This document shows, piece by piece, positions 1-64,000 of a stretch of 64,000 nucleotides of DNA; within the stretch, counting starts at the first letter, position 1, and every line of letters starts with the position of its first letter. The DNA is taken from the NCBI GenBank assembly GCA_965223845.1, contig CBDCXR010000004.1, positions 6,048,001 through 6,112,000 on the forward strand, in the 5' to 3' direction. The translations under genes and the position numbers were made by a program. The notes below the pieces were generated by a model. The model had not been told where the DNA came from, searched no databases, and saw only the letters and a program-made list of their open reading frames with translations. The stretch is from Planctomycetota bacterium (GTDB taxonomy: Bacteria; Planctomycetota; UBA8108; SXIK01).

Positions 1-675
1 CCGGACTGGCTGACCCGCTTCTTCGTGCGTCTCCTCTGGGGTGCGCCGGCCGAGAATCGGACCGGTGGTGACTGGGTCGCCGACCGAGAGACGAGAGCTC
101 AATCCGGCCTGACTGCGTTTCTGCGGAGCGGCGAGATCGAGTACCTCCGAAGCGGCGACTCCGTCGACCTCGTCCGGCGACTTCACGAGGCGTGGCGCGC
201 CGCGACACCGACCGAGGCGAGGACGGAGAAGCCCAAGGTTCCGCAGGGTTGCGTGTTCCTCAGCTTCTCGAGCGCGGATCGCCGGCACGTCGCCCGCTTG
301 CGCGACCAGCTGAAATCGAACGGGCTCACCGTGTGGTTCGACGAGGAACGAATCCTCTACGGACAGGACTACGCATCGGTGATCGCCGCGGGAATCGAGA
401 AGGCGCAGTGGTTCGTTCCCTGCATCTCGAAGAACACGGCCGACCAGGAAGACCGCTACTTCCCGGTCGAGTGGGAGATCGCCGTCAAGCAGGTCGAGCG
501 GATCGGGATCAACAACATCTGCCCCGTCATCCTCGATAGCAGCTCGCCCCACGATCTCGTCATCCCGCCCGCGTTCAAGCGCGTCCGGATCGCCGACTGC
601 CCGAACGGCAATCCGCCGAATGATTTCGTCCAGCGACTGCAGAAGAGCGAGCCGGAACCGCTCCCCGTTTCATGA
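1..675 (+). CDS. TIR-domain protein, 5'-truncated; upstream part resembles the C-terminus of a SIR2-like domain (SIR2-TIR fusion)
   Basis: Frame is open from base 1 (PDWLTRFFVR...). TIR motifs VFLSFSSAD, VWFDEERI, FVPCISKNT, YFPVEWEIA (catalytic-type Glu), ICPVILD. Stop overlaps the next start (ATGA, 672-675). Confidence 0.85.
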   Translation, partial: PDWLTRFFVRLLWGAPAENRTGGDWVADRETRAQSGLTAFLRSGEIEYLRSGDSVDLVRRLHEAWRAATPTEARTEKPKVPQGCVFLSFSSADRRHVARLRDQLKSNGLTVWFDEERILYGQDYASVIAAGIEKAQWFVPCISKNTADQEDRYFPVEWEIAVKQVERIGINNICPVILDSSSPHDLVIPPAFKRVRIADCPNGNPPNDFVQRLQKSEPEPLPVS

Positions 676-3600
676 GTACGTCGACACAGCCCCCCAATGT
701 CGCTTCGGCGACGCCGGAGAACCCGTGGCTCGGGCTTCGATTCTTCGAAGAGTCCGACCAGCGGTTCTTTTTTGGTCGGGAGCGCGAGGTCGCGCAGCTC
801 TTTCGCCTCGTTCAGCGCGAAGTCGCGTCCGTTCTCTTCGGGCAGTCGGGGCTCGGGAAGAGCTCGATTCTGAATGCGGGACTCTTTCCGCGGCTCCGCC
901 GTCGGGGGTTCTTCCCGGTGCGCGTGACCTTCGACTACGGAGACGGCGACGACGCGGAGTCGCCGACCCTTCTCGAGCAGACGCGCCGGCAAATCGAGCA
1001 TGCGCTCTCGCTGCGAGGGATCCAGACCGAGCGTGACGAGGACGCCCCGCTCGCCGAGGACGAGACGCTCTGGGAGTACTACCAGAACACTCGGTTCTGG
1101 GACGGTGCGCGTCTCGTGACGCCCGTGATCGTTTTCGATCAGTTCGAAGAGATCTTCAAGCGAGGGCCGACCAGCCCTCGCGCGCTCGCATCGACGCAGG
1201 AGTTCGTTGAGGAACTCGCCGATCTCATCGAGAACCGGATCCCGGAAAGCGTGCAGCAGAGGATTCGCTCGGCCGATCTCCCCGGATTTTCCGCGCGCGC
1301 GCCGCGGGTCAAGATCGTCCTTTCCTTGCGCGAAGACTACCTCGCCGATCTCGAGGAGCTCGTCCCGGGGATTCCGTCGCTTTCCGGACGCGTTCGTTAC
1401 CGGCTCGGGCCGATGGCGGGCGACCAGGCGCTCGACGCGATCCGCGAGCCCGCCGAGGAGAAGCAGCTCCTCGAGGAAGGCGTCGCTGAAAAGATCCTCG
1501 ATGCGATTCGCGAGTCGCGGCGACGGACCTCGTCCCGATTCCTCCCCTTCGTCCGCGACCGCTCGCGCACGATCGAGGTCGAGCCGTTCCTTCTCAGCCT
1601 CTTCTGTCGCGAGCTGAATGAGCTCCGCGACCCCCGACGACGCGGCGGAAAAGCGGGCGCGCGCAAGCTTACGCGCATCACCGCGGACCTCGTCGAGTCG
1701 CACCAACGAGGGATCCTCCGCCACTTCTACGAGTCGTGCCTCCGTGATCTCCCGAACGCGGAGAAGGTGCAAACCTTCGTCGAGGATCGGCTCGTCGGTG
1801 AGACCGGCTACCGCGAGCTCGTCTCGACCGAGCGGGCGAAGCGCGAGTTCGAAATCTCCCCGTCGACTCTCGACAAGCTCGTCGAACGTCGTCTCCTTCG
1901 CCGCGACGAGCGCCGCGGCGTCGTCCACGTCGAGCTCGCCCACGACGTCCTCGTCGACGAGATCGTCGAGAGCCGCCGGCGCCGCCGACTTCGCGCGCGG
2001 CAGAAAGCTTGGCTGAGGCAGGCTTTCCTTTGGTCGACCATCGCAGTCTTTGCCGCGACGCTGATCGGCGTCCGGCTTTTCCTCCTCGTCTTCGAGAGGG
2101 ACGTTCGGGTTTCCGACGACCACTACACGAGCCGGGAGAGCCGGAGCGTCGCGGTGGATACGTCGAAGCTCGAGCTTCCGGATGGCGCCGACGTCAGTGC
2201 CTACACCTGGTCGAGCGCCCTCGGCGGGGTGGGAACTCTCGGACTCAAGGGGAACTACTTGACCGGCCGGATTCTGAACGTCGGTGAGAGCGAGGCGAGT
2301 CGCGTGCTGACGCTTCTCGGACGGAAGGTCGGCATCTTTGAGACCGAGGTTCTCCGCCTCCCGGTCAGCGTGATCTTCGACGACGATTCGCCGACCGTTT
2401 CGCCGGACGAGATCACCTTCGCCAATCAGGGCGGCGTGCTCCGCGATCCCGCGAAGTTCGCCGCCGAGGAGCGCGTTCGCATTCGCCATTCGGCGCGCCT
2501 TGGCGTCGTGGTCACCGATGCGAGCCCTTGTCGAGTCGAGCTGCGACGCGCGGGTTCCGAAGAGGTCGTCATGACGGCGAGCTTGGCGACGGCGGACGAG
2601 GCCGACGTTTCGCAGCGGAGCGACGATGCGGCGGGGCCCGGAGACGAGGGCTCAGGAACGGCGGAATTTCGCGGAGAACAAGTCCGCCGCTATCAGTTCA
2701 ATCTTCAGGAACTCGCGAACTCCGCTCCGCTTCCGCCGGGACCGATCGATCTCGAGATCTACGTCGAGGATGCCGCGGGTCATTCCGCAGAACTCATTCC
2801 GCTCAGCCTCACGATCGACAACGGCCCCGAGCTTTCCGCTGACCCGCAGACCGATCCGCCGCTCTTCGGCGCGGGACGCGCGTTCCTTCCCGTTCGCGTG
2901 GCGGCGGGCGAGCTTCTTCAAACCGTGAGCTTCAACATCGACTCCGATCAGGGCGAGATTTCGGAGCCCGCGGTGTTCTACGCCCGGGAGCAGATCGAAG
3001 AGTGGAGGCGGAATCGCTGGAGCGGCGCGGACGCGACCGGGTTCGATGCGCTCAGCGCCGTCACCGACCCGGCGCTGCTCGAGCACACCACCAACTACTG
3101 CCTCGCCGTCCCGCTCGCGCCTCCGCCAAACGGCGCTCAGACCTGGACGCTCAAGCTGCACGTTCGCGACAATTCCTTCCCGAGCAAGCTCGGCGAGCCG
3201 GAGTTTACGTTCGGTCTACCCCCAGGATTCGACCTCTCACCGAGCGGCGCCGACGACTACCCGTTCGAATCGGTGCGTGCGGGGACGACGTTTCTCGGCG
3301 CCGACGAGTACGCCTACTCCGACTCGGGTCCGGGCCCGGCCCGGCTCGGTCCGATCCAGGCGACTCTCGCTGCGAACTGCGACTTCGTCGAGATCCGCGT
3401 CGGTGCCGACGGAGATCCGCAGCGGGGCGCCGTCGCCGGCGACGATGTGAAGTTCGACGAGCTCGAGCTTCAGCCCGACGCGCGCAACGAGGTCACGATC
3501 CGGGTCGCCGATCTCCTCGGTCGGACCTTCGAGAAAACTTGGACGATCCGGCCCGATCGAGCTCCTCCTTCGATCGATTTGATCGTTCGCCCGGCCGAGC

Positions 3601-5003
3601 AGAACGATACGACGAATCGAGTGCGGTACGTGTTCGAAGTCGCGGCGGACGAACCGGTCGCGCAGGCGACGCTGCAGGCTACGTGGCGGGTGGACTCGGA
3701 GGAGCGGCGGTCGTCGTTCCCGCCGACGCCGGAAAACTCACTCGTTTTCGAGCCAGTGCTTTCCGAGCGCGACTACACGCTCACGTGTACGGCGAAGGAC
3801 GCCGTGGGAAACTCGGGAGAAGCGGTCGTGGCCGTGTCCGTCAATCCGCGAGGTCCGCGCGTCACGACGATGAGTGGGCAGGACTTCGTCGAGCCGGATG
3901 CCGTGACGGGTGTCGTCCGTCTTCGGGCCGAGGACGGGAACGGGATCGACGTCGACGGCGCGTCCATCGAGTTCCGGGTCTCGCACGGAAAAGGACGAGG
4001 ACTCACCGTGACAGCGAGCGGAAGGCTGGAGCGAGGATCGATTCTCGAGGTCACGCCCGACGAGCCTCTCCCGATTCCGTCGCGCGGTTCGATCGAGATC
4101 AAGCTCCGCGATTCGCCGGCCGACGGCAACTCGCTCGAAACGACGACGAGTCTCCCCTACGTCCTCGAGCCGAACTGGCGGCCCTGTGTCGAGTGGCCAC
4201 AGGGATCTGGGCTGAGCTGGATCTTCGTCGAGAGCTTTTACATCCTTCAGACCGAAGTTTCGAACGAGAGCTTCGCGGCGGCCGTCGCGGGAGGCGTGGT
4301 CCGCGCACCGAAGTACTTTCGCCCCAACGGGACGGTTCGCTACGAGCGCGCGGGGCGCCCGATCGACGGCGCGCGGTATCCCGTCGTCGGCGTCGAGCCG
4401 GACGACGCCCTCGCCTTCGCGAAGACCATCGATCCGGGCGCGCGCCTCCCTTGGTGGGACGAGTGGCTCGACGCCGCTCGGCGCGACAATCCCTACGACG
4501 ATCACCCCGGAAAGAGCGACGACGACTGGGACGGTGTGAACTTTCGCTCGCGCTCGCGACCGAGCAATCAGGCGCGCGAGCGTGACGAGCGTACCGATCG
4601 GATTCTCGCGCGTGAGCCGCTTCCGTGTTTTCACGTTCCGGTCGACTACGGTCTCGGCGGGCACGCTCCCGGTTCGCCCCGGTGCAGCGAACCGGGCGTC
4701 CACCGCCTCCTCCACCAGCTCGGGAACGTGCAGGAGATCGTCCGGAGGAACGGGAGCGAAAGCGAGCCCGCCTACGGCGTCGTGGGGGGCTTTTACGATT
4801 CGAACCTCGACGTGATCCTGCGGCCGGGACGCCGTCCTCGACCGTATCGTGCCGCGGCGCATCGCTCGTTCACGACCGGTTTCCGTCTCGTGATCGATCC
4901 GGAAAAAGCGTCGGAGGCGTTCAAGCGCGAGGCGCGCAAAGAGACGAACCGAGAGACTGCGGACGAAGCCCCCGGCGGAGAGGAGACGCGCGATGGCCGC
5001 TGA
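672..5003 (+). CDS. nSTAND1-type NTPase with one TM helix, Ig-like beta-sandwich repeats and a C-terminal FGE-sulfatase-like domain
   Basis: NPWLGLRFF..FFGRERE, Walker A GQSGLGKS, Walker B VIVFDQFEE, LSLREDYL, ELAHD; TM AFLWSTIAVFAATLIGVRLFLLVF; Ig-like VEDAAGH / AKDAVGN; FGE motifs TEVSN, YPVVGV, RLPWWDEW, GNVQE, GFRLV. Confidence 0.85.
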   Translation: MSTSTQPPNVASATPENPWLGLRFFEESDQRFFFGREREVAQLFRLVQREVASVLFGQSGLGKSSILNAGLFPRLRRRGFFPVRVTFDYGDGDDAESPTLLEQTRRQIEHALSLRGIQTERDEDAPLAEDETLWEYYQNTRFWDGARLVTPVIVFDQFEEIFKRGPTSPRALASTQEFVEELADLIENRIPESVQQRIRSADLPGFSARAPRVKIVLSLREDYLADLEELVPGIPSLSGRVRYRLGPMAGDQALDAIREPAEEKQLLEEGVAEKILDAIRESRRRTSSRFLPFVRDRSRTIEVEPFLLSLFCRELNELRDPRRRGGKAGARKLTRITADLVESHQRGILRHFYESCLRDLPNAEKVQTFVEDRLVGETGYRELVSTERAKREFEISPSTLDKLVERRLLRRDERRGVVHVELAHDVLVDEIVESRRRRRLRARQKAWLRQAFLWSTIAVFAATLIGVRLFLLVFERDVRVSDDHYTSRESRSVAVDTSKLELPDGADVSAYTWSSALGGVGTLGLKGNYLTGRILNVGESEASRVLTLLGRKVGIFETEVLRLPVSVIFDDDSPTVSPDEITFANQGGVLRDPAKFAAEERVRIRHSARLGVVVTDASPCRVELRRAGSEEVVMTASLATADEADVSQRSDDAAGPGDEGSGTAEFRGEQVRRYQFNLQELANSAPLPPGPIDLEIYVEDAAGHSAELIPLSLTIDNGPELSADPQTDPPLFGAGRAFLPVRVAAGELLQTVSFNIDSDQGEISEPAVFYAREQIEEWRRNRWSGADATGFDALSAVTDPALLEHTTNYCLAVPLAPPPNGAQTWTLKLHVRDNSFPSKLGEPEFTFGLPPGFDLSPSGADDYPFESVRAGTTFLGADEYAYSDSGPGPARLGPIQATLAANCDFVEIRVGADGDPQRGAVAGDDVKFDELELQPDARNEVTIRVADLLGRTFEKTWTIRPDRAPPSIDLIVRPAEQNDTTNRVRYVFEVAADEPVAQATLQATWRVDSEERRSSFPPTPENSLVFEPVLSERDYTLTCTAKDAVGNSGEAVVAVSVNPRGPRVTTMSGQDFVEPDAVTGVVRLRAEDGNGIDVDGASIEFRVSHGKGRGLTVTASGRLERGSILEVTPDEPLPIPSRGSIEIKLRDSPADGNSLETTTSLPYVLEPNWRPCVEWPQGSGLSWIFVESFYILQTEVSNESFAAAVAGGVVRAPKYFRPNGTVRYERAGRPIDGARYPVVGVEPDDALAFAKTIDPGARLPWWDEWLDAARRDNPYDDHPGKSDDDWDGVNFRSRSRPSNQARERDERTDRILAREPLPCFHVPVDYGLGGHAPGSPRCSEPGVHRLLHQLGNVQEIVRRNGSESEPAYGVVGGFYDSNLDVILRPGRRPRPYRAAAHRSFTTGFRLVIDPEKASEAFKREARKETNRETADEAPGGEETRDGR

Positions 5004-5988
5004 TCGCCTCATTCGACCACTCTTCACGCTCCTCTGCGCCAGCCTCGTACTCTTCGGACTTGGATGCCGGAGCACGGTGAGCCCGGACGTGAGGAGGAGC
5101 GGTTCGCTTCCGTTCGTCGTCGCGATCGAAGGTCGAGAGGGCGACGAGCACGGGCTCTCGATGATTCGACTTCACGAGGACTTCATCGCGAGCGAGGCGT
5201 TCACGTATGTGACGACGCCGAGCGACGGCATCGTCCCGGATGTCGTGATCACACTCGGCGTGAGCGGCGAGTCGTTCGGCGAGTTCACCGTCGACACTCT
5301 CGGCGCGAGCCTATCCACCACCACATGGCTCTTCCTCGGCTACGTCGGTTGGTTCTTTGCCGACCACGTCTACATGGATTCCAACTACTTCGCTGAAATC
5401 TCCGCCGCCGTTCCCGAGTCGAAGCACCGGCTCGACTTCTACCGCGATACGGTGAGCCTGAACGCCTTCGAGCTGAGTCGCTTCGACCGCGTCCCGGAAG
5501 AGAACCGATCCTGGGACGTTCTCGCCGGCGTGTTCATTCCGCCGTTCGCTCCGATGTCGATTTCGACCGAGGCTCTCTGGCGCCAGTCGGAGGAGCGGCT
5601 CGTCGTCGATGGGATCGGACGAATGGTGCGCGGGTTTCCACTCGGCTACCTCGAGCAGCACGGCTGCTACGTCGTCTACCGGCCCGATCAAGACGACTTG
5701 ATCCTCGTTGCCCGCGAGATGCCGTTCGCCGTGACGTTGACGGCCAAGGAGACGGGCTCGAAGCGCACGCTCGACCTCGAGGCGATCACGACGCGAGAGC
5801 TGCGCGACCCGGAAACGGAGGAGAGTGTCCGGCGCGATCTCTCGGAGCGCGGACTCGGGATCGGTGGAACTCCACTCGACCGTCTCTATCTCATTCCGCT
5901 CACCGATCGAGAGCTCGGCTTCGTTCGCATCGCCATCGAGCTCCAGACTTCGAGGGGCGACTTCACGATCGAGAGACCGCTCGAGTGA
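4993..5988 (+). CDS. hypothetical lipoprotein
   Basis: Signal peptide with lipobox-like FGLGC; overlaps the upstream gene end; GGAG RBS. Confidence 0.7.
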   Translation: MAADRLIRPLFTLLCASLVLFGLGCRSTVSPDVRRSGSLPFVVAIEGREGDEHGLSMIRLHEDFIASEAFTYVTTPSDGIVPDVVITLGVSGESFGEFTVDTLGASLSTTTWLFLGYVGWFFADHVYMDSNYFAEISAAVPESKHRLDFYRDTVSLNAFELSRFDRVPEENRSWDVLAGVFIPPFAPMSISTEALWRQSEERLVVDGIGRMVRGFPLGYLEQHGCYVVYRPDQDDLILVAREMPFAVTLTAKETGSKRTLDLEAITTRELRDPETEESVRRDLSERGLGIGGTPLDRLYLIPLTDRELGFVRIAIELQTSRGDFTIERPLE

Positions 5989-6161
5989 TGCGAGCTCGTT
6001 CACCTCTTCCGCCTTTCGCTGCGATTCTCGCTGTGGACGCCGCGCGTTCGTAGCGATAGCTTGGCTCCCGTTCACCGGCTGTCGGCCCGTCGCGCGGTCT
6101 CCCCGGCCGTGCGGTGCGACGTCAGCAACCCGTCTCGTGAATCGCAGTGAGCAGCGACGCT

Positions 6162-6887
6162 ATGAGTAAGCACTGGTGGAGGCGACTTTTCCTCGTCCCG
6201 AGCGTACTGGTGCCGCTCGCCGTCGGACTCGGTTCCTTCGCTTGGGGACTCGTCGCCGGCAGCTCCGCCGTCACGACGACCGTTGGGATCGCGGGCGTCG
6301 TCCTCGGAGTGGGAGCGGCGGCCTACCGCGCGATAACGAAGGGCGACCGACTCTCGAAGAAGGCTGAACGAGATGCCGCGGACGAGCGCGCCGAAGGCGA
6401 GCTCGAGGCTTTCGACCGGCTCGAGCACCGTCTCTACAACGACGACGATCCGAACACGACGGCGATGGCGCGCAAGCTGCGCGAGCTCTACGAGCGGATT
6501 CGGAAGGTACCACTGACGAGCTCCGAGACTTCCGCCGAGGTGCGAAAGCGCGCTCTTCGTCTCTGTCTCTCGTGTCGAACTTCGCTCGAGCGCACGGTTG
6601 AGCTCTACGAGGCGAGCGAGCGCATGGCGACCGAGGAGACTCGTGCAGAGACGCTCCGTTCGCGCGAGGAGCTGCTCGGCGAGATCCGTGCGAGCATGGA
6701 GAAGCTCGGCGCGACTCTCGACGAGATCGAGTCGACGCGCCTCGAGAAGCGAGTTCCCGAAAGCGGGAGCGAGGCGCTCGCGCGGGCGCGGCTCGAGCTC
6801 GACGAAGGGCTCGCGGTCGCGCGGCGGGTGGAGGAGCGGATGGAGGAGTTCCATCGTCGCTTCGATCGAACGGCGGGGCGCGAGTAG
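6162..6887 (+). CDS. hypothetical protein, two N-terminal TM helices and a coiled coil
   Basis: Hydrophobic N-terminus then a helical E/R/L-rich region; ATG 6162 (GTG 6147 is an alternative). Confidence 0.7.
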   Translation: MSKHWWRRLFLVPSVLVPLAVGLGSFAWGLVAGSSAVTTTVGIAGVVLGVGAAAYRAITKGDRLSKKAERDAADERAEGELEAFDRLEHRLYNDDDPNTTAMARKLRELYERIRKVPLTSSETSAEVRKRALRLCLSCRTSLERTVELYEASERMATEETRAETLRSREELLGEIRASMEKLGATLDEIESTRLEKRVPESGSEALARARLELDEGLAVARRVEERMEEFHRRFDRTAGRE

Positions 6888-7113
6888 CGCGCGGGGCCGG
6901 TCCGTCGCGATCCGTCCCACGGCCGGCGAGCCGGCAGGCGCGCCGTCCCTCCGATCCTCCGATTCGCTGGCATCGCGCGCTCGGGCCACCAGAATGAGGG
7001 ACGAAAGTTTCGCGAGAATTCCGACGAACCGTGCGCCCGGCTCCGTTCCATCTGACGAAGGCTGAGCACGGAGCGAAGCCTCCCGTCGTTCGAAAGCCCT
7101 TCTGGAGGCCGTC

Positions 7114-7965
7114 ATGCGGACCCTGACAACTCTCTCGCTCGTCCTCGCTCTCCTCTCGGTCGATTCCGGCGCCGTCTTCTCCCAGGACGCGGCCGGTGCG
7201 ACGGGAAGCCGGCGGTCCCGAGCTGTGGTCGACGTCGAGATCGAAGCCGGAACTGTCGTCTCGTACTTCGAGATTCTTCGCGAGCGGTATGCGCTCAATA
7301 TCCTCGTCGATCCGAGTCTCGCGCAGACATCGATCCGCATGCCCGCGGTGCGCCTCCGAAACGTCTCGCCCGAGGCGGTCGCCACGCTTCCGATGGAAAT
7401 CTCCGAGGCCGCCGATCACGGCCTTGAGGTGGTCGAGCACGACAGCATTTTCGTCGCGCGGATTCGAACCCCGGTGAGGCCTTCGCGCCGGCGATCGCAG
7501 CAGGTCGAGAATCGTATCCAGACGGTCGTGAATTCGCTGGCGCCGATGCTCCGGTCGCCGACACCCACGAAAGACGAACTCACGGAAGTCGACAAGCTCC
7601 TCCGTGCGATCGATCAGGCGGTCGAGCTCCTCGGTGCGGAGACGAAGCCGATCATCCGCGTCCATCCCGAATCGAAGATTCTTCTCATGCGCGGGGAACA
7701 AGAACCGCTTCTCTTGGCGTCCGAGGTGATCGAACATTTTCTCTCGCTTCGCGAGGAGTCCACGCTCGACGAGGAGAACCGAAAGCTGCGAGCGGAGATC
7801 GCCACCCTGAAGGCCGATCTCGAGAAATCCCAGCTCCACCTTCTCGAGCTCAATCACATGCTCCAGCTCGAGAAGGAGCGCGTGGCGGCAGCGAAGCAGG
7901 CGGCTGAGGACGCCGCGAAGGCAGCGAGCGAAGCGGTGAAGGCCGCGGCGGGACAGCGCCCCTGA
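7114..7965 (+). CDS. secreted protein with an STN/secretin-N-like segment and a C-terminal coiled coil
   Basis: Signal peptide MRTLTTLSLVLALLS; GGAGG RBS; LNILVDPSL..MPAVRLRNV segment; heptad-rich C-terminus. Confidence 0.65.
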   Translation: MRTLTTLSLVLALLSVDSGAVFSQDAAGATGSRRSRAVVDVEIEAGTVVSYFEILRERYALNILVDPSLAQTSIRMPAVRLRNVSPEAVATLPMEISEAADHGLEVVEHDSIFVARIRTPVRPSRRRSQQVENRIQTVVNSLAPMLRSPTPTKDELTEVDKLLRAIDQAVELLGAETKPIIRVHPESKILLMRGEQEPLLLASEVIEHFLSLREESTLDEENRKLRAEIATLKADLEKSQLHLLELNHMLQLEKERVAAAKQAAEDAAKAASEAVKAAAGQRP

Positions 7966-7972
7966 GGATCTC

Positions 7973-8599
7973 TTGAATCGCTCGCTCGTGAGTGAACTTC
8001 CCCCGGGATCCGGCGCGCGCGGCGCGCGCGCCGGCCGGGGATCTCAACTTTCCGATCGTGACGTGCGCACCGTCACCGCGGCCATTCACCGCGGCGACCG
8101 AGCGGCGTTCGCGCGCTTCTACGACGCGTGGTTCGACGCCGCTTTCGTTCTCGCCCGCACGGTGACGCGGCGCGACGAGTCCTTTTGTCTCGACGTAGTG
8201 CAATCGGTGATGATGAAAGTCGTCGACTCTCTCCCGCGGCTCGACTCAGCCGCGAGCCTTCGCCAGTGGATGGCGCGCGTCATTCACAACGCCGCGATCG
8301 ATCGCATCCGGGCCGAGACGCGTCGAGCCGAGCGCGAGCGCGAAGCCGCGACGGAGCGACCGGATCGCGACGCGGCGGATCCCCGGGGGGATTTGATCCT
8401 CGCCGAGGATCTCGAGTGGGTGCGGAGGCGCGTCGCCGAGTTGCCCGAGGCGGAGCGAGCGCTCGTCGAGTATCGCTTCGGGGATGGATTGACACTAGCC
8501 GAGACCGGACGGATCCTCGGGATGACGGGAAACTCGGTTCACAGCAAGCTCCGCGGCATCCTCGCGAAGCTGCGCTGGAAGGCAGGAGAAGGAAAGTGA
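7973..8599 (+). CDS. ECF-type RNA polymerase sigma factor
   Basis: GDRAAFARFY, DVVQSVMMK, WMARVIHNAAIDRIR, region 4 LPEAERALV..GLTLAETGRILG. Confidence 0.9.
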   Translation: MNRSLVSELPPGSGARGARAGRGSQLSDRDVRTVTAAIHRGDRAAFARFYDAWFDAAFVLARTVTRRDESFCLDVVQSVMMKVVDSLPRLDSAASLRQWMARVIHNAAIDRIRAETRRAEREREAATERPDRDAADPRGDLILAEDLEWVRRRVAELPEAERALVEYRFGDGLTLAETGRILGMTGNSVHSKLRGILAKLRWKAGEGK

Positions 8600-9057
8600 A
8601 CGCACCGGATCCTCGCTCGATTCGCTTGTCTCCCACCGGCGCGACGCGGCGGGAGTCCATGCGCTCGGAGCTCCTAGGACGCGTCGACCGGCGTCGGCGC
8701 CGACGCTCGGCGATGCGGGCGACGGCTTTGATCGCCGTCGTCGCGATGGCGGGTTTTGGGATGTGGCGCGGCTTCGATCGTCTCTCCGGTCCGGCCGCCG
8801 ACACGGACGGGCGTGTCGAGCTCGTCGGAGGCGATTCATCGAGCGAGGAGTCGATCACCGCGCTGGCGCCGCCCTTCGGACACTACGAGCACGTCGACGT
8901 CGAGATCATTACGAGCGATGACCCCGCGCCGCGCGAGGATCGGTACGCAAGCGACGACGAGCTGCTCGCTCTCCTTCACGAATCGGGGCACGCGGCTGGA
9001 CTCATCCGAATCGGCAACCGGGTGATCGTCGAAGGGATCGACGAGCTCGTGAAGTAG
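8596..9057 (+). CDS. probable single-TM anti-sigma factor
   Basis: GTG start overlaps the sigma stop (GTGA); Arg-rich stretch then TM ATALIAVVAMAGFGMW. Confidence 0.6.
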   Translation: MNAPDPRSIRLSPTGATRRESMRSELLGRVDRRRRRRSAMRATALIAVVAMAGFGMWRGFDRLSGPAADTDGRVELVGGDSSSEESITALAPPFGHYEHVDVEIITSDDPAPREDRYASDDELLALLHESGHAAGLIRIGNRVIVEGIDELVK

Positions 9058-9078
9058 GATCGGGATCGTCGCTCCCGA

Positions 9079-10920
9079 TCACGCCTGGTGGAGCGTGATC
9101 TGCTGGAACGGAATCCCCCAGCCGTGCTCGTTGCAGGCTTCTACCGCGATTCGCGCGAGCGCTCGCTCGACGCGCTCGTAGTACTTCGCCGCCGCGCCGT
9201 CGAGGTCCGCCTCGATTTCGTAGTCGAGTGAGGAAGCCGCGGCTTCGAGAAACGTCACCTGCACCTTCTGGATGTGCTCGGACGGAACGACGTCCGGGAG
9301 CTCGCGCTCGATCCGCTCGAGAAAGATCCGCGGGATTTCGTCCGTGCACTCGGCCTGGTGGGCGTAGTCGATGCCAAACCGGATCTCGACGCGATAGCCC
9401 TTCGAGATGTTCTGCGGCGCGGCAGCGAGGAACTCCGCGGTCGGATAGTTCTTCTCTGCTCCCCCGGGAAGCCGAACCTCGACCATCTCGGGCGTCTGCT
9501 TGATCACCTTGGCGCGCGTTTCGTCTTCGAGCAGCACCCAGTCCCCCTCGTTCGTCGGAAACCACGGCTCGTTCTCCGCCATCGGTCGCGAGTGAAGGCC
9601 GATGAGATGCCGAAGCGGGAGGCGAAGACGTCCGCCGGCCAGCGCTGGATTGACGAGTCGGGAGTAGAAGAGAAGCGTGTCGATCTGCCACGGCACGCCC
9701 TCGAACACGAGCCGCTCGCCTTCGCGGACCGACCCGAGGTTGAGGAGAAGCCGGACCTGTTCAAAGAACTGGGGGAGCATCCGCGTCGATGCCCAGCCGA
9801 CGCCCGCGAGGAAGAGAATCACGATGAGAAGGAGGGTCCAGTCTCCCATCGCCGCGAGCGCGATCATCACCGCGCCGATCGACGCGACGAAGGTGAGGAG
9901 ATAGAAGACGACGTTGAGAGCGCGAAACGGAAACGTCCGGTGGCGCTCGCGGAGTGGCCGGATCACGGTGCGGTGGACGAAGCGAAATGCGAGGAATACG
10001 ACGAGGAACGCCCCGATCGCAACCGCGAGATTGAGCCCCTTCTTGCGGAAGAACTGATCGATCGTATCGCGCGCGGTGTCGATCATGCTCGTTTCTTCCT
10101 TTCGCTCGATGAGCCGAGCGAGCTCACCCTGTGCGACGTCGCGGCCGCGACGAACCTGATCGAGACGCTTTTGCCACGATTCGCGCGCTCCTTCGAGGTG
10201 AGGGCGGAGGCCGGGCGCTGCGTTGTCGTGCAGCTCGTTCACGCCGGCGAGCGCGCGCGTCGCCTGGTCCTCGAGGCTCGTGAACCGCTCGATCGTTTCC
10301 TCGAGCGAGTGCTGGAGGCGGACGTCTTTCGTCGCGCCCTTCAGCTGGCGGATGAGCGGAGTGAGGAGGCTCTCGAGCTCGCCTTGGAGGTTGGCCTCGG
10401 ATTCTTTCGTTTCGTCCGAGAATTCACCCGCGTCGATGCCGAGGGCCGCGATTTTCTCGAAGCGCAGATCGAGCTCGTCGATCTCGAGTCGAATCGACTT
10501 CAGCGCCTCGCCGATTTCGGTGCGCTCTTGCGGAGTCGTTGCGGACGAGAGCTCCGCGCGCCTCTCGTCGAGCTCCTCGCGTTTCAGGCGAAGCTCTTCG
10601 ACGAGGGCCTCGAGCGAGGAGAAGGTCGCCTGTCGAATCTCCGCTTTCCGTGCACTTTCTGCGTCGGTCCCGTCGTTTGTCGGTGGAGATGGCGGGTCGG
10701 GCTCGTTCGGGGTCGACGCGTTCGCCGCAGCCGCCTCGGGCGCCTCGTTCGGCGCCTGCGCGCTGGCGAACGACGGCGCGAGCGTGAGCGCGAGCGCGAG
10801 CGCCGGTGCGAGAGCGAGCGGCGGGAGCCGTCGACATCCCGGTGCCGCCGACTCAAGGGACCCGAACGAGGCGGGGGCGGGAGACTTCGACGTCGACGAG
10901 ATTCGATCGTGATCCGGCAT
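9079..10920 (-). CDS. MscS-family mechanosensitive channel with an N-terminal periplasmic coiled coil
   Basis: Signal peptide, coiled coil, three TM helices, LNLGSVREGERL, FGIDY, FLEAAASSLD, IPFQQITLH. Start reassigned to ATG 10920. Confidence 0.85.
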   Translation of the reverse strand: MPDHDRISSTSKSPAPASFGSLESAAPGCRRLPPLALAPALALALTLAPSFASAQAPNEAPEAAAANASTPNEPDPPSPPTNDGTDAESARKAEIRQATFSSLEALVEELRLKREELDERRAELSSATTPQERTEIGEALKSIRLEIDELDLRFEKIAALGIDAGEFSDETKESEANLQGELESLLTPLIRQLKGATKDVRLQHSLEETIERFTSLEDQATRALAGVNELHDNAAPGLRPHLEGARESWQKRLDQVRRGRDVAQGELARLIERKEETSMIDTARDTIDQFFRKKGLNLAVAIGAFLVVFLAFRFVHRTVIRPLRERHRTFPFRALNVVFYLLTFVASIGAVMIALAAMGDWTLLLIVILFLAGVGWASTRMLPQFFEQVRLLLNLGSVREGERLVFEGVPWQIDTLLFYSRLVNPALAGGRLRLPLRHLIGLHSRPMAENEPWFPTNEGDWVLLEDETRAKVIKQTPEMVEVRLPGGAEKNYPTAEFLAAAPQNISKGYRVEIRFGIDYAHQAECTDEIPRIFLERIERELPDVVPSEHIQKVQVTFLEAAASSLDYEIEADLDGAAAKYYERVERALARIAVEACNEHGWGIPFQQITLHQA

Positions 10921-11133
10921 GACGAATGATCCTGGGCTTCGAGGGAGCGACGAGAAGTACGGGCCCCGGAGGCCGAAAGAGTAGCGCGGGACTCTCTCCC
11001 GAATCCACCCCTGGCTCCGCGTCTTCGGTTCGCACCCAGAGCCGTGGTACTCTGGGCCGTCGATCATCGCGGGCGACCTCCGTCGTTCCCGCGCCACTTC
11101 TTCGCCGCAAGCTTCTCCCGGAAAGCTCCGTCC

Positions 11134-12900
11134 ATGAAAGCTCCTCTGCGCGCCTCCGTACTGACGACTCTCTTTCTCGCCGGCGCTTCCGCCTGCGCGG
11201 CCACACCCGACGAGAAGTTCGCCTCGCTCGGGAAGCGCTACCTCGACGAGTTCACTCGACTCTCGCCGGTCTCGGCGACGCTGCTCGGCGACCATCGCTA
11301 CGACGGCGAGCTGAATCAAGTCTCTCCCGAGACGCGCGCTGCGTCGGTCGCATTCTCGCGCGAGTACCTCGAGGAGCTTCGGGCGATTCCGCGCGCCGAG
11401 CTCTCTCGGGCCCACCAGATCGACGCGGCGCTTCTCGAGCACGACCTCGAATCGACGATTTGGCGGCTCGAGCGCCTGCGTGAGTGGGAGTGGAATCCAC
11501 TTCGCTACACGTCGCTCGCGGGGAACGCGGTCTACGGCCTCGTCGCCCGAGCTTTCGCTCCGCTCGAAGAACGTCTCGCAAACGTCGCCGTACGCCTCGA
11601 GAAGTTCCCGCGTCTCTTCGAGCAGATTCGCGCCACCCTCATCCCGGAGCGCGTCCCGAAGATCCACGCTGAAACCGCCGTGAAGCAGAACCGAGGCGTC
11701 CTCAGCATCCTCTCGAACATGGTCGAGCCGGAGCTCGGCGCGGTCTCGGAGGCTCTCCGTGCTCGCTTGACGACTGCGATCGCGACGGCGCGCGATGCCG
11801 TCGAGAAGCACCAGAAGTGGCTCGAGGACGAAGTGGTGCCGAAGGCCGCCGGTGAGTTTCGGATCGGCGCCGAGCTCTACGACGAGAAGCTTGCGTTCAC
11901 CCTCAACTCGCCGCTTTCGCGGAAGGAGATTCGCGAGCGCGCCGAGAGCGAGCTCGCGCGAGTGCGCGCCGAGATGTACGAAATCTCGAAGATCGCCTAC
12001 AAGAAAGCCCACCCCTACACCGAGTTTCCCGAGCGCCCGTCCGCCGAGTACCGCCAGGCGCTCATCCGTTCCGCGCTCGAGATGGCCTACGCGGAGAAAC
12101 CCGATCGGAACCGCATCGTCGAGACCGCGAAAGAGTCGCTCGCACTCATCGAGGAATTCGTCCGCGAGCGCGATCTGATCACGCTCCTCCCCGATCCGAT
12201 CGAGATCATCGTCATGCCCGAGTTTCGTCGCGGCGTCTCGCTCGCTTACTGCGACTCCCCGGGACCGCTCGACGTCGGGCAGAAGACGTTCTACGCGGTG
12301 GCTCCGCTTCCGAAGGACTGGACGGAGACGCAGGTCCAGTCCTTTCTGCGCGAGTACAATCTCCGCTCGCTCCACGATCTGACGATCCACGAAGCGATCC
12401 CTGGTCACTACCTTCAGCTCGCGCGATCGAACCGCTACCCGTCCGTGCTCCGAGCGGTCCTCTCTTCCGGCCCGTTCATCGAGGGTTGGGCCGTCTACAC
12501 CGAACAGATGATGGCGGACGAAGGCTTTCTCGGTGGCGATCCGCTCATGAAGCTCATCGCGCGCAAGTGGTATCTCCGCGGGATCGCGAACGCTCTCATC
12601 GACCAGGCCATCCACACGGGCGGGATGACTCGCGACGAAGCGATGAAGGTGATGGTCGAAGACACCTTTCAGGAGGAGCGAGAAGCCGCCGCGAAGTGGG
12701 TGCGGGCGCAGCTCACGTCGACTCAACTCGCGACCTACTTCGTCGGCTACCTCGAGCACGTCGACCTTCGACGGGAGGTCGAAGCCGCTTGGGGTGAAGA
12801 GTTCGCGCTCAAGAAGTATCACGACACGGTGATCTCGTTCGGCTCGCCGCCCGTCAAGTACGTCCGGGCCTTGATGCTCGATCTCGAGATTCCGCGGTGA
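11134..12900 (+). CDS. DUF885 family protein (probable lipoprotein, metallopeptidase-like)
   Basis: PVSATLLGDHRYD, HEAIPGHYLQ, FIEGWAVYTE, QLATYFVG. Confidence 0.9.
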   Translation: MKAPLRASVLTTLFLAGASACAATPDEKFASLGKRYLDEFTRLSPVSATLLGDHRYDGELNQVSPETRAASVAFSREYLEELRAIPRAELSRAHQIDAALLEHDLESTIWRLERLREWEWNPLRYTSLAGNAVYGLVARAFAPLEERLANVAVRLEKFPRLFEQIRATLIPERVPKIHAETAVKQNRGVLSILSNMVEPELGAVSEALRARLTTAIATARDAVEKHQKWLEDEVVPKAAGEFRIGAELYDEKLAFTLNSPLSRKEIRERAESELARVRAEMYEISKIAYKKAHPYTEFPERPSAEYRQALIRSALEMAYAEKPDRNRIVETAKESLALIEEFVRERDLITLLPDPIEIIVMPEFRRGVSLAYCDSPGPLDVGQKTFYAVAPLPKDWTETQVQSFLREYNLRSLHDLTIHEAIPGHYLQLARSNRYPSVLRAVLSSGPFIEGWAVYTEQMMADEGFLGGDPLMKLIARKWYLRGIANALIDQAIHTGGMTRDEAMKVMVEDTFQEEREAAAKWVRAQLTSTQLATYFVGYLEHVDLRREVEAAWGEEFALKKYHDTVISFGSPPVKYVRALMLDLEIPR

Positions 12901-13003
12901 CGGCGGACTTGCGGGCGCGCGTCCCAAAACGCCTCTGTTGTCGTTGACCGGATTCTGCCGCGGCGCGTACGCTGAACGGTCGTTCACCGGCGGATGCGGA
13001 GCG

Positions 13004-15184
13004 ATGACGAGAGCGCGCGGACGATTCGAGTCGAGGGGATGGGGCGCCGTATGGGCGTTCGTCTTCGTCGTGACATCGTCCTCTCGCGGGGAGGAGGCCG
13101 AGGCGAAGCCCGCCGCGTCCGGGAAGTGGCCCTACCACGCCGTCGCGTCGATCGAGGTGCCACGCGTCGATGCGGCGCAGTGGTCGAGGCGCGCCGTCGA
13201 CGCGTTCGTTTACGCGAAGCTGAGCGCGAGCGGTCTCACTCCCGCCGCCGAGATCGATCGGCGGACGTGGATTCGGCGCGTCACCTTCGATCTCACCGGT
13301 CTTCCCGTTTCCATTGCGGATCTCGAAGCGTTTCTTGGGGATCCGTCGTCCGACGCCGTCGCGCGTGAAAAAGTCGCGGATCGCCTTCTCGGATCGCCGG
13401 AATACGGCGACCACCTCGCGAGCATGTGGCTCGACGTCGCGCGTTACGCCGATTCCGACGGCTACGCGATCGACGGCGAGCGGCCGACGCTGTGGCGCTA
13501 CCGCGACTACGTGATTCGTTCGTTCAACGAAGACCGTCCTTTCGATGAGTTCGTGCGGGAGCAGATCGCGGGCGACGTCCTGCGAAGTTCCGAGCGAAGC
13601 TCGCGCGGGTTGGTGGCGGCCGGCTTCCTCCGCCTCGGTCCGTGGGAAGCCGACAACATGGTGGCGGAAGACCGCCGCCAGGATTATCTCGACGAAGTGA
13701 CGACCGCGACGGGAACGGCGTTTCTCGGGCTCACGGTCGGTTGCGCGCGTTGTCACGATCACAAGTACGATCCGGTGAGCGCCGAGGATTACTATTCGCT
13801 TCAGGCGTTCTTCGCGAACGCGCAGCGAACCGATCGCTCGGCGGAATTCGATCCCGACGAGATCGAAGGCAGCGTCGAATCCCGCCGCGCGGCCGTCGAA
13901 GAGGAGGCGAAGCGGCGCGCCTCGCAACTCGCGGAGTTTCGGCTCCGTCTTAAAAAGAAGGTCGCCGCGGCGCTCGAGAAGCAGCCGGAGGAGATCGCCG
14001 ACGCGGAGCTCGCGCGCGAGCCCGCTGCGGGGATGATTTCCGCCGAGGAGAAGAAGAAGCTCGGCGAGCTCGAAGCGTCGGTGAAAAACTACGTCGACGA
14101 CGATCGCTTCGGCGCGGTCGCGTGCTCGGTCACCGAAGACTCGAAGAAGGATCGGAAGCGGACCGCGATCCTCATCGGCGGCGATCTCGCGCGGCGCGGA
14201 AAAGAGGTCGAGCCGGCGGTCCCGACTTGGCTCGCGGCGGCCGCGTTCGAGTCGCCCCGCGCCGAAGCGCCCCCGCGAGCTCGGCTCGCCGAGTGGCTCG
14301 CGGTGAATCCGCTCGCCGCGCGTGTCTTCGTGAATCGACTTTGGCAGCAGGTCTTCGGTCGCGGCATCGTCGCGACTCCGAATGACTTCGGCCTCAATGG
14401 CGCGGGAGCGAGCCACCCGGAGCTCCTCGAACATCTGACGGCGAGATTCGTCGCCGGCGGACGCCGCGCGAAGCCGATCCTCCGCGAGCTCGTCCTCAGT
14501 CGAACCTACCGTCTCGCGACGACGCACCCGAACGGCGCACGCTGCGCGGAAGTCGATCCGGAGAATCGGCTCCTCTGGCGCGCGAACTACCGCCGGCTGA
14601 GCGCCGAGGAGCTGCGCGACGCGATCCTCTTCGTCTCGGGAAGACTTCGATTCGAGCGCGGAGGACCGGGATTCTTGAGCGCGCTTCCTCCGGAGCTCGG
14701 CTCGGCGTTCCCCTTCTTCAATTGGCAGCCCTCGAGCGAAAACGACCGACGGCGGCGGAGCGTCTTCCACTTCCAGCGCCGGAATCTTCTACCGCCTTTC
14801 TTCGAGGCCTTCGACGCGTGCGATCGCTCCGCGTCGACGGGTCGGCGGAGCGCTTCGGTCATCACGCCCCAGGCGCTCAGTCTCCTCAACGGATCGCTCA
14901 CGCAGGACGCCAGTCGCGCGCTCGCGCGGCGAGTGCGCGACGAGGGTGGATCCGAGCTCGAGGGTCGTCTCGATCGGATGTTTCTCCTCGCATTCGCGCG
15001 CCGACCCGCGCGCGAAGAAATCGCGGTATGTCGCGAGTTCCTCGCCGCACAAGCGACGCGGTACAAAGGCGAGGCGGAAGCAGTAGCCCGGTCTGAAGCT
15101 CAGCCCCTCTCGCCCCGCGACCGAGCGTGGGTCGATCTTGCGCACGTCGTTCTGAACGCCAACGAGTTTCTTTACCTCGAGTGA
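13004..15184 (+). CDS. DUF1549/DUF1553 (PSCyt2/PSD1) domain protein
   Basis: IRRVTFDLTGLP, WLDVARYADSDG, CARCHDHKYDP, RVFVNRLWQQVFGRGIV, NEFLYL. Confidence 0.93.
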   Translation: MTRARGRFESRGWGAVWAFVFVVTSSSRGEEAEAKPAASGKWPYHAVASIEVPRVDAAQWSRRAVDAFVYAKLSASGLTPAAEIDRRTWIRRVTFDLTGLPVSIADLEAFLGDPSSDAVAREKVADRLLGSPEYGDHLASMWLDVARYADSDGYAIDGERPTLWRYRDYVIRSFNEDRPFDEFVREQIAGDVLRSSERSSRGLVAAGFLRLGPWEADNMVAEDRRQDYLDEVTTATGTAFLGLTVGCARCHDHKYDPVSAEDYYSLQAFFANAQRTDRSAEFDPDEIEGSVESRRAAVEEEAKRRASQLAEFRLRLKKKVAAALEKQPEEIADAELAREPAAGMISAEEKKKLGELEASVKNYVDDDRFGAVACSVTEDSKKDRKRTAILIGGDLARRGKEVEPAVPTWLAAAAFESPRAEAPPRARLAEWLAVNPLAARVFVNRLWQQVFGRGIVATPNDFGLNGAGASHPELLEHLTARFVAGGRRAKPILRELVLSRTYRLATTHPNGARCAEVDPENRLLWRANYRRLSAEELRDAILFVSGRLRFERGGPGFLSALPPELGSAFPFFNWQPSSENDRRRRSVFHFQRRNLLPPFFEAFDACDRSASTGRRSASVITPQALSLLNGSLTQDASRALARRVRDEGGSELEGRLDRMFLLAFARRPAREEIAVCREFLAAQATRYKGEAEAVARSEAQPLSPRDRAWVDLAHVVLNANEFLYLE

Positions 15185-15192
15185 GGACCGCG

Positions 15193-16614
15193 ATGGGATC
15201 GCCGACGCCGGCGCCGCACCGATCCGGCCGCCGCGAAGTTCTCTATCAGCTCGGATCGGGACTAGGCGCGGTTGCGCTGAGCTCGCTTCTGGCCGAGCGT
15301 CGAGCCGTCGCCGCGTCGTCGACCGGCGCGCTCGCTCCGCGCGTCGGCCACTACTCGGGACGGGCCCGGAGCTGCATCTTTCTTCTCATGGAAGGCGGCC
15401 CGAGCCAGATGGACACCTTCGATCCGAAGCCGGAGCTCGAGCGACTCGACGGAAAGCTCATGGAGCGCGATCTCGTCTTTCAGTCGAACCAGACGCGCGG
15501 TGAGCGATTCTTCGTGCGGAGTCCGTTTCGCTTCGAGCGCTACGGCGAGCGTGGGATGCCCGTCTCGGAGCTGTTTCGCGAAACGGCCGCGTGTGTCGAC
15601 GACATGGCGTTCGTGCGCTCGGTCCACTGCGAGAGCGACAATCACCCCGCGGCACTCAATCAGTACACGACGGGGCAGCAGATGCCGGGGAGCCCGTCGG
15701 TCGGGGCATGGGTCGTCTACGGGCTCGGGAGCGAGAACGAGAATCTTCCGGCCTACGTCGTCCTCCGCGACGGCCGTCCCTTCGGCGGAACGACGAGCTG
15801 GGGGAGCGGCTACCTGCCCGCGCACTTTCAAGGAACGCAGCTTCGGAGCGGTGCGCGACCCGTTCTCGATCTCGACTTGCCGAACGGAGTGTCGCGGAGC
15901 GATCGCCGCTCGAGCCTCGACCTCCTCCGCCGTCTGAACGAGATGCATCTCACGCGCCAGCCGGCGAACGACGCGCTCTCGGCGCGCATCGATGCGTACG
16001 AACTCGCGTTCCGCATGCAGATGGAGGTGCCCGGTGTCGTCGATCTCGCGCGCGAATCCGCGGCGACGAAGACGCTCTACGGTCTCGACGACAAGGCGAC
16101 GAAATCATTCGGTGAACGCTGTCTCCTCGCGCGACGGTTCGTCGAGCGTGGAGTGCGATTCGTCCAGGTGTGGGCCGGCGGCTGGGACTCGCACGACGAC
16201 GTCCTCGGCGGGCACCGAAACGCTGCTCGGCGCGTCGATCGACCGATCGCGGGGCTCCTCACCGATCTCAAGCAGCGCGGGCTTCTCGACGAGACTCTCG
16301 TCGTCTGGGGCGGAGAGTTCGGCCGAACACCGGACACGCGGAAGCAGAGCCTCAAGCGTCCCGGGCGCGACCACAACCCCGGCGCGATGACGATGTGGTT
16401 CGCCGGCGGCGGCGCGGCGGGCGGGAGTGTCGTCGGCGCGACGGACGAGACCGGGAACCGCGCCGTCGAGTCACCGCACCATCTGCGCGACGTTCACGCG
16501 ACGATTCTCCATTTCCTCGGCCTCGACGATTTCGATCTCACCTACTACCACGGCGGTCGTTTTCAGCGACTCACCGACACGGGCGGAGATGTGATCGAGG
16601 GGATCACCTCCTGA
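15193..16614 (+). CDS. DUF1501 domain protein
   Basis: Tat-like GRREVL, GGPSQMDTFDPKP, GWDSH, WGGEFGRTP, GRDHNP. Confidence 0.93.
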   Translation: MGSPTPAPHRSGRREVLYQLGSGLGAVALSSLLAERRAVAASSTGALAPRVGHYSGRARSCIFLLMEGGPSQMDTFDPKPELERLDGKLMERDLVFQSNQTRGERFFVRSPFRFERYGERGMPVSELFRETAACVDDMAFVRSVHCESDNHPAALNQYTTGQQMPGSPSVGAWVVYGLGSENENLPAYVVLRDGRPFGGTTSWGSGYLPAHFQGTQLRSGARPVLDLDLPNGVSRSDRRSSLDLLRRLNEMHLTRQPANDALSARIDAYELAFRMQMEVPGVVDLARESAATKTLYGLDDKATKSFGERCLLARRFVERGVRFVQVWAGGWDSHDDVLGGHRNAARRVDRPIAGLLTDLKQRGLLDETLVVWGGEFGRTPDTRKQSLKRPGRDHNPGAMTMWFAGGGAAGGSVVGATDETGNRAVESPHHLRDVHATILHFLGLDDFDLTYYHGGRFQRLTDTGGDVIEGITS

Positions 16615-16680
16615 CGTGGCCGGCGCGCTCGTTCGCGCGGCGGCGTTTCCTCCCGTCGCTTTCGCCGTCGGCTGATTCGC

Positions 16681-18105
16681 GTGAATCGATCTGACCTCTC
16701 TCGCTCGAATCGATCGAGTTCAGCCCGTTCGCTCGATCGCGAAATCCTCGACCTCGCGCTTCCCGCCGTCGGCGCGCAGCTTACACTTCTCGCCCACACC
16801 TGGATCGACATGGCGTGGGTGGGACGGATGGACGCCGCCGAAGAAGCCGTCGCCGCACTGTCGATCTCCATCTTCGCCGTGTGGATCTTCGGCTCGCTCG
16901 CCGCACTTCTTTCGGTCGGACTCTCCGCGCTCGTCGCACGGTACGTCGGCGCCGGCCGACAGGCCGGAGCGCGCTACGTGGCCTCGCAGGGGATCCGTGG
17001 ATCGGTGGCGCTCGGCGTGATCTGCGGGATCGCGGGTCTGCTGCTCGCGCCGACGCTCTTCGCTGCCGTCGGTACCGAGGAAGGAGTGACGCGCGCCGGA
17101 ACGGCCTACGTTCGCATCTACTGGGGCGGAGGGCTCGCAACACTGCTTCTTCAGGCCGGAGCGGCGATTTTTCGCGGACACGGAAACACCCGGGCACCGT
17201 TCGTCGTCGCGCTCGGATCACTCGCTCTCAACGCGGTGATCGATCCCCTGTTCATCTTCGGCTGGGGACCGCTGCCCGCCCTCGGGGTCGCGGGCTCGGC
17301 GTGGGCGACGATCCTTGCGAGCGCGCTCAGCGCGATGGTTCTCGGCGATTTGCTTCGGCGATCGGGTCACGTCGATCGCGCGCGTCCGGCTGACGACGTC
17401 CTCCGGCTCCGCGATTCGACGCCGCTCTCGAGACCGGGAATGATCGGAATCGATTGGGCGGTGCAGCGACGCGTCGCGCGCGTCGGCGTTCCGATCGCGA
17501 TCTCGGGAGTCGTGTTTACGCTGATCTACGTCGTGATCGGGCGGATTACGGAAGAAGCCGGCGGAAGCGCCGCGGTCGCGGGCCTCGGCATCGGCCACCG
17601 CGGAGAGGCTCCGGCCTGGGTACTCGGGACGGGGTATGCGACGGCCGCGGCGTCGCTCGTCGGACGCCGGCTCGGAGCCGATGATCCCGACGGGGCGAAC
17701 CGCTGCGCGTGGCGAGCGATCGCGCAGTGTGTCCTTCTTTGCGTGTTCTGGGCCGCGATCTTGATCGCCGCGGCGGACTGGATCGCGGCCGTGTTCATCG
17801 ACTCGAGCGAACCGGCGTTCGCCTACGCGACGATGTACTATCGCATCGCTGCCTGGTGCATCGCGTTTCAGGCGACGGAGATCGTCGTCGAGGGCGCGTT
17901 CGGCGGCGCCGGCCTCACGGTTCCGCCGATGTTGATCACCGTCCTTCTCACCGCCGTCCGTGTGCCGATCGCGTACTGGGTGGTGCGATCGACCGAGTAC
18001 GGAATCGAAGGAATCTGGTGGACCCTATCCCTCACGGCTATCGTGCGCGGGATCGTGATGGCGCTCTGGTTCAGCCGGGGGACGTGGCGGGGTCAGGGGG
18101 TTTGA
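16681..18105 (+). CDS. MATE family efflux transporter
   Basis: About 12 TM helices; LALPA, FRGHGNTRAP, NAVIDPLFIFG, GVAGSAWAT. Confidence 0.92.
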   Translation: MNRSDLSRSNRSSSARSLDREILDLALPAVGAQLTLLAHTWIDMAWVGRMDAAEEAVAALSISIFAVWIFGSLAALLSVGLSALVARYVGAGRQAGARYVASQGIRGSVALGVICGIAGLLLAPTLFAAVGTEEGVTRAGTAYVRIYWGGGLATLLLQAGAAIFRGHGNTRAPFVVALGSLALNAVIDPLFIFGWGPLPALGVAGSAWATILASALSAMVLGDLLRRSGHVDRARPADDVLRLRDSTPLSRPGMIGIDWAVQRRVARVGVPIAISGVVFTLIYVVIGRITEEAGGSAAVAGLGIGHRGEAPAWVLGTGYATAAASLVGRRLGADDPDGANRCAWRAIAQCVLLCVFWAAILIAAADWIAAVFIDSSEPAFAYATMYYRIAAWCIAFQATEIVVEGAFGGAGLTVPPMLITVLLTAVRVPIAYWVVRSTEYGIEGIWWTLSLTAIVRGIVMALWFSRGTWRGQGV

Positions 18106-18114
18106 GCGGGGAGG

Positions 18115-18777
18115 CTATGGTTGGGGGCGCGACAGCAGTTCGGGATGAACAGCGTGAGGACTCCGGCCATGGACCAGCTGAATTTCGAGTTCCGCGCGAT
18201 GGCAAGCTCTTTCCGCGCGTTCGCGGATATGGTTGAGTCTCAGGCCTCCTCCGACTGTATCCTTCCGAAACGCGGCTCTGACGTCCGGGTCTCGGGCCCA
18301 CGCCCTTACCGTGGATGCGAACATCGGTTTCGAAGTCAGATACAGGTCGTCTGCATCCTCGATAAACCCCGCTTTCCACGCGGCTGTGTACGCACCGCTC
18401 GTTTCCGCAGCTTTGATTTGGTTGTACACCCCGGCCAGGTACTTCCACTGGGACGCAAAGCGTGTGTACAGGGCTGTGTAAGTCGCCGCCAGGATCGCCC
18501 CAAACATCGGAATGGAGTCGACGAAGATTTCGCGCGCTCGCGTCCAATTCCAGGTCAGGAATTCGACTTGGGGGTTTGAAACTTCACGGAGACAAGAAAC
18601 GGAGATGCAAAGCGCGAACGAAGACACGAGCGCGCGAGCAAGAACGATTGGGCCTCCGTTCGGGCGAGCGGGGCGAATCGGATTCAGGCGCTTTCTGCTG
18701 TTGTCCGTTAGTAGCCACTCTCCGGATAGCCACTTTACGGCGGCGGACCAGCAGCGCCACAACTGCGAGTCGTGCAT
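18115..18777 (-). CDS. hypothetical two-TM membrane protein of atypical composition
   Basis: Hydrophobic segments plus ALYTRFASQWKYLAGVYNQIK and WKAGFIEDAD; visibly more AT-rich than neighbours; exact start uncertain. Confidence 0.65.
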   Translation of the reverse strand: MHDSQLWRCWSAAVKWLSGEWLLTDNSRKRLNPIRPARPNGGPIVLARALVSSFALCISVSCLREVSNPQVEFLTWNWTRAREIFVDSIPMFGAILAATYTALYTRFASQWKYLAGVYNQIKAAETSGAYTAAWKAGFIEDADDLYLTSKPMFASTVRAWARDPDVRAAFRKDTVGGGLRLNHIRERAERACHRAELEIQLVHGRSPHAVHPELLSRPQP

Positions 18778-18980
18778 CTTTCGCGGCCTGTTCAGCCAGG
18801 AGGATTCGAGCCGTCTCGACGGATGCGTCGAGTTACTAATATCGACATAGTTCTAATTATTCATTAGAGAGTCGCCAGATTCGTCGGAGATTCAGCGGGA
18901 CGCCCCCGTTTTTTGGGCTGCGGGGTCGATTCGCGGTATCACTGCGTCTGCCGAATTTTGGCCGTAACGGAGGCCAAGGA

Positions 18981-20048
18981 ATGTCCGACTTTCGAGTGAC
19001 CGAGCTGTCCGCCGACACGGACTTCTCGAATCTTCCCTACTGGGATGTAGCGATCATCGGGGCGGGGCCGGCTGGGCTCGCCGCGGGACTCACCACGGCG
19101 CATCGCGGTCTCACGACCCTCGTCATAGAGGCGAAGGAGCGACCCGGCGGACAGCCGCAGTTTCTCTACGCGGACAAGCGCATCGTCGATATCCCGGGGT
19201 TTCCCGATGGGATCACCGGGGAAGAGCTCTCCGACCGAACGTATCGCCAGGCGAGGGACGCGCTCGTTCAGTTCCGCTTCAGCGAAGAGCTGACGGAGAT
19301 CGAAGACACCGACGAGGTCGAGACCGACGACCGGCTGAAGCGAGTCGTGACGACGAAGGGCTCGTATCTCTGCCGGAAGGTGATCATCGCGTGCGGACTT
19401 CTCCACTATCCGCGAAAGCTCGCCGTGCTCGATTCTCTCGCATCGAAGAAAGTGCACTACAAGGTGCCGAAGATCGGCGACTACGAGGGGCAGCGGGTCG
19501 CCGTGGTGGGCGGGGGTGATTCTGCGCTCGACGCTGCGCTCATGGCGCTCGCGCGGGGCGCGCGAGTCGATCTCATCGTTCGCGAGGAGACGCCGATCGG
19601 GAAGGCCGACAGCCTCGCGCGGATCCGCGAAGCCGGTGGCGTCGTGCGAACCTCGGTCGAGATCGCGAGCGCCGAGTTCGCCGGGGATGCGGTCGCGCTT
19701 CGGCTGACGAACGGCGACAGCCTCGACGCGGAGCAGGTGATCGTTCAGATCGGATTCTTGTCGGCGAAGGAGACGTTCGAGCGGCTCGCCATCGATCTCA
19801 ACGAAGACGGCAGCATCGCGATCGATCCCTACTTCGAGACGAGCCGAAAGGGCATCTTCGCGGTCGGCGACGTCCACGGAGACATCAAGCTGATCACGGT
19901 CGCGTGGGCCGAAGGGATCCAGGCGGCGATCCACGCGTTCAAGGAGATCACGAGTCCCTACTGGCTGAACGAGAAGCGGCTTCGTGATCACAAGCTCGTC
20001 ATGATCGGCGAGAAGCTGACGCAAGCGGCGCGGAGCCGACGACCGTGA
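18981..20048 (+). CDS. thioredoxin-reductase-like ferredoxin--NADP+ reductase
   Basis: GAGPAGL, PGGQ, VVGGGDSALD, GIFAVGD; no redox CxxC, which fits the FNR branch. Confidence 0.85.
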   Translation: MSDFRVTELSADTDFSNLPYWDVAIIGAGPAGLAAGLTTAHRGLTTLVIEAKERPGGQPQFLYADKRIVDIPGFPDGITGEELSDRTYRQARDALVQFRFSEELTEIEDTDEVETDDRLKRVVTTKGSYLCRKVIIACGLLHYPRKLAVLDSLASKKVHYKVPKIGDYEGQRVAVVGGGDSALDAALMALARGARVDLIVREETPIGKADSLARIREAGGVVRTSVEIASAEFAGDAVALRLTNGDSLDAEQVIVQIGFLSAKETFERLAIDLNEDGSIAIDPYFETSRKGIFAVGDVHGDIKLITVAWAEGIQAAIHAFKEITSPYWLNEKRLRDHKLVMIGEKLTQAARSRRP

Positions 20049-20195
20049 GCGGCGAGAACTCGTAGGCGAGCTCCGTTTCGTGCGAAAACGGGCCGAATGG
20101 TTTTCGCTCGCCTCGAAGTCTCCCCTCTACAATGGACGCCGGTGGTCAGGCTCGAACCGGCGTACGCGCAGCAGAATTTGGGGGGAGGTCGAGGC

Positions 20196-21368
20196 ATGAA
20201 GGTCCTCAGTTCGGGGCGTTATCTCGCGAACGTGTTCGTCTGCGCGTTCGCCATCGGATCTACCGCGGTCGCGCCCGGCGCTCGTCTTCGCGCAGAGGAG
20301 GGTCAGGTCTACGAGCTCACCGGAGAGAGTCTCTACTTCGTGAACTGCCCCGTCTGCGAAGTGCTGCAGACGGATCTCGCTCTCGCCGGGACGTTCGTGC
20401 TCACCCCGCACCCCTCCGGCGACGAGGGGCGGTTCCTCGTCGACGACGTTCAGCTCGTGAACGCGGACGTTTTCTTTCGAGGCTCCGGGCTCTACACGAT
20501 CGAAGACGGCATGCAGACCATGCGGCTCGGTCTCGCAACGAGCTACGGGGAGGTGTTCGAGTCGCTCGGCACGAGCTCGATCGAAGCGGAATGGCCGGAG
20601 ATCAGGATCCACCTCACCGACGCCGACGGAGTGTTCACCGTCGGCCACGATTTTCACATCGTCGCACGTCCGCGGACCGAGAGAGCCGTCGTGCGGTATC
20701 GACTGAGAGAGGAAAGTCAGCTCATCGATGAATGTGTTCCCTGCGGAGCGCCTCCCCAGGTGAAAGCACTCCGCGGGACGTTCGACCTCGAGGAGCTCCG
20801 GCGCGATGAACAGGGGCGAGGCAGCTTCGCCGTCGAGAACCTCGGTCTTTTCGCCGAGGACTCCGATCGTTACGACCTCTCGGGTCGCGGCTTCTACGTC
20901 CGGTCCGGTGAGCGCAATCTGCTCGAGCGGATGATGCTCGAGCTCGATTGGCGCGGGGTGGGAGCGATTTCGCTCGAAGGGAGATTCGAGGAGCTCGCGA
21001 GCGACACCGAGTCGATCGACGTCGACGTCACGTATTTCTCTGAGGAGACCCGACTCACGCTTCGCATCATGGCGGATCCGATCGCGACGACGGAATTCCG
21101 CCGGGGCGACGCCAATGTCGACGGGGGAGTCAACATCGCCGACGCTCTCGCGATCCTCAATACACTCTTTTCGCGCGGTGAGCCGTTCGCGTGCCGCGCA
21201 GCGGCGGACGTGAACGCGGACTTCACGATCAACGTCACCGATCCGATCTTTCTGCTCGGACACCTCTTCGGCGCACTGGGCCCGCCGCCGGCGCCGGGAC
21301 CGAACGAGTGCGGAATGGGGAGCGCTCGGGAGCTCTCTTGCGGTGAGTACGATCGCTGCGGCGTCTAA
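20196..21368 (+). CDS. secreted protein: two ~130-aa CxxC-containing repeats and a C-terminal dockerin-I domain
   Basis: Signal peptide; repeats YELTGES..CPVC..LAGTF and YRLREES..CVPC..LRGTF; FRRGDANVDGGVNIADA...AADVNADFTINVTD. Confidence 0.85.
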   Translation: MKVLSSGRYLANVFVCAFAIGSTAVAPGARLRAEEGQVYELTGESLYFVNCPVCEVLQTDLALAGTFVLTPHPSGDEGRFLVDDVQLVNADVFFRGSGLYTIEDGMQTMRLGLATSYGEVFESLGTSSIEAEWPEIRIHLTDADGVFTVGHDFHIVARPRTERAVVRYRLREESQLIDECVPCGAPPQVKALRGTFDLEELRRDEQGRGSFAVENLGLFAEDSDRYDLSGRGFYVRSGERNLLERMMLELDWRGVGAISLEGRFEELASDTESIDVDVTYFSEETRLTLRIMADPIATTEFRRGDANVDGGVNIADALAILNTLFSRGEPFACRAAADVNADFTINVTDPIFLLGHLFGALGPPPAPGPNECGMGSARELSCGEYDRCGV

Positions 21369-21458
21369 CCGCTAGTCGCGCAGATCACGGTACCTCCGGC
21401 ATGCGATCCGCGAAGGCGAGGATCGTTCGAGTGAACCACTAACATCGACCTGGGCAGT

Positions 21459-21488
21459 TTGACAGAGACGCGAGAGCCGGCGGAGAAT
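21459..21488 (+). promoter_or_regulatory. possible sigma-70 promoter of the SIR2 gene
   Basis: TTGACA-N18-GAGAAT about 115 nt upstream of ATG 21603. Confidence 0.35.
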
Positions 21489-21602
21489 GGGGCGGCTGTG
21501 GTGTCAGAGCTGACCGGGAGGCTCGTCGGGGCACCGCGTGGAAGAGCGACGATCGGGACTCGAGTACCGTCGTGTCCATCGTCGCGACCGTAGAGGGAAG
21601 AC

Positions 21603-24600
21603 ATGGCCGCTGCGAAGTCTCCCGCCGTGCGGGAGTGTAAGAGTTCCCGTGATCTGATCGATCGAATTCGACGAGACGTCCGCGACGGATACGGCTTCGT
21701 TCCGTTTGTCGGAAGCGGCGTCTCCGCTCCGTCCGGAATTCCGATGGGGCAGGAATTCGACGAGTTTCTCGCGTACACGGTGTACCGAGTGCTCGCGACC
21801 GAGGAAGAGCGACCGAAGAGCCGCGGCGACGAAGCGCTTCCCCGCTGGTGCGTCCGTCGAGACGGGTGGCCGAAGTACCCCAACAGCAAGGATGCCGAGG
21901 ACACTCGGAAATGGGTTCTCGAGCGCTACCGCGAAATCTGTAGAGATCTCAAAATCGAAGTGAAGAGCGAAGGCGGCTTCGTTACGGATCTCCAAGTGAT
22001 GTCCGATGCCTTGAGCGGACTCGCTGGCGACATAGCGCTACGAGCTCGCCGTCCGCTCGTTCCGAACGTCATCGCGTCTGCGGACTGCCGCGCGCGCGAT
22101 CAAGAGCTCCGATCATTTCTTCGCGCGGTCGGGCGCGATGGTCCCGACCGTATGTTCGCCGGTCGCCACGGCTACTCTCCGACTTCACAGGACCACATTC
22201 GCGAAGCGGGCATCCGTTCGCTCTCCGATTGGCGCGCGACCCTGCATTTTCTCTCTCGCGTTAAGGTCGACGAGGACACCGGGGATCTCGTTCTCTCGGA
22301 ATCCGAGCCTTGGGTCATCGACGGATTCAACATTCACATCACGCGGGGAAAGCGCAGCAATCTCACTCACAAGATGCTCGCTCATCTTGCGACGCCGATG
22401 CGGATCCGCACCGTCGTGACGACGAACTTCGACACCCTCCTCGAAGATTCCTTCGCGCAGATCCAATCTCGAGTTGCGGTGTTCGAAGTCGGCTCGCGCG
22501 GCGAGCTGCCCGATCCGGGAACCGTGCGCGCGCAGAACTGCATCGTGAAGCTGCACGGTGGCATGCTCGATACCCGCGCGGACTTTTCGCTCGACGACGC
22601 CCCGAGCGACCGGGACAAGGCATCGTTTGCCGAATACGTCCGTCAACGAAGCCAAGCGAGCTCGAGTCGCAGCGCGCAGAGCGGTCGAACCCGGGGAATC
22701 CCGAATCACCTGATCGTCATGGGCTATTCGGGATCGGATCAGCGCTGCGTACAGATGATCAAGTACTTGCTCGATCAGGACCCAGGAGTGCGGATCTATT
22801 GGCTCGCGTTCAACGACGCGGACGTGCGCAGAGTCTCCGAGACTTTCTACGAAGACTGCTACCGGAAGGGCGGTGAGCCGAGAGTGATCACATATCGGAG
22901 CGATCGGCAGGATCTTCTTCTCTACGAGCTCTATCAGGAGCTCACTCTGTCCCTACCTGCCGGCGGATTTGCCTACCAGTTCACCCACAAGATTCCGCCC
23001 GAGCGGCGCCTCGAGTTTGCGGCTTCCGACGCCAAGATGAACAAGGTAGGCGACGCGATCGTGGAGATCCTCACCAACTCCCAGACCCGCGACGCCCGGC
23101 TCGCCGAGCTCGAGGAGCGAGCGGACGTTCACATCGAGCGAGTGCCGCGGGATCGTGACGATGACACGACGCTGTCGCTGGAAGCAGACGGGCGATCCGA
23201 TCTCGCGTCCGCTATGCGACACGCGTTTCGAAAGTTGCGATCGAAGCATCATCGCCAGTGTATCTGGCTCGAGCTTCAGGACTACGCGAGTCCGCACTAC
23301 GTCTACACCGAACTCCTCAAGGTGATCTCGGTGAGGCTCGGGCTCTTCCAGCTGGAGCACGTCGTTCTCGCCCCCGACGAGAGCGATCGAACTCGAGTCG
23401 GCTACGGAAAGCACCTCAAGAAGGCGATCGAGTACTTCGGAATCCAGCCGGAAGCTTGGGTCGTATTCCTCTATGGCCGGAGCTGTCCCGGCGGCTGTTC
23501 CGGTTGGGACAACCGACCGTGGGGTCGCGACGAATACGATCGATTCAAGGAACTGCGCGAGGCGCTCGGTGCGGCGGGGATCCGTGTGGTGTACATGCCG
23601 CTTCGGGATCATCGCCGAGTTCGCAACGAGGCGAAGCTCTTGTTCGTCGACCGACTCGGGCCCATCGTGAAGGCTCAGGCTACTCTACCGTCGAAAGATG
23701 AGTTTCCGGTCGACCGGTACAAATCCGAAGAAGAGCGGAGACGAGAAGAGAAGGAGTGGAGAGCCGAGCAGGTCGGTTTCCTCGACACTCAGCGAATCCT
23801 CGATTCGAACTCGCAGGAGGATACGGTCCTCCAGGGGAATCCGTTCTTGATTCCCAAGCACTCCGTCGATGCAACCGTTTCCAAGTGGAAGAACGTCCCG
23901 CGCGGGGGACCGACGACCTACGAGTCGATCGTTCACAGAATCGTCGATGAATGGCTCACCGTAAGATCGGCGGGCAGCGAGTACGACGAGCGACTGAAGA
24001 AGATTCAGTTTCTCTATGCCGTGACGCTCTTTCGACAGTCTCGGCATACGAGCGCATTCTTTTCGGAGGCCCTCTTCCCTTGCCCGCACCGATTCAATGC
24101 GGACGGGGAAGACAACGACTGGGTGCGCTTCGACAAAGTACGAAAGTGGATTCGAGATCTCGAGCGCGAAGCGGTCTTTTATCACAAACCCGGCGGCTAC
24201 GCGTGGAAGTACCGTGACATGCGCCTCGGGATCCAGCGCCTGATCGAAGGCATGGAGAACGTCTGCTTGAACGAGCCGGCGGAGTCGCGCGAAAAGAGCC
24301 GGTTCGTTCGCTTCATGGGGCAGCGACGCGCGCGGACGCACCTCTGGATCGGCCACTGGTACCTCAAGGCGTTTTACGCGACCGGGCACGCGATTCCGAT
24401 TATCGAATCCCTCTACCATCGGCTTCAGTGCGTGCGCTATTCGCCGTACGCGAAACCGCCCGTGCTCGCACCGACGAGCTCGAATCGCGAAGAGCTGTAC
24501 CGCTACCGCCTTCAGCTTTTTCGCCTCGCGATTCTTGCGATGGTGAAGACGAGTCGCATGGCTCGGCCGTGGCTCAAGTTCTGGCTCAACGATCCGGGTG

Positions 24601-26273
24601 AGAGCTCGCTCTTCGGCGAACAGGCGAAAGCGGGCCGGCGCATCGTAGAGGCTGCCCGGGAGAAGCTGGAGGAAATGGCGAAAGCCGAGCCGGCGCTGGT
24701 TGCCGAGGGTCGTACGCTCAAAGGATTGACCGAATTGCTCAGGGACGAGTTCGATACGCTCGGCGGATCGCTGAGGGCTGAAGCCGGGAAGCGAGGCGGG
24801 AAGAAGTTCCTGCTCGACATTCCTCCCCGCGAGCCGGGAGAACCGGAGCGTCCCGAAACCACGACGGATCTGAGATTCGACGCCGAGATTCTCTGCAGCC
24901 CCGACTGGCGCGGGCGATTCAGAGAGCGGCTGAAGGCGTTCAAGCTCGAGCCGACCGACCCTGGTCTCGAGAACGTCGTCGAGATCATCGAGCAACACGA
25001 AGGCGCGATTCGACGCGCACCGAACACCGGCGAGGAATCCGCGGCGAGGCGCCGCGGGATCTCAGAGACTCTCGACGAGCGGCTCGTCGCGATCAAGTCG
25101 AAGTGGATCCTCGCTTGCGGAGGGCGTCAATCCTACGTCTCTCAGGCGGTGCAGACGATCAGCGAGTTCGCATACCTCCACGTGAAGCAAGCGAAGCTTC
25201 TCGATCACAGCGCCGGGTCAAACGATGCCGACCCGGAAGCGCGCGCTCAGATTCGTGCGCTCTGGGTCGAGGTAACGGCGCTCTGCAACACGGCGATGGA
25301 TCTCCTCAATCATCTTCATCCGGCGTACCTGAACGTCGAGATCGAGGAACACATCAAGTGTCAGACGATGTACGGGCTCGCGCTCGGTCACCTCGGCCGA
25401 TTCTTCGAAGCCCATCGCCGACTCAACGAGGCCGGGGCGGTTCTTTCGAAGATGGCGAATACTCTCGAGAGCGAAGAGTTCGCCGTCATCAAGCTTCGTC
25501 GCGCCGAGGTCTTTCTCTGCGAAGCCGTTGCCGTCCGCGAAGCTCTGAACGGAGTCGAGACGAGCGAATCGGAGGCGGAGCTCGAGTCTCTGCAGGCTTC
25601 TGCACACCCGCAGTTCGCGAACCCCGTCGGCAAAGCCGTGGCCGCAACTCGGAAAGTGGTCAAAGCTCGAAAGAGGCTAGAAGAGATAGAGAAAGAACGC
25701 TTCCAGCGATCGGATGCCGAGAGTGCGATCGAGCGCCAGGAGCAGAGGATCGTCGCAGGAAAGGAGGAGCGCCGGCGCGCGATCGAGACACTCGAGCGAA
25801 TCCACTATGCGAAGCTCGATGACGCCTGGGTCGCGCTCGAGGCCGCCGAGCAGCTCCTCTCCGGCCGCAGCCATTCGTCGCTCTGGTGGGGTCGACTGTT
25901 TGCGCTCAAGCTGCGAGTTTACGGGGAGCACCAAGACCGTCGATTGGTCGCGCGGTACGAATCCCTCGCCTTCCGGCAGCGCATTCAGCACGACCACGTC
26001 GTGCATCAACTTTTCGACAAGGGCGTCCTTGTGAGCCCGTCGGACCCGTACCGGCGTCTGCGCCTCCTCGACTACTATTTGAAAGCGGTGGAGAAAGTCA
26101 CGGGGAGTTGGAAACCGGGGCGACTCGAGCGAGCCATCGAGCTCTGGGGATCCATCGCCACCTCGATTCGGCGAGAGCCCGTCCTTCGTGCCCCCCGTTC
26201 GCCGATCCGCAATTATCTGGGCCGTATGCGGAAGGCGATCCAGGCCTGGAAGCAGAGCGACGAGACGGGGTGA
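21603..26273 (+). CDS. large SIR2-domain protein (SIR2 - degenerate STAND/wHTH - helical TPR-like), putative antiphage NADase
   Basis: FVPFVGSGVS, TTNFDTLLE, VKLHGG, LIVMGYSGSD; C-terminal helical repeats such as YGLALGHLGRFFEA. Confidence 0.85.
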   Translation: MAAAKSPAVRECKSSRDLIDRIRRDVRDGYGFVPFVGSGVSAPSGIPMGQEFDEFLAYTVYRVLATEEERPKSRGDEALPRWCVRRDGWPKYPNSKDAEDTRKWVLERYREICRDLKIEVKSEGGFVTDLQVMSDALSGLAGDIALRARRPLVPNVIASADCRARDQELRSFLRAVGRDGPDRMFAGRHGYSPTSQDHIREAGIRSLSDWRATLHFLSRVKVDEDTGDLVLSESEPWVIDGFNIHITRGKRSNLTHKMLAHLATPMRIRTVVTTNFDTLLEDSFAQIQSRVAVFEVGSRGELPDPGTVRAQNCIVKLHGGMLDTRADFSLDDAPSDRDKASFAEYVRQRSQASSSRSAQSGRTRGIPNHLIVMGYSGSDQRCVQMIKYLLDQDPGVRIYWLAFNDADVRRVSETFYEDCYRKGGEPRVITYRSDRQDLLLYELYQELTLSLPAGGFAYQFTHKIPPERRLEFAASDAKMNKVGDAIVEILTNSQTRDARLAELEERADVHIERVPRDRDDDTTLSLEADGRSDLASAMRHAFRKLRSKHHRQCIWLELQDYASPHYVYTELLKVISVRLGLFQLEHVVLAPDESDRTRVGYGKHLKKAIEYFGIQPEAWVVFLYGRSCPGGCSGWDNRPWGRDEYDRFKELREALGAAGIRVVYMPLRDHRRVRNEAKLLFVDRLGPIVKAQATLPSKDEFPVDRYKSEEERRREEKEWRAEQVGFLDTQRILDSNSQEDTVLQGNPFLIPKHSVDATVSKWKNVPRGGPTTYESIVHRIVDEWLTVRSAGSEYDERLKKIQFLYAVTLFRQSRHTSAFFSEALFPCPHRFNADGEDNDWVRFDKVRKWIRDLEREAVFYHKPGGYAWKYRDMRLGIQRLIEGMENVCLNEPAESREKSRFVRFMGQRRARTHLWIGHWYLKAFYATGHAIPIIESLYHRLQCVRYSPYAKPPVLAPTSSNREELYRYRLQLFRLAILAMVKTSRMARPWLKFWLNDPGESSLFGEQAKAGRRIVEAAREKLEEMAKAEPALVAEGRTLKGLTELLRDEFDTLGGSLRAEAGKRGGKKFLLDIPPREPGEPERPETTTDLRFDAEILCSPDWRGRFRERLKAFKLEPTDPGLENVVEIIEQHEGAIRRAPNTGEESAARRRGISETLDERLVAIKSKWILACGGRQSYVSQAVQTISEFAYLHVKQAKLLDHSAGSNDADPEARAQIRALWVEVTALCNTAMDLLNHLHPAYLNVEIEEHIKCQTMYGLALGHLGRFFEAHRRLNEAGAVLSKMANTLESEEFAVIKLRRAEVFLCEAVAVREALNGVETSESEAELESLQASAHPQFANPVGKAVAATRKVVKARKRLEEIEKERFQRSDAESAIERQEQRIVAGKEERRRAIETLERIHYAKLDDAWVALEAAEQLLSGRSHSSLWWGRLFALKLRVYGEHQDRRLVARYESLAFRQRIQHDHVVHQLFDKGVLVSPSDPYRRLRLLDYYLKAVEKVTGSWKPGRLERAIELWGSIATSIRREPVLRAPRSPIRNYLGRMRKAIQAWKQSDETG

Positions 26274-26313
26274 GAATCGCTCCGAGATGAACTCCCGACG
26301 CGTTTGAGAGAGT

Positions 26314-28092
26314 TCATCGGCGTGATCCATCCCCGAGCTGCCGTCCGGTCCCTTCCGTCAGCTCGACCGACCGATCCACTCTGCTCACCGCGAAGCTCTC
26401 CCTCCGTCCCGAAGGCCAGTCCACTCGGAGCTCGTCGACCTTCGTCTCTCTTCCCAATCCGAATCGCGCTACGAGCTCCGACTGAGACGCGTAGCTCGAG
26501 CCGCTGCGAAGGCGACGCCGCTGCGTTCTTCCGCCTGCTCGCAGCGTGACGATGGCGCCGATTCCGTCGCGATTGGACACCGTTCCGCGCAGTCGCACGG
26601 CGAGCCAGTGATGCGAGTGGTCGCTCGTGTTTTCGAGCACCGTCGCTCGTTCGTCGAGCTCGCTCACGATGATGTCGGCGTCGCCGTCGCCGTCGAGATC
26701 GCCGAATGCCGCGCCCCGAGACGACTTTGCGACTCCGAGTGTCGATCCAGCGGACACGTCGCGAAATCGGCCGTCCTTGTTTGCAAATACCTGGTTCGCC
26801 TGCCGGTAGCTCACTCCGTCGGCGACGGCGTCGACCTGTGGTGCGACGTGACCGTTCGCGACGAAGAGATCTTGATCGCCGTCGAGATCGGCGTCGAAGA
26901 AGAAGGTCCCCCAGCCGAGCGTCGGGTACGTCGCTCGGGCTAGGCCCCGCTCGGTCGTTGTTTCCGTGAAGAAACCGTCGCCGTCGCTGCGGTAGTAGGT
27001 CGCGGTATCACGCGAGAAGTTGACGACGAAGAGATCCTCTCTCGCCGAGTCGCCGAGGTAGACCGCATCGACGCCCATTCCGGCCTGCGCCACGCCTTCG
27101 TCGCTGTACGCGACTCCTGCGAGGGAACCGACGTCGCGAAACGTCCTCCCGGCCTCGTTCAGCCAGAGAACGTTCGGACGAGTGTCGTTCGCGACGTAGA
27201 TGTCGAGCCAGTCGTCGCCGTTCGCGTCGAGGATCGCGACGCCGAGGCTGTACGCAAAGTGCTCGAGGTCGAGTGCGCGGAGTCCCGCGCGTTCGCTCAC
27301 GTCCTCGAACGTGCCATCGCCGCGGTTGCGATAGAGCGTCGACGCCTCGGGGGGGAGCCCCGCCGGGCCGCAGGCGATCGGAACTCCGCGGTAGTGACAG
27401 CGCGGGTCGCGTCCCCGCACCGGAACCGACTCGCGATCGAATGCGAGATAGTTCGCGACGAAGAGGTCGAGGTGGCCGTCGCGGTCGAAGTCGAAGAACG
27501 CGCAGCTCGCTCCCCAACCCGGATCGCCCGTTCCCGCTTCGGCGGTCGCGTCGACGAACGTGCCGTCGCCGTTGTTTCGCCAGAGCCGGTCCGGCCCGTA
27601 GTTCGCGACGAAGAGATCGGGGTCGCCGTCGTTGTCGTAGTCCGCGGTCGCGACACCGCAGCCGCTCGCCCGGTCGATGAGTCCCGCCCGCCGGGTGACG
27701 GTTTCGAACCGGAGACCGCCGAGATTGCGGTAGAGCCCGTCGCTCGGTTGCGGGTCGCCCGGCGCCCGGTCGGGATCGCCGCCGTTCGCGAGAAACGCGT
27801 CGAGTCGGCCGTCGCCGTCGTAGTCGAGGAGCGCGATCCCGCCGCCGTTGATGGAAAGAATGTAGTCTTTCTCGGGATCGCCGGTGGCGTACTCGAAGTC
27901 GAGCCCGCTCTTCATGCTCGCGTCTTCGAAGCGAATTTCGGTGCTCGGGCTCTCGGTCGCTGATCGCTCGGTCTCGCATCCGAGGAGGACGACGACCGAG
28001 AACACCAGCGAGCTGGGACCCCGCGCAAGGAATCGGGTTCGGGCAGAAAACGGTCGTCTCGAACGGCCGCTCGGGCGCGCGTTTCCGGCCAT
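26314..28092 (-). CDS. CRTAC1/FG-GAP repeat protein with C-terminal ASPIC/UnbV domain (probable lipoprotein)
   Basis: Repeated DYDGDGRLD / DYDNDGDPD / DFDRDGHLD; SNRDGIGA, GSSYASQS, FGLG, WPSG; start inferred at ATG 28092. Confidence 0.9.
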   Translation of the reverse strand: MAGNARPSGRSRRPFSARTRFLARGPSSLVFSVVVLLGCETERSATESPSTEIRFEDASMKSGLDFEYATGDPEKDYILSINGGGIALLDYDGDGRLDAFLANGGDPDRAPGDPQPSDGLYRNLGGLRFETVTRRAGLIDRASGCGVATADYDNDGDPDLFVANYGPDRLWRNNGDGTFVDATAEAGTGDPGWGASCAFFDFDRDGHLDLFVANYLAFDRESVPVRGRDPRCHYRGVPIACGPAGLPPEASTLYRNRGDGTFEDVSERAGLRALDLEHFAYSLGVAILDANGDDWLDIYVANDTRPNVLWLNEAGRTFRDVGSLAGVAYSDEGVAQAGMGVDAVYLGDSAREDLFVVNFSRDTATYYRSDGDGFFTETTTERGLARATYPTLGWGTFFFDADLDGDQDLFVANGHVAPQVDAVADGVSYRQANQVFANKDGRFRDVSAGSTLGVAKSSRGAAFGDLDGDGDADIIVSELDERATVLENTSDHSHHWLAVRLRGTVSNRDGIGAIVTLRAGGRTQRRRLRSGSSYASQSELVARFGLGRETKVDELRVDWPSGRRESFAVSRVDRSVELTEGTGRQLGDGSRR

Positions 28093-28207
28093 TTCGCCGG
28101 AACGGCCTGCGGTTCGCCTTGCGATGCCCTGCGCGAAGCCTCGTTCTCCGCCTTTGAACGAGGTTTTGCGCAGGCTCCTGGCGCGCCCCATCGCGTCGTC
28201 TGCCTCT

Positions 28208-29932
28208 CTAACGCGCCGCATCGTGCCCCTCGCCGGAAGGAGACGCAGTCCCGTCCGGTCCGCAGAGTACCGTCGCGATTTCCACCGCCGTTCGAGGCGG
28301 CGGCGCCGTCGGCTCTCGCTCTCTTCGCTTCGCGGCCGCCTCTCGCCGGAGAAAGATCTCCTCGACGCGGTCGAGGCGTTCGTAAAGGACTCTCCATGCG
28401 GCGCCGTCATCGATCGCCGCAATTCTCGCGAGCCGAAGACCTTCGGACCGCTCGCCGAGCTCGAAACGCTGTTTCGCGGCTCGGAGGAGATGGCGCGCCC
28501 GCGCCGCGCCGCGCGCGTGTCCGGCCGCGTAGAGATCACCGCGGATCGCGCGTTCGAGCGCAGTCGATTCGTCTGCTCTCCGCCGCGCTGACGCGAGTGC
28601 GCGTTCGTCGACCGCTCCGCGCGCGGTCAAGCACTCGAGGAGCGCGATGTCGTAGTCGCTTCGGCGATCGGTGACCCCGTTCGGTTTGGGCAGATCTTCG
28701 CACGCGACGGCCTCTCCCCGCGCGAGTCGGACGCGCGCCGAGAGCAGCGTCGCCGCGTTTCGCTCACGCGTCGAAAACGAACCGCGCGCGAGAATTTCTT
28801 CCGCGGCGAGAAACTGGCGGCTCTCGACGAGTGCTCGCGCGAGGAGGAGCGCGCCGGCACCGCGCCCGCTTCGCCGGTAGAGTTCGAGCCATCTCGCCGC
28901 TCGCGCGGGTTCGTCGAGATCTTCGAGGACGATCTGGGCGAGCCGCGGTGCCCACATCGCGACGAGACGTGAATCACTCCGGCAGAGAGACTCGAGCTCT
29001 CGGGCGGCAGAGTCACTTTCGCCGCGGAGTGCTCGCGTCATCGCACGCCAACCGCGTACGTCGGGATGCGCGGACCCGATCGCTGCGCCGAGCCGTTCGA
29101 TTTGCTCGAGCGCTTCCGGTGCAGCGTACGACGCGACGAGATTCTCGATGAGAAACACGATGGCGCCCGGATCCGCGCTCTGTGCGGATTCACTCAAGAC
29201 CTCCCGCGCACGCTCCATCTGCCCGCGGAGCGTGAACGCGCGCGCGATCGTCCTCGCGGCGATCGCCGAGCGGCCCAGCTCGCTCTCGAGCTCCGCTCGT
29301 CGCTCCTCTCCGTCCCCTCGCTCGAGCTTCCGCGCGAGCGTGAGAAACGCCGCGGCGGCGCCGTCGCTTTCCGTCCGGCTCCTTTGAAGGCGCGCGAGTG
29401 CCGCGGCGAGGCGAAGATAAACCCAGCGATCGTAGGGATCGTCCGTGAGAAGCTCCGCGGCGAGCGTCACCGCGCGTCGCGACTCCCCGTTCTTTTCGAG
29501 TGCGAGTAGGAGCTCTTTCCGCGCCGATTCTCGTTCGCGCGGCGTCGCCGCGAGCTCGATCGCCCGGGTGAGGTACCGCTTCGCCTTTGCGTACGCTCCG
29601 CGCGCGCGCAATCCGATCCCGAGCGCGGAGAGTCCGTCGAAGGAATCCGGCTGCGATTCGATCCAGGCGCGTCCGTAGCGTTCGAGCGCAGCCGCATCGC
29701 GCGATTGTCGCGCCCGTGCGAGCACCGCTCGGAGCGTTTCCTCTGCGGCGGGTTGTTGCCAAAACCGCTCGGTCCCGAACTCGAGCGCGCGGAGATCGGG
29801 GTCGATCTCGACGGCGTTTGCCGTCGCCGGGGACGGTTGCTTCGCCCCGCGGTCGCAGGCGACGATCGTCGCGGAGACGAGAAGCGCCGCGACTCCCGCG
29901 CGCGCGGCGACCCACCGAACCGTTTCGGCCAT
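28208..29932 (-). CDS. TPR-repeat lipoprotein
   Basis: AAGGAG RBS, lipobox IVAC, TPR-like ALGIGLRARGAYAKAKRYLTRAIEL. Confidence 0.7.
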   Translation of the reverse strand: MAETVRWVAARAGVAALLVSATIVACDRGAKQPSPATANAVEIDPDLRALEFGTERFWQQPAAEETLRAVLARARQSRDAAALERYGRAWIESQPDSFDGLSALGIGLRARGAYAKAKRYLTRAIELAATPRERESARKELLLALEKNGESRRAVTLAAELLTDDPYDRWVYLRLAAALARLQRSRTESDGAAAAFLTLARKLERGDGEERRAELESELGRSAIAARTIARAFTLRGQMERAREVLSESAQSADPGAIVFLIENLVASYAAPEALEQIERLGAAIGSAHPDVRGWRAMTRALRGESDSAARELESLCRSDSRLVAMWAPRLAQIVLEDLDEPARAARWLELYRRSGRGAGALLLARALVESRQFLAAEEILARGSFSTRERNAATLLSARVRLARGEAVACEDLPKPNGVTDRRSDYDIALLECLTARGAVDERALASARRRADESTALERAIRGDLYAAGHARGAARARHLLRAAKQRFELGERSEGLRLARIAAIDDGAAWRVLYERLDRVEEIFLRREAAAKRREREPTAPPPRTAVEIATVLCGPDGTASPSGEGHDAAR

Positions 29933-30022
29933 GCTCCTTGCCGACGGGCGGGCGGGCTTCCCTCCGATCCCCATTCGGTCCTCTCCTCACTCTCCCTCGC
30001 TGGCAGTGTTCGCGCCCGCCGT

Positions 30023-30038
30023 CGGCACGAACATTGCG
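30023..30038 (+). promoter_or_regulatory. sigma-54 (-24/-12) promoter
   Basis: cGGCACGaacaTTGCg: GG-N10-GC, close to the TGGCACG-N4-TTGC consensus, about 85 nt upstream of ATG 30123. Confidence 0.65.
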
Positions 30039-30122
30039 TCCGCTTGCCGCTCTCCGAGCGGATGTTACTCTTCGACGGGCAGGAGCGGATATCGGAACTT
30101 CGCGACGAAGGAGATCAGATCG

Positions 30123-30314
30123 ATGAGTCGTTGTGTCGAGCCCGATTGGCAGGCTCTCTACGCGGGGATTCAGCGCTCGCGCGCGACGGAGTCGGGTGAA
30201 GATCTCGACTCTGAAGAGCAGGCGTGCCCGAACTGCGTCGGCGGCCTCGTCTCCGACGACGAGGTGTGTCCGATCTGCAGCGGGTACGCGGTCGTCAAGG
30301 TCGTCGCAGTGTAG
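30123..30314 (+). CDS. 63-aa zinc-finger microprotein
   Basis: AAGGAG RBS; CPNCVGG...CPICSG (DnaJ-like CxxCxG pair). Confidence 0.7.
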   Translation: MSRCVEPDWQALYAGIQRSRATESGEDLDSEEQACPNCVGGLVSDDEVCPICSGYAVVKVVAV

Positions 30315-30658
30315 ATCGAATCGGATTTGAGGCCCGGCAGTGTGGAGGGAGTCTTCGCTCGCGCGCGTGCGGCCGCGGAGCGGAGGGCACTCGTCCCTCG
30401 GGGAGAGAGGTGGTTGGCGACCCGAAGCGCGCCTTTTTTTGCGCGCCGGGACTCGAGCCTGGATCAGCGGGATGCTCGAGTCCGCCGACCCGAGTGGTAC
30501 CCGTGCCCTCCGCTCCGCGGCCGTCGCCGCGCGTCGCGATTCGCCTCGGCAGCCGCGGTGCCTCGACGAAAGTCGGGACGCCGCGGCTCGCGTTCCTTTT
30601 GGTGGGCCGCGGAAGTGTCGTCGACTCTGAGGAAAGGGACGACACTCGACGGCAGGCG

Positions 30659-31603
30659 CTATCCTCGCCACCGCCGACAGAGATCCCTCGCCGCATTCGG
30701 CCACTCCGGGAACTGGAACTCGAATCCGGACTCGATCAAGCGCGACGGCACGACGCGACGACTCTTCAAGATCAACTCCGTCTCCGTGCGCAGGAAAAAC
30801 GCACCGAGCTCCAGCATCGGGACCCGTGCCGGCAGGCCGAAGCCGATCCCCCACGCTGTGCGGAGCGCACGCATGAACTCTGCGTTCGGGACGGGATGGG
30901 GCGCCGCGAGATTGACGGCGCCGCTCAGCGCCGAGTGATCGACGAGCCAGTAGATCGCGCGCACGAAGTCGTCGCCGTGGATCCACGAGACGAACTGACG
31001 GCCGTCGCCGCTTGCGCCGCCGAGCCCGAAGCGGACGAGCCGGAGGAGGACGTCGAAGATCCCGCCGCGGTCGGGGCTCATCGTCATCGCCGAGCGGAGA
31101 AGCACCCGGCGCGTCGCCGGCACGTTAGCGTCGGTCGCGGCGCGCTCCCACGCCTTCGCGACCTCGATGCTGAACCGCCACGTCTCGGGTGCGCCCGTCT
31201 CCCCACCGCCGATCATCCCCGTTTCTTCATCGTTCGGCGCGTCGAACCGGTGCGAGTAGATCGTCGCGGTGCTCGCCTGGAGCCAGACGCTCGGCGGGCG
31301 GGAGGATTTCTCGATCGCCTCGCCGATGGCGCGAGTCGAGCGGACCCGTGACTCCAGAATCTCCCGACGGTTTCGCGCGTGGTAGCGACAATCGACACTG
31401 CGCCCCGCCAGATTGATGACGACTCCCGCGCCGTCGAGCTCGCGGAGCCACTCGCCGCAGCTTACGCCGTCCCAGTAAAGAGTACGCCACGGCCGCCGCT
31501 GCGGCCGCCGACTGAGGACGACGATCTCGTGCCCGTCGCGGACGAACGCACGAGCGAGCAGAGTACCCACTTGTCCGGAGCCACCGGCGAGGACGATCTT
31601 CAT
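30659..31603 (-). CDS. TIGR01777-family NAD-dependent epimerase/oxidoreductase (DUF1731)
   Basis: MKIVLAGGSGQVG, VINLAG, GDGRQFVSWIH, SRRVVPSRL..GFEFQFP; AAGGAG upstream. Confidence 0.9.
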   Translation of the reverse strand: MKIVLAGGSGQVGTLLARAFVRDGHEIVVLSRRPQRRPWRTLYWDGVSCGEWLRELDGAGVVINLAGRSVDCRYHARNRREILESRVRSTRAIGEAIEKSSRPPSVWLQASTATIYSHRFDAPNDEETGMIGGGETGAPETWRFSIEVAKAWERAATDANVPATRRVLLRSAMTMSPDRGGIFDVLLRLVRFGLGGASGDGRQFVSWIHGDDFVRAIYWLVDHSALSGAVNLAAPHPVPNAEFMRALRTAWGIGFGLPARVPMLELGAFFLRTETELILKSRRVVPSRLIESGFEFQFPEWPNAARDLCRRWRG

Positions 31604-31709
31604 GTTCGAGGTCTCTCCTTGCGAAGCGGTCGCGAGAAGAGAACCGCAAACGAGACGACTCCGTAACGGTGAACGGCTGTCCCCCAGAGCGAACCGGACG
31701 CGCGAGCAC

Positions 31710-31751
31710 AAAAAAAACCGCGGTTCCCCGACTCTCGCCGGGAAACCGCGG
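31710..31751 (-). terminator. intrinsic terminator of the 31784..35464 gene
   Basis: Minus strand CCGCGGTTTCCC..GGGGAACCGCGG followed by T8. Confidence 0.75.
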
Positions 31752-31783
31752 CCCCGAAACAACGCCCCGGAGATCAACTGCCC

Positions 31784-34700
31784 TTAGATCGACTCCTCGC
31801 AGCCGATGCGGTCCGCGGTTGGATCGACACCCGGCGTCGGGAACGGAGCCGGCGGCTTCGGCCCGCCGCCGAAGAGGTAGTTGAGGAGATAGATCGAATC
31901 GGCGAGATCCGAGCGGCCGTCGTCGTTCGCGTCCGCCGCGTCCATGCACGTCGGCTTCGGACCCGCACCGAAGAGGTAGTTGAGGAGGAAGATCGCGTCG
32001 CCGATATCGCTCCGGCGGTCACCGTTCGGATCGCCGCGGAGGAACTCGGGCTCGTCGCTCGGTGCGTCGACTCCAACGAAGACCTCGACCGTCGAGCGCG
32101 AGCGATTGCCGGCTGAATCCTTCGAGTCGAGGTGGATCGTGTGCCGTCCCGGCGAAAGCCCTTCGACGTCGATCCGGCGACCGCGGCCGAGCACGCCGTC
32201 CCGGTCGGACGACCAGAGAACGTCTCGCTCCGAGATCTCTCCGTCTTCGTCGTCGCTCACGCTCGCTTCGAAGATCAGGGCGTCGCCCGATTCGATCTCC
32301 TCGTCGTCGCGCGGCCAGAAGATGACGGAGTACGGGGCCTTGTCGGCGACCTCGAACGGCCCGGCGATCGCCTGCGCCGTGTTGAGGCCGTCGGACGCGG
32401 TCACGCGAACGAGTGCCTTCGGCGAGCCAGTGAGATTCGCGGCGGGGACGTCCAGCCGATCGCCCGGGACGTCACGGCGCAGCATCTCCCAGGTCTCACC
32501 GCCATCCGACGAGTAGTGGACGGCGTAGACGAGGTCGTCGCGATCGGAGTCGCTTCCGCGCCAGCGGATCTCGACCGTGTCCTCGACTCCGTAGGAATCG
32601 CCGGCGCGCGGCGAAGTCACCTCGACCGTCGGCGCGCTCGGACTCGCGTCGGCGCGGTGGACGAGCTCGTCCTTCCAGCGGATCTCGATGGCGACGCTGC
32701 CTTTCGGAAACGGCATGAGGAGCGCGAACTGGCGGAGGTGATTCGAGCTGTGCTGAACCTCCTGGGGTGCGACGCGACGCTCCGCGAGGACGTCGCCTCC
32801 GGCGCCGAGAGCGCGGACTTCGAGGTCGCCGTCCGAGTCGGGGAGCGACAGTCCGCGAGGAGTCGGCACGCGGTAGAGACCGCCGAGGTGGACTTCGTCG
32901 ACGCCCGAGTCGTGCTCGTCGCCGTGATCATGGTCATGATCGTGATCGTGATCGTGTCCGTCGTGTCCGTGATCGTCCGCGGCCTCCTCGTGCTCTTCGC
33001 CCGTGATCGTGCCGCTGATCGCGACCACCTCCGGCGCGGAGACCGGACCCGCCGCGCCGCCGATTCCGAACGATCCACCGAACCCGTCGAGCAAGATTCC
33101 GTTCCACGTGTAGGGCGAGGTCCAGTAGGGGTTTCGCCCGTAGGACATGTAATCGTGGAGGAGGTGGCACTCGGGCTCGTCGGTGAGATTGCAGTTGCGG
33201 AAGCTCGTGCGGAGGAACGAAGGGATGTCCGCTTCGTTCGTGTAGCGCGGCCGCACCACGACCCAATCGGTCGTATCGAAACCGTAGAACGGAATCGTCC
33301 CGTGCGGGTGCGGATAGCGTCCGTCGTAGCCGCCCCCCGATGACTCGCCGTGACCGTTTCCGGCGTGGCTCCGTCCGATGTTGTGGACGAGCTCCTGCGC
33401 GGCGACCCACGGCGTAGCCTCGGAGACCGAACCCGGCGCGTTCAGCGTCGCGAGTCCGCCGGGAGTACCGCTCACGAGTCCGATCGCGTAGCTCGACCAG
33501 GTGCAGCCCGTGAAGAACGTCTCGAACCATCCGTCCCAGCACGTGAAGCGGCTCTGAACTTCGCCCATGATCCGCGAGAGATCGGACGGATCGGGAAGCG
33601 GCGAGAGCGCGAGCGTTCGCATCGGCAGAACTTGGAGTTCACCGTGCGGAAGCGCGCGGCGGATCGCTTCCAGGGAAAAGAGCGACTGCGCGACCGTCGG
33701 CGTCATGACTCGCCCCGCACCGTCCCGCGTCGTCACGCGCACCGGCCGGACGCTCAGGCGCTCGGACGCGGTGAAAAACACCGTCTGCTCCACGCGATTG
33801 TTGTCGAGGCAGTTCTCGCACTCTCCGAGCGTGTTGTCGGGGTCGACGATCCCGACGAGATCGACGCCGCCGGCGGTGTCGGTCCACGTCGTCGGCAGGA
33901 GGAAGTTCCACGTTTTGTTCACGTCGCCGTGACGCTCGGGGAACGTCTCGCCCGCGATCACGTCGATCGTGTCGCCCCCCACCGGCCGAATTGGCGAGCC
34001 GGGGAGCTCACGTCCGTCGCGGAAGGCGTACAGCTCCGCGGGAATGTTTCGAACGGTGGCGCCGCTCAGCCCAGGGGTGAGTCGGGCGACGGTCCGGCGA
34101 TTCGTGACGAGAAACCCCGTCTCGACCGCCTGGGTGACCCGCATGGAAGCGGAGATTCGATTGGGTCGCTCGATCACCACGCGTACGTTGTCCGCTCCCG
34201 ATCCGCCGCCTTCGTCCGTCGCTCGCACGGTAATCGTGTTGAACGTGCGCTCGGCGATGTCGAGAAGATCGACTCGCGCTCTAAACTCGTAGTTCGGCGC
34301 CGAGCCGGTCACGCTCTCGATGACTCCCGCGCGACTCCGGCCGCCAACGGCGGCTTCGATGGTCAAGTTTCGGGTCGTGAAAGTTCCGTATTCCTTGCGA
34401 ACACGACCGCGCACCGCGACGCGCGGGCTCGAGAATGTCGCATCCGCGACCGGGGACGTGATCGTGACCTGCGGCGCGGCGCCGTACGTCACGACGACCG
34501 AGTGCGAATGAGTTTGGTTGCTCGAGTCGACGGCGGTCACGGTGATGCGATTTCGTCCGGGGCGCAGAAAGACGCTCGACGAAATCGACGGGAATCGAAA
34601 GTTCGGTGCCGTGCCCGCCGTGAGGAGAGGAACGTTGATGTCGTCCTCGCTCGAGTCGAGAAACTCCATGCGGAAGCGAACGATGCCGAGCGCTACGTCT

Positions 34701-35464
34701 TCGGTGATCGTTCCGCCGAAGGGGACGTTGTTGCTGCCGAAAAAGACCGCGCCGTTCGCGGGCTCGAGGATGCGGACGACGGGGGCCGCGTCCGGCGGCG
34801 GGGGCGGAGCCGAAGCGCCTTCGAAGTAGAGATTGTCGATGATCTCCACGCCGTTTCGATCGAGCTCGATCGGCGTGCCGTCGAAGATCTGGCGGTCGAC
34901 GTAGTGCACCTCGGCGCGCCGAATGCGGTTCGACCCGACGTCGACCGAGAGCTGAATGCCGACGTCGTGCGCGCTCGTACCGAGCGGCTCGACGTCGGTT
35001 GCGATCACCGCGCCCGAGTCGTCGCGAACACGGAGAACCGCATACTCGCGTACTCCGGCCCACCGCCGCCCGCAGCGGAGCATGATCTTCTGCTGGAGGC
35101 TCGTGAACCGAAAGCGCATCGGGCCCGGATGGGTCGGGATGTCGAGGCCGTAGGGGACCTCGAGGCAGTGCGGCCATGTGCCCGTCGACACGGGTGCGGG
35201 CCGCACGATTCGGGGATTCCCCTCGAAGACGACGCCGAGCGACGAGTACTGGTTGCTCACCCGTGTCGTCTCGTCGAGATCGTCAAAGTTGATCGACGTC
35301 CCGGGAAAGGGATCCGGGAGCGGCGGCGGATCGATCGGCGGGGGGAGACCGGGATCCGGGAGCGGCGGGAGCTGGGCGGCGGCGGGCACGCTCCAGCAGA
35401 GGGCCGCGGCGAGGAGACAGAGCCAGAACTGGCTGTGACGATTGGAGTTGGGGAGACGGTACAT
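31784..35464 (-). CDS. large secreted protein: Ig-like domains, metzincin-like peptidase domain, His/Asp linker, C-terminal dockerin-I
   Basis: Signal peptide, Pro-rich linker, QELVHNIGRSH plus Met-turn DYMSY, WSSDRDGVLG Ig repeat, FLRGDPNGDRRSDIGDA dockerin. Confidence 0.88.
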   Translation of the reverse strand: MYRLPNSNRHSQFWLCLLAAALCWSVPAAAQLPPLPDPGLPPPIDPPPLPDPFPGTSINFDDLDETTRVSNQYSSLGVVFEGNPRIVRPAPVSTGTWPHCLEVPYGLDIPTHPGPMRFRFTSLQQKIMLRCGRRWAGVREYAVLRVRDDSGAVIATDVEPLGTSAHDVGIQLSVDVGSNRIRRAEVHYVDRQIFDGTPIELDRNGVEIIDNLYFEGASAPPPPPDAAPVVRILEPANGAVFFGSNNVPFGGTITEDVALGIVRFRMEFLDSSEDDINVPLLTAGTAPNFRFPSISSSVFLRPGRNRITVTAVDSSNQTHSHSVVVTYGAAPQVTITSPVADATFSSPRVAVRGRVRKEYGTFTTRNLTIEAAVGGRSRAGVIESVTGSAPNYEFRARVDLLDIAERTFNTITVRATDEGGGSGADNVRVVIERPNRISASMRVTQAVETGFLVTNRRTVARLTPGLSGATVRNIPAELYAFRDGRELPGSPIRPVGGDTIDVIAGETFPERHGDVNKTWNFLLPTTWTDTAGGVDLVGIVDPDNTLGECENCLDNNRVEQTVFFTASERLSVRPVRVTTRDGAGRVMTPTVAQSLFSLEAIRRALPHGELQVLPMRTLALSPLPDPSDLSRIMGEVQSRFTCWDGWFETFFTGCTWSSYAIGLVSGTPGGLATLNAPGSVSEATPWVAAQELVHNIGRSHAGNGHGESSGGGYDGRYPHPHGTIPFYGFDTTDWVVVRPRYTNEADIPSFLRTSFRNCNLTDEPECHLLHDYMSYGRNPYWTSPYTWNGILLDGFGGSFGIGGAAGPVSAPEVVAISGTITGEEHEEAADDHGHDGHDHDHDHDHDHGDEHDSGVDEVHLGGLYRVPTPRGLSLPDSDGDLEVRALGAGGDVLAERRVAPQEVQHSSNHLRQFALLMPFPKGSVAIEIRWKDELVHRADASPSAPTVEVTSPRAGDSYGVEDTVEIRWRGSDSDRDDLVYAVHYSSDGGETWEMLRRDVPGDRLDVPAANLTGSPKALVRVTASDGLNTAQAIAGPFEVADKAPYSVIFWPRDDEEIESGDALIFEASVSDDEDGEISERDVLWSSDRDGVLGRGRRIDVEGLSPGRHTIHLDSKDSAGNRSRSTVEVFVGVDAPSDEPEFLRGDPNGDRRSDIGDAIFLLNYLFGAGPKPTCMDAADANDDGRSDLADSIYLLNYLFGGGPKPPAPFPTPGVDPTADRIGCEESI
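32923..32975. repeat. imperfect hexamer repeat (GTGATC-like) encoding (His-Asp)n
   Basis: cgtgatcatggtcatgatcgtgatcgtgatcgtgtccgtcgtgtccgtgatc, translating to HGHDGHDHDHDHDHDHG on the minus strand. Confidence 0.8.
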
Positions 35465-35676
35465 GGGGACCTCCTGGCGATAGAAACGGGTTGAACTCGC
35501 CTGTGGAGGGCCGGTGGGAACGGTCGCCGTAACCCGAAAACCAAAAAAACCTCTCGCCGTAGTGGAGTCGGGGGAGCCGCTTCGGGGGGTGGGTCAAGCG
35601 AGCCCGCGATTCTCGGGTCCGCGGGCGGGACGGACTCGCCGAGTGGCTTCCGGCGGGCGGGGACCTCGAGTTCGAG

Positions 35677-36591
35677 CTACGGGATCCGCGCCGAGAGGAG
35701 CCGCAGCGACATCGCCCGCGAAGGATCAGCGGGGTGCGCGGCCTCGATCGCGATGATTCCCGCCCCCGGGAGGATCGGGTTCACGCACGGCGCGACGAAC
35801 GCCGTGCCGACGAGCGCGGGAGAGTCGTAGATGCGGACCTCGAACGGGAGCGCGAGGATCGGGTGCGGGACATCCTGAATCGGCGCGGCTCTCCGTGCGT
35901 CTCCGAGCGCCGGAAGGAGACCGATCTCGAGTTTGAGCCCGTGGCGGAGTACGGCGAACACCGACGGCTTCGCGACGACGAGATCCACGAGGGGCTCGAG
36001 AGTCGGGTTTTCGTGAGCGAGACTGAAGAGACTCAGCCAGGCCGCGAGTGACCGCTGGAGGGCATCGAGTTCATCCTCCGTCGGAACGCCGTCCGCGCGT
36101 TCGGCGAGCTGGAGACCGATGGCGCCGCCATCGTAGAGACCGCGCTGGAGGAAGTCGGCCGGAACCGGATAGATGCCGCGGTGCTGTTCTTTCCCACTTG
36201 CGTCGTAGGTGGCGATCTCCAGATCCAGCGCCCTCGAGGGAAAGGTGCGCTCGCGGTCGCCGCTCTGAAGTACCTGCCGAAACGGGGCGCGGCGACCGTC
36301 GGGAATTTCCCGGGGCAACGATCGAACGGTCATGCGAACGAACCATCGTCGCGGACTCTGCTCGCGCGCGAGAGCGAGACCGTAGACGAGCTCGTTGCCG
36401 ACGATCCAGTCGCTCGAGTCCCGCCAATCGAAGATCCCCGGAGAGACTCCGATGCGCTCGCAGGGAGCAAAGTCTCCGAGGGGCGCCGGCGCGAGACTCG
36501 GCGTATGCTCCGGCGTGGGAGCCCGACACGCGGCGAGAAAGAGCGCGAGAGCGGCGAGTTCGAAGTGGCCTAGGCGGGAGCGATGGGGCAC
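35677..36591 (-). CDS. hypothetical lipoprotein
   Basis: Lipobox LFLAAC followed by a globular region; start (GTG 36591) uncertain. Confidence 0.6.
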   Translation of the reverse strand: MPHRSRLGHFELAALALFLAACRAPTPEHTPSLAPAPLGDFAPCERIGVSPGIFDWRDSSDWIVGNELVYGLALAREQSPRRWFVRMTVRSLPREIPDGRRAPFRQVLQSGDRERTFPSRALDLEIATYDASGKEQHRGIYPVPADFLQRGLYDGGAIGLQLAERADGVPTEDELDALQRSLAAWLSLFSLAHENPTLEPLVDLVVAKPSVFAVLRHGLKLEIGLLPALGDARRAAPIQDVPHPILALPFEVRIYDSPALVGTAFVAPCVNPILPGAGIIAIEAAHPADPSRAMSLRLLSARIP

Positions 36592-36759
36592 GCGAGTTCG
36601 CGGTCGTGGGGCCGGACGCGCCGCGACGTGCTCGAGGAGTCGCCTCGAGCGGTCGAGGTCGAGAAGCGCGAGAACTAGAGACGCAGCGTAGCCGCGCGAC
36701 GAAGCGAAGAGAAGCGAGGAACGGCGTGCAAGCGCGTCTCGCGCATCGCCCTCTCTCCC

Positions 36760-36892
36760 CAAACAACGAGGGACCCAAACCCTCTCGGGTCTGAGTCCCT
36801 CGCTAGCACGGGGTTTCACCGAAGCCCCGCGCGGGGTGAGAACGGAGTGACGAGTGTTTCACGACTCGCGATGCCAGGCGCGAGCGCCCCGA
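36760..36892 (-). ncRNA. putative sigma-54-dependent small RNA (~130 nt)
   Basis: Lies between a sigma-54 motif and a 16-bp hairpin with GAGA loop plus TTGTTT; G-U pairs favour the minus strand; no RBS-supported ORF. Confidence 0.45.
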
Positions 36893-36901
36893 CGAAGCTG
36901 G

Positions 36902-36917
36902 TGCAAGACCGATGCCG
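36902..36917 (-). promoter_or_regulatory. sigma-54 promoter
   Basis: Minus strand cGGCAtcggtcTTGCA (GG-N10-GC); imperfect palindrome CTAAGTCTTGG-N5-CCAGAGACTAG just upstream (36944-36970). Confidence 0.55.
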
Positions 36918-37129
36918 TTTGTTCGCGGCGCCGGATCCGAGCTCTAAGTCTTGGATACGCCAGAGACTAGGAGCGGTTTCGACCGGGCCCTCGCGCGTCC
37001 GTTCGCCGCGTTCGCCCAGGTAAGAATTGCCGCCTGGGGCTCGATCGGGCGTCTTCCCACGTAGACTTCGCTCGCCCTAGCCGCGGATAATAGAAGGGGA
37101 TTGCCGGCGACGGAGGGCGAGAGAGGATC

Positions 37130-40100
37130 ATGAAGTCGACGCGCGCTGCGTGGACGATCGTGCTTGTGATCGCGATCGTTCCCACCTGGACGGATGCCTC
37201 CGACCCTGGGAAGGCCGAAGACGCGGACGCCCCAGGCGCTCGGCCCGCGGCCGTCGACTCCAGCTTCGATGCGGAGATCGCGCCGATCCTCGCGGAGCGC
37301 TGCCTCGACTGCCACAGTGGTCCCGAACCGAAGGGAGGGCTCGATCTCTCCCGTCGCCGAACTGCGCTCGCCGGCGGGGAGACCGGCCGTGCGATCACCC
37401 CGGGCTCGGCGGAATCCAGTCTACTCTGGCAGCGCGCCCGTTCCGGCGAGATGCCACCGAAGGAACGTCTCCCCGATCGGGAGCTCGAGGCGCTCGCGCG
37501 CTGGATTTCGTCCGGGGCGCGCTGGGGTACGGACCCGATCGATCCGTTTCGCTTCACGACGGACCGCCGCGCGGGCTACGACTGGTGGTCGCTCCAGCCG
37601 ATTCGTGATCCCGTTGTTCCATTCCGAAACGATGGCCGAGACGATCCCGGCGCCGGCAGCACGAACCATCCCGTCGACGCCTTTGTCCGCCGCCGACTCG
37701 ACGCCGAAGGGATCACTCCGTCCGCCCCGGCGTCTCCGCGCGCTCTCCTTCGCCGTCTCTCCTTCGGCCTCACCGGCTTGCCGCCGAGTCCGAGCGAGCT
37801 CGAGGCGTTCGTCGCCGAGTCCTCGGACGCCGCGTACCTCGCGTCGGTCGATCGACTTCTCAGCTCGCCCCACTACGGCGAGCGGTGGGCGCGTCACTGG
37901 CTCGACGTCGTCCGCTTCGGGGAGAGCCACGGCTTCGAATACGACCAGCCGCGCAACAACGCCTGGCCCTACCGCAACTGGGTAATCGACGCGTTCAACC
38001 GCGACCTGCCCTACAACGAGTTCGTTCGCTTGCAGATCGCGGGTGATGTTCTGACGGGGGGGAGTGAGGACGGCGTCGCGGCGACCGGTTTCCTCGTCGC
38101 CGGTCCGCACAACACGACGCTACCCTCGAGCGACAAGATGCGCCGGAGCATGGCGCAAGATGAGCTCGAAGACCTGGTCGGTGTCGTCGGCCAGTCCTTC
38201 CTGGGCTTGACCGTCAACTGTGGCCGCTGCCACGATCACAAGTTCGACCCGATCAGTCAGCGAGACTACTACGAGCTCGCCTCCGCTCTCGCCGGCGTGC
38301 GCCACGGCGAGCGCGAAGTGCGAGGCCCTGCGTTCGAGCGGCGTCAGGCGCGCATCGCCGCAATCGATCGCGAAGTCGCGGAGCTTCGCCGGCGCGTCAG
38401 CGAAATCGATGTGCCCGCACGGCGCGCGATTCTCGCCGAGCGCGGGGAGAGCGCGCGAGCGATCGACGCCGGTCCGGCACCGATCGCGCAGTGGGACTTC
38501 GCGCGCGGTCTCCGCGACCAAGTCGGTGAGCTCCACGGCACGGCCGAGCGTGGCGCACGCCTCGAAGACGGCGGACTCGTCGTCGACGGACGGGGGTACG
38601 TCGTCACTCCTCCGATCGCGAAGGGGATCGGCGAGAAGACGCTCGAGGCGTGGGTGCGCCTCGCCGATCTCGGTCAGCGCGGAGGCGGGGTCATCAGCAT
38701 CCAAACACCGGGTGGAGACGAGTTCGACGCGATCGTCTACGGCGAGCGCGAAGCCGGGCAATGGATGGCGGGAAGCGACGGATTTCGCCGCACGAAGTCG
38801 TTTGGCGGGCCCGAGGAGACCGAGGCGGTCGACCGGCCCGTGCACGTGGCGATCGTCTACGCCGCGGACGGAACCGTGAGCGGTTTTCGCGACGGGAAAC
38901 CCTACGGAAGTGCGTACCGGAGCGTCGGACTCAAACGATTCCCGGCGAAGACGAGCGTCGTTCTCTTCGGTCTTCGTCACGCCGATCCCGGCGGTAATCG
39001 TCTACTCCGCGGCACTATCCTCGGTGCGCGGCTGTTCGACCGCGCGCTCTCTCCCGACGAGGTTGCGGCCTCGGCGCGGAGCGGCGGTTTTTTCATCGCC
39101 GAAGAAGAGATCATCGCGCGACTCGATGTCGCGATTCGCGCGCGGCGCGGTGAACTCGCGAAAACGATCGCCTCGCTCGAGGCCGAGCGCGACGGTCTCG
39201 CCGGGGAGCGTCCGCAAAAGATGTACACGAACTCCCCGGCCGGGAATCCCGGGGCGACTCATATCCTTGTTCGCGGAGATGTCACGCGACCGGGCGAAGT
39301 GGTCGCGCCTCGCGGCCTCTCCGCGCTGCGCTCGCTCGATCCCGATTTCGGCCTCGATCCCGCGGCGCCCGACGCCGCCCGGCGCGTGAAGCTCGCCGAT
39401 TGGCTCGCCCACTCCGACAGTCCCCTTCTCGCGCGAGTGATGGTGAATCGCGTCTGGCAGTACCACTTCGGCCGCGGACTCGTTCCGACCGCGAACGACT
39501 TCGGCTTCAGCGGCGGACACCCGAGCCATCCCGACCTCCTCGATTGGCTCGCCCGCGAGTTCATACGAAGCGGCTGGAGCCTCAAGCACCTCCACCGGAC
39601 GATTCTCTCCTCCGCGACCTACCGGCAGAGCTCCCGCTGGCGAGCCGACGCGATCGCCGTCGATGCGGGAAACCGTCTCCTCTGGCGCTTCCATCCCCGG
39701 CGTCTCGAAGCCGAAGCCATCCGCGATGCGATGCTCGTCGCGGCCGGCGTGCTCCGCGCGGAAATCGGCGGGCGCGGGTACCGCGACGTGCGCCACTACC
39801 CGCACAAGGGAAGCAATTTCTACGCGCCGCTCGACGAAACGGGCGAAGAGTTCAACCGCCGGACGATCTATCGCTTCGTCGCACGCGGGGGACGCAATCC
39901 GTTCCTCGACACGTTCGACTGTCCGGATCCGTCGACGACGACGCCCACGCGGACGTCGACGACGACGCCGCTTCAAGCCCTTTCACTTCTCAACAATCCC
40001 TTTGTTTTGCGAGCGGCGCGTTTACTGGGCGCTCGGCTCGAAGCCGAGTGCGGCGACGCCGTCGAGCGGCAAATCGAGCGCGCGTTCGTTCTCGTCTACG

Positions 40101-40216
40101 GACGTCCGCCGAGCGCGGGCGAGGTTCGATTCACGTCCGCCTTCGTGAAAGAGCACGGCATCGAGCTCTTCTGTCGCGCACTCCTCAACAGCAGCGAGTT
40201 CCTCTACCTCCCGTGA
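37130..40216 (+). CDS. planctomycete cytochrome c + DUF1549 + LamG-like + DUF1553 protein
   Basis: CLDCH, MPP, YGERWARHWLDVVRFGES, CGRCHDHKFDP, LamG KTLEAWV..HVAIVY, RVMVNRVWQYHFGRG. Confidence 0.93.
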   Translation: MKSTRAAWTIVLVIAIVPTWTDASDPGKAEDADAPGARPAAVDSSFDAEIAPILAERCLDCHSGPEPKGGLDLSRRRTALAGGETGRAITPGSAESSLLWQRARSGEMPPKERLPDRELEALARWISSGARWGTDPIDPFRFTTDRRAGYDWWSLQPIRDPVVPFRNDGRDDPGAGSTNHPVDAFVRRRLDAEGITPSAPASPRALLRRLSFGLTGLPPSPSELEAFVAESSDAAYLASVDRLLSSPHYGERWARHWLDVVRFGESHGFEYDQPRNNAWPYRNWVIDAFNRDLPYNEFVRLQIAGDVLTGGSEDGVAATGFLVAGPHNTTLPSSDKMRRSMAQDELEDLVGVVGQSFLGLTVNCGRCHDHKFDPISQRDYYELASALAGVRHGEREVRGPAFERRQARIAAIDREVAELRRRVSEIDVPARRAILAERGESARAIDAGPAPIAQWDFARGLRDQVGELHGTAERGARLEDGGLVVDGRGYVVTPPIAKGIGEKTLEAWVRLADLGQRGGGVISIQTPGGDEFDAIVYGEREAGQWMAGSDGFRRTKSFGGPEETEAVDRPVHVAIVYAADGTVSGFRDGKPYGSAYRSVGLKRFPAKTSVVLFGLRHADPGGNRLLRGTILGARLFDRALSPDEVAASARSGGFFIAEEEIIARLDVAIRARRGELAKTIASLEAERDGLAGERPQKMYTNSPAGNPGATHILVRGDVTRPGEVVAPRGLSALRSLDPDFGLDPAAPDAARRVKLADWLAHSDSPLLARVMVNRVWQYHFGRGLVPTANDFGFSGGHPSHPDLLDWLAREFIRSGWSLKHLHRTILSSATYRQSSRWRADAIAVDAGNRLLWRFHPRRLEAEAIRDAMLVAAGVLRAEIGGRGYRDVRHYPHKGSNFYAPLDETGEEFNRRTIYRFVARGGRNPFLDTFDCPDPSTTTPTRTSTTTPLQALSLLNNPFVLRAARLLGARLEAECGDAVERQIERAFVLVYGRPPSAGEVRFTSAFVKEHGIELFCRALLNSSEFLYLP

Positions 40217-41673
40217 CCACACCGCTCGACTCTTCCACGCCCCGACACCCGATCGACCGTCGCGATTTCCTCTCGTGGACGAGCGGCGGGCTGACCGCGG
40301 CCGCGCTCTCCTCGCTTCTCGCGTCGCCGAGCGGCGTGCGCGCCGATGGTGTTCCCGGCGAGGCGTCGGATCCACCGCCCCACCGAACTCCGCGCGCGAA
40401 GCGGGTCGTCCACTTCTGCCTCTGCGGCGGTGTCAGTCACATCGATTCTTTCGACTACAAGCCGGAGCTCGCTCGGTTTCACGGGAAACCGCTCCAGTCG
40501 GAAGAGCGCCCCGAGACCTTCTTCAATCAAATCGGACTCTTGCGGAAGAACGACTGGTCGTTCGAGCGGCGGGGAGAGAGCGGTCTCCTCGTATCGGAGC
40601 TCTTTCCGCACATCGCGACCGTCGCCGACGAGCTCTCGGTCATCCGCTCGATGGTGGCCGACTCGGCGAACCACACGCCGGCGACCTTCGAGCAGAACAC
40701 GGGATTCCGGCTGAACGGATTCCCCGTGATGGGATCTTGGGTGTCGTACGGCCTCGGCTGCGAAACCGACGAGCTTCCCGCGTACGTCGTTCTTCCCGAT
40801 CCGCGCGGCCTTCCGGCTGGCGGTGCGATCAACTGGTCGAACGGTTTCCTTCCCGCTCAGCATCAAGGCGTTTCGCTTCAGAGTGAAGGCCCGCCGATCC
40901 GCGATCTCTTTCCCGCGGAGCCCGTCGCGGACGCCGCGGAGCTCGCGACGCGCGGTCTTCTCGCCCAGCTCAATCGCCGTCACTTCGAGCGTGCGGGCGA
41001 CACCGAGCTGCGCGCGCGAATGAAGAGCTACGAGCTCGCCGCGAAGATGCAGCTCGCGGTTCCTCACGTCACCGATCTCTCCCTCGAGTCTGCTGCGATC
41101 CGCGAGTCCTACGGCGTCGATCGCGAGCCCACGGCGGACTTCGGGCGTCGCTGCCTCCTCACCCGCCGTCTGCTCGAGCGCGGAGTTCGGTTCGTGCAGC
41201 TCTTCTCCGGCGGCTCGTTCGGCTCTCCCCGCATCAACTGGGACGGTCACGAGGACATGGTGCGGAACCATACCCGGGAGGCGACACGCGTCGATCAACC
41301 GATCGCGGCGCTTCTGCGTGATCTGCGCCAGCGCGGGATGCTCGACGATACGCTCGTTCTCTTTACGAGTGAGTTCGGGCGGACTCCGTTCGCGCAGTCG
41401 GCCGCGAACAAGGTCGGCACGGGACGCGACCACAACATGTACGGCTTCTCGGTCTGGCTCGCCGGCGCGGGAGTGAAGGGCGGACAGGCGTACGGTTCGA
41501 CCGACGAAATCGGTTGGAAGACGGTCGAAAGCCCCGTGACCTGGCACGATTTTCACGCGACCGTGCTGCACCTGCTCGGGGTCGATCACGAGCGCCTCAC
41601 CTATTACCACAACGGCATTCAGCGCCGGCTCACGAACGTGCACGGTACGGTCGTTCGCGGCATCCTCGCTTAG
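40213..41673 (+). CDS. DUF1501 domain protein
   Basis: GTG overlaps the upstream stop; Tat DRRDFL; GGVSHIDSFDYKP, NWDGH, SEFGRTP, GRDHN. Confidence 0.93.
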   Translation: MTTPLDSSTPRHPIDRRDFLSWTSGGLTAAALSSLLASPSGVRADGVPGEASDPPPHRTPRAKRVVHFCLCGGVSHIDSFDYKPELARFHGKPLQSEERPETFFNQIGLLRKNDWSFERRGESGLLVSELFPHIATVADELSVIRSMVADSANHTPATFEQNTGFRLNGFPVMGSWVSYGLGCETDELPAYVVLPDPRGLPAGGAINWSNGFLPAQHQGVSLQSEGPPIRDLFPAEPVADAAELATRGLLAQLNRRHFERAGDTELRARMKSYELAAKMQLAVPHVTDLSLESAAIRESYGVDREPTADFGRRCLLTRRLLERGVRFVQLFSGGSFGSPRINWDGHEDMVRNHTREATRVDQPIAALLRDLRQRGMLDDTLVLFTSEFGRTPFAQSAANKVGTGRDHNMYGFSVWLAGAGVKGGQAYGSTDEIGWKTVESPVTWHDFHATVLHLLGVDHERLTYYHNGIQRRLTNVHGTVVRGILA

Positions 41674-41697
41674 AGGCGATACTCCTCTCCGGGATGC

Positions 41698-41963
41698 GAG
41701 AAGGCGCCGGGTGAGGGCACCCGGCGCCTGGGATCCCGAGTTCACCTTACGGCCCGCAAGTGGCGGTTTGCGGTCAGTGCGGTGCTCGGGGACGGTCGCC
41801 TCGGCTGGGCAGGCCGAGGCAAACAGGAGGAGTCGGGCGGAGTCCTCGCGCGGGAGTTCCTACCTCGATTCCTCTTCCGGTCAAGTGCAGTCAGGGCGCG
41901 CTCTCAACGAGACGCGACGTTCGACGCGAGGGACGATTGCGCCGGCCCGGAGGGCCCTAGACG
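41698..41963 (-). ncRNA. putative sigma-54-dependent structured RNA (~260 nt)
   Basis: Downstream of a near-consensus sigma-54 motif; several stems; ends in a perfect 12-bp hairpin (41702-41729); several GGA motifs; no RBS-supported ORF. Confidence 0.45.
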
Positions 41964-41973
41964 CCGGAGAGAG

Positions 41974-41989
41974 TGCAATCGCCGTGCCG
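41974..41989 (-). promoter_or_regulatory. sigma-54 promoter
   Basis: Minus strand cGGCACGgcgaTTGCA, near-perfect -24/-12 consensus. Confidence 0.65.
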
Positions 41990-42157
41990 TCTTCCAAATT
42001 CGCGCTCCTCGCTCGTTCTGCAGGGGCGACCTGCGTCCGAAGCTCGGCGGTAGTTCGGACTTGGAGAGCGTCGTCTACGATGTGGATAGCGCTTCACTCT
42101 GGGGCGCGGTACCGCGGTCTCGAGTCGTCGCCGTTTCGACGCCCCTTGTTCAGCGTC

Positions 42158-43618
42158 TCAAGCGTCGACTTCGAGCGTCCCGACGACGGTGCCGACTCCC
42201 GCCGGGATTCGCAGCGATCCTCGCTGCACCGTATTCCCTGAGATCGAGTTGTCGCGGCTGAACCGCTCTTCGATCTCGATCGAAGCGAGCATCGACTTCT
42301 CCCGCCGACGATCGATGACCGTACAGTTCGAGATGCGCCCTCGCTTCACGCGATCGAAGACGATGCCCCGGTGACGGGGATCGAGAATCTGGCACTCGCT
42401 GAGCGTCACGTCGCGTGAATCGACGACCTCGATCGTGCCTCCGCCTTCCTTCGTTCCGCGAAACGAGTTCTCGATGATCATCCCGGTGATCGAGACGCCA
42501 TCCGAGCCGCGGACGAGGACGCCGTCGGTGAGGCGCTTTCCGCGGTGGTCCGGGTTCCAGTCGATCGTGTTTCCCGCGAGCACGATGTTCGCGCTGCGCT
42601 CGACGAGAGCCGTCAATCGCTCCGCGCTGTAGAGCGAGTTGCCACTGACGGTGACGCCGCGACAGCGATCGAGGTGGATGTTGTCGGTCTGGCTTCCGAT
42701 CAAGTTTCCGGTGATCGCCAGAAGACCGGACGTCCGCAGCTCCGGACCGCCGACGACGCGAACGTTCGCTCCACCCGGGCTCGGCCGCGCTTGGATGGTA
42801 TTCCCGACGATCGTCCCTTCGCGGAACGTGCTTCCCTCGAGCGTGAGATCGAACCACACATCGGCAGACCCGCCCGTTTTCGGGTCGTGGTTGTATTCGA
42901 TGTCGTTCCCGCAGATCTGGATGTTGCGCAGCTCACCGCCGCGAAAGAGGAGGCCCGATCGCGGGTTGTAGCTGATGTGGTTGTTGTTGATCACGCACTG
43001 GTGGAGATTGACTTGGTCGAAGAGGAGGCCGATTTCCCGGTTGTGATAGATGTGACACTCGCTGACGACGAGGTTTCGGTTGCGTCGGGTGAGATGAACG
43101 CCGATGCGGCAGCGACGGATGAGAAGGTGCGAGAGGGAGGCCTGCATCGTGCCTTCGAGCCGAAGCCCAATCGCTTTCTCGTGCGCGCCGCGGATTTCCA
43201 CGCCGCTCACGAGAGGGAGGCGCTCGCGATTCCACACTCCGGGGAGAACCGAGCCCGGGTCGGCCGTGCCGGCGTGCGTCCCGCGAAAGTGGAAGGCGGG
43301 ACCGTCGAGATCGGCGAGGACGACGGCGCTCCCGTCGCCCTCGAGCGCACGGTGGCCCGTGGACGATAGATCGACCTCGATCGGGCGGGTGACTCGATAC
43401 GTTCCGGCCGAAAACCCAATCGCGCCCGGTGATTCCTTCAGTGCCCGCACGATGGCGTCGGTGTCGTCCGTCTTCCCATCCCCGACTGCACCGAACGCGC
43501 GGACGTCGTTCGACGCCCGCGGCGGCGTCTTCGCGTCCGTCGGATCCGCGTGCAGCGTACGCGTCGCGCCGAGTGCGCCTCCGAGTGCGGCTACGCGCAC
43601 GAAATGCCGTCGATCCAT
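42158..43618 (-). CDS. Tat-exported right-handed beta-helix (pectate-lyase-fold) protein
   Basis: MDRRHFV Tat motif; FGAVGDGKTDDTDAI; repeated I/V-x-G-N/C rungs. Confidence 0.88.
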   Translation of the reverse strand: MDRRHFVRVAALGGALGATRTLHADPTDAKTPPRASNDVRAFGAVGDGKTDDTDAIVRALKESPGAIGFSAGTYRVTRPIEVDLSSTGHRALEGDGSAVVLADLDGPAFHFRGTHAGTADPGSVLPGVWNRERLPLVSGVEIRGAHEKAIGLRLEGTMQASLSHLLIRRCRIGVHLTRRNRNLVVSECHIYHNREIGLLFDQVNLHQCVINNNHISYNPRSGLLFRGGELRNIQICGNDIEYNHDPKTGGSADVWFDLTLEGSTFREGTIVGNTIQARPSPGGANVRVVGGPELRTSGLLAITGNLIGSQTDNIHLDRCRGVTVSGNSLYSAERLTALVERSANIVLAGNTIDWNPDHRGKRLTDGVLVRGSDGVSITGMIIENSFRGTKEGGGTIEVVDSRDVTLSECQILDPRHRGIVFDRVKRGRISNCTVIDRRREKSMLASIEIEERFSRDNSISGNTVQRGSLRIPAGVGTVVGTLEVDA

Positions 43619-43888
43619 CGTTTCTCCCTCCTGATGTCCTTCGAGATCGGCCCGCCCGATCCTACCTCTTCCCTTCGAGCCGCCTCTACACGGATCGGTC
43701 GAAGGACGGCGCCGCGACGGCGGAGCATCCTCCGTCGACCTCGAATCACTGCGCTTCGCGATCAGAACGGGGCCGACCTCGACGCGGGAACTGCCGCGCG
43801 TGGCGACGAGCTTCTCCGACTCGACGGGCGACGCTCGTTCAAACTCGGCGCTGCCGAAGAACGCTGCGAACCGCTGCGCGGAGCGCGA

Positions 43889-45988
43889 CTAGCTCGGTCG
43901 CGACGCCGGTGCGGCGCGAGGAGGGCTCGAGGCGCCGGGAGGCTCGTTCCCGGACGGAGAGGCCTCCCGATCGCTCGATACGGGTGGTTCCGCCGCGGAT
44001 CGGGATTCGCCGGTTCTCGGCGCGGACGAATCGCTCGTCAAGTACGTGCACGCCGCGAGGCTCAGCTTGTAGAAATCGACGAATCGCCGTGCTTCGGCGG
44101 GAGTGATCTGCCCCTGCCGCTTTGCTGCTTCGACGTCCGCGCGAATGCGACGCACGAGCTCGACCCCCGAGTACTGCACGTAGGACAGGACCTGCTCGAC
44201 GGTGTCTCCGTCGACGACGGTGTCGATATTGACGTTGCCGAGTCCCGAACCATCGCGCTCGCGAAGCTGCACGTGAACGGAGTTCGTGTCGCCGAAGAGG
44301 TTGTGGAGATCGCCGAGGATCTCCTGGTACGCCCCGACGAGGAATACACCGAGGTAGTATTCGCCGCCGTGGAAGGGATGCAGCTCGAGCGAGCGCTTCA
44401 CATCCCGCCGGTGGATGAAGCGGTCCACCTTCCCGTCCGAATCGCAGGTGAGGTCGGCGAGGACACCGCGGCGATCGGGGCGCTCACCGAGCCGATGGAT
44501 CGGAAGAACCGGGAAGAGCTGGCCGACGGCCCAGCTGTCGGGAAGCGATTGGAAGACGGAGAAGTTGCAAAAGTACGTGTCGGAGAGCTGATCTTCGATC
44601 CCTTCGAGCTCTTCCGGAGTCGTCGGCAGAGTGCGCGCAACGCGGAGAATCCGCTGGAGAGCGCGGTAGTAGAGCCGCTCCGAGAGCGCGCGCTGCCCGA
44701 GAGAGAGATAGCCGAGATTGAAGGTGTTGATGGCTTCTTCGTAGTACTGAACCGCGTCGTGGTAGCACTCGATGACGTTGCGACTCGACACCTCGTTCGG
44801 GATGGCGTGGAGCTCTTGAACGGGCTGCGGTGCCGTCGCGACGGAGCTCTCATCGACGGCGTCCGTCTCCTCCGGCGGGTCACCGCCTTCCCGCGCGGCG
44901 GGGAGGCAGCGCGACACGCTGAGCACGTTCGTCACGAGGACGCTGTGATAGGCGACGAGCGCGCGGCCGGATTCGGAAATGATGAGAGGGTGCCGGACAC
45001 CCGTCTCGTCGCAGACCGCCCCGACCCGCGCGACGACGTCGCCGGCGTACTCCGTGAGTGAATAGTTGACCGACGACTCGAAGTTCGTCTGGGATCCGTC
45101 GTAGTCGATTCCGAGTCCACCCCCGACATCGATCATCTCGAGCCCCGCGCCGGCTCGCGTGAGCTCGACGTAGATGCGCGCGGCTTCCGTGATCGCGTTC
45201 TTCAGGTTGTAGATATTCGTAATCTGACTTCCGATGTGGAAGTGAAGGAGACGCAGGCAGTCGGCCATCCCGTTCTCGCCGAGGTGGCGGACGAGACGGA
45301 GGAGCTGCGTCGCGGTGAGCCCGAACTTCGACCGATCGCCCGTCGAGCTCTTCCACCGCCCCGCGCCGCGCGCCGACAGCTTCGTCCGCACGCCGAAGAC
45401 CGGGCGAACGTCGGAGCGGCGGGCCTTGCGGAGGATCATCTCCGCTTCGGCGTAGCTCTCGACGACCGGAATGACGCGTTTTCCAATCTTCTGTGCGAGG
45501 ACGGCCATCTCGATGTACGACTCGTCCTTAAAGCCGTTACAGATGATGGGAACGTCGGCCCGCGGGGCGAGAGCGAGCACCGCGAGGAGCTCGGGCTTCG
45601 AGCCGCACTCGAGTCCGAACTCGTATTCGCGGCTGCAGTCGAGGAGATCCTCCACGACTTGGCGCTGCTGATTCACTTTGATGGGATAGACGCCGCAGTA
45701 GCCGCCGCGGTAGTCGTTCTCGCGAATGGCGCGCTGAAACGCGGCGTTGATCTCGGCGACGCGGTGACGAAGAACGTCGGTGAAGCGGATGAGGAGCGGC
45801 AGCTCGACGCCTTCGGTGCGGAGCTCGTCGACGAGCTCCTTGAGATCGATCGAGGCGCGGTCGTCCTTGTAGGGATGCACCGCGACGTGTCCCGCTGAGT
45901 TGACGGAGAAGTAGCCTTTTCCCCAGGCGGGGATGTCGTAAAGCTCGCTGGCGTCCTGCGCGGTCCAGCGCGGGGGAAATCGCACCAT
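43889..45988 (-). CDS. speA: biosynthetic arginine decarboxylase
   Basis: WGKGYF, YPIKVNQ (PLP Lys), GLECGSKPEL, HFHIGSQ, DVGGGLG, SLPDSW, DLTCDSDG, GAYQEILG. Confidence 0.96.
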   Translation of the reverse strand: MVRFPPRWTAQDASELYDIPAWGKGYFSVNSAGHVAVHPYKDDRASIDLKELVDELRTEGVELPLLIRFTDVLRHRVAEINAAFQRAIRENDYRGGYCGVYPIKVNQQRQVVEDLLDCSREYEFGLECGSKPELLAVLALAPRADVPIICNGFKDESYIEMAVLAQKIGKRVIPVVESYAEAEMILRKARRSDVRPVFGVRTKLSARGAGRWKSSTGDRSKFGLTATQLLRLVRHLGENGMADCLRLLHFHIGSQITNIYNLKNAITEAARIYVELTRAGAGLEMIDVGGGLGIDYDGSQTNFESSVNYSLTEYAGDVVARVGAVCDETGVRHPLIISESGRALVAYHSVLVTNVLSVSRCLPAAREGGDPPEETDAVDESSVATAPQPVQELHAIPNEVSSRNVIECYHDAVQYYEEAINTFNLGYLSLGQRALSERLYYRALQRILRVARTLPTTPEELEGIEDQLSDTYFCNFSVFQSLPDSWAVGQLFPVLPIHRLGERPDRRGVLADLTCDSDGKVDRFIHRRDVKRSLELHPFHGGEYYLGVFLVGAYQEILGDLHNLFGDTNSVHVQLRERDGSGLGNVNIDTVVDGDTVEQVLSYVQYSGVELVRRIRADVEAAKRQGQITPAEARRFVDFYKLSLAACTYLTSDSSAPRTGESRSAAEPPVSSDREASPSGNEPPGASSPPRAAPASRPS

Positions 45989-46392
45989 CGTGGATGACTC
46001 GGGCGGAATTGGAGGAGGGATGCCGCACCGGCGGACGCGGCGCTCGCGTCGGGATCGGAGTCGAGCTCCGTCTCGGTTCGAGAGCCTGCCCGCAGCCACG
46101 ATCGGGTCGGTCGGGGCTCGGCCACGGATTAGCGAACTCAAAGCCCACTGCGCACGCAACAGAAAACGCCGCTCGGCAGCCCGCATTTGGCGAGCGTTCG
46201 GGACCGCTCCGGCCGCGCCGGACGGGTCCGATAATCCTCGGTCGCTGAAGGGCCGGAACGCCGCGGGCGTCCCACGTGCGTAGGACGACAGCTCCGGGCG
46301 GCCGTTGTATTCTTCAGTCGAGCCGATCCTTCACCGGCGTCTCTGCCGGGGAATCATCCCGCCGTTCGACCATCTCTGACCCATTCCGCGCC

Positions 46393-47106
46393 ATGGCCGA
46401 AGCGAAAGAGACGCAGCGAGGCGTCTCCACCACTCAGCTCACCGTGCAGTTCTTCCTTATCTGCATGGTCTTCGGCATCTGGTCGACCCCGCTCATCCAC
46501 CCGATAAAGATCATGGTGGTGCTCTTCCACGAGCTGAGTCACGGGCTGATGGCCTTAGCGACGGGGGGAACGATCCTCAGCATCGAGATCACGCAGCAAG
46601 AGGGCGGCTTGTGTGAGACCGAAGGTGGACACGCCGCGTTGATCGTGAGTGCGGGGTATCTCGGGAGCATGTTCTTCGGGGGGCTGCTTCTCTACCTCTC
46701 GAAGTTTCGCGAGTACGTGGGCGTCGTCTACACGATGCTCACGATACTGCTCGCCGCCGCGATCTTTTCCGTGCTCAAGGACCCCTACACGCGCGATTTT
46801 GCCACCGGACTCGCGGGCGCCTTCGTCGTGCTCGGCCTTCTCGCGCCGTCGATGGTCGGAGCGTTTTTCCTCCAGCTACTCGGTACGGTGAGCTGTCTCT
46901 ATTCGCTCTTCGACATCTACGGCGACGTCCTGGCGCGTTCGGGGGCGTCCTCGACGCTGCAGAACGACGCGACGGTTTTTTCCGAGCTCACGGGCGTGTC
47001 GACGTCCCTCATCGGATTCCTGTGGCTCGCGGTGTCGTTCGTCTACTTCGTCGTCGTGCTGCGCTTCCGCGTGCGAGCGACGAGCGCGGAGGTCGAGGCG
47101 GAGTAG
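46393..47106 (+). CDS. M50B-family membrane metallopeptidase
   Basis: FHELSHG (HExxH), SAGYLGS, QNDA, multiple TM helices. Confidence 0.85.
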   Translation: MAEAKETQRGVSTTQLTVQFFLICMVFGIWSTPLIHPIKIMVVLFHELSHGLMALATGGTILSIEITQQEGGLCETEGGHAALIVSAGYLGSMFFGGLLLYLSKFREYVGVVYTMLTILLAAAIFSVLKDPYTRDFATGLAGAFVVLGLLAPSMVGAFFLQLLGTVSCLYSLFDIYGDVLARSGASSTLQNDATVFSELTGVSTSLIGFLWLAVSFVYFVVVLRFRVRATSAEVEAE

Positions 47107-47131
47107 TCGCGCTTCGGCGCGTCGCCGCGGC

Positions 47132-48124
47132 TCAGAATCTCCGGGTGCGCGCCGGCCGGCCGTCGAGATCGCCGGCGAGTCCGATCACCGCCCACGCCGT
47201 TCCCCAGTACTTCGACGTGGGAAGAACGCGCCGCTTCTTTCGCTCGAGAGTCGACGGCACGGACCATGTTCCGTCGCTCTCTTGGCTCCGCAATAAGTAC
47301 TCTACGGCTCGCGCGATTCCGCGCGTTCGTCGGACGTCGGTGGGTCCGCTCGATGCCGCGAGGCGAAGCACATAGAGGCTTTCTCCCGTTCCGTACGCGT
47401 CGCTCGGATCGCCCTTGAGGTAACCCCAGCCGCCGTCGTCGTTTTGACGCGCGAGAAGCTCCGCGACGAGCTCCCCCGCACGTTCCGACCGCTGCTCGAG
47501 CGCGAGTAAAATGCGGAGCACCATCGCGTCCGTGCTTTGCCGGGCGTCGTCGCCCCCCGCATTCGCTTTCAGCCAAGCGAGTCCTTTCTCCCGAGCGCTC
47601 GCTCGCGCCGGTGGCGAATTCGTCGCGCCGCCGAGCGCGAGAACGGAAAGCGTCGTGCTCACCGCTCGAGCTTCCGTATCGCTCGTCCGCTGGCCGGGAA
47701 GTTGTCCCTGCGGCTTCCACGAACCGTCCGGCGTTTGTGTCGAAACGATGATCTCGCGGAACCGGTTTTTCGTGGCGTCGTCGCGGACGTTGTCGGAGAG
47801 GATGAGCCACGCGAGCCCTTCGGTGTTCCGTTCGCCGACGAGAATGTCCTCGTTCTCGCGCTTCTCGAGGAGCTTCGCGCTCGACCACGTGCGCCAAGCG
47901 TCGAGCTGGTCTGTGTCAACGTCGAGCCCGCTCGATCGCGCCGCGGCGAAGCTCCACAGCATGAACGGAATCTGGTGGCAGGAGTTGCACTCCCGCTTCT
48001 CCATCCACTCGAGACCGTCCGACTCGAGGAAGGGAAGGCTCCGCTCGATCGCGCGGCGGACGTCGGCCGGCGCGTCCGCGGCGAATAGAACGACTGCAGT
48101 TGCCATCAGAATCAGGCGAGACAT
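47132..48124 (-). CDS. secreted prenyltransferase/squalene-oxidase (QW) repeat protein with a CxxCH motif
   Basis: Signal peptide, CNSCH, QTPDGSW, QNDDGGWG, QESDGTW; GGAGG RBS. Confidence 0.85.
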   Translation of the reverse strand: MSRLILMATAVVLFAADAPADVRRAIERSLPFLESDGLEWMEKRECNSCHQIPFMLWSFAAARSSGLDVDTDQLDAWRTWSSAKLLEKRENEDILVGERNTEGLAWLILSDNVRDDATKNRFREIIVSTQTPDGSWKPQGQLPGQRTSDTEARAVSTTLSVLALGGATNSPPARASAREKGLAWLKANAGGDDARQSTDAMVLRILLALEQRSERAGELVAELLARQNDDGGWGYLKGDPSDAYGTGESLYVLRLAASSGPTDVRRTRGIARAVEYLLRSQESDGTWSVPSTLERKKRRVLPTSKYWGTAWAVIGLAGDLDGRPARTRRF

Positions 48125-48396
48125 GAGGTCCTCCCGCTGGCGCGCAACGGCGATTGGAATTTCCGTCCACCATCATTAGACACGTCGGTTCGGGCGTTGC
48201 GCAACGAAACGTCGATCTCGACCGGCGTTTCTTCGCCGCGGACGGCGGTCCGGAGGGGAGTGGCGACGAGCGACGTCGACGCACTCGCAGCGCTCGGAGT
48301 CTGTCGAGGCGGGATCGACCGGACGATTCCTCGCCGCGAACTCTCGACGAATCCTACGGATTCGCCGGCGACCGGTTCCGGGAGAGCACCGCCACC

Positions 48397-48580
48397 AAAA
48401 AGAAAGCGGCGCCGCCGAAGCGACGCCGCAATCCACAACCACTTACGTTGAGGGGTGCTGAATCTCTGCTGTCGACGGAATCGACCGCGAAGACGGCCTT
48501 AGCGTCCCCTGCCGAAACGGCCCCGTTCCACGACCACCCGTCCCACAACGGCTCCAGTTCGTAAGCGGCGTTGGGATCTC
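48397..48580 (-). ncRNA. putative structured RNA/leader with intrinsic terminator (element E1)
   Basis: Enclosing stem 48560-48569 / 48438-48447 with G-U pairs on the minus strand, then hairpin GCGGCGTCG..CGGCGCCGC + TTTCTTTTT. Confidence 0.45.
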
Positions 48581-48752
48581 ATTGTCGGATCACACCGGCG
48601 TCTGGTCTCTCGCGCGGTGCATCTAAGGAATCGCGGCTCACGAAGAAATCCGCCGCACTTTTTCCGGGATTCTTTTCGACCCGAGATCGCGTCTCGATGC
48701 GCGAGGCCTTGTTGCTCTGTTTAGGGTAATTCGTTCCCATCCCGCCGCGAAA

Positions 48753-49478
48753 ATGCGTAAGATGTCTCGGGGTCCACTGAGATGTCGGGGCGAGATTCTT
48801 CCGACGGATTTCGACGGCGGGCGCGAAGTAGTTGTGAGTGATCAAGATTGTCGAGACGACTCGGGATCGGATCCCGAATTCGACTTGGTCCGGCAGGCGA
48901 AAGCTGAGGACAAGGAGAGTCTCGGTGATCTTCTCGAGAGACATCGCTACCGAGTGACGTCGCTCGTCTATCTGCGTCGAAGCGATGCGCTGGCGGCAAA
49001 GGTGGAGCTCGACGATTGCGTTCAGGAGGTCTTCCTGCGGGCCATTCGAAGCCTCGATCGATTCGAATGGCGCGGCACGGGATCGTTCTTCCGGTGGCTG
49101 GGCGGCATCGCCGATCACGTGATCAAAGATCTGGCTCGATACCATTTCGGCACCGGACGAGCGAACGAAGTTCGGTTGGAGATCATGCAGCAAAACGGCG
49201 CGGACATTCCCGCCGGAGGGTTGACTGCGAGCGGAGCGGTACGCCGTGACGAGCGTTTCGAGCGCTTGCGCGTTCAGCTTCACGCTCTTCCCGAGGCGTA
49301 TCGGGAAGTGATTCTCCTCGCCCGAATTCGTGGACTTCCGATGCGCGAGGTCGCGATGGAAATGGAACGGTCGGAAGACGCGGTGTCGAGCCTTCTCCGT
49401 CGAGCGCTCGAGAGGCTCGGCGACGGCGGGTGGGGAACCTCGGGCAGCAATCGCCTGCCGCCGCGATCTCTCGACTAG
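48753..49478 (+). CDS. ECF sigma factor (kinase-associated)
   Basis: DDCVQEVFLRA, FFRWLGGIADHVIKD, LPEAYREVILL..GLPMREVA; true start may be GTG 48834. Confidence 0.9.
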   Translation: MRKMSRGPLRCRGEILPTDFDGGREVVVSDQDCRDDSGSDPEFDLVRQAKAEDKESLGDLLERHRYRVTSLVYLRRSDALAAKVELDDCVQEVFLRAIRSLDRFEWRGTGSFFRWLGGIADHVIKDLARYHFGTGRANEVRLEIMQQNGADIPAGGLTASGAVRRDERFERLRVQLHALPEAYREVILLARIRGLPMREVAMEMERSEDAVSSLLRRALERLGDGGWGTSGSNRLPPRSLD

Positions 49479-49584
49479 GCCACGAGCGAGCCACGTGCCG
49501 CGACCGTTGACCGATCCGGGGTAGGCCCTCAGCAAGATCGCGGCGCGATCCGGATTCGACCGGTCGCACACGAGGACGGAAGCA

Positions 49585-52500
49585 GTGCGGGACCACGAAC
49601 TACGAGGTTTGTCGGACGAGCACCGAGTCGACGACCCCGACGCCATCGAAGAGCTCGCGCGCTTCGTGGATCTCTGCGCTGCGGGAGCAGAGGAGGAGGT
49701 TCGCGAGGTTCTCGCCGACCGCAGGGCGCGGGGCGGCGATGGATCCGATCCGCTTCTCCTTTTCGACGAGCTCCGCTGGCTGGTCGAAGAGCGTCCCGTC
49801 CATCTACCCGATGTCGGCGGGTTCGAGGTGCGCCGTGAGATCGGAAGGGGGAGCTTCGGCGTCGTCTACGAAGCGGTCGAGGCCGCTCTCAACCGGCCCG
49901 TCGCGCTCAAGGTCCTCCATCCGGTGCTTGCGAACGATCGCCGCGCCGTCAGCGTCGTCCGCCGTGATGCCCGCGTCGCCGCTCGATTGAACCATCCGAA
50001 CATCGTCCGCGTGCACGGCGCGGGAATCGCCTCGGACGGGTCTCCGTACGTCAACATGGAGCTCCTCGAGGGAGCGACGGTGCGCGAGCTCATCGACGCG
50101 CGCATCGCCGATGTCGGCGAGAGGGAGCGCGCGGCGACGACACCCGAGGAGCGCACGAAGGAGCTGGAGCGACTTCGCGAGATCGCGGGCGCGTTCGCGG
50201 GCGCCGCGCGCGGTCTTCAGCACGCTCACGATCGGTCGGTGGTTCACCGAGACCTGAAGCCGTCCAATCTCGTTCGCGGAGCCGACGGTGAGCTGCGCAT
50301 CATCGACTTCGGGCTCGCGCGCGGGAACGAGTTCTCGCGTCTCAGTGAAACGGGAGAGCGACCGGGCACTCCGCTCTATATGAGCCCCGAGCAAGTCCGC
50401 GGATTGCCGCGCGACGGACGAGGCGACGGCGTTGACGCTTCGGCGGACGCACTCCCCTCGAGTACGGACATCTACAGCCTCGGCGCAACGCTCTACGAAG
50501 TCTGCACGCTGACGCCTCCCGTCCGCAGCGTCGCTCGATCGGCCGTCGAGCACGAAATTCTCAACACCTATCCGCCGCCCGTTTCGGAGCTGAATCCGAA
50601 CGTTCCGACCGAGCTCGAGTCGATCGTACACAAGTGCCTCGAAAAGAGGGTCTCTCGACGATTCGCGACGGCCGAGGCACTCGCGCAAGAACTCGAGCGA
50701 TTCGCTCGCGCGCGTCCCGTGGAGACTCGGCCCGTGTCGGTCTCCACGCGTGCGGTCCGCACATTCTGGCGAGTTCGGCGCCGCGTCGCGATCGGCGGCG
50801 CGCTCGGTCTGGTGGTCCTCCTCTCTGCGGTCGTCTTGACGGAAAGGATCGGAGCCCAAAGAGAGAGAGCGCGTGAGGAGATCGCCCATCGCTGGGAATC
50901 CCTGATGGAGAACGCTCGGGAAGCGATTCTTTGGGAGGAGATTCGCCGCGCGACCGCCGACGCGACCGTGCGCAGTCGCTTCGTTTCGCTGGCGCCCGAC
51001 GAGGAGATCTCCCTCACCGATCCGGTCACGCTCGGCGGATCGCACCGTCTGCTCGATTCCTACGAATCCCGCTTGATTCTCGGATCCGGTAGGCGCGGTT
51101 CCCCGCTCGATCTCGCGGTCGCAACGTCTCGACTCGCGGAGGCCATCGAGCTTCGGCCGGAGGAACCGGATCCCTACGTGCTGCTCGCTCGCCGCCACCT
51201 TCTCGACGGAAACGTGACGGCCGCCTCGCGAGAGATCGAACGCGCGCTCGCTAACCGACCGGACTATGTACCCGCACGAGTTTTCCTCGCATCCCTGCCC
51301 CAGAATGCGACCGAGGTCGACGCCGTGGGCCGCTGGGAGACGAAATGGCGCGAAGCGCTCGATCACGAAGCGAACATGGATTGGCCGCGCGCTTCAAAGG
51401 CCTACGCCGACGCTGCCGCGCTCAGTCCCCGGACCGGAGCCGGCGAGGCCGAGATCGAGCTCAAGGTGAAGAGCTCGCTCGCTCGAATTCGAGCGAACGA
51501 CGAGAGCCTACTCTTCGAGGCGGTGCTCGATCTCTACGAGTGCGTCCTTCGCTGGCCCCATCGAATCGACTCGCAGCTTCTCTTCGCCAAGGCGTGTTTT
51601 CTCTTCGCGGGCGACGAGATCTCGGGCCGCGGTGACGCGGTCCTCGACGGACTCTTCGAGCGAGAGAGCGAGGAAGACCGGCCACCGGTGGTGAGGGCGA
51701 TCGTCGGCCTCTTGCTCGATCTCGGACTCGAAGAGCGGGCCGACACTTGGGCGTCCCGACTGCTTGAAAATGCCCATTCCTATGTCGACCTTGCCGAGGA
51801 AGCGATGCGTCCGCCCGTCGTGCGTGCGATCGTCGGGACGGCGGTCGATGTGGGGCGCGTCGACGAAGTCTCCGAGTGGGTGCCCCTACTCGGCGGAGAC
51901 ATCGACTCGGTTCTCCTCAAGGCGGAGGTGTTTTCCGCCACGGGAGACCACGCGTCGGCGCTGGACGTCTGTGAAGCCGCGCTGAGGTTGGACCCCGCGA
52001 GCGAGCGCGCGCGCTACCGCAGAGCCGAAGTCTTCGCTGCGCTCGGGCGTTTCGAGAACGCGAAACGAGACTTCCTCGACGTGATCGGGACGCGTGGCGA
52101 GTTCGCCGCGGCTGCGCACAACAACCTCGGCACTCTGCTCCATCGCGAAGGTCGATTGCAGCGAGCGGCGCGGCACTATCGCGAGGCCGGACCCCTTCCC
52201 GTCGCGCGGTTCAACCTCGGGTGGATCTTTCACCGCCAGCGCCGTTTCGACGCGGCGGAGAAGGAGTACCGTGCGGCGATCGAGCGTGGATTGGATCTCG
52301 CCGTCATTTACCACAATCTCGGACCGTGTCTCCTCAAACAGGAGAGAGAGGACGAGGCGATCGAGTTCATCGAGCAAGGGCTGGATCTCGAGGAAGACTA
52401 CACCTTGGGCTGGAAGAACCTCGCGACCGCGCACGTCTGGCAAGAGTGGCGAACGAACGACCCGCGAGCGAAGCGACAAGCACTGGATCGCGCCGTGAAG

Positions 52501-54345
52501 GCATGTCGGAAGGTTGCCGAGCTCGAGCCCACGTGGGACGACGCGTTCTATCGTCTCGGGGAAGTGGAAGATCGGGTCGGGAAGAACGAACAGGCGCTGG
52601 CGTCGTATCGCCGCTCGATCGAGTTTGGAGGGCCGGCGAATCTCGCCTACGAGAGTCTCGCGAGATTGCTGCTGCGAACGGATGCGCCGATCCCGATCGG
52701 CGGCGAACTCCGTCGGCAAATCATTCGTTTCGAAGCCGCGGAGGTCGCGCGTAGGCGGTGGAGTAAGACCGCGCAGCTCCTCGCCGCCTATCGGAGCCAT
52801 CTTCCGAAGCACGAACACCCGATCTCGTACGCGTCGGTCGACGCGGAGATCGACGCCCCGGTCGGTTTCCGCCGGGAAGGCGACGCGATGGAGTGGGAGC
52901 TCTTTGAACTCGCGACCGCACCGAGCGGCGAGTGGACGAAGACGAACTTCGTGAGCTCGGAGTGGAGCCGCGTGGAGTTGTCCCTCGCGTACGGCGATTC
53001 GCCGGATCTCGATCCCGACGAAGACACGCCCAAGACGAAGAAGAATCCTTTGGGAGACGGGGTCTCGGGCGTTTGTTTGCGCCGCTCGTTTCGGATCGAC
53101 CAGTCGGCGGGGAAGACGTTCGCGCGGATCGGCGCATCCGTCGGGAAGGACGATGGCTTTGTTGTCTATTTGAACGGCCACGAAGTCTCGCGAACGAGGA
53201 CGGGAGAGACTTGGCGAGCCGAGCTCGCCCTTCCGGCGTACGCGGAGACGAGCAGCGAGGAGTCGAACGACGGCGAGGTCGATTGGAGGTGGATCGAGCT
53301 CCCGGCCCTCTGGCTCGACGAGGAGAACGTGGTCGCGGTGTACGCCGCGACGAGCGAGGGAGATTCGTCGCTCTACGTCGACCTGAAGATCGAACGGTCT
53401 CCACCGACCGATGTCGTCGCGAAGCGCGCCGCTCGGATCCTCGACGGGCTCAGCGGGCGCTCGCCGGAGGATCCCGTCGTCCGCTACGCGGAAGGTAGGC
53501 TGGCGCAGTCGGAGGGCCGACACGACGAAGCGCTTGCGATCTTCGATCCACTCGTCGCGCTCGGGGAAGGCAGCGGCGAGCCGGCGCTCCGCGCGGCCGA
53601 GAGTTTGCGAGCGCTTCAGCGACGAGACGACGCGGAGCGGATGCTCAGCGGCGCGCTCGTCCCAGCGTCGTCCCTGCAGCGAGAGATTTGGCGTGAGTGG
53701 CGCGAGCTCGTCCTCGCAGACTTGCGCTGGACGCCCGAGGAGATTCTCGAGCGAGTCCCGCCGGTCGACGGATCCGCGCCGGAATCCTACGAGGATTTCT
53801 TGTGGGTGGTGGGCGAGCTGGCCGCCGGCCGCGAGATTCGCATCAACTGCGCGGCCGGAGTCGACTACGACGGCGAGGCTGACGCGGCGGACGAAGGTGC
53901 GGAGACCGCGGACATCGAGTGGTGGAGCCGCGAGCGCTTCGTGCACATCAATGGAATCGTGGAGTTTCTGAAGCCGAAGGAGCCGGTGCCCGATCCCGCG
54001 ATCTTTCAGATCTCACGCTCGTTCTTCGCGAGATCGCCGATCATCCCGGGCCTCAGTGTGCCCGTTCCACGCGGTCGATACGCACTCGTTCTGTACTTCG
54101 TCGAGGATTCCGAGGACGACAAGGACCCCAATCGGGACGGGCGCCGGCGCTTCGACGTTCTCGTCGAGGGAAAGACGGAGCTCGAGAATTTCGGCGCCGC
54201 CAGAGAAGCGAACTTCGATGAGATCGTCACGCGCACGATCGAAGTCGACGTAGACGATGGATCCCTCGATGTCGATTTTTTGCGGCGCCTTGGTGATCCG
54301 GAACTGGCTGCATTCACCATCAAGCAAGTCGAGCCGGACCGATGA
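49585..54345 (+). CDS. Hanks-type Ser/Thr receptor kinase: kinase - TM - TPRs - galactose-binding-like sandwich - malectin domain
   Basis: GRGSFGVVY, VALK, HRDLKPSN, DFGLA, GTPLYMSPEQ; TM; TPRs (AHNNLG, YHNLG); DDGFVVYLNG; malectin IRINC..YALVLYFVE..RRFDVLVEG. Confidence 0.92.
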   Translation: MRDHELRGLSDEHRVDDPDAIEELARFVDLCAAGAEEEVREVLADRRARGGDGSDPLLLFDELRWLVEERPVHLPDVGGFEVRREIGRGSFGVVYEAVEAALNRPVALKVLHPVLANDRRAVSVVRRDARVAARLNHPNIVRVHGAGIASDGSPYVNMELLEGATVRELIDARIADVGERERAATTPEERTKELERLREIAGAFAGAARGLQHAHDRSVVHRDLKPSNLVRGADGELRIIDFGLARGNEFSRLSETGERPGTPLYMSPEQVRGLPRDGRGDGVDASADALPSSTDIYSLGATLYEVCTLTPPVRSVARSAVEHEILNTYPPPVSELNPNVPTELESIVHKCLEKRVSRRFATAEALAQELERFARARPVETRPVSVSTRAVRTFWRVRRRVAIGGALGLVVLLSAVVLTERIGAQRERAREEIAHRWESLMENAREAILWEEIRRATADATVRSRFVSLAPDEEISLTDPVTLGGSHRLLDSYESRLILGSGRRGSPLDLAVATSRLAEAIELRPEEPDPYVLLARRHLLDGNVTAASREIERALANRPDYVPARVFLASLPQNATEVDAVGRWETKWREALDHEANMDWPRASKAYADAAALSPRTGAGEAEIELKVKSSLARIRANDESLLFEAVLDLYECVLRWPHRIDSQLLFAKACFLFAGDEISGRGDAVLDGLFERESEEDRPPVVRAIVGLLLDLGLEERADTWASRLLENAHSYVDLAEEAMRPPVVRAIVGTAVDVGRVDEVSEWVPLLGGDIDSVLLKAEVFSATGDHASALDVCEAALRLDPASERARYRRAEVFAALGRFENAKRDFLDVIGTRGEFAAAAHNNLGTLLHREGRLQRAARHYREAGPLPVARFNLGWIFHRQRRFDAAEKEYRAAIERGLDLAVIYHNLGPCLLKQEREDEAIEFIEQGLDLEEDYTLGWKNLATAHVWQEWRTNDPRAKRQALDRAVKACRKVAELEPTWDDAFYRLGEVEDRVGKNEQALASYRRSIEFGGPANLAYESLARLLLRTDAPIPIGGELRRQIIRFEAAEVARRRWSKTAQLLAAYRSHLPKHEHPISYASVDAEIDAPVGFRREGDAMEWELFELATAPSGEWTKTNFVSSEWSRVELSLAYGDSPDLDPDEDTPKTKKNPLGDGVSGVCLRRSFRIDQSAGKTFARIGASVGKDDGFVVYLNGHEVSRTRTGETWRAELALPAYAETSSEESNDGEVDWRWIELPALWLDEENVVAVYAATSEGDSSLYVDLKIERSPPTDVVAKRAARILDGLSGRSPEDPVVRYAEGRLAQSEGRHDEALAIFDPLVALGEGSGEPALRAAESLRALQRRDDAERMLSGALVPASSLQREIWREWRELVLADLRWTPEEILERVPPVDGSAPESYEDFLWVVGELAAGREIRINCAAGVDYDGEADAADEGAETADIEWWSRERFVHINGIVEFLKPKEPVPDPAIFQISRSFFARSPIIPGLSVPVPRGRYALVLYFVEDSEDDKDPNRDGRRRFDVLVEGKTELENFGAAREANFDEIVTRTIEVDVDDGSLDVDFLRRLGDPELAAFTIKQVEPDR

Positions 54346-54382
54346 GGTGGGCTCACGAGGGGGAGCGACTGGGAGGAGGAAA

Positions 54383-55966
54383 GTGAATCTACGCACGCAA
54401 CTGAACAACGGACAGATTCCTTCGAGCCTCGAGGACGGAGGAGGACGGTACGGCCGGCTCTTTCCGGATCTGGCGGCGTGTTCCGCCGACGAACAGCCGG
54501 ATCCCATCGAGCTCGGGAATTTTCTCCACAAGCTCTCGCGCGGCGGCACCACGCCGCCGAACGTCAAAATCGCGGCCGGCTACACCTTCTTCGGTCAGTT
54601 TGTCGTTCACGACTTGACGTCTGATCCGTCCCCCATCGACGAGGTGGCCGATCCCGACGAGATCTACAACCAACGGACCCCGTCGCTCGATCTCGACTCT
54701 CTCTACGGCCGCGGTCCCGAAAGCGAGAGTCGCGATCTCTACGAACCGCCGGAGATCGCGTACGGAAAGTTTCGTCTGGGTCCGACTCGAACGATTCGAT
54801 TCGATTTGCCGCGCGACCGAGACCATCGCGCGTTCATCGCCGACCCCAGAAACGATCACAATCGGGTTCTCTCGCAGCTCCACGTCGCGTTCTTGAAGTT
54901 TCACAACTACGTGATGGATCGCGTCGCAGAGCATCGACCGGACCTGGACGATCGGGAGCGATTCGAGGAGGCTCGGCGGCTCGTCCGCTGGCACTACCAG
55001 TGGATCGTTCGCCACGAATACCTACCGCTCCTCTGTCGACCCGAGGTCCTCGCCGAGCTGGACGAGAACGCGCCGACGTTCTATCGACCGGGCGACGATC
55101 GTTGGCCCTACATTCCCGTCGAGTTCAGCGTGGCCGCGATGCGAGCCGGTCACAGTCAAGTCGGCCGCGGCTACAAGGCAAACGAGATTCAGCCCGCCTT
55201 GCCCGTCTTCGCTCGAGAGGGCCCCGATCTCCGAGGGAACGTCAAGGTCACGAAGGACAAGACGGTGGATTGGCAGCTCTTCTTTCCTCTGAACGGAAAC
55301 ACGAGCCGTCTTCAACTGAGCCGCGGCATCAACACGATTCTCGACTACACCATGCAGGCGCTGCCGGCGGAGACCCTTCCCGCCAGCGACAGCGGCAGTC
55401 GTGTGCTCGGAACGCGCGATCTCGTCCGCGCCCTGAACCGGAACTTGCCCTGCGGCGACACGGTCGCGAAGAAGATCCGGAGCGAGGCCCCGACTTCTTG
55501 GAGAGCCAAGGTGAAGCTCATCGAGAACGACGACCTCTGGCCGGAAGACACGTCGGGGGCGTCGCCCTTCGAGGGAAAGAAACCTCCGCTTTGGTACTAC
55601 GTCCTCCGCGAAGCCGAGCTCCAGGAGCGCGGCGAACGCTTGGGATTTGTCGGGAGCTGTATCGTCGCGGAGGTGATCTGCGGCATTCTGCGGGCGACGG
55701 GAAAGCGCTCCCCCGAAGCGGTTGCGGCGGAGGCGGCACACGACGGGGGACACGACTCGGAGCTCGCCAGAGAATCCGCGGAGAAACGAAAGCGAGCTGT
55801 TCGAGCGCAGAGTCAGGCGGCCCCGGCGAACGAGGCTCCTCCGCGCGAGGAGACTTCGTACTGGGACACCGGCTGGACGCCCGCGGAATCGGTGTGGCTC
55901 GATCCGGAACGGCGAAATCCGGAGGAATTTCGCATTCGGGACTTACTGAGGCTGATCGGGGGTTAG
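54383..55966 (+). CDS. heme peroxidase, peroxidase-cyclooxygenase (animal-type) superfamily
   Basis: GGAGGAGG RBS + GTG; GYTFFGQFVVHD, RTPSLDLDSLYG, DPRNDHN, WHYQWIV, RAGHSQV, PLWYYVLREAE. Confidence 0.9.
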   Translation: MNLRTQLNNGQIPSSLEDGGGRYGRLFPDLAACSADEQPDPIELGNFLHKLSRGGTTPPNVKIAAGYTFFGQFVVHDLTSDPSPIDEVADPDEIYNQRTPSLDLDSLYGRGPESESRDLYEPPEIAYGKFRLGPTRTIRFDLPRDRDHRAFIADPRNDHNRVLSQLHVAFLKFHNYVMDRVAEHRPDLDDRERFEEARRLVRWHYQWIVRHEYLPLLCRPEVLAELDENAPTFYRPGDDRWPYIPVEFSVAAMRAGHSQVGRGYKANEIQPALPVFAREGPDLRGNVKVTKDKTVDWQLFFPLNGNTSRLQLSRGINTILDYTMQALPAETLPASDSGSRVLGTRDLVRALNRNLPCGDTVAKKIRSEAPTSWRAKVKLIENDDLWPEDTSGASPFEGKKPPLWYYVLREAELQERGERLGFVGSCIVAEVICGILRATGKRSPEAVAAEAAHDGGHDSELARESAEKRKRAVRAQSQAAPANEAPPREETSYWDTGWTPAESVWLDPERRNPEEFRIRDLLRLIGG

Positions 55967-56141
55967 GGGCGAGTGCGTTGTGTTCGTTCAGGGCGGAGCG
56001 GCTTTTCAGGCGCCCCCGCGCCCACGCGGCGAAGCCGCGCCGGCTTCACCCGGGCGAGCGAGCTCGCGGTTCCTCTTAGCCCGAACGCGCGTTTCGAACG
56101 AGAAGCGCTTTCTTCAGGAAACATCAGACAGGAGAAGAACG

Positions 56142-56375
56142 ATGTCGACACATCCAGCGAGGCCCTCGACGCCCCCCGCGATGCCGGAGCACCTCCGCGA
56201 GCGAGGAGTACAAGAACTCATGAGCGCGGGAGAGAAGGCGTATCGCGCCGGCTATCGCGAGGGCTGGAGAGCGGGTTGGCGAGCCGGCCTCAGCCAGTAC
56301 GTCCGCCCGGCCGACGGGTCGGCGCCGAATCTCGAAGCCCCTCAGCTCGAAGATGAAGGCGAAGGCGTCGAGTGA
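56142..56375 (+). CDS. 77-aa small protein with aromatic GxxxG repeats
   Basis: AGGAGA RBS; MSTHPARPSTPPAMP...AYRAGYREGWRAGWRAG; stop abuts the next start. Confidence 0.7.
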   Translation: MSTHPARPSTPPAMPEHLRERGVQELMSAGEKAYRAGYREGWRAGWRAGLSQYVRPADGSAPNLEAPQLEDEGEGVE

Positions 56376-56376
56376 G

Positions 56377-57210
56377 ATGGCTCGTCTCATCGCACTGACC
56401 AGTCTCGGATCGTCCGACTATCGTCGAACCGCGGAGCTCTGCCTGCGCTCGCTTCGAACGCACGGGCGCTTCCGCGGCGACATCGTGGTCTTCTCGAACA
56501 ACGACTTCGCCACGGACGATCCGAACGTTCGCGTTCTTCCCGCGCCGGAGAAGCTCGACCGCCGGGCGATGCACGAGTACAAGCCAGCGGCGGCGGCGCA
56601 GCTCGAGACCAGTGGCTATGACCGCGTTTTGGTCATGGACTCCGATATGATCGCGATCGCCGACATCGCACCTCTTTTCGATCTCGCCGACGCGGCGGTC
56701 TGCGGTGTGGAAGAACGGCCCTGGACTCGAATGGTGGACGCCCCCTGCGGTGGGTGTCTGTCCGAGTCCGAGAAGCGAATGGTCGGAGATCGCTGGGGAG
56801 TGAACGGGGGCCTGCTGTGCGCCCCTTCGACTCTCTTTCGTAGGGCGATGTCGCTCTGGTTCTCTGAGATCCGGGCACAGCACGGCCAGCTCAACGAGTG
56901 GCTCGACCAGCCACCGCTCAACCGACTGATCGCGACGGGGCAGATCCCGTTTCGAGCTTATCCGCACGGCTGGGTCGACATGCCACCCATGTATCGATGG
57001 AACGGCGGAGAGTTCCGAGTGACGCACGAGACGAAGCTGCTTCATCTCTGCTGGCCGGATAAGGAGCAAGCCTCCGACGAAATGGAAACTCTGCTCGACG
57101 CGCTCGACGATCGGAGGCTCGAAGCAACTCGAGTTTCTGCGGGGCAGACGTGTGCCGATCCGGGCGTTCGCCCGGGCGGCGAACTATCGACGTCAACTCA
57201 TTCGAGGTGA
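56377..57210 (+). CDS. GT-A fold glycosyltransferase (GT8-like)
   Basis: SLR, YDRVLVMDSDM (DxD), VNGG, WLDQPPLN, LLH. Confidence 0.8.
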   Translation: MARLIALTSLGSSDYRRTAELCLRSLRTHGRFRGDIVVFSNNDFATDDPNVRVLPAPEKLDRRAMHEYKPAAAAQLETSGYDRVLVMDSDMIAIADIAPLFDLADAAVCGVEERPWTRMVDAPCGGCLSESEKRMVGDRWGVNGGLLCAPSTLFRRAMSLWFSEIRAQHGQLNEWLDQPPLNRLIATGQIPFRAYPHGWVDMPPMYRWNGGEFRVTHETKLLHLCWPDKEQASDEMETLLDALDDRRLEATRVSAGQTCADPGVRPGGELSTSTHSR

Positions 57211-57216
57211 GAAACG

Positions 57217-57555
57217 ATGCCTACACCGAAACCGACCTGGGAACCGGGTAAGCTCGAGCGGAATCAGCGCGAGCTGATCGGAATTCCGCGCTGGATCCAA
57301 AACATGATGGAACAGAATGCTCGGCCGTTTTCCGAAGAGTGCTTCTACGAAGGATTCTTCACGGGTTGGGACACGGCGACCGAGCAGTTCATTCAGGCCG
57401 ATATCTTCTATTCCGTGCATTACATTCTCGAAAAGAAAGGCGCGACCGACGACGAGATCACCGTCGCTCTCGATTCCCTTCGCAGCGGTCTCCCGGGGCG
57501 ATTGGGGTATACGAATGGACCGGGGGGGCCATCGACCGGGGGGCTATCTCCCTGA
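57217..57555 (+). CDS. 112-aa small protein
   Basis: GAGG RBS, 6 nt after the GT stop; MPTPKPTWEP...FYEGFFTGWDTA...GPGGPSTGGLSP. Confidence 0.7.
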   Translation: MPTPKPTWEPGKLERNQRELIGIPRWIQNMMEQNARPFSEECFYEGFFTGWDTATEQFIQADIFYSVHYILEKKGATDDEITVALDSLRSGLPGRLGYTNGPGGPSTGGLSP

Positions 57556-58536
57556 TCCAGTGAACGCGGAGCGGTCCGGCCACTCGAGACCGTACCGCTC
57601 CGCGTAATCGAACTCGGTACGCGTGCAATTCCTCAGCACGCAGTCTCGCTCGCGCGCGACGCTCTCCGCCCGCGATTCGAACTCCGCCCACGCTCGCTCC
57701 CAAGTCTCCGGTTCTTCCACCGACTCGGTGTAGCCGACCCACTCGTCGAATACCGCGTCCGAGAAGTTCTTTCTCGCCATGCGCAACTTATTGGCGAGGA
57801 CGCAAACTTCCGTGACGGTGTACCCCTTGAACTCGCTTTGAAAGCGGTGTCCGATCGCGACGCTACCATCGACGAGCGAGTCGTGGCCGCAGAGCCACGC
57901 TTTAAGTCCGAAGTCGATGTCTTCGAGGCCCCATTCCCGCATGTCGGCGTCGAAGCCGCCGAGCCGATGGTAGAGCTCTCGGCTCACCGCGAGGCTGCAC
58001 CCGATCGTTGCCGGGCATTCGAAGTACCGACCTCGCCGCGCTAGCTGCTCCTTCGGAATCCAGGCGCAGTCCATGTTGAGGAGGTTCATGCAGAACCCGT
58101 AGCCGGGAGCGGCGGGAGTGAACTCCCAGGTTTCCGGGTCGACGCCGGGGATTCGGGGGGTCACGAGTGCGCTTCCGCCGAGCTCTTCGATGTCGTCGAC
58201 CAGCTTCGCGATCGCTCCCGGCTCGGGCTTGGTGTGGCCGTCGAGAAACACCAAGGTGTCTCCTCGAGCGGCGCAGGCTCCCAGATGCTTCGTGGGCGAG
58301 GGGCCTCGACGCTTCCCCGATGAGAGGATGCTGATCTCAGGGAAGAACTCCTCTCGCCGCTCACGGCGGAGCCGGTCGAGCTCCGACTCGAGCGCCGCGA
58401 GCGATCCGTCGACGGATTCGTCGTCGGCGACGACGATCTCGTAGTCGAGATCGTCGATGGTCTCGACGCACGTCGTGACCGTTCTCCAGAGAAGATCCCC
58501 TTCGTTGCACGACGCGACGACGATGCTTGCACGCAC
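57544..58536 (-). CDS. GT2-family glycosyltransferase resembling the polypeptide GalNAc-transferase catalytic domain
   Basis: SIVVASCNEG, VADDESVD, GACAARGDTLVFLDGH (DxH), GGFDADMREWGLED, KAWLCG, IGHRF; GGAGG RBS. Confidence 0.88.
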   Translation of the reverse strand: MRASIVVASCNEGDLLWRTVTTCVETIDDLDYEIVVADDESVDGSLAALESELDRLRRERREEFFPEISILSSGKRRGPSPTKHLGACAARGDTLVFLDGHTKPEPGAIAKLVDDIEELGGSALVTPRIPGVDPETWEFTPAAPGYGFCMNLLNMDCAWIPKEQLARRGRYFECPATIGCSLAVSRELYHRLGGFDADMREWGLEDIDFGLKAWLCGHDSLVDGSVAIGHRFQSEFKGYTVTEVCVLANKLRMARKNFSDAVFDEWVGYTESVEEPETWERAWAEFESRAESVARERDCVLRNCTRTEFDYAERYGLEWPDRSAFTGSGR

Positions 58537-58775
58537 GATTCAGAATCCTCCGGCGAGACTAGAAAAACCCGGACGCTCATTCTAAACGTTCGCGTCAGAG
58601 CGGCCGCATCCGTCGCGGCTTTCGGGGAGGAATCGTGTGATTTCTGGGTCGATCTCGCGCGAGCTCGGCGGGCTCGCTTCGAGAGTCCGGTGTTCGTCGA
58701 AGCTTGACGACACTGGACAACCGAGCGATGCCGGCCAATCAAGCGTAGTCAATTCTAGGGATAAAGCGGCTCGCG

Positions 58776-58930
58776 AAAAAAAGAGCGGTGTCGGCGAGCG
58801 ACACCGCGACCACAACTAACTTCCCGCGTACCGCCGCGAGGCGAGCGGCGGCGATTCTGCGAGCGCTCCACGCAGTCGTTGGTGGAACGGGGAGGCGTCC
58901 ATCCTCTCCATCGTGGTTGCGGTCCGGCGT
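58776..58930 (-). ncRNA. putative structured RNA/leader with intrinsic terminator (element E2, paralogue of E1)
   Basis: Enclosing stem GACCGCAAC / GTTGTGGTC, then a perfect 9-bp hairpin GCGGTGTCG/CGACACCGC + TCTTTTTTT. Confidence 0.45.
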
Positions 58931-59093
58931 CCGTCAGGAATCTTGAAGTTTTTCTCGGTGCCACGGTAAATCGCTTTCAGGAAGAGAGTTACGAGTTCGA
59001 TCAGAGCGCGAATACGCGCTGCCGGCGTCGGGCCGAGGCCGCGCGATTCGAATCCGCGGACTCTCGACGCGCCGGTGGCGCCTACGGGACGAG

Positions 59094-59960
59094 CTAGCTG
59101 CAAGCGTTTGCTCCGCAGCTCGCCAGCCCGTCGGGGGTCGGGTCGAAGCCGCACTCGCGGATTCCGGGTGGAGGAACCGTGCCTTCGCCGAGAAAGAGCA
59201 CGTTGAAGACGCGGATCGCGTCCGTGATCTCGATTCGCCCGCTGTCGTCGGCGTCCGCGGCGTCGACGCACTCGAGCGGACCGACTCCGAAGAAGGTGTG
59301 ACGAAGGATGCGGATTCCGTCGGTGATGTCGACACGGCCGCCTCCGTCGGCGTCGCCGCGAATGAACCGGCGCCCAGTGAGCTCCAGCCGCGGCGACAGG
59401 GAGAAGTCGGAGCTTTTCATCGCCACGTTGTGGCCTTCGATCGCGATGACGTTGTCGCCGCTCTTCAGCACGGACCGAGCGATCCGGAAACGCTCCGGTG
59501 TTCCCGGTTCGCGCGCTTTGCGCGCGGGGTGGTTGTATTGGAACTCCTCGCCGCGAGCGCCCATCCCCGCTCGCGCGACTTCCCGTCCGTTGATGTACGC
59601 GATGAATCCGTCGTCGTAGTCGATCTCGAGAACGAGTTCCGTAATCGAAGACAATTCCGGAAGCACGAAGCGCTTTCGGATGTACACCGTGAGGTAGTTG
59701 AACTGCATGTCCGAGAGGACCGTAGTGTCGTCTTCGTCGCCGTAGCCGAATCCCGCGGGGCGATACTCCCAGCGACTGTCGTCAAATCCGGGCTCACGCC
59801 ACGCGGTCGACGGTTTCGACGGAGCCGAACGGCCGCGAAAGAGCCGCCACGTATCTTCGAGCGGGATGACGTCTTCCTGCGCGGATGCGGTCCCCGCGAG
59901 CAGAACAACAAGCGAGAGAACGTAGAGAATCGACGCGGCGAGACGATGCGACGTGGACAT
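59094..59960 (-). CDS. secreted galactose-binding-like beta-sandwich protein with C-terminal dockerin-I
   Basis: GGAGG RBS, signal peptide; WREPGFDDSRW..GFGYGD..YIRKRF..DYDDGFIAYING; FIRGDADGGGRVDITD. Confidence 0.88.
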   Translation of the reverse strand: MSTSHRLAASILYVLSLVVLLAGTASAQEDVIPLEDTWRLFRGRSAPSKPSTAWREPGFDDSRWEYRPAGFGYGDEDDTTVLSDMQFNYLTVYIRKRFVLPELSSITELVLEIDYDDGFIAYINGREVARAGMGARGEEFQYNHPARKAREPGTPERFRIARSVLKSGDNVIAIEGHNVAMKSSDFSLSPRLELTGRRFIRGDADGGGRVDITDGIRILRHTFFGVGPLECVDAADADDSGRIEITDAIRVFNVLFLGEGTVPPPGIRECGFDPTPDGLASCGANACS

Positions 59961-59998
59961 TGCGGCCTCCCGTTGGATCGCAGAAGTGGGACGAGTTT

Positions 59999-60028
59999 CA
60001 CTTCCGGATGAACGCGAGGCGTAACGCG
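59999..60028 (-). promoter_or_regulatory. shared upstream motif, copy B
   Basis: Minus strand cgcgttacgcctcgcgttcatccggaagtg; 24/31 identities to copy A by manual alignment. Confidence 0.5.
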
Positions 60029-60091
60029 CGAAGCGGCTGTTCGAGAGATTCGTGCGGTGTTCGATCGAATCGCTTCGAACGAGCGGAAGGG

Positions 60092-62167
60092 CTAGCGAGC
60101 GACCGTTGTCTCGATGAGAAGACGAACGAGCGCCGAGACGTGCTTGGGTGAGGACGCCGTGAGAACGACGCCGGGATCCTTCGCGCTGCGCGCGAGTTGA
60201 ACCTCTCCGCGCGACTCGAACTCGCGGTGCTTGAGGATCTTCGCGTCGGCGAGCACGTCTCGCCCTTCGCAGATCGCGCCGACAACGTGCCCGCGCTGAA
60301 GAAACGCCTCGGTCAACTCGCGAGCCACGACGCCCGTGGGGCTCTTGTGCGTGAACTCGTGGATCTTGCCACCGACGAAGATCGCAGCGTCGAACTCGCT
60401 CGCTTCGACCGTTGCGAGCGAAACGGTCTCGAGGGGCCGATCCTTCTCGCTCTTCTTGCCGCTCGGCTTCGCCCAACCGGCTTTGCTCGAAGCGAGGACG
60501 ACCTCGAGAGAATGTTCGTCGAGCGCGGATGCGAGGGCTCGGTAGTCGGACGAGCTAAACTCCGCATGAGGGAGGACGACGAGGATTCTTCCGGGGCCTC
60601 CGTTTGCGAACTGCGCCGGATGTCCGATGGGCGGTGCCTTCGCGATCGGCGTTGCGGGCTCGGGTTCAGCCGCTGTTTCGGGGCTCGACTCGACCACCTC
60701 CCCGGCTTTGGCGTTGAGTGGAGCCGAAGCGTTTCCCGCGATCTCTCTCCACGCCAGTAGTGTGAGCGCAACGCCGAGCGCGAGGGCGGTGGCCGCGAGG
60801 ACTCGGCGCGGCGTGGAGTGCGCTTTGAGGGAAGCGAGCGCCGACGGCCGGCCGCCGGCGAGAACGGTTTCGAGGTCGTCCGCCGCTTCCTCCATCGAAG
60901 CGAATCGCGCCCCGGGATCCTTCGCGACCATACGGCGGAAGACCGCATCGAGCTCTTCGCTCGCGTCTCGGCGCACGCTCGAGAGCGCAGGCGCGCTTCG
61001 TTCTCGATGAGCCACGAGCTTCTCCACGACCGTTTCGCCCGCGTGAAGGGGCTTTCCCGTGAGGAGGTAATAGAAGGTGCAACCGAGACTGTAGATGTCC
61101 GACCGAGCATCAGCGTTGCGGGAATTGAGCGCCTGCTCGGGAGCCATGTAATCGACGGTCCCCATCACCGTGCTCGTCGTCGTCATGGACGCGTGGCTGA
61201 GCGCGTCCGGACTTCGATCGAGAAACGAATCGAAGCGGGCGAGACCCAGATCGAGAACCTTGATCGATCCGGAATCGTCGAGAAGCAAGTTGTGCGGTTT
61301 CACGTCGCGGTGAACGATTCCTTGTTCGTGTGCGTACTGGAGTGCGCGGGCGGATTCGATCACGAGCCGCAGCGTTTTCTCCAAGGGAAGGGGGCCCTCA
61401 GACGCGACGACCTTGGCGAGATCTCTTCCCTCGATGAGCTCCATCGCGAGAAAGTGGATTCCGCCGGACTCGCCGGCGTCGTGCGCGACGACGATGTTCG
61501 GATGGTGCAGAGTGGCGACCGCGCGCGCCTCGCGTTGAAATCGCTCGACGTGGTCGGGAGATCGACTGCCGGAAGGATGCAGTACTTTTAGGCAGACGAC
61601 GCGGCCGAGGCGGCGGTGTCGCGCTTTGAAGATGCGGCCCATTCCGCCCTGACCGAGCTTCTCGAGGACGACGTAGCTGCCGAGGACGAGCCCCTTCCAG
61701 CGGCCGTGCTTGAGAATCGTCGCTTGGAAGGGGGTTAGTCGTTGGCGCCGGGTGAGCTCGCGCACGAGAGAGTCGGTGTCGCCGTTGGGGAAGGACTCTT
61801 CGAGACGCTCGATTTCGTCCGAAGCGAGTAGGTCGCTTTTTCGAAGGCAGTCGAGAAACACATCGCGCTCGACGGGTTCGACGCGGGGTCGGCGGTCCGC
61901 CTCAGCGCGGGCTCCGTCGACGCCCACCGCGAGGTTCCCCGCCCGGTCGATGAGTCTCCCGAGCATGGACTCCGCCGCAGCGTTGAGAGCCGGGACCGGA
62001 CGACGGAGCGCGCTCACGAGGTGGTCGCTTCGCACGAGGAGATCGTCGAAACGCGCTTGGCAGTTCGGGCACCCGTCCAAGTGTCCCGAAACGGAGAGCG
62101 CTGCCGAGTCGTCTAGCTCTCCGGTCGCGTAACTCGTGAGCGTCGCGTGATTCGGACAGTTCGCCAT
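60092..62167 (-). CDS. Ser/Thr kinase with N-terminal zf-HC2 (ZAS) anti-sigma finger, TM and C-terminal DJ-1/PfpI domain
   Basis: HLDGCPNC; GQGGMG, HRDVKPHN, DLGLA, GTVDYMAPEQ; TM; EFDAAIFVGG..GAICEG. Confidence 0.92.
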   Translation of the reverse strand: MANCPNHATLTSYATGELDDSAALSVSGHLDGCPNCQARFDDLLVRSDHLVSALRRPVPALNAAAESMLGRLIDRAGNLAVGVDGARAEADRRPRVEPVERDVFLDCLRKSDLLASDEIERLEESFPNGDTDSLVRELTRRQRLTPFQATILKHGRWKGLVLGSYVVLEKLGQGGMGRIFKARHRRLGRVVCLKVLHPSGSRSPDHVERFQREARAVATLHHPNIVVAHDAGESGGIHFLAMELIEGRDLAKVVASEGPLPLEKTLRLVIESARALQYAHEQGIVHRDVKPHNLLLDDSGSIKVLDLGLARFDSFLDRSPDALSHASMTTTSTVMGTVDYMAPEQALNSRNADARSDIYSLGCTFYYLLTGKPLHAGETVVEKLVAHRERSAPALSSVRRDASEELDAVFRRMVAKDPGARFASMEEAADDLETVLAGGRPSALASLKAHSTPRRVLAATALALGVALTLLAWREIAGNASAPLNAKAGEVVESSPETAAEPEPATPIAKAPPIGHPAQFANGGPGRILVVLPHAEFSSSDYRALASALDEHSLEVVLASSKAGWAKPSGKKSEKDRPLETVSLATVEASEFDAAIFVGGKIHEFTHKSPTGVVARELTEAFLQRGHVVGAICEGRDVLADAKILKHREFESRGEVQLARSAKDPGVVLTASSPKHVSALVRLLIETTVAR

Positions 62168-62223
62168 GGGGAGGACACACCCTCGTCGGCCGCCAGAATG
62201 AATTCAGTCCGAGGCGCGAAGCG

Positions 62224-62254
62224 CACCCCGGGATGAACGAAACGGCATAACGCG
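62224..62254 (-). promoter_or_regulatory. shared upstream motif, copy A
   Basis: Minus strand cgcgttatgccgtttcgttcatcccggggtg, between the ECF stop and the kinase start. Confidence 0.5.
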
Positions 62255-62263
62255 GACCGGTCG

Positions 62264-62896
62264 TCAATCGACGAGATCGCCGAGGATCGCGCGCAATCGT
62301 CGGCGAATGCGATAGTTCGCCTGGCGAATGGCTTGAGGCGTGCACTTGGCCGCGCGCGCGACGTCCACCGCGGATTTGCCTTCGACGACCACCTGCCAAA
62401 ACGCGGCCCAGTTTCGGGGACTGAATTCGCGACGGAGTTTCTTCAGCGCGCTTTGAACGACAATCGCGTTTTCATCCGCGATCGAGTCTTCGTCTTCGGC
62501 CCAGAGTGCGTCCCACCGATCGGTGGCGAGCGGGTCCGACAGATTCGCTAGTTGAACTTGTGCGTCCGTGCCGCCTTGCGCGATCGGTCGCTGGCTCTGG
62601 CGACGGAAATGATCGGCGATCTTCGACCGAACGATGCTGCGGAGCCAGCAGCGAAACGAACCGGCGGCGCGAGCGGGCTTGAATTCCCGGAGACCGGCGG
62701 AGACGGCGCGAAACGTTTCCTGGAAGATGTCGGCCGTGTCGTGGTCTTTCAGACCCGATCGCCTGCACCACCGATGGACGAGCGGGCCGTAGCATTCGAC
62801 GAGGCGGCGCCAGGCATCCTCGTCGCTCGACCGGGCGCGGGCGAGCAAGCTCAACGACGTGGGCGCGTTGTAGGGGGCGCCGGAGGGAGCAGCCAT
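62264..62896 (-). CDS. ECF sigma factor (kinase-associated, planctomycete type)
   Basis: PTSLSLLARAR..AWRRLVECYGPLV, DIFQETF, FRCWLRSIVRSKIADHFR, region-4 helix-turn-helix; start uncertain. Confidence 0.9.
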   Translation of the reverse strand: MAAPSGAPYNAPTSLSLLARARSSDEDAWRRLVECYGPLVHRWCRRSGLKDHDTADIFQETFRAVSAGLREFKPARAAGSFRCWLRSIVRSKIADHFRRQSQRPIAQGGTDAQVQLANLSDPLATDRWDALWAEDEDSIADENAIVVQSALKKLRREFSPRNWAAFWQVVVEGKSAVDVARAAKCTPQAIRQANYRIRRRLRAILGDLVD

Positions 62897-63314
62897 GACG
62901 GTTCGCGAAGGCGCTAGTCGGGGGGAAGAGGAAGTGGGGCGCGAGGGGATCACCGCTCGCGCGGCGGGACGGTGGCGGGCTCGATTGCGCTCGAGCGTCT
63001 TTCGAATTGTACGGCCGAACTCCGCCGAGAAGGAAAACTGTTCGCCTCACGCCGCGAACGAATCGCTAAGTCCGGCAGCGCTCCCATCGACGGCGTGCGG
63101 CCTGTTCGGGTCGCAGCCGATGGCGAGAGCGGGTGGAGATCGTCCGTCACGCGATCGAGCCTCGGTCGAGTCGAGACGGGACGAGCGCGCGGGGCGAATG
63201 CTCTCTGCGGTGGCGTTTTCGGCTGCTTGGTCCCGCGATAGCCGGACGGAGTCCTCGGGCGTCTCCGACCGCTCGCGCCGAAGTGGAAAGTCCTCGGGAT
63301 CACCTCAAACTACC

Positions 63315-63336
63315 CATGCCGCCGGCCGGCGGCATG
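63315..63336. repeat. perfect 22-bp palindrome upstream of the Y1 transposase (REP/IS-end-like)
   Basis: CATGCCGCCGGCCGGCGGCATG equals its own reverse complement. Confidence 0.6.
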
Positions 63337-63467
63337 CCCGACCCATGTCCACCGACTTTCGTCCCGCGGCCGGTACCGGGCGGACGACCGAGACCAAGAG
63401 TCCGGTCCGACGCTCGAGAAACGCCGGGGCCGAGAGGGTAAGAACGTGAAGTGGGAGGGAAAGAGAA

Positions 63468-64000
63468 ATGCAGCCGAGGCCGGTCTTCCCGGGATCGACT
63501 TATCTGATGACACGTCGCTGCGCGCAGCGGCAGTTCTTGTTTCGGCCGGACGAGCGGGCAAATCAGACTGCGGTGTACTGCCTGGCGTACGCGGCGGCAG
63601 AGACGGGAGTCCAAATCCATGCGTACGTATTTCTATCCAATCACTATCACATGGTGGTCACGGATCCAGGCGGAAAGATCGTCGAGTTCACCCACCGATT
63701 GAACCTGCTGCTCGCAAGGTCGTTGAATGCGCTGCGAAACCGCCGCGACAGCGTTTTCGACTGTTCGCAGGCGAGTCGAGTCCGAGCCGCCGAGGCGGGT
63801 GACGTCTTGCGGCAGCTCGTCTACACGTTCTGCAATCCCGTCTCGTCGGGACTCGTCGCGGACGCGCGCGATTGGCCGGGGGCGAGGAGCGATCCGTCGC
63901 AGTTCGATACGACGATTCCGGCGACCAAACCGGGTTGGTTCTTTTCCGCGAAGATGCCGAATGTCATCGCGCTCGAATTGACACGCCCACCGTGCTTTCT
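63468..64000 (+). mobile_element. REP-associated tyrosine (Y1/HUH, IS200-like) transposase, 3'-truncated by the window end
   Basis: Manual translation MQPRPVFPGSTYLMTRRCAQRQFLFRP...HAYVFLSNHYHMVVTDP...LVYTFCNPVSSGLV..DWPG; HUH motif and catalytic Tyr; GGGAGG RBS; absent from the ORF track. Confidence 0.88.

Follow-up and report, generated by a model that had tools for sequence, protein, structure and literature searches.

A candidate single-gene SIR2 immune receptor with a predicted STAND-type module that lacks the P-loop, from a Planctomycetota bacterium

We analysed a window of 64,000 nt from the genome of a Planctomycetota bacterium (contig CBDCXR010000004.1), in which positions 21603..26273 of the forward strand form one ORF with an ATG start that encodes 1556 aa and a stop codon (Table 1). 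This is exactly what the first-pass annotation had stated, and all the motif strings quoted there are present in the translation; beside the SIR2 motifs described below, these are LEADGRSDLAS, CIWLEL, WVVFLYG, FLYAVTLFR, DLEREAVF and GGYAWKYRDMR. Judged by its relatives, the ORF is a genuine gene and not a chance ORF, because we found 30 full-length relatives (26–41% identity) and, in addition, 459 cluster representatives that match the central region alone. An intergenic gap of 234 nt separates the gene from the upstream gene. The search for promoter-type sites returned one site, compared to 0.7 expected in shuffled sequences. The GC content over the gene locus is 0.61–0.63 compared to 0.65–0.68 in the surroundings, and no tRNA genes are present in the 64,000-nt window. 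A canonical pair of TIR_2 and nSTAND1 lies 16.6 kb upstream of the SIR2 gene (Pfam nSTAND1 match at 672–5000 of the window). Furthermore, the same genome contains a second, very divergent copy of the family and 13 canonical AAA_16 STANDs (Pfam).

Table 1. Features of the SIR2 gene and its protein, with positions in the window
Feature	Residues	Window coordinates	Strand	Basis or detail
Sigma-70-like promoter match TTGACA-18-GAGAAT		21459..21488	+	115 nt upstream of the ATG; consensus match only
Whole ORF (P0001)	1–1556	21603..26273	+	ORF list, translation, full-length relatives
SIR2_2 NADase-type domain	1–466	21603..23000	+	Pfam PF13289, alignment to 8jkz_A
Family-specific SIR2 insert	about 61–240	21783..22322	+	conserved G88-W89-P90 and D209-W210-R211
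P-loop-less NBD-like alpha/beta core (predicted)	521–680	23163..23642	+	AF2 model, VIA matches
Walker A site remnant D529-G-R-S-D533	529–533	23187..23201	+	3-residue loop from strand 525–530 to helix 534–547
Strand-2 motif C-I-W-L-E-L-Q-D-Y	553–561	23259..23285	+	family alignment
Inferred Walker B strand and Gly-rich loop W-V-V-F-L-Y-G-R-S-C-P-G-G-C-S-G-W	619–635	23457..23507	+	
Helical domain and winged helix (predicted)	771–1000	23913..24602	+	AF2 model, VIA matches, alignment
TPR-like alpha-solenoid, putative sensor	about 1087–1556	24861..26270	+	AF2 model, pLDDT 79.7

The N-terminal head belongs to the SIR2 proteins. PF13289 (SIR2_2) matches residues 270–408 with 40.5 bits (gathering cut-off 24.5, E 3.6e-10), and the NAD-site motifs are kept: GSGVS at 37–41 (GxGxS), TTNFD at 273–277 with the catalytic-type Asn N275 and with D277 (TTNxD), KLHG at 316–319 with the His H318 (KxHG) and GYSGSD at 374–379 (G-x-S-G-x-D). 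In the alignment to PDB 8jkz_A, TTNFD corresponds to TTNFD, KLHG to KIHG and GYSGSD to GYSGRD, and N275, D277 and H318 are invariant in all 20 aligned relatives as well as in 29 of 29 sequences of a further alignment. The earlier description of the SIR2 motifs as intact is thus borne out by Pfam, by the alignment to 8jkz_A and by conservation among relatives. The catalytic role of the Asn and His is taken from related SIR2 NADases, for instance from N141 in EfAvs5 (PMC11897194), and we infer from the sequence that the SIR2 head is an NAD+ hydrolase. The closest SIR2 by sequence is the one associated with pAgo (PADLOC Aga_SIR2-PNTD, E 7e-13), followed among the PADLOC SIR2 matches by PDC-S65 and then ThsA. 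When the family profile was compared to the PDB, it matched SIR2-APAZ (8in8/8jkz, E 6e-9), and the deacylase model CobB gave no match to the head (E 0.09).

GSGVS and TTNFD are 232 residues apart, and the family-specific insert lies between them. Across 30 sequences the insert varies in length from 124 to 284 aa, with a mean pairwise identity of 26%. The first-pass annotation had proposed an insertion of about 200 aa. This has to be corrected, as the family exceeds the closest SIR2 of known structure (8jkz/8in8) by about 120 profile positions (82->243 in the profile vs 81->119 in the chain).

To characterise the central region, we used an AlphaFold2 model of residues 505–1000 (pLDDT 80.6, pTM 0.82). 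A Foldseek comparison, which had been suggested earlier as a check, went only part of the way: nearly all of the top 50 chains are ORC/Cdc6 or STAND chains, but none of them matches at E<=1e-3, and structures were therefore compared by VIA-align. The best match is MalT with Z 13.0–13.7 over model residues 1–496 (one row with Z 13.0, rmsd 4.1 and 288 aligned residues), next to 6mfv, a STAND protein that has a TPR sensor (269 residues aligned with rmsd 3.7, Z 12.9). Lower scores were obtained for Apaf-1 (Z 9.6, 282 aligned) and NRC1/NRC2 (Z 8.2–8.8), again over model residues 1–496 as with 6mfv, and for ORC/Cdc6 (Z about 8); the next unrelated row has 8.4. In this predicted model, and at the range level of the alignments, residues 505–1000 match a STAND-type NBD-HD-WHD module. 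The model thus agrees with the earlier claims of a central STAND-type region, which rest here on the fold shared with MalT, 6mfv and Apaf-1, and of a winged-helix segment after the NBD, which appears in both the AF2 model and the VIA matches. The predicted NBD-like core has strands at 525–530, 552–557, 619–624 and 661–665, and the HD/WHD part includes LFRQSRH at 809–815, a hairpin K862-P-G-G-Y-A-W868 and the helices RARTHLWIGHWY. Neighbours in the ESM Atlas at 0.88–0.89 are NB-ARC/nSTAND, AAA_16 and NACHT clusters, which we regard as leads only.

We found no link between the central region and STAND proteins at the level of sequence, so that the proposed homology rests on the predicted fold. 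None of the Pfam STAND models (NACHT, NB-ARC, AAA_16, nSTAND1-6) matches the SIR2 protein at E<=1, although this model set does detect the 13 AAA_16 proteins of the genome and the nSTAND1 of the window. With hhalign, the central profile reached a probability of 0.16% against residues 1–438 of E. coli MalT and of 0.05% against a canonical SIR2-NB-ARC-TPR protein (L062:6959-9358). Against 30 AAA_16 STANDs, nothing was found in global mode, and local mode (mact 0.05) gave 1.1% (P 0.049) with a collinear alignment that serves as a guide only. In the search of the central-region profile against PDB sequences, the best matches were PEX14 (E 0.31) and GIMAP7 (E 1.1), both in low-complexity linkers, and neither Pfam nor this search returned a known nucleotide-binding family.

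We next consider the sites where a STAND NTPase carries its Walker motifs. At the aligned P-loop site, not one of the 158 distinct rows of the family has GxxxxGK[ST], which upholds, for Walker A, the earlier observation that the central region has no Walker residues. Walker A is also missing from 77 of the 78 SIR2-bearing ORFs in family loci. The segment at this site has the family consensus hhhh-D-G-x-S-G (G533 in 131 of 158 rows), and 157 of the 158 rows have it at the same length. The strand-2 motif is similarly conserved (W555 in 156, E557 in 150 and D560 in 146 of 158 rows) and by eye looks like I-G-W-Y-S-L-D-E-G-D of MalT at equal spacing. Since only range-level alignments are available, we infer the position of the Walker B site in the model (619–626) from strand order and spacing together with a non-significant hhalign alignment; this strand reads hhhh-Y-G-R, where a Walker B would read hhhhD[DE]. 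The Gly-rich site that includes its end has a nearly invariant family consensus, Y-G-R-N-G-P-G-G-C-x-G-W, with R626 in 156 and G630 in 157 of 158 rows, and W640, five residues past position 635, in 155. Altogether, the replacement motif Y624 G625 R626 .. G630 .. W640 is present in 131–157 of 158 rows. In an alternative mapping, L-E-L-E-D (556–560) would be Walker B and F-L-Y-G-R the sensor-1 strand. We judged this less likely because the MalT spacing (by eye, 68 residues from W61 to D129 in MalT and 70 from W555 to G625 here) and the helix count between the strands fit the other mapping.

The former nucleotide site thus resembles a pocket that has been rebuilt rather than one that has decayed, as far as its conservation suggests, and the Gly-rich loop with R626 could bind a nucleotide. 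The first-pass annotation had called the core apparently catalytically dead. Walker A is indeed gone, but because the pocket appears rebuilt and conserved, with a new near-invariant motif at the site, the term 'dead' may be wrong or at least misleading.

The C-terminal helical repeats noted earlier form a TPR-like solenoid in the predicted model. Its best VIA matches are the TPR domain of LGN (Z 17.8) and Pins (Z 16.8), followed by Rap of phage phi105 (Z 16.2), NprR (Z 14.9) and PlcR (Z 14.3). Foldseek gave no match at E<=1e-3 for this model, and its list includes domain III of MalT (1hz4) with a probability of 0.90. Conservation declines from the effector to the sensor, with 44.7% in the SIR2 core, 31.1% in HD/WHD, 27.2% in the NBD-like core and 25.2% in the TPR-like part.

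Clustered at 50% identity, the family comprises no fewer than 459 clusters, counted as matches to the central region. Its distribution is patchy across four phyla: Verrucomicrobiota, Planctomycetota, Pseudomonadota and Myxococcota all have full-length members, and the family is concentrated in the first two, whose phage defences are, to our knowledge, little studied. Within the phylum, 6 of 301 genomes contain the family, and none of the 16 genomes from the bacterium's own class does. Ten of the listed representatives have no N-terminus and may be either fragments or true SIR2-less forms. In the gene neighbourhoods (29 of 203 genome loci, two neighbours on each side, 104 neighbours in total), no conserved partner gene was found, and the description of the gene as stand-alone thus holds for the window and for the loci of its relatives. 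Transposase or integrase genes occur at 4 of the 29 loci and defence-like genes at 4–5, whereas most neighbours, in the window as well as in these loci, are housekeeping genes, so that there is no clear defence island. A tblastn search of plasmids and phages with residues 505–1000 gave no match, and in viral contigs of IMG/VR only generic SIR2-core matches (residues about 250–410) were found, without the central module.

When comparing the protein to described systems, we found no full-length match in PADLOC 2.0, Pfam or NCBIfam; what PADLOC lists at E<=1 is confined to residues 243–447, in the SIR2 part. In the literature searched, we found no description of a SIR2 domain fused to an inactive STAND module, although the STAND clades in the supplements of PMC12803255 might include the family. 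The layout is closest to Avs5 (AVAST type 5; EfAvs5, PaAvs5), which consists of SIR2, an nSTAND3 NOD and a TPR-like sensor. Both are one polypeptide with a SIR2_2-type head, an NBD-HD-WHD module (here at the level of fold only) and a helical repeat sensor in the same order. Avs5 is activated when it assembles, and it then depletes NAD+ through its SIR2 domain (PMC11897194, PMC12931631); the expected logic here is likewise that sensor binding leads to assembly and NAD+ hydrolysis. The two papers also report that Avs5 binds ATP and that Walker A/B mutants lose defence. In contrast to Avs5, the family has neither Walker A nor, at the site that we assigned to it, Walker B, and Pfam gives no nSTAND3, NB-ARC or NACHT match at E<=1. 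Furthermore, the predicted fold is nearest to the MalT/6mfv type and less similar to NB-ARC-like chains, and the SIR2 head bears the additional insert.

No other structures match the whole NBD-HD-WHD as well as MalT and 6mfv, two STAND NTPases whose sensors are of the TPR/SUPR type, and here too a TPR-like sensor follows. However, MalT has G-Y-G-K-T and V-I-D-D where this protein has D-G-R-S-D and L-Y-G-R, its output is DNA-binding instead of a SIR2 head, and there is no significant profile similarity. Eroded NTP-binding motifs in a STAND module are described for iSTAND/iSTAND2, which are kept in conflict systems for sensing or assembly according to Kaur et al. (eLife 2021, PMC8195603). There, the module is the third component of a MoxR-vWA ternary system, whereas no MoxR or vWA genes are present in the window or among the 104 neighbours of the 29 loci, and the module here is fused to SIR2; the contrast is one of gene context and architecture. 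DSR1 and DSR2 resemble the protein in that each is a SIR2 NADase encoded by one gene, with a large helical sensor at the C-terminus, which in their case recognises structural proteins of phages. In Dsr1, however, SIR2 is joined directly to a TPR sensor of the Avs7 type, and a STAND module is lacking (PMC12803255 for both). PADLOC lists no row for the Dsr1 model at E<=1, and the Dsr2 models match only residues 271–321 (E 0.033 and 0.15; 10 bits vs an NCBIfam cut-off of 1400). The proposed position between Avs and DSR is thus supported on the Avs5 side by the layout, but not on the DSR side. With SIR2-APAZ of short pAgo systems (8in8/8jkz), only the SIR2 core is shared, as there is no APAZ region in the protein and no pAgo neighbour.

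Taken together, the protein is probably, on a modest balance of the evidence, a single-gene NLR-like immune receptor of Avs5 layout that combines a SIR2 NADase, a STAND-type NOD and a TPR-like sensor. A role in defence, a trigger, oligomerisation and independence from nucleotides are read from this architecture. In the resting state, the sensor and NOD would hold back the SIR2 head, until an invader protein docks on the solenoid and frees the NOD. Self-association would then bring the SIR2 domains together, and the hydrolysis of NAD+ would abort the infection. What distinguishes the protein from every characterised Avs is that its modelled NOD lacks both the P-loop and, at the expected place, an acidic Walker B, and the switch would therefore not use ATP in the canonical way. 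The motifs D-G-x-S-G and Y-G-R-N-G-P-G-G-C-x-G-W in the old pocket could be a built-in substitute for the nucleotide or could bind something else. Tentatively, the protein might be a nucleotide-free NLR that lost its P-loop by deletion and in which R626 and the Gly/Cys-rich loop refill the pocket, either as a stand-in for the nucleotide or as a sensor of a different small molecule, for instance a nucleotide derived from NAD or made by a phage. However, because Walker A/B mutants of Avs5 lose defence (PMC11897194, PMC12931631), a NOD without Walker motifs may work otherwise, or not as a switch.

Less likely, the same receptor could still depend on a nucleotide, with R626, G-P-G-G-C-x-G-W and D-G-x-S-G forming a non-canonical phosphate-binding site in a rewired NOD; candidate ligands would be ATP/GTP, NAD/ADPR or a nucleotide of phage origin. 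Few parts of the protein are as well conserved as this site, as the counts for R626, G630, W640 and G533 show, and Gly-rich loops beside a Rossmann-like strand, as here, commonly bind phosphates. Moreover, ATP serves EfAvs5 only as a bound cofactor that is left unhydrolysed (PMC11897194), which gives a precedent for binding without catalysis. Such a site would, however, have to work without the lysine or the Ser/Thr pair that typically coordinate phosphate and Mg2+ and without an acidic Walker B at the assigned place, and no known nucleotide-binding family was matched by sequence.

We consider it unlikely that the protein is a regulatory or signalling sirtuin outside immunity, that is, a deacylase or ADP-ribosyltransferase of large-genome environmental bacteria whose NOD and TPR parts are a scaffold for partners. 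The chiefly housekeeping neighbours, the lack of a match to a PADLOC system and the closest structural match, a transcription regulator, would fit such a role, as would the divergent second copy and the AAA_16 STANDs of the genome, which recall bacteria with complex signalling. Against it, the best matches of the SIR2_2 head are defence NADases and not the deacylase model, the spread of the family is patchy and crosses phyla, Pfam detects no DNA-binding or other output domain, and conservation falls from effector to sensor. Lastly, that the gene is a decaying, non-functional relic of an Avs5-like SIR2-STAND gene after loss of the ATPase, as the missing Walker A/B and the lost defence of such Avs5 mutants (PMC11897194, PMC12931631) could suggest, is already very unlikely in view of open full-length frames in at least 459 clusters, nearly invariant replacement motifs with a fixed loop length, and the retained catalytic SIR2 residues.

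Returning to the immune receptor that we favour, the clade appears to have retained the layout of an NLR together with an intact NADase head, yet the P-loop and the presumed Walker B site are replaced by a near-invariant motif. STAND/NLR receptors of animals, plants and bacteria are thought to require a bound nucleotide to switch and assemble. If the family defends its hosts, it would add a single-gene NAD-depleting system that current catalogues miss, as PADLOC 2.0 matches the SIR2 part only, and NLR switching that is independent of nucleotides or differently liganded would exist. Should the nucleotide-free version prove true, the ligand alone would control whether a STAND-type receptor oligomerises, and nature would have provided, in this large clade, an experiment on what the nucleotide contributes to NLR switches.

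The protein under study, P0001, starts with ATG, and every sequence string that the first-pass annotation quoted from it is present in its translation. The sole Pfam domain found in P0001 is SIR2_2 (residues 270–408; 40.5 bits versus a cut-off of 24.5). Matches in PADLOC were confined to the SIR2 part, led by the pAgo-associated SIR2 (7e-13), PDC-S65 and ThsA; the Dsr2 match had an E of 0.033 and covered about 50 residues, and a search of NCBIfam gave no match better than E 0.08. The nearest solved chain to the SIR2 part is 8jkz/8in8, a 'Sir2 superfamily protein', with which the motifs pair as TTNFD/TTNFD, KLHG/KIHG and GYSGSD/GYSGRD. Residues N275, D277 and H318 are invariant among the aligned relatives (20/20 and 29/29). 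An insertion of about 200 aa had been described in this domain; the insert is present but smaller, as GSGVS and TTNFD are 232 residues apart, about 120 more than in 8jkz. In the P0001 family it carries conserved motifs of its own, G-W-P and D-W-R.

To characterize the centre of the protein, residues 505–1000 were modelled by AlphaFold2 with an alignment of 29 sequences (mean pLDDT 80.6, pTM 0.82). The predicted order is strand 525–530, helix 534–547, strand 552–557, two helices, strand 619–624, a helix, strand 661–665 and a long helix, followed by a helical domain, a hairpin (859–868) and more helices. When the model was compared to 48,161 representative chains with VIA-align, the best matches were MalT (8bob_D; Z 13.0, rmsd 4.1, 288 aligned) and 6mfv_A, a STAND protein with TPR (Z 12.9, rmsd 3.7, 269 aligned), both spanning model residues 1–496; the row after these was a short helical match with Z 8.4. 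A second look gave Apaf-1 (Z 9.6, 282 aligned, chain 127–524), the NB-ARC of NRC1 (8.8), NRC2 (8.2), BrxC (8.2), NLRP9 (7.4) and ORC/Cdc6 (about 8, NBD and lid only). Foldseek returned no match at E<=1e-3 for this model, and its top 50 were nearly all ORC/Cdc6 and STAND chains. Feature neighbours in the ESM Atlas (0.88–0.89), which are leads only, fell into NB-ARC/nSTAND, AAA_16/NPHP3_N, NACHT and KAP clusters. We thus conclude from the predicted fold that residues 505–1000 form a STAND-type NBD-HD-WHD module (NOD). Homology to STAND has no support at the sequence level: the profile of the module had no match among solved chains, hhalign gave 0.16% against MalT, 0.05% against a canonical SIR2-NB-ARC-TPR protein and 1.1% against 30 AAA_16 STANDs of related genomes, and none of the 13 AAA_16 proteins in the window's own genome was picked up at E<=0.01. 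Residues 681–770 and 1001–1086 are variable and of low confidence in the models.

We then analysed the nucleotide site in the 175 family sequences that cover the core (158 distinct). The Walker A motif GxxxxGK[ST] occurs at the strand-1 site in 0/158 distinct rows; the first-pass annotation had noted the lack of Walker residues in P0001 itself. The segment past strand 1 has the consensus hhhh-D(93)-G(70)-x-S(81)-G(131), with counts among 158 rows, and its length is fixed in 157. A loose [GA]x4GK[ST] was found anywhere in 13/162 proteins, at positions scattered from 173 to 1483. G.{4}GK[ST] is absent from 77 of the 78 SIR2-bearing ORFs in the loci; the exception is a separate canonical SIR2-NB-ARC/NACHT-TPR gene of 'Candidatus Angelobacter' (locus L062) with G-P-G-G-T-G-K-T. 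It adjoins a gene without Walker A, so this single locus holds the two versions as tandem genes.

The remaining site is highly conserved. Strand 2 contains W555 (156/158), E557 (150/158) and D560 (146/158), and strand 3 ends with Y624 (139/158), G625 (131/158) and R626 (156/158). The loop past R626 reads N, G, P, G630 (157/158), G, C632 (121/158), x, G634 (131/158) and W635, with W640 five residues further on in 155 rows; strand 4 has V-V-Y-x-P666 (149/158), then R671 (134/158). The order of strands and helices, their spacing and a collinear hhalign alignment suggest that strand 3 (619–624) is the Walker B strand. In that alignment to AAA_16, which is non-significant but collinear, D-G-x-S-G pairs with G-x-G-K-S, and the AAA_16 proteins have their D-D-L-H-W-A-D motif where the Gly-rich loop is inserted. 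By eye, W61 (I-G-W-Y-S-L-D-E-G-D) and D129 (V-I-D-D) of MalT are 68 residues apart and W555 and G625 of P0001 are 70 apart. Alternatively, L-E-L-E-D could be the Walker-B-like strand instead of strand 3; under either mapping the P-loop is gone from the NOD. The description of an "apparently catalytically dead STAND core" may mislead, as the site is conserved and looks rebuilt rather than eroded.

The helical repeats proposed for the C-terminus were recovered in a model of residues 985–1556 (28 sequences; pLDDT 79.7, pTM 0.79), which is all-helical. Residues 1087–1556 (model residues 103–572) match the TPR proteins LGN (Z 17.8, rmsd 4.0, 260 aligned), Pins (16.8), phage phi105 Rap (16.2), NprR (14.9) and PlcR (14.3), with Z scores that, according to the alignment tool, exceed the level common for helical models. 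Foldseek gave no match at E<=1e-3 for this model; MalT domain III was in its list with a probability of 0.90. Taken together, the architecture of SIR2, STAND-type module and TPR-like putative sensor is well supported, and we consider it very probable.

Coordinates of the features
Feature	Location	Strand	Details
TIR_2 gene	window 25-672	+	E 1.5e-19
nSTAND1/AAA_16 gene	window 672-5000	+	1443 aa; C-terminal FGE-sulfatase domain; starts directly after TIR_2 gene
Long ORF	window 6274-7857	-	528 aa; 0 Pfam matches at thresholds used
Long ORF	window 9082-12987	-	1302 aa; 0 Pfam matches at thresholds used
GC dip	window ~18-27 kb		0.61-0.63; both sides 0.65-0.68
Dockerin-domain protein gene	window, stops at 21368		upstream of P0001 gene
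Sigma-70-like match	window 21459-21488		in 234-nt gap 5' of P0001 gene; 1 found vs 0.7 expected
P0001 gene	window 21603..26273	+	1556 aa
Long ORF	window 29193-30986	-	598 aa; 0 Pfam matches at thresholds used
Large Ser/Thr kinase gene	window 49585-54342	+	1586 aa; Pkinase, many TPR repeats, Malectin
Large Ser/Thr kinase gene	window 60095-62167	-	Pkinase, DJ-1/PfpI
P0163 gene (paralogue)	G000:C4 about 6170014-6174813 (L083:5014-9813)		1600 aa
Canonical SIR2-NB-ARC/NACHT-TPR gene	L062:5822-9358		
SIR2 gene without Walker A	L062:9866-14095	same as canonical gene	1410 aa; directly downstream of canonical gene

Full-length relatives were found by a word-seeded search (30 proteins, 1242–1893 aa, 26–41% identity), all annotated with SIR2_2 only. 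The profile of the central module, scored against 1.84 billion representatives, matched 459 proteins at E<=1e-3, of which 376 passed E<=1e-10 and 230 passed E<=1e-30; in the best 150 of the 459 the module lies at about residues 450–1100 of proteins of roughly 1500 aa. With one genome per species, 203 genomic stretches encode relatives, and 35 of the 80 kept loci match past residue 1439 (16 Verrucomicrobiota, 12 Planctomycetota, 5 Pseudomonadota, 2 Myxococcota). Within the window's own phylum, a match at E<=1e-10 was found in 6/301 sampled genomes, and in three of these six, the window's own included, it is at full-length level; none of 16 genomes of its class matched. One Mariniblastus sp. contig (CBDFNH010000008.1) carries two full-length members (L007 and L011) at a distance of about 860 kb.

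Apart from P0001 itself, the profile matches a single protein of the window's own genome at E<=0.01. This very divergent paralogue, P0163, is encoded about 100 kb downstream, outside the window, and flanked by pyruvate:ferredoxin oxidoreductase genes. It has SIR2_2 (E 2.8e-6), the motifs T-I-N-F-D and K-L-H-G-G and no Walker A, and it is collinear with P0001 in the same architecture (SIR2 23% identity, E 3e-16; WHD region 6e-4; TPR region 1e-3).

A TTNFD-like motif is present in 149/162 family proteins; the other 13 comprise ten without an N-terminus and P0150, P0161 and P0160, whose N-termini are longer by 700–900 residues. P0150 (1852 aa) and P0161 (1995 aa) have T-T-N-P-D or S-T-N-P-D, and K-V-N or K-I-N replaces K-L-H-G, with the catalytic His exchanged; in P0160 (2008 aa) we found neither a TTNFD-like motif nor a SIR2 match. 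A weak match to TIR_2 lies at 1805–1901 of P0161 (24.4 bits, under the cut-off of 28). The effector may have been exchanged here, with the SIR2 left dead.

The window neighbours of the P0001 gene are of planctomycete type (PSCyt2/PSD1, DUF1501, MatE, Pyr_redox_2, dockerin, FG-GAP), and the downstream neighbour, an FG-GAP/ASPIC protein gene, is convergent. The TIR_2 and nSTAND1 genes, 16.6 kb upstream, are a canonical two-gene NLR-like module. Around 29 full-length loci, with two neighbours per side (104 of 105 proteins, one left out for size), no recurring neighbour gene was found, and the P0001-type gene therefore acts alone or with unlinked partners. Transposase or integrase genes adjoin the family gene in four loci (L007, L013, L025, L033); integrase-core and ISL3 transposase genes border the L007 copy, one of the two in Mariniblastus. 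Defence-like neighbours are Mrr_cat (L006), AAA_15/AAA_21 (L017), a SIR2_2+TPR protein (L013) and three helicases, DEAD+MZB among them (L018). L033 has an RHS protein as neighbour, and the remaining neighbours are housekeeping genes.

When comparing the family to known systems, we find that it is like Avs5 in layout. As it lacks the defining Walker A, it belongs neither to Avs5 nor, strictly taken, to STAND. Inactive STAND modules in conflict systems have been published, namely iSTAND and iSTAND2 as third components of MoxR-vWA systems (PMC8195603); MoxR and vWA genes are absent in the window and beside the relatives in the 29 loci. Dsr1-type proteins are described as without a STAND module (PMC12803255). 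Among the publications searched, taken without their supplements on STAND clades, none describes a fusion of SIR2 to a STAND module that lacks the Walker motifs.

For EfAvs5, PMC11897194 and PMC12931631 report SIR2/NOD filaments, a requirement for K379 and D426, ATP that is bound and not hydrolysed, and a phage protein as trigger; in PaAvs5, G362 and K363 are required. By analogy, the logic of the P0001 family is probably Avs5-like: sensor and NOD would keep the SIR2 head inactive, and the binding of a phage protein would lead to assembly and switch on NAD+ hydrolysis. The switching step could not use a canonical P-loop, and the Gly-rich loop, together with the invariant R626, might either fill the pocket or bind another ligand. 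We lean slightly towards a role in defence as an NADase with such non-canonical switching. Lastly, mean pairwise identity among the 30 full-length sequences falls from the SIR2 core (44.7%) to HD/WHD (31.1%), the NBD-like core (27.2%), the TPR-like part (25.2%) and the linkers (10–13%). Such a gradient would be expected of an immune receptor whose effector is fixed and whose sensor diversifies.

Follow-up and report, generated by a model that had tools for sequence, protein, structure and literature searches.

An ECF sigma factor-kinase locus of a planctomycete with a GalNAc-transferase-like enzyme and small Thr/Pro-tailed proteins: recurrence and a possible role

In the window, that is, the whole stretch of 64,000 nucleotides that was analysed, we confirmed the cluster of seven open reading frames reported by the first-pass annotation. 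All seven are present and closely spaced, and they are listed here with two neighbouring features.

48753-49478, plus strand: ECF sigma factor, 241 aa (Sigma70_r2, r4_2 and Sigma70_ECF; N-terminal extension of ~48 aa)
49585-54345, plus strand: Hanks Ser/Thr kinase (STK), 1586 aa (Pkinase, aa 80-368)
54383 (GTG)-55966, plus strand: heme peroxidase (POX), 527 aa (PF03098, E 3.4e-23)
56142-56375, plus strand: s77, 77 aa; T/S-P-rich N-terminal tail, then the aromatic-Gly motif YxxGYxxGWxxGW
56353-57210, plus strand: GT8-like protein, 285 aa; alternative start at the in-frame ATG 56377; alone, no Pfam match
57217-57555, plus strand: s112, 112 aa; PTPxP-type N-terminal tail, helical core with an aromatic-Gly motif, G/P/S-rich C-terminal tail
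57544-58536, minus strand: GT2, 330 aa; PF00535 and PF02709, GT27 (polypeptide GalNAc-transferase)-like catalytic domain
58785..58807, minus strand: terminator-like hairpin upstream of GT2 (9-bp stem with 7 G-C pairs, then a T run)
59094..60080, minus strand: possible associate, a secreted or anchored protein with the same beta-sandwich-like module as the kinase ectodomain

The GTG start of the peroxidase lies exactly 37 nt past the kinase stop (had the gene started at the ATG 54257, further upstream, it would overlap with the kinase gene), s112 and GT2 converge with a 12-nt overlap, and the plus-strand spacing is operon-like, from a 23-nt overlap up to a 175-nt gap. The hairpin lies between GT2 and the adjacent minus-strand ECF2-STK2-o460 unit. 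The domain calls made earlier (ECF, TM kinase with TPR and malectin, animal-type heme peroxidase, GT8-like enzyme and ppGalNAc-T-like GT2) hold as well, and so does the reported lack of signal peptides in the peroxidase and the small proteins; no N-terminal hydrophobic segment was found in POX, s77, the GT8-like protein, s112 or GT2.

The best NCBIfam name for the sigma factor is Sig-70_plancto1, with a score under that model's cut-off, and the protein is 40-43% identical to the ECFs of two other GT2-linked loci (L227, L228). The kinase has one TM segment (aa 401-419) and is thus single-pass, with a cytoplasmic kinase domain and an extracytoplasmic part made of TPRs (about aa 770-1030), an unnamed beta-sandwich-like module and a C-terminal Malectin domain (aa 1492-1565, Pfam E 1.9e-8). 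The module at ~aa 1080-1290 had been called a sugar-binding sandwich; it recurs in secreted dockerin proteins, but no Pfam domain name was obtained for it. Full-length homologues of the kinase, at ~29-31% identity, occur at L016, L120, L227, L228, L231 and L232. According to the text of PMC7826278 and PMC11032199 available to us, an ECF gene directly beside a membrane kinase with a large ectodomain is common in Planctomycetes, and the window pair resembles in this respect the ECF-Hanks kinase pairs of groups ECF43, ECF59-62, ECF217, ECF267 and ECF283. In the same text, however, the conserved neighbours named for those groups include no glycosyltransferase, no peroxidase and no small T/P-tailed protein.

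The best PDB matches of GT2 include GalNAc-T12, T10 and T9, with E values reaching 1e-20. Every one of its closest relatives of solved structure is a polypeptide GalNAc-transferase, and its DxH, WGxE and GH motifs (metal and Gal/GalNAc-T) line up with theirs. Longer homologues of GT2 carry (SP)n or S/T-rich tracts immediately past the GT domain, and 40 of the 72 homologue ORFs of at least 450 aa reach at least 40% S/T/P in some 60-aa window. Judged from these comparisons, GT2 looks like a peptide-modifying enzyme. No promoter motif common to the GT2 upstream regions was found. The GT8-like protein has 171 homologues at E <= 0.001; PF01501 is matched by 25 of the 41 aligned family members, DxD is invariant, and the family profile matches LgtC, LARGE1, glycogenin and GlyE. 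Its AF2 model has a pLDDT of 90 with retaining GT-A enzymes as best fold matches, so that profile and model together predict a divergent GT8-type retaining GT-A glycosyltransferase.

The window peroxidase belongs to the bacterial 'short peroxicin' type of short heme peroxidase, within the peroxidase-cyclooxygenase superfamily, and shares ~40% identity with many proteins named 'heme peroxidase family protein' in bacteria. In size, domain content and catalytic residues it matches the short bacterial peroxicins (family 5 of the superfamily), retaining the distal Gln/His, the catalytic Arg and the proximal His. Both heme ester-link positions are substituted, by Val and His, and it is therefore not expected to halogenate. 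The short peroxicin family is widespread in bacteria (581 confirmed loci), and its role is called 'completely unknown' in the part of a review available to us (PMC4420034). The window gene sits in a kinase/ECF operon, unlike the family members at the best 80 loci from other phyla, near which none of the other cluster genes was found.

The two small proteins belong to a family of 70-130 aa in which a T/S-P-rich N-terminal tail is combined with an aromatic-Gly helix (YxxGYxxG; GX3/YG-box-like). The family is defined by short motifs, the mean column identity of its alignment being 18%, and database searches gained no more members. Pfam matches of s77 are to glycine-zipper families and sub-threshold only. 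In the AF2 model of s112, helices are predicted at aa 13-20, 25-34, 40-73 and 78-91 and disorder at aa 1-12 and 96-112. GC by codon position fits coding in both (s77 0.74/0.58/0.72, s112 0.57/0.48/0.68). Between the small ORFs of L228 and L159, 43 of 71 aligned residues are identical and nucleotide differences by codon position are 21/12/32, a pattern by which these ORFs look coding; the pair from L231/L232 differs at 5/6/3 positions, without a third-position excess. Several members (L227, L228, L159, L120) end in a Gly-zipper TM helix behind basic residues, which would fit a tail-anchored protein with a cytoplasmic N-terminus; the helix is absent in half of the members.

We found the same neighbourhood elsewhere. 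A conserved core, made of an ECF sigma factor, a ~1600-aa membrane Hanks kinase, a GT27-like GT2 and a small protein adjoining GT2, is present at 13 loci that count as independent once near-identical contigs are merged: the window, L120, L016, L227, L228, L229, L231/L232, L127/L128, L159, L161, L167/L171, L177/L178 and L132. Of these, L120 is a second core copy within the window's own genome. The ECF and/or kinase is seen at 12 of the 13, the exception being L132, where GT2 begins 280 nt from the contig end. A T/S-P-tailed small protein adjoins GT2 at every core locus, which strengthens the earlier idea that the small proteins are substrate-like. At 12 of the 13 the two genes lie tail-to-tail (gaps of ~10-90 nt, or a 12-13-nt overlap), and this conserved convergent orientation means that they are not co-transcribed. 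A scan for small ORFs having both an S/T-P-rich N-terminus and an aromatic-Gly motif was positive at 15 of the 17 GT2 loci linked to an ECF/kinase or a peroxidase (245 kb) and first detected the small proteins of L159 and L161, in comparison with 1 of the 67 remaining GT2 loci (619 kb), 2 of 80 other-phyla peroxidase loci (1.2 Mb) and none of the 9 further peroxidase loci from planctomycetes. Judged by its motifs, the small protein is specific to the ECF/kinase-GT2 setting, a contrast that is partly circular since the pattern was written after most members were known.

The expectation that the genes would co-occur elsewhere was borne out for the core and for the full set, the latter in G005, a genome from another family of the same order in which kinase, peroxidase, small protein, GT2, GT8 and ECF lie within 10 kb in a gene order that differs from the window. 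It was not borne out for the peroxidase and GT8 as core members: the peroxidase occurs at 3 and GT8 at 2 of the 13 core loci, and 10 of 13, several of them short contigs, have neither. GT8 occurs in both genomes with the whole set and only where the peroxidase occurs. Similarity between the window GT8-like protein and the G005 GT8 is weak (E 1e-4, in the region of the DxD motif), and the two may for this reason not be orthologues. Within the phylum, a short peroxidase at E <= 1e-20 is present in only 9 of 401 sampled genomes, and its distance from GT2 is at most 2 kb in G000, G005 and the metagenome contig L132, where GT2, small protein and peroxidase are consecutive. In a quick tree the three GT2-linked peroxidases do not cluster; that of L132 falls in a different clade (SH-aLRT 98) and that of G005 is an unresolved long branch. 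The link of the peroxidase to GT2/ECF-kinase loci is not random, and the gene set as a whole, recurring in other genomes, is beyond chance. No published description of the module was found in the literature searched.

With gene anatomy, enzyme families, catalytic motifs and neighbourhood recurrence observed as above, we infer all substrate relationships and regulatory wiring as follows. The window may be an enlarged copy of a conserved planctomycete-type four-gene module in which cytoplasmic O-glycosylation of small-protein tails is linked to the kinase and ECF, a reading to which we assign a probability of about 0.5. The kinase would sense an extracytoplasmic cue and then act on the ECF, as known from other ECF/kinase pairs. 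GT2, the GT27-like enzyme, would add an O-glycan to Thr/Ser of the small-protein tail in the cytoplasm; glycosylation of these T/P-rich tails by this mucin-type transferase is probable. The acceptor would be a small cytoplasmic or tail-anchored protein, with two gene copies in the window (s77 and s112). There the GT8-type enzyme may extend the first sugar, and the short peroxidase may add an oxidative step, either on aromatic residues of the small proteins or in peroxide handling.

Known systems offer partial parallels. The GT27 mucin-type system shares with the window the catalytic domain (E 1e-20), aligned DxH, Gal/GalNAc-T and His motifs and, in the candidate tails, Thr/Ser-Pro-rich acceptors, but GT2 has a bacterial host, is probably cytoplasmic rather than lumenal, and has neither ricin-type lectin domain nor membrane anchor. 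In Dictyostelium and Toxoplasma, Skp1 is glycosylated on hydroxyproline in the cytoplasm, with a ppGalNAc-T-like enzyme acting first and a GT8/glycogenin-like enzyme later, after an oxygen-dependent step. By analogy the window has a small cytoplasmic protein, ppGalNAc-T-like and GT8-type enzymes and a candidate oxidative enzyme, and the Skp1 alpha-galactosyltransferase (PDB 6mw5) is among the profile matches of the GT8-like family; however, Skp1 and a prolyl hydroxylase are absent, the oxidative enzyme is a heme peroxidase, and any tie to oxygen sensing would be pure speculation. Streptococcal serine-rich repeat adhesins are O-glycosylated stepwise in the cytoplasm by GtfA/B and then by GT8 and GT2 enzymes. 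The S/T-rich segments and the putative stepwise use of GT-A enzymes including GT8 are similar (GT8 entry 5gvv is also a profile match), whereas the window lacks a GtfA/B-type initiator, an accessory Sec system and a large adhesin, its candidate acceptors being of the 70-130-aa class.

The first-pass annotation had proposed a glycan-sensing circuit whose O-glycosylated small proteins are Tyr-cross-linked by the peroxidase into a RiPP-like compound or a coat/matrix; its domain calls and, in part, its co-occurrence stand, the peroxidase and GT8 are not core genes, and its product is not supported. We consider this version quite unlikely, even though the kinase does carry a malectin domain, S/T-P tails and aromatic-rich motifs occur together in the small proteins, and peroxidase, two GTs and small Tyr/Trp-rich proteins recur in G005 and partly in L132. 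We saw no sign of a RiPP or of a matrix product for export: the cluster has no transporter, leader peptidase or precursor-like leader, and peroxidase, GTs and small proteins lack signal peptides. Moreover, most core loci lack the peroxidase, and that of G005, like the window's, lacks both ester-link residues of halogenating relatives. Cross-links through Tyr, a glycan-sensing role of the malectin domain and the analogy with extensins are putative parts of this version. The plant axis of malectin-like receptor kinase, extensin and class III peroxidase does recall the malectin-type kinase ectodomain, S/T-P-rich Tyr-containing small proteins, peroxidase and glycosyltransferases, but by analogy only, as the window peroxidase is of a different superfamily, the setting is cytoplasmic rather than wall, and the small proteins are not homologous to extensins.

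It is somewhat unlikely, in our estimate, that the small proteins are instead regulators or adaptors of the ECF/kinase pair, either as kinase substrates or as a membrane-tethered partner holding and releasing sigma, with GT2 tuning them (O-glycosylation versus Thr phosphorylation) or having another acceptor. ECF and kinase are constant partners of the small gene, the tails are Thr-rich, the Gly-zipper ends suit tail-anchored proteins, and kinase-paired ECF groups are described, in the text of PMC7826278 available to us, as having no known anti-sigma factor; against this, an anti-sigma domain is absent (zf-HC2 is confined to STK2 of the adjacent unit), a TM helix is missing from half of the family, and the GT27-like enzyme accompanies the small gene as constantly as the kinase does. 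Rearrangement could also have joined two unrelated modules (ECF-kinase-peroxidase, and ECF-kinase with GT2 and small protein), leaving peroxidase and GT8 functionally unlinked to GT2 and the small proteins and the peroxidase as a peroxide-stress output of the sigma factor. Each module does occur apart, as ECF-kinase-~175 aa-peroxidase in five more planctomycete genomes (L213, L216, L217, L218, L219) and as the GT2 set without peroxidase in L120, L227-L229 and L231/L232; the window and G005 differ in order, and elsewhere the peroxidase keeps varied company, such as GH31 with a galactose-oxidase-like protein (L214) or a ferritin-like protein (L215). The merger, however, occurs three times, in differing gene orders and with peroxidases that do not cluster, which fits repeated recruitment better than one accident, and the confinement of GT8 to peroxidase loci and the operon-like spacing also make this account unlikely.

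Next to the cluster, the 59094..60080 protein matches kinase ectodomains by tblastn. Its Dockerin_1 match is weak (E 0.16), and it matches a metalloprotease-dockerin protein of L132 at E 2.6e-44.

The cluster lies in a genome of 7.9 Mb with 65% G+C, and a second ECF/kinase unit follows it on the minus strand. The features are listed below.

48753-49478 (+), ECF sigma factor
49585-54345 (+), kinase, then a 37-nt gap
54383-55966 (+), peroxidase with GTG start, then a 175-nt gap
56142-56375 (+), small protein s77, overlapping the next gene by 23 nt
56353-57210 (+), GT8-like enzyme (alternative in-frame ATG start at 56377), then a 6-nt gap
57217-57555 (+), small protein s112, convergent 12-nt overlap with the next gene
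57544-58536 (-), GT2, tail to tail with s112
58785-58807 (-), strong terminator-like hairpin between GT2 and the next minus-strand unit
59094-60080 (-), o460, with a beta-sandwich-like module common with the first kinase's ectodomain and a weak dockerin match
60092-62167 (-), kinase STK2, with a zf-HC2 zinc finger of anti-sigma type at the N-terminus and a DJ-1/PfpI domain at the C-terminus
62264-62953 (-), ECF2, a second ECF sigma factor, paired with STK2

Pfam and NCBIfam confirmed the ECF sigma factor, the kinase with its TPRs and malectin domain, the An_peroxidase domain and the GT2. The gene calls of the first-pass annotation were found in place, together with the 37-nt kinase-peroxidase gap and the convergent s112/GT2 overlap that it described. 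The kinase gene begins after a gap of 106 nt downstream of the ECF gene, as in an ECF sigma-Hanks kinase pair (Pfam, NCBIfam), and the top NCBIfam name of the sigma factor is Sig-70_plancto1, with a score under its cut-off. This name, together with nearby dockerin and ECF families, suggests a planctomycete host. In the hydropathy scan the kinase has a single TM segment (aa 401-419), and an N-terminal hydrophobic segment is absent from the peroxidase, the GT8-like protein, GT2, s77 and s112, which bears out the earlier remark that the peroxidase and small proteins have no signal peptides. GC by codon position fits a coding nature of both s77 and s112.

We rejected GT2 as part of the ECF2-STK2-o460 operon, because the hairpin lies between them and in other loci GT2 stands beside the long-kinase type. 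The match of o460 to longer peroxidases of related genomes was also set aside as carrying no specific link; what they have in common is the dockerin domain, and for this reason these peroxidases are peroxidockerin-type. Upstream of the cluster the genes are ordinary ones: the minus strand encodes a biosynthetic arginine decarboxylase (43889-46186) and a protein with squalene-hopene-cyclase-type repeats (47132-48124), and the plus strand an M50B-like peptidase (46276-47106).

The closest solved structures to GT2 are all polypeptide GalNAc-transferases, led by GalNAc-T12 (1e-20) and followed by T10, T9, T4, T1, T7 and T2. Its FLDGH pairs with FLDCH of GalNAc-T12 (6pxu), the DxH metal motif of the GT-A catalytic domain; EWGLEDIDF pairs with VWGGENLEF, the Gal/GalNAc-T motif of WGGEN type, and IGHRF with VGHVF, which contains the downstream metal-binding His. 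The metal-binding and Gal/GalNAc-T motif residues, including the Asp and His of DxH, are invariant across 5 homologues, and GT2 matches PF02709 at E 1.1e-7. The protein has 330 aa, with no further Pfam domain C-terminally and no hydrophobic segment in the hydropathy scan, and so has neither a ricin-type lectin domain nor a type II membrane anchor. Catalytic-domain motifs and best structure matches agree with its first description as a ppGalNAc-T-like GT2. Judged from these sequence features, it is a GT27 (polypeptide GalNAc-transferase)-like catalytic domain, with GalNAc transfer to peptide Ser/Thr as its putative activity. Of 72 long homologues of 450 aa or more, 40 contain a 60-aa stretch in which S, T and P make up at least 40%, often as (SP)n straight after the GT domain, and the 605-aa GT2 of loci L174/L176 has C-terminal P/T/S-rich repeats; these tracts hint at a GT domain that may act on S/T-P-rich peptide. 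Our literature search found no assigned role for bacterial GT27-like enzymes, and excerpts of one paper tabulate a single GT27 gene in one planctomycete (PMC5352709). A dedicated small acceptor encoded beside GT2 would make a bacterial GT27-like enzyme directly testable in E. coli with mass spectrometry.

In order to assess how far the gene set recurs, we consider the peroxidase and the GT2 in turn. Among 60 near relatives, a peroxidase match better than 1e-30 was found only in G005, a genome of the same order and another family, whose locus L016 has the whole set inside 10 kb. Its 1622-aa kinase is homologous to the window kinase across most of its length and has the peroxidase directly downstream; its small protein has an initial T/P tail and two aromatic-Gly motifs, its GT2 is convergent and 41% identical to that of the window, its GT8 is bona fide (PF01501, 1.1e-36) and its ECF is divergent. 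In a survey of 401 genomes of the phylum, with only five candidates scored per genome, strong GT2 matches came only from the window's own genome (two copies), G005, G061, G271 and G420; within the class, 8 of 59 genomes have a GT2 match at E <= 1e-40. A long kinase directly adjoins GT2 in L120, the second copy of the window's genome, and in loci of G009, G002, G017, G024 and G026, and these kinases are 29-31% identical to that of the window, over the whole 1600 aa where the contig permits. In L120, L227 and L228 the ECF gene lies between kinase and GT2, divergent from the latter.

A metagenome scan with the GT2 alignment gave 79 loci. In most of them the GT2 proteins are long and multidomain (500-2800 aa), often with several in one locus, and no ECF or kinase is near; in a subset (L127/L128, L159, L161, L167/L171, L177/L178) a short GT2 adjoins an ECF and/or kinase gene. 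The peroxidase is present in exactly one of the 79 (L132). No common promoter motif was found upstream of 13 GT2 genes, and the word GGAATCC occurs upstream of only two of them (L227 and L228). The core module repeatedly has a secreted HExxH metalloprotease of 640-1113 aa encoded nearby (L120 1926-4112, L127 1987-4269, L161 2520-4436, L177 5330-7252, L229 3746-5674, L227 12056-13348 and L132 4847-8188), and several of these enzymes end in a dockerin. In L127, L161 and L177 the metalloprotease gene is divergent from the small gene. Such a protease may be the extracellular output of the module or its cue.

Wherever a short GT2 neighbours an ECF or kinase gene, a small ORF adjoins the GT2, tail to tail in 12 of 13 independent loci and co-directional in L132; in L230 (G016), where the contig stops 226 nt upstream of GT2, no small ORF was recognised. 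All of the small proteins begin with a Thr/Ser-Pro-rich tail (alignment consensus M-x4-PTPxP), followed by an aromatic-Gly repeat with consensus YxxGYxxGxxxGFxxG. Those of L227, L228, L159 and L120 have a Gly-zipper TM helix at the C-terminal end, those of L016, L132, L171 and L177 carry two motifs and lack a TM helix, and the window has two one-motif genes, s77 and s112. The results of a pattern scan are as follows.

Pattern scan for small proteins. The GT2 groups leave out L172, L174 and L176 (long GT2 near kinase).
ECF/kinase- or peroxidase-linked GT2 loci: 15 of 17 loci in 245 kb, 19 matches, 3 of them away from GT2
Other GT2 loci: 1 of 67 in 619 kb
Peroxidase loci of other phyla: 2 of 80 in 1.2 Mb
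Other planctomycete peroxidase loci: 0 of 9 in 133 kb

The contrast between these groups is overstated, because the pattern was written with most members already in view; the scan also revealed two members not previously seen, L159 and L161. Nucleotide differences counted by codon position fit coding sequence in the pairs L228 versus L159 (21/12/32) and L177 versus L161 (37/35/53), and do not fit it in L231 versus L232 (5/6/3). The AF2 model of s112 (mean pLDDT 73) has a helical core between a disordered tail (aa 1-12) and a disordered C-terminus, and its long helix at aa 40-73 bears the aromatic-Gly motif. The Pfam matches, all below threshold, were to glycine-zipper families (Yae1_N, SMN YG-box and DUF2799). 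The best E values for PF09811 (Yae1_N) were 0.0059 (L229) and 0.028 (L228), with scores of 14.6-16.7 bits where the cut-off is 27.5, and s77 and s112 gave no PF09811 match. The likeness to Yae1_N or GX3 glycine-zipper proteins is one of motif alone. A word-based search with s112 returned only itself, the 13-sequence alignment retrieved one additional 80-aa protein, and the ESM Atlas held nothing at or above 0.9 for the family.

At E <= 0.01 Pfam returns nothing for the window GT8-like protein itself. An exhaustive search gave 171 relatives at E <= 0.001, and 25 of 41 aligned homologues match PF01501 (Glyco_transf_8). The family profile matches LgtC at 5.8e-6, and also LARGE1, WbbM, glycogenin, the streptococcal GT8 entry 5gvv and Skp1 alpha-galactosyltransferase. 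The DxD of a GT-A fold is present as D96 and D98, invariant in 41 sequences. The AF2 model (pLDDT 90.2) has a retaining GT-A fold, and its top Foldseek matches are ABO/GT6-type retaining GT-A enzymes (E 4e-13, TM about 0.6), not GT8.

The 527-aa peroxidase belongs to a very large bacterial group of 450-500-aa enzymes, with 2077 relatives at E <= 0.001 among 8000 candidates scored and 581 loci confirmed in one scan of genome contigs. Its closest homologue, P0002, is 50% identical and comes from a 47-kb contig. Each of 27 sequences has Q72, H76, R156 and H257 (distal Gln and His, catalytic Arg and proximal His). With PF03098, these catalytic residues and no extra domains, the enzyme corresponds to the short peroxicins (family 5 of the peroxidase-cyclooxygenase superfamily). 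In halogenating relatives, besides the Glu of an R-x-x-E motif, we take the Asp preceding the distal His to be the other heme ester-link position. The window enzyme reads VHD for DHD, the Asp position being the one assumed here, and RNDH for RNDE (Val and His), and that of G005 reads AHD and RNDQ (Ala and Gln); unlike short peroxicins with ester-linking Asp and Glu, both have lost the two residues, and the heme of the window enzyme is predicted to be bound non-covalently. The Asp is also lost in four of nine further peroxidase loci of the phylum. The Glu motif is that given in excerpts of a 2015 review, which describes the physiological role of short peroxicins as one that 'is completely unknown' (PMC4420034).

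A short peroxidase at E <= 1e-20 is present in only 9 of the 401 sampled genomes, and the nine further loci come from seven genomes. Five of these (L213, L216, L217, L218 and L219, from planctomycete genomes of different families) have on one strand an ECF gene (PF07638), a kinase of 760-970 aa with FGE-sulfatase ectodomain, a 160-190-aa protein and the peroxidase; Pfam matches confirm both ECF and kinase in L213, L217 and L219, and the kinase in L216. The middle protein is poorly conserved and has no family assigned, with a YYY.D...WC stretch common to three of the five. In L220 peroxidase, ECF and kinase are close together, and in L212, L214 and L215 the peroxidase has other neighbours. In a quick tree the kinase-linked peroxidases are unresolved long branches. 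Their repeated position behind ECF/kinase pairs gives a concrete setting for studying short peroxicins. As the peroxidase occurs elsewhere with separate ECF-kinase modules, both the window and G005 appear to unite two recurrent modules at a single kinase/ECF pair. As side observations, the peroxidase domain of L212 (G433:C1, 8657-11311) makes up the C-terminal half of an 884-aa ORF, with no Pfam match in the other half, and in L214 (G420, 1522-5795) the genes after the short peroxidase encode a GH31 enzyme and a galactose/glyoxal-oxidase-like protein, a possible peroxide source.

Established here are anatomy, families, motifs and recurrence alone. We give a probability of roughly 0.5 to the reading that the conserved unit is a kinase/ECF-linked cytoplasmic O-glycosylation, in which a small glycine-zipper protein would be the dedicated acceptor and the GT27-like enzyme would modify its T/P tail, with GT8 and peroxidase as extras. 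In the window, the acceptor would be supplied as two genes, s77 and s112, the GT8-type enzyme would lengthen the glycan, and the peroxidase, as a non-halogenating heme enzyme, might add an oxidative step. If instead the window joins two functionally unconnected modules, the peroxidase and GT2 would have come together by merger alone; the separate occurrence of each module speaks for this and the repeated merger, seen also in G005 and L132, against it, and we hold it to be unlikely. The first-pass annotation had proposed a glycan-sensing circuit that makes O-glycosylated, peroxidase-cross-linked small proteins. The co-occurrence that it named as a check stands in part, with the whole set in G005 and GT2, small protein and peroxidase in L132, whereas tblastn found no GT2, GT8 or small-protein homologue in the 80 best peroxidase loci of other phyla, and the association is therefore specific to this lineage. 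The same 80 loci gave one weak ECF match, one weak TPR-region match and kinase-domain matches in three (L040, L057 and L075). We consider a cross-linked product improbable. The known glycosylated peptides also differ: glycocins and glycosylated RiPPs have a leader, a SunS-type GT, an exporter and a thiol-disulfide set, whereas the small proteins here start straight with the T/P tail with no leader peptide, and the Pfam results for the cluster and its flanks include no SunS-type GT, C39-peptidase ABC exporter or thiol-disulfide enzymes.

The small proteins could also be regulators of the sigma factor or the kinase, which we find doubtful, though conceivable; they accompany ECF or kinase genes, and it is GT2 that they adjoin. 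The predicted s77-s112 complex scored 0.06 against a mark of 0.34, a value that carries no weight for or against contact between the two proteins. A quite unlikely variant of the O-glycosylation reading is a cytoplasmic, mucin-type switch, in which the GT27-like enzyme and the Hanks kinase would compete for one Thr-Pro tail and the small glycine-zipper protein would gate the ECF, some genomes adding GT8 and a non-halogenating heme peroxidase as an oxidant-dependent layer. If true, it would give bacteria of this lineage an equivalent of O-GlcNAc/phosphate cross-talk or of Skp1 glycosylation.

According to excerpts of earlier work, ECF/kinase pairing is established for groups ECF43, ECF59-62, ECF217, ECF267 and ECF283 (PMC7826278), and kinases of the phylum with TPR or sulfatase-modifying ectodomains have been described (PMC11032199). 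In full-text literature and the ECF review PMC8103513, a search that covered main texts, we found no description of ECF/kinase pairs with GT27-like genes, small T/P-tailed proteins or short peroxidases. ECF/kinase pairs in general are very numerous in Planctomycetes, with few outputs known, and the window pair has a conserved and unusual neighbour set.

Long GT27-like homologues with (SP)n or poly-Ser right after the GT domain were also seen in L123, L125, L129, L131, L141, L187 and other loci (metagenomes and G420), often several per locus. In L121 (G271:C10, 553-5187) a 1012-aa protein with a long S/N/G/P-rich linker has the GT27-like domain at its N-terminus. The C-terminal ~95 residues of this protein are found again in an orphan fragment (4100-4396) that lies amid three paralogous 121-aa ORFs, a layout that resembles polymorphic-toxin/immunity cassettes.
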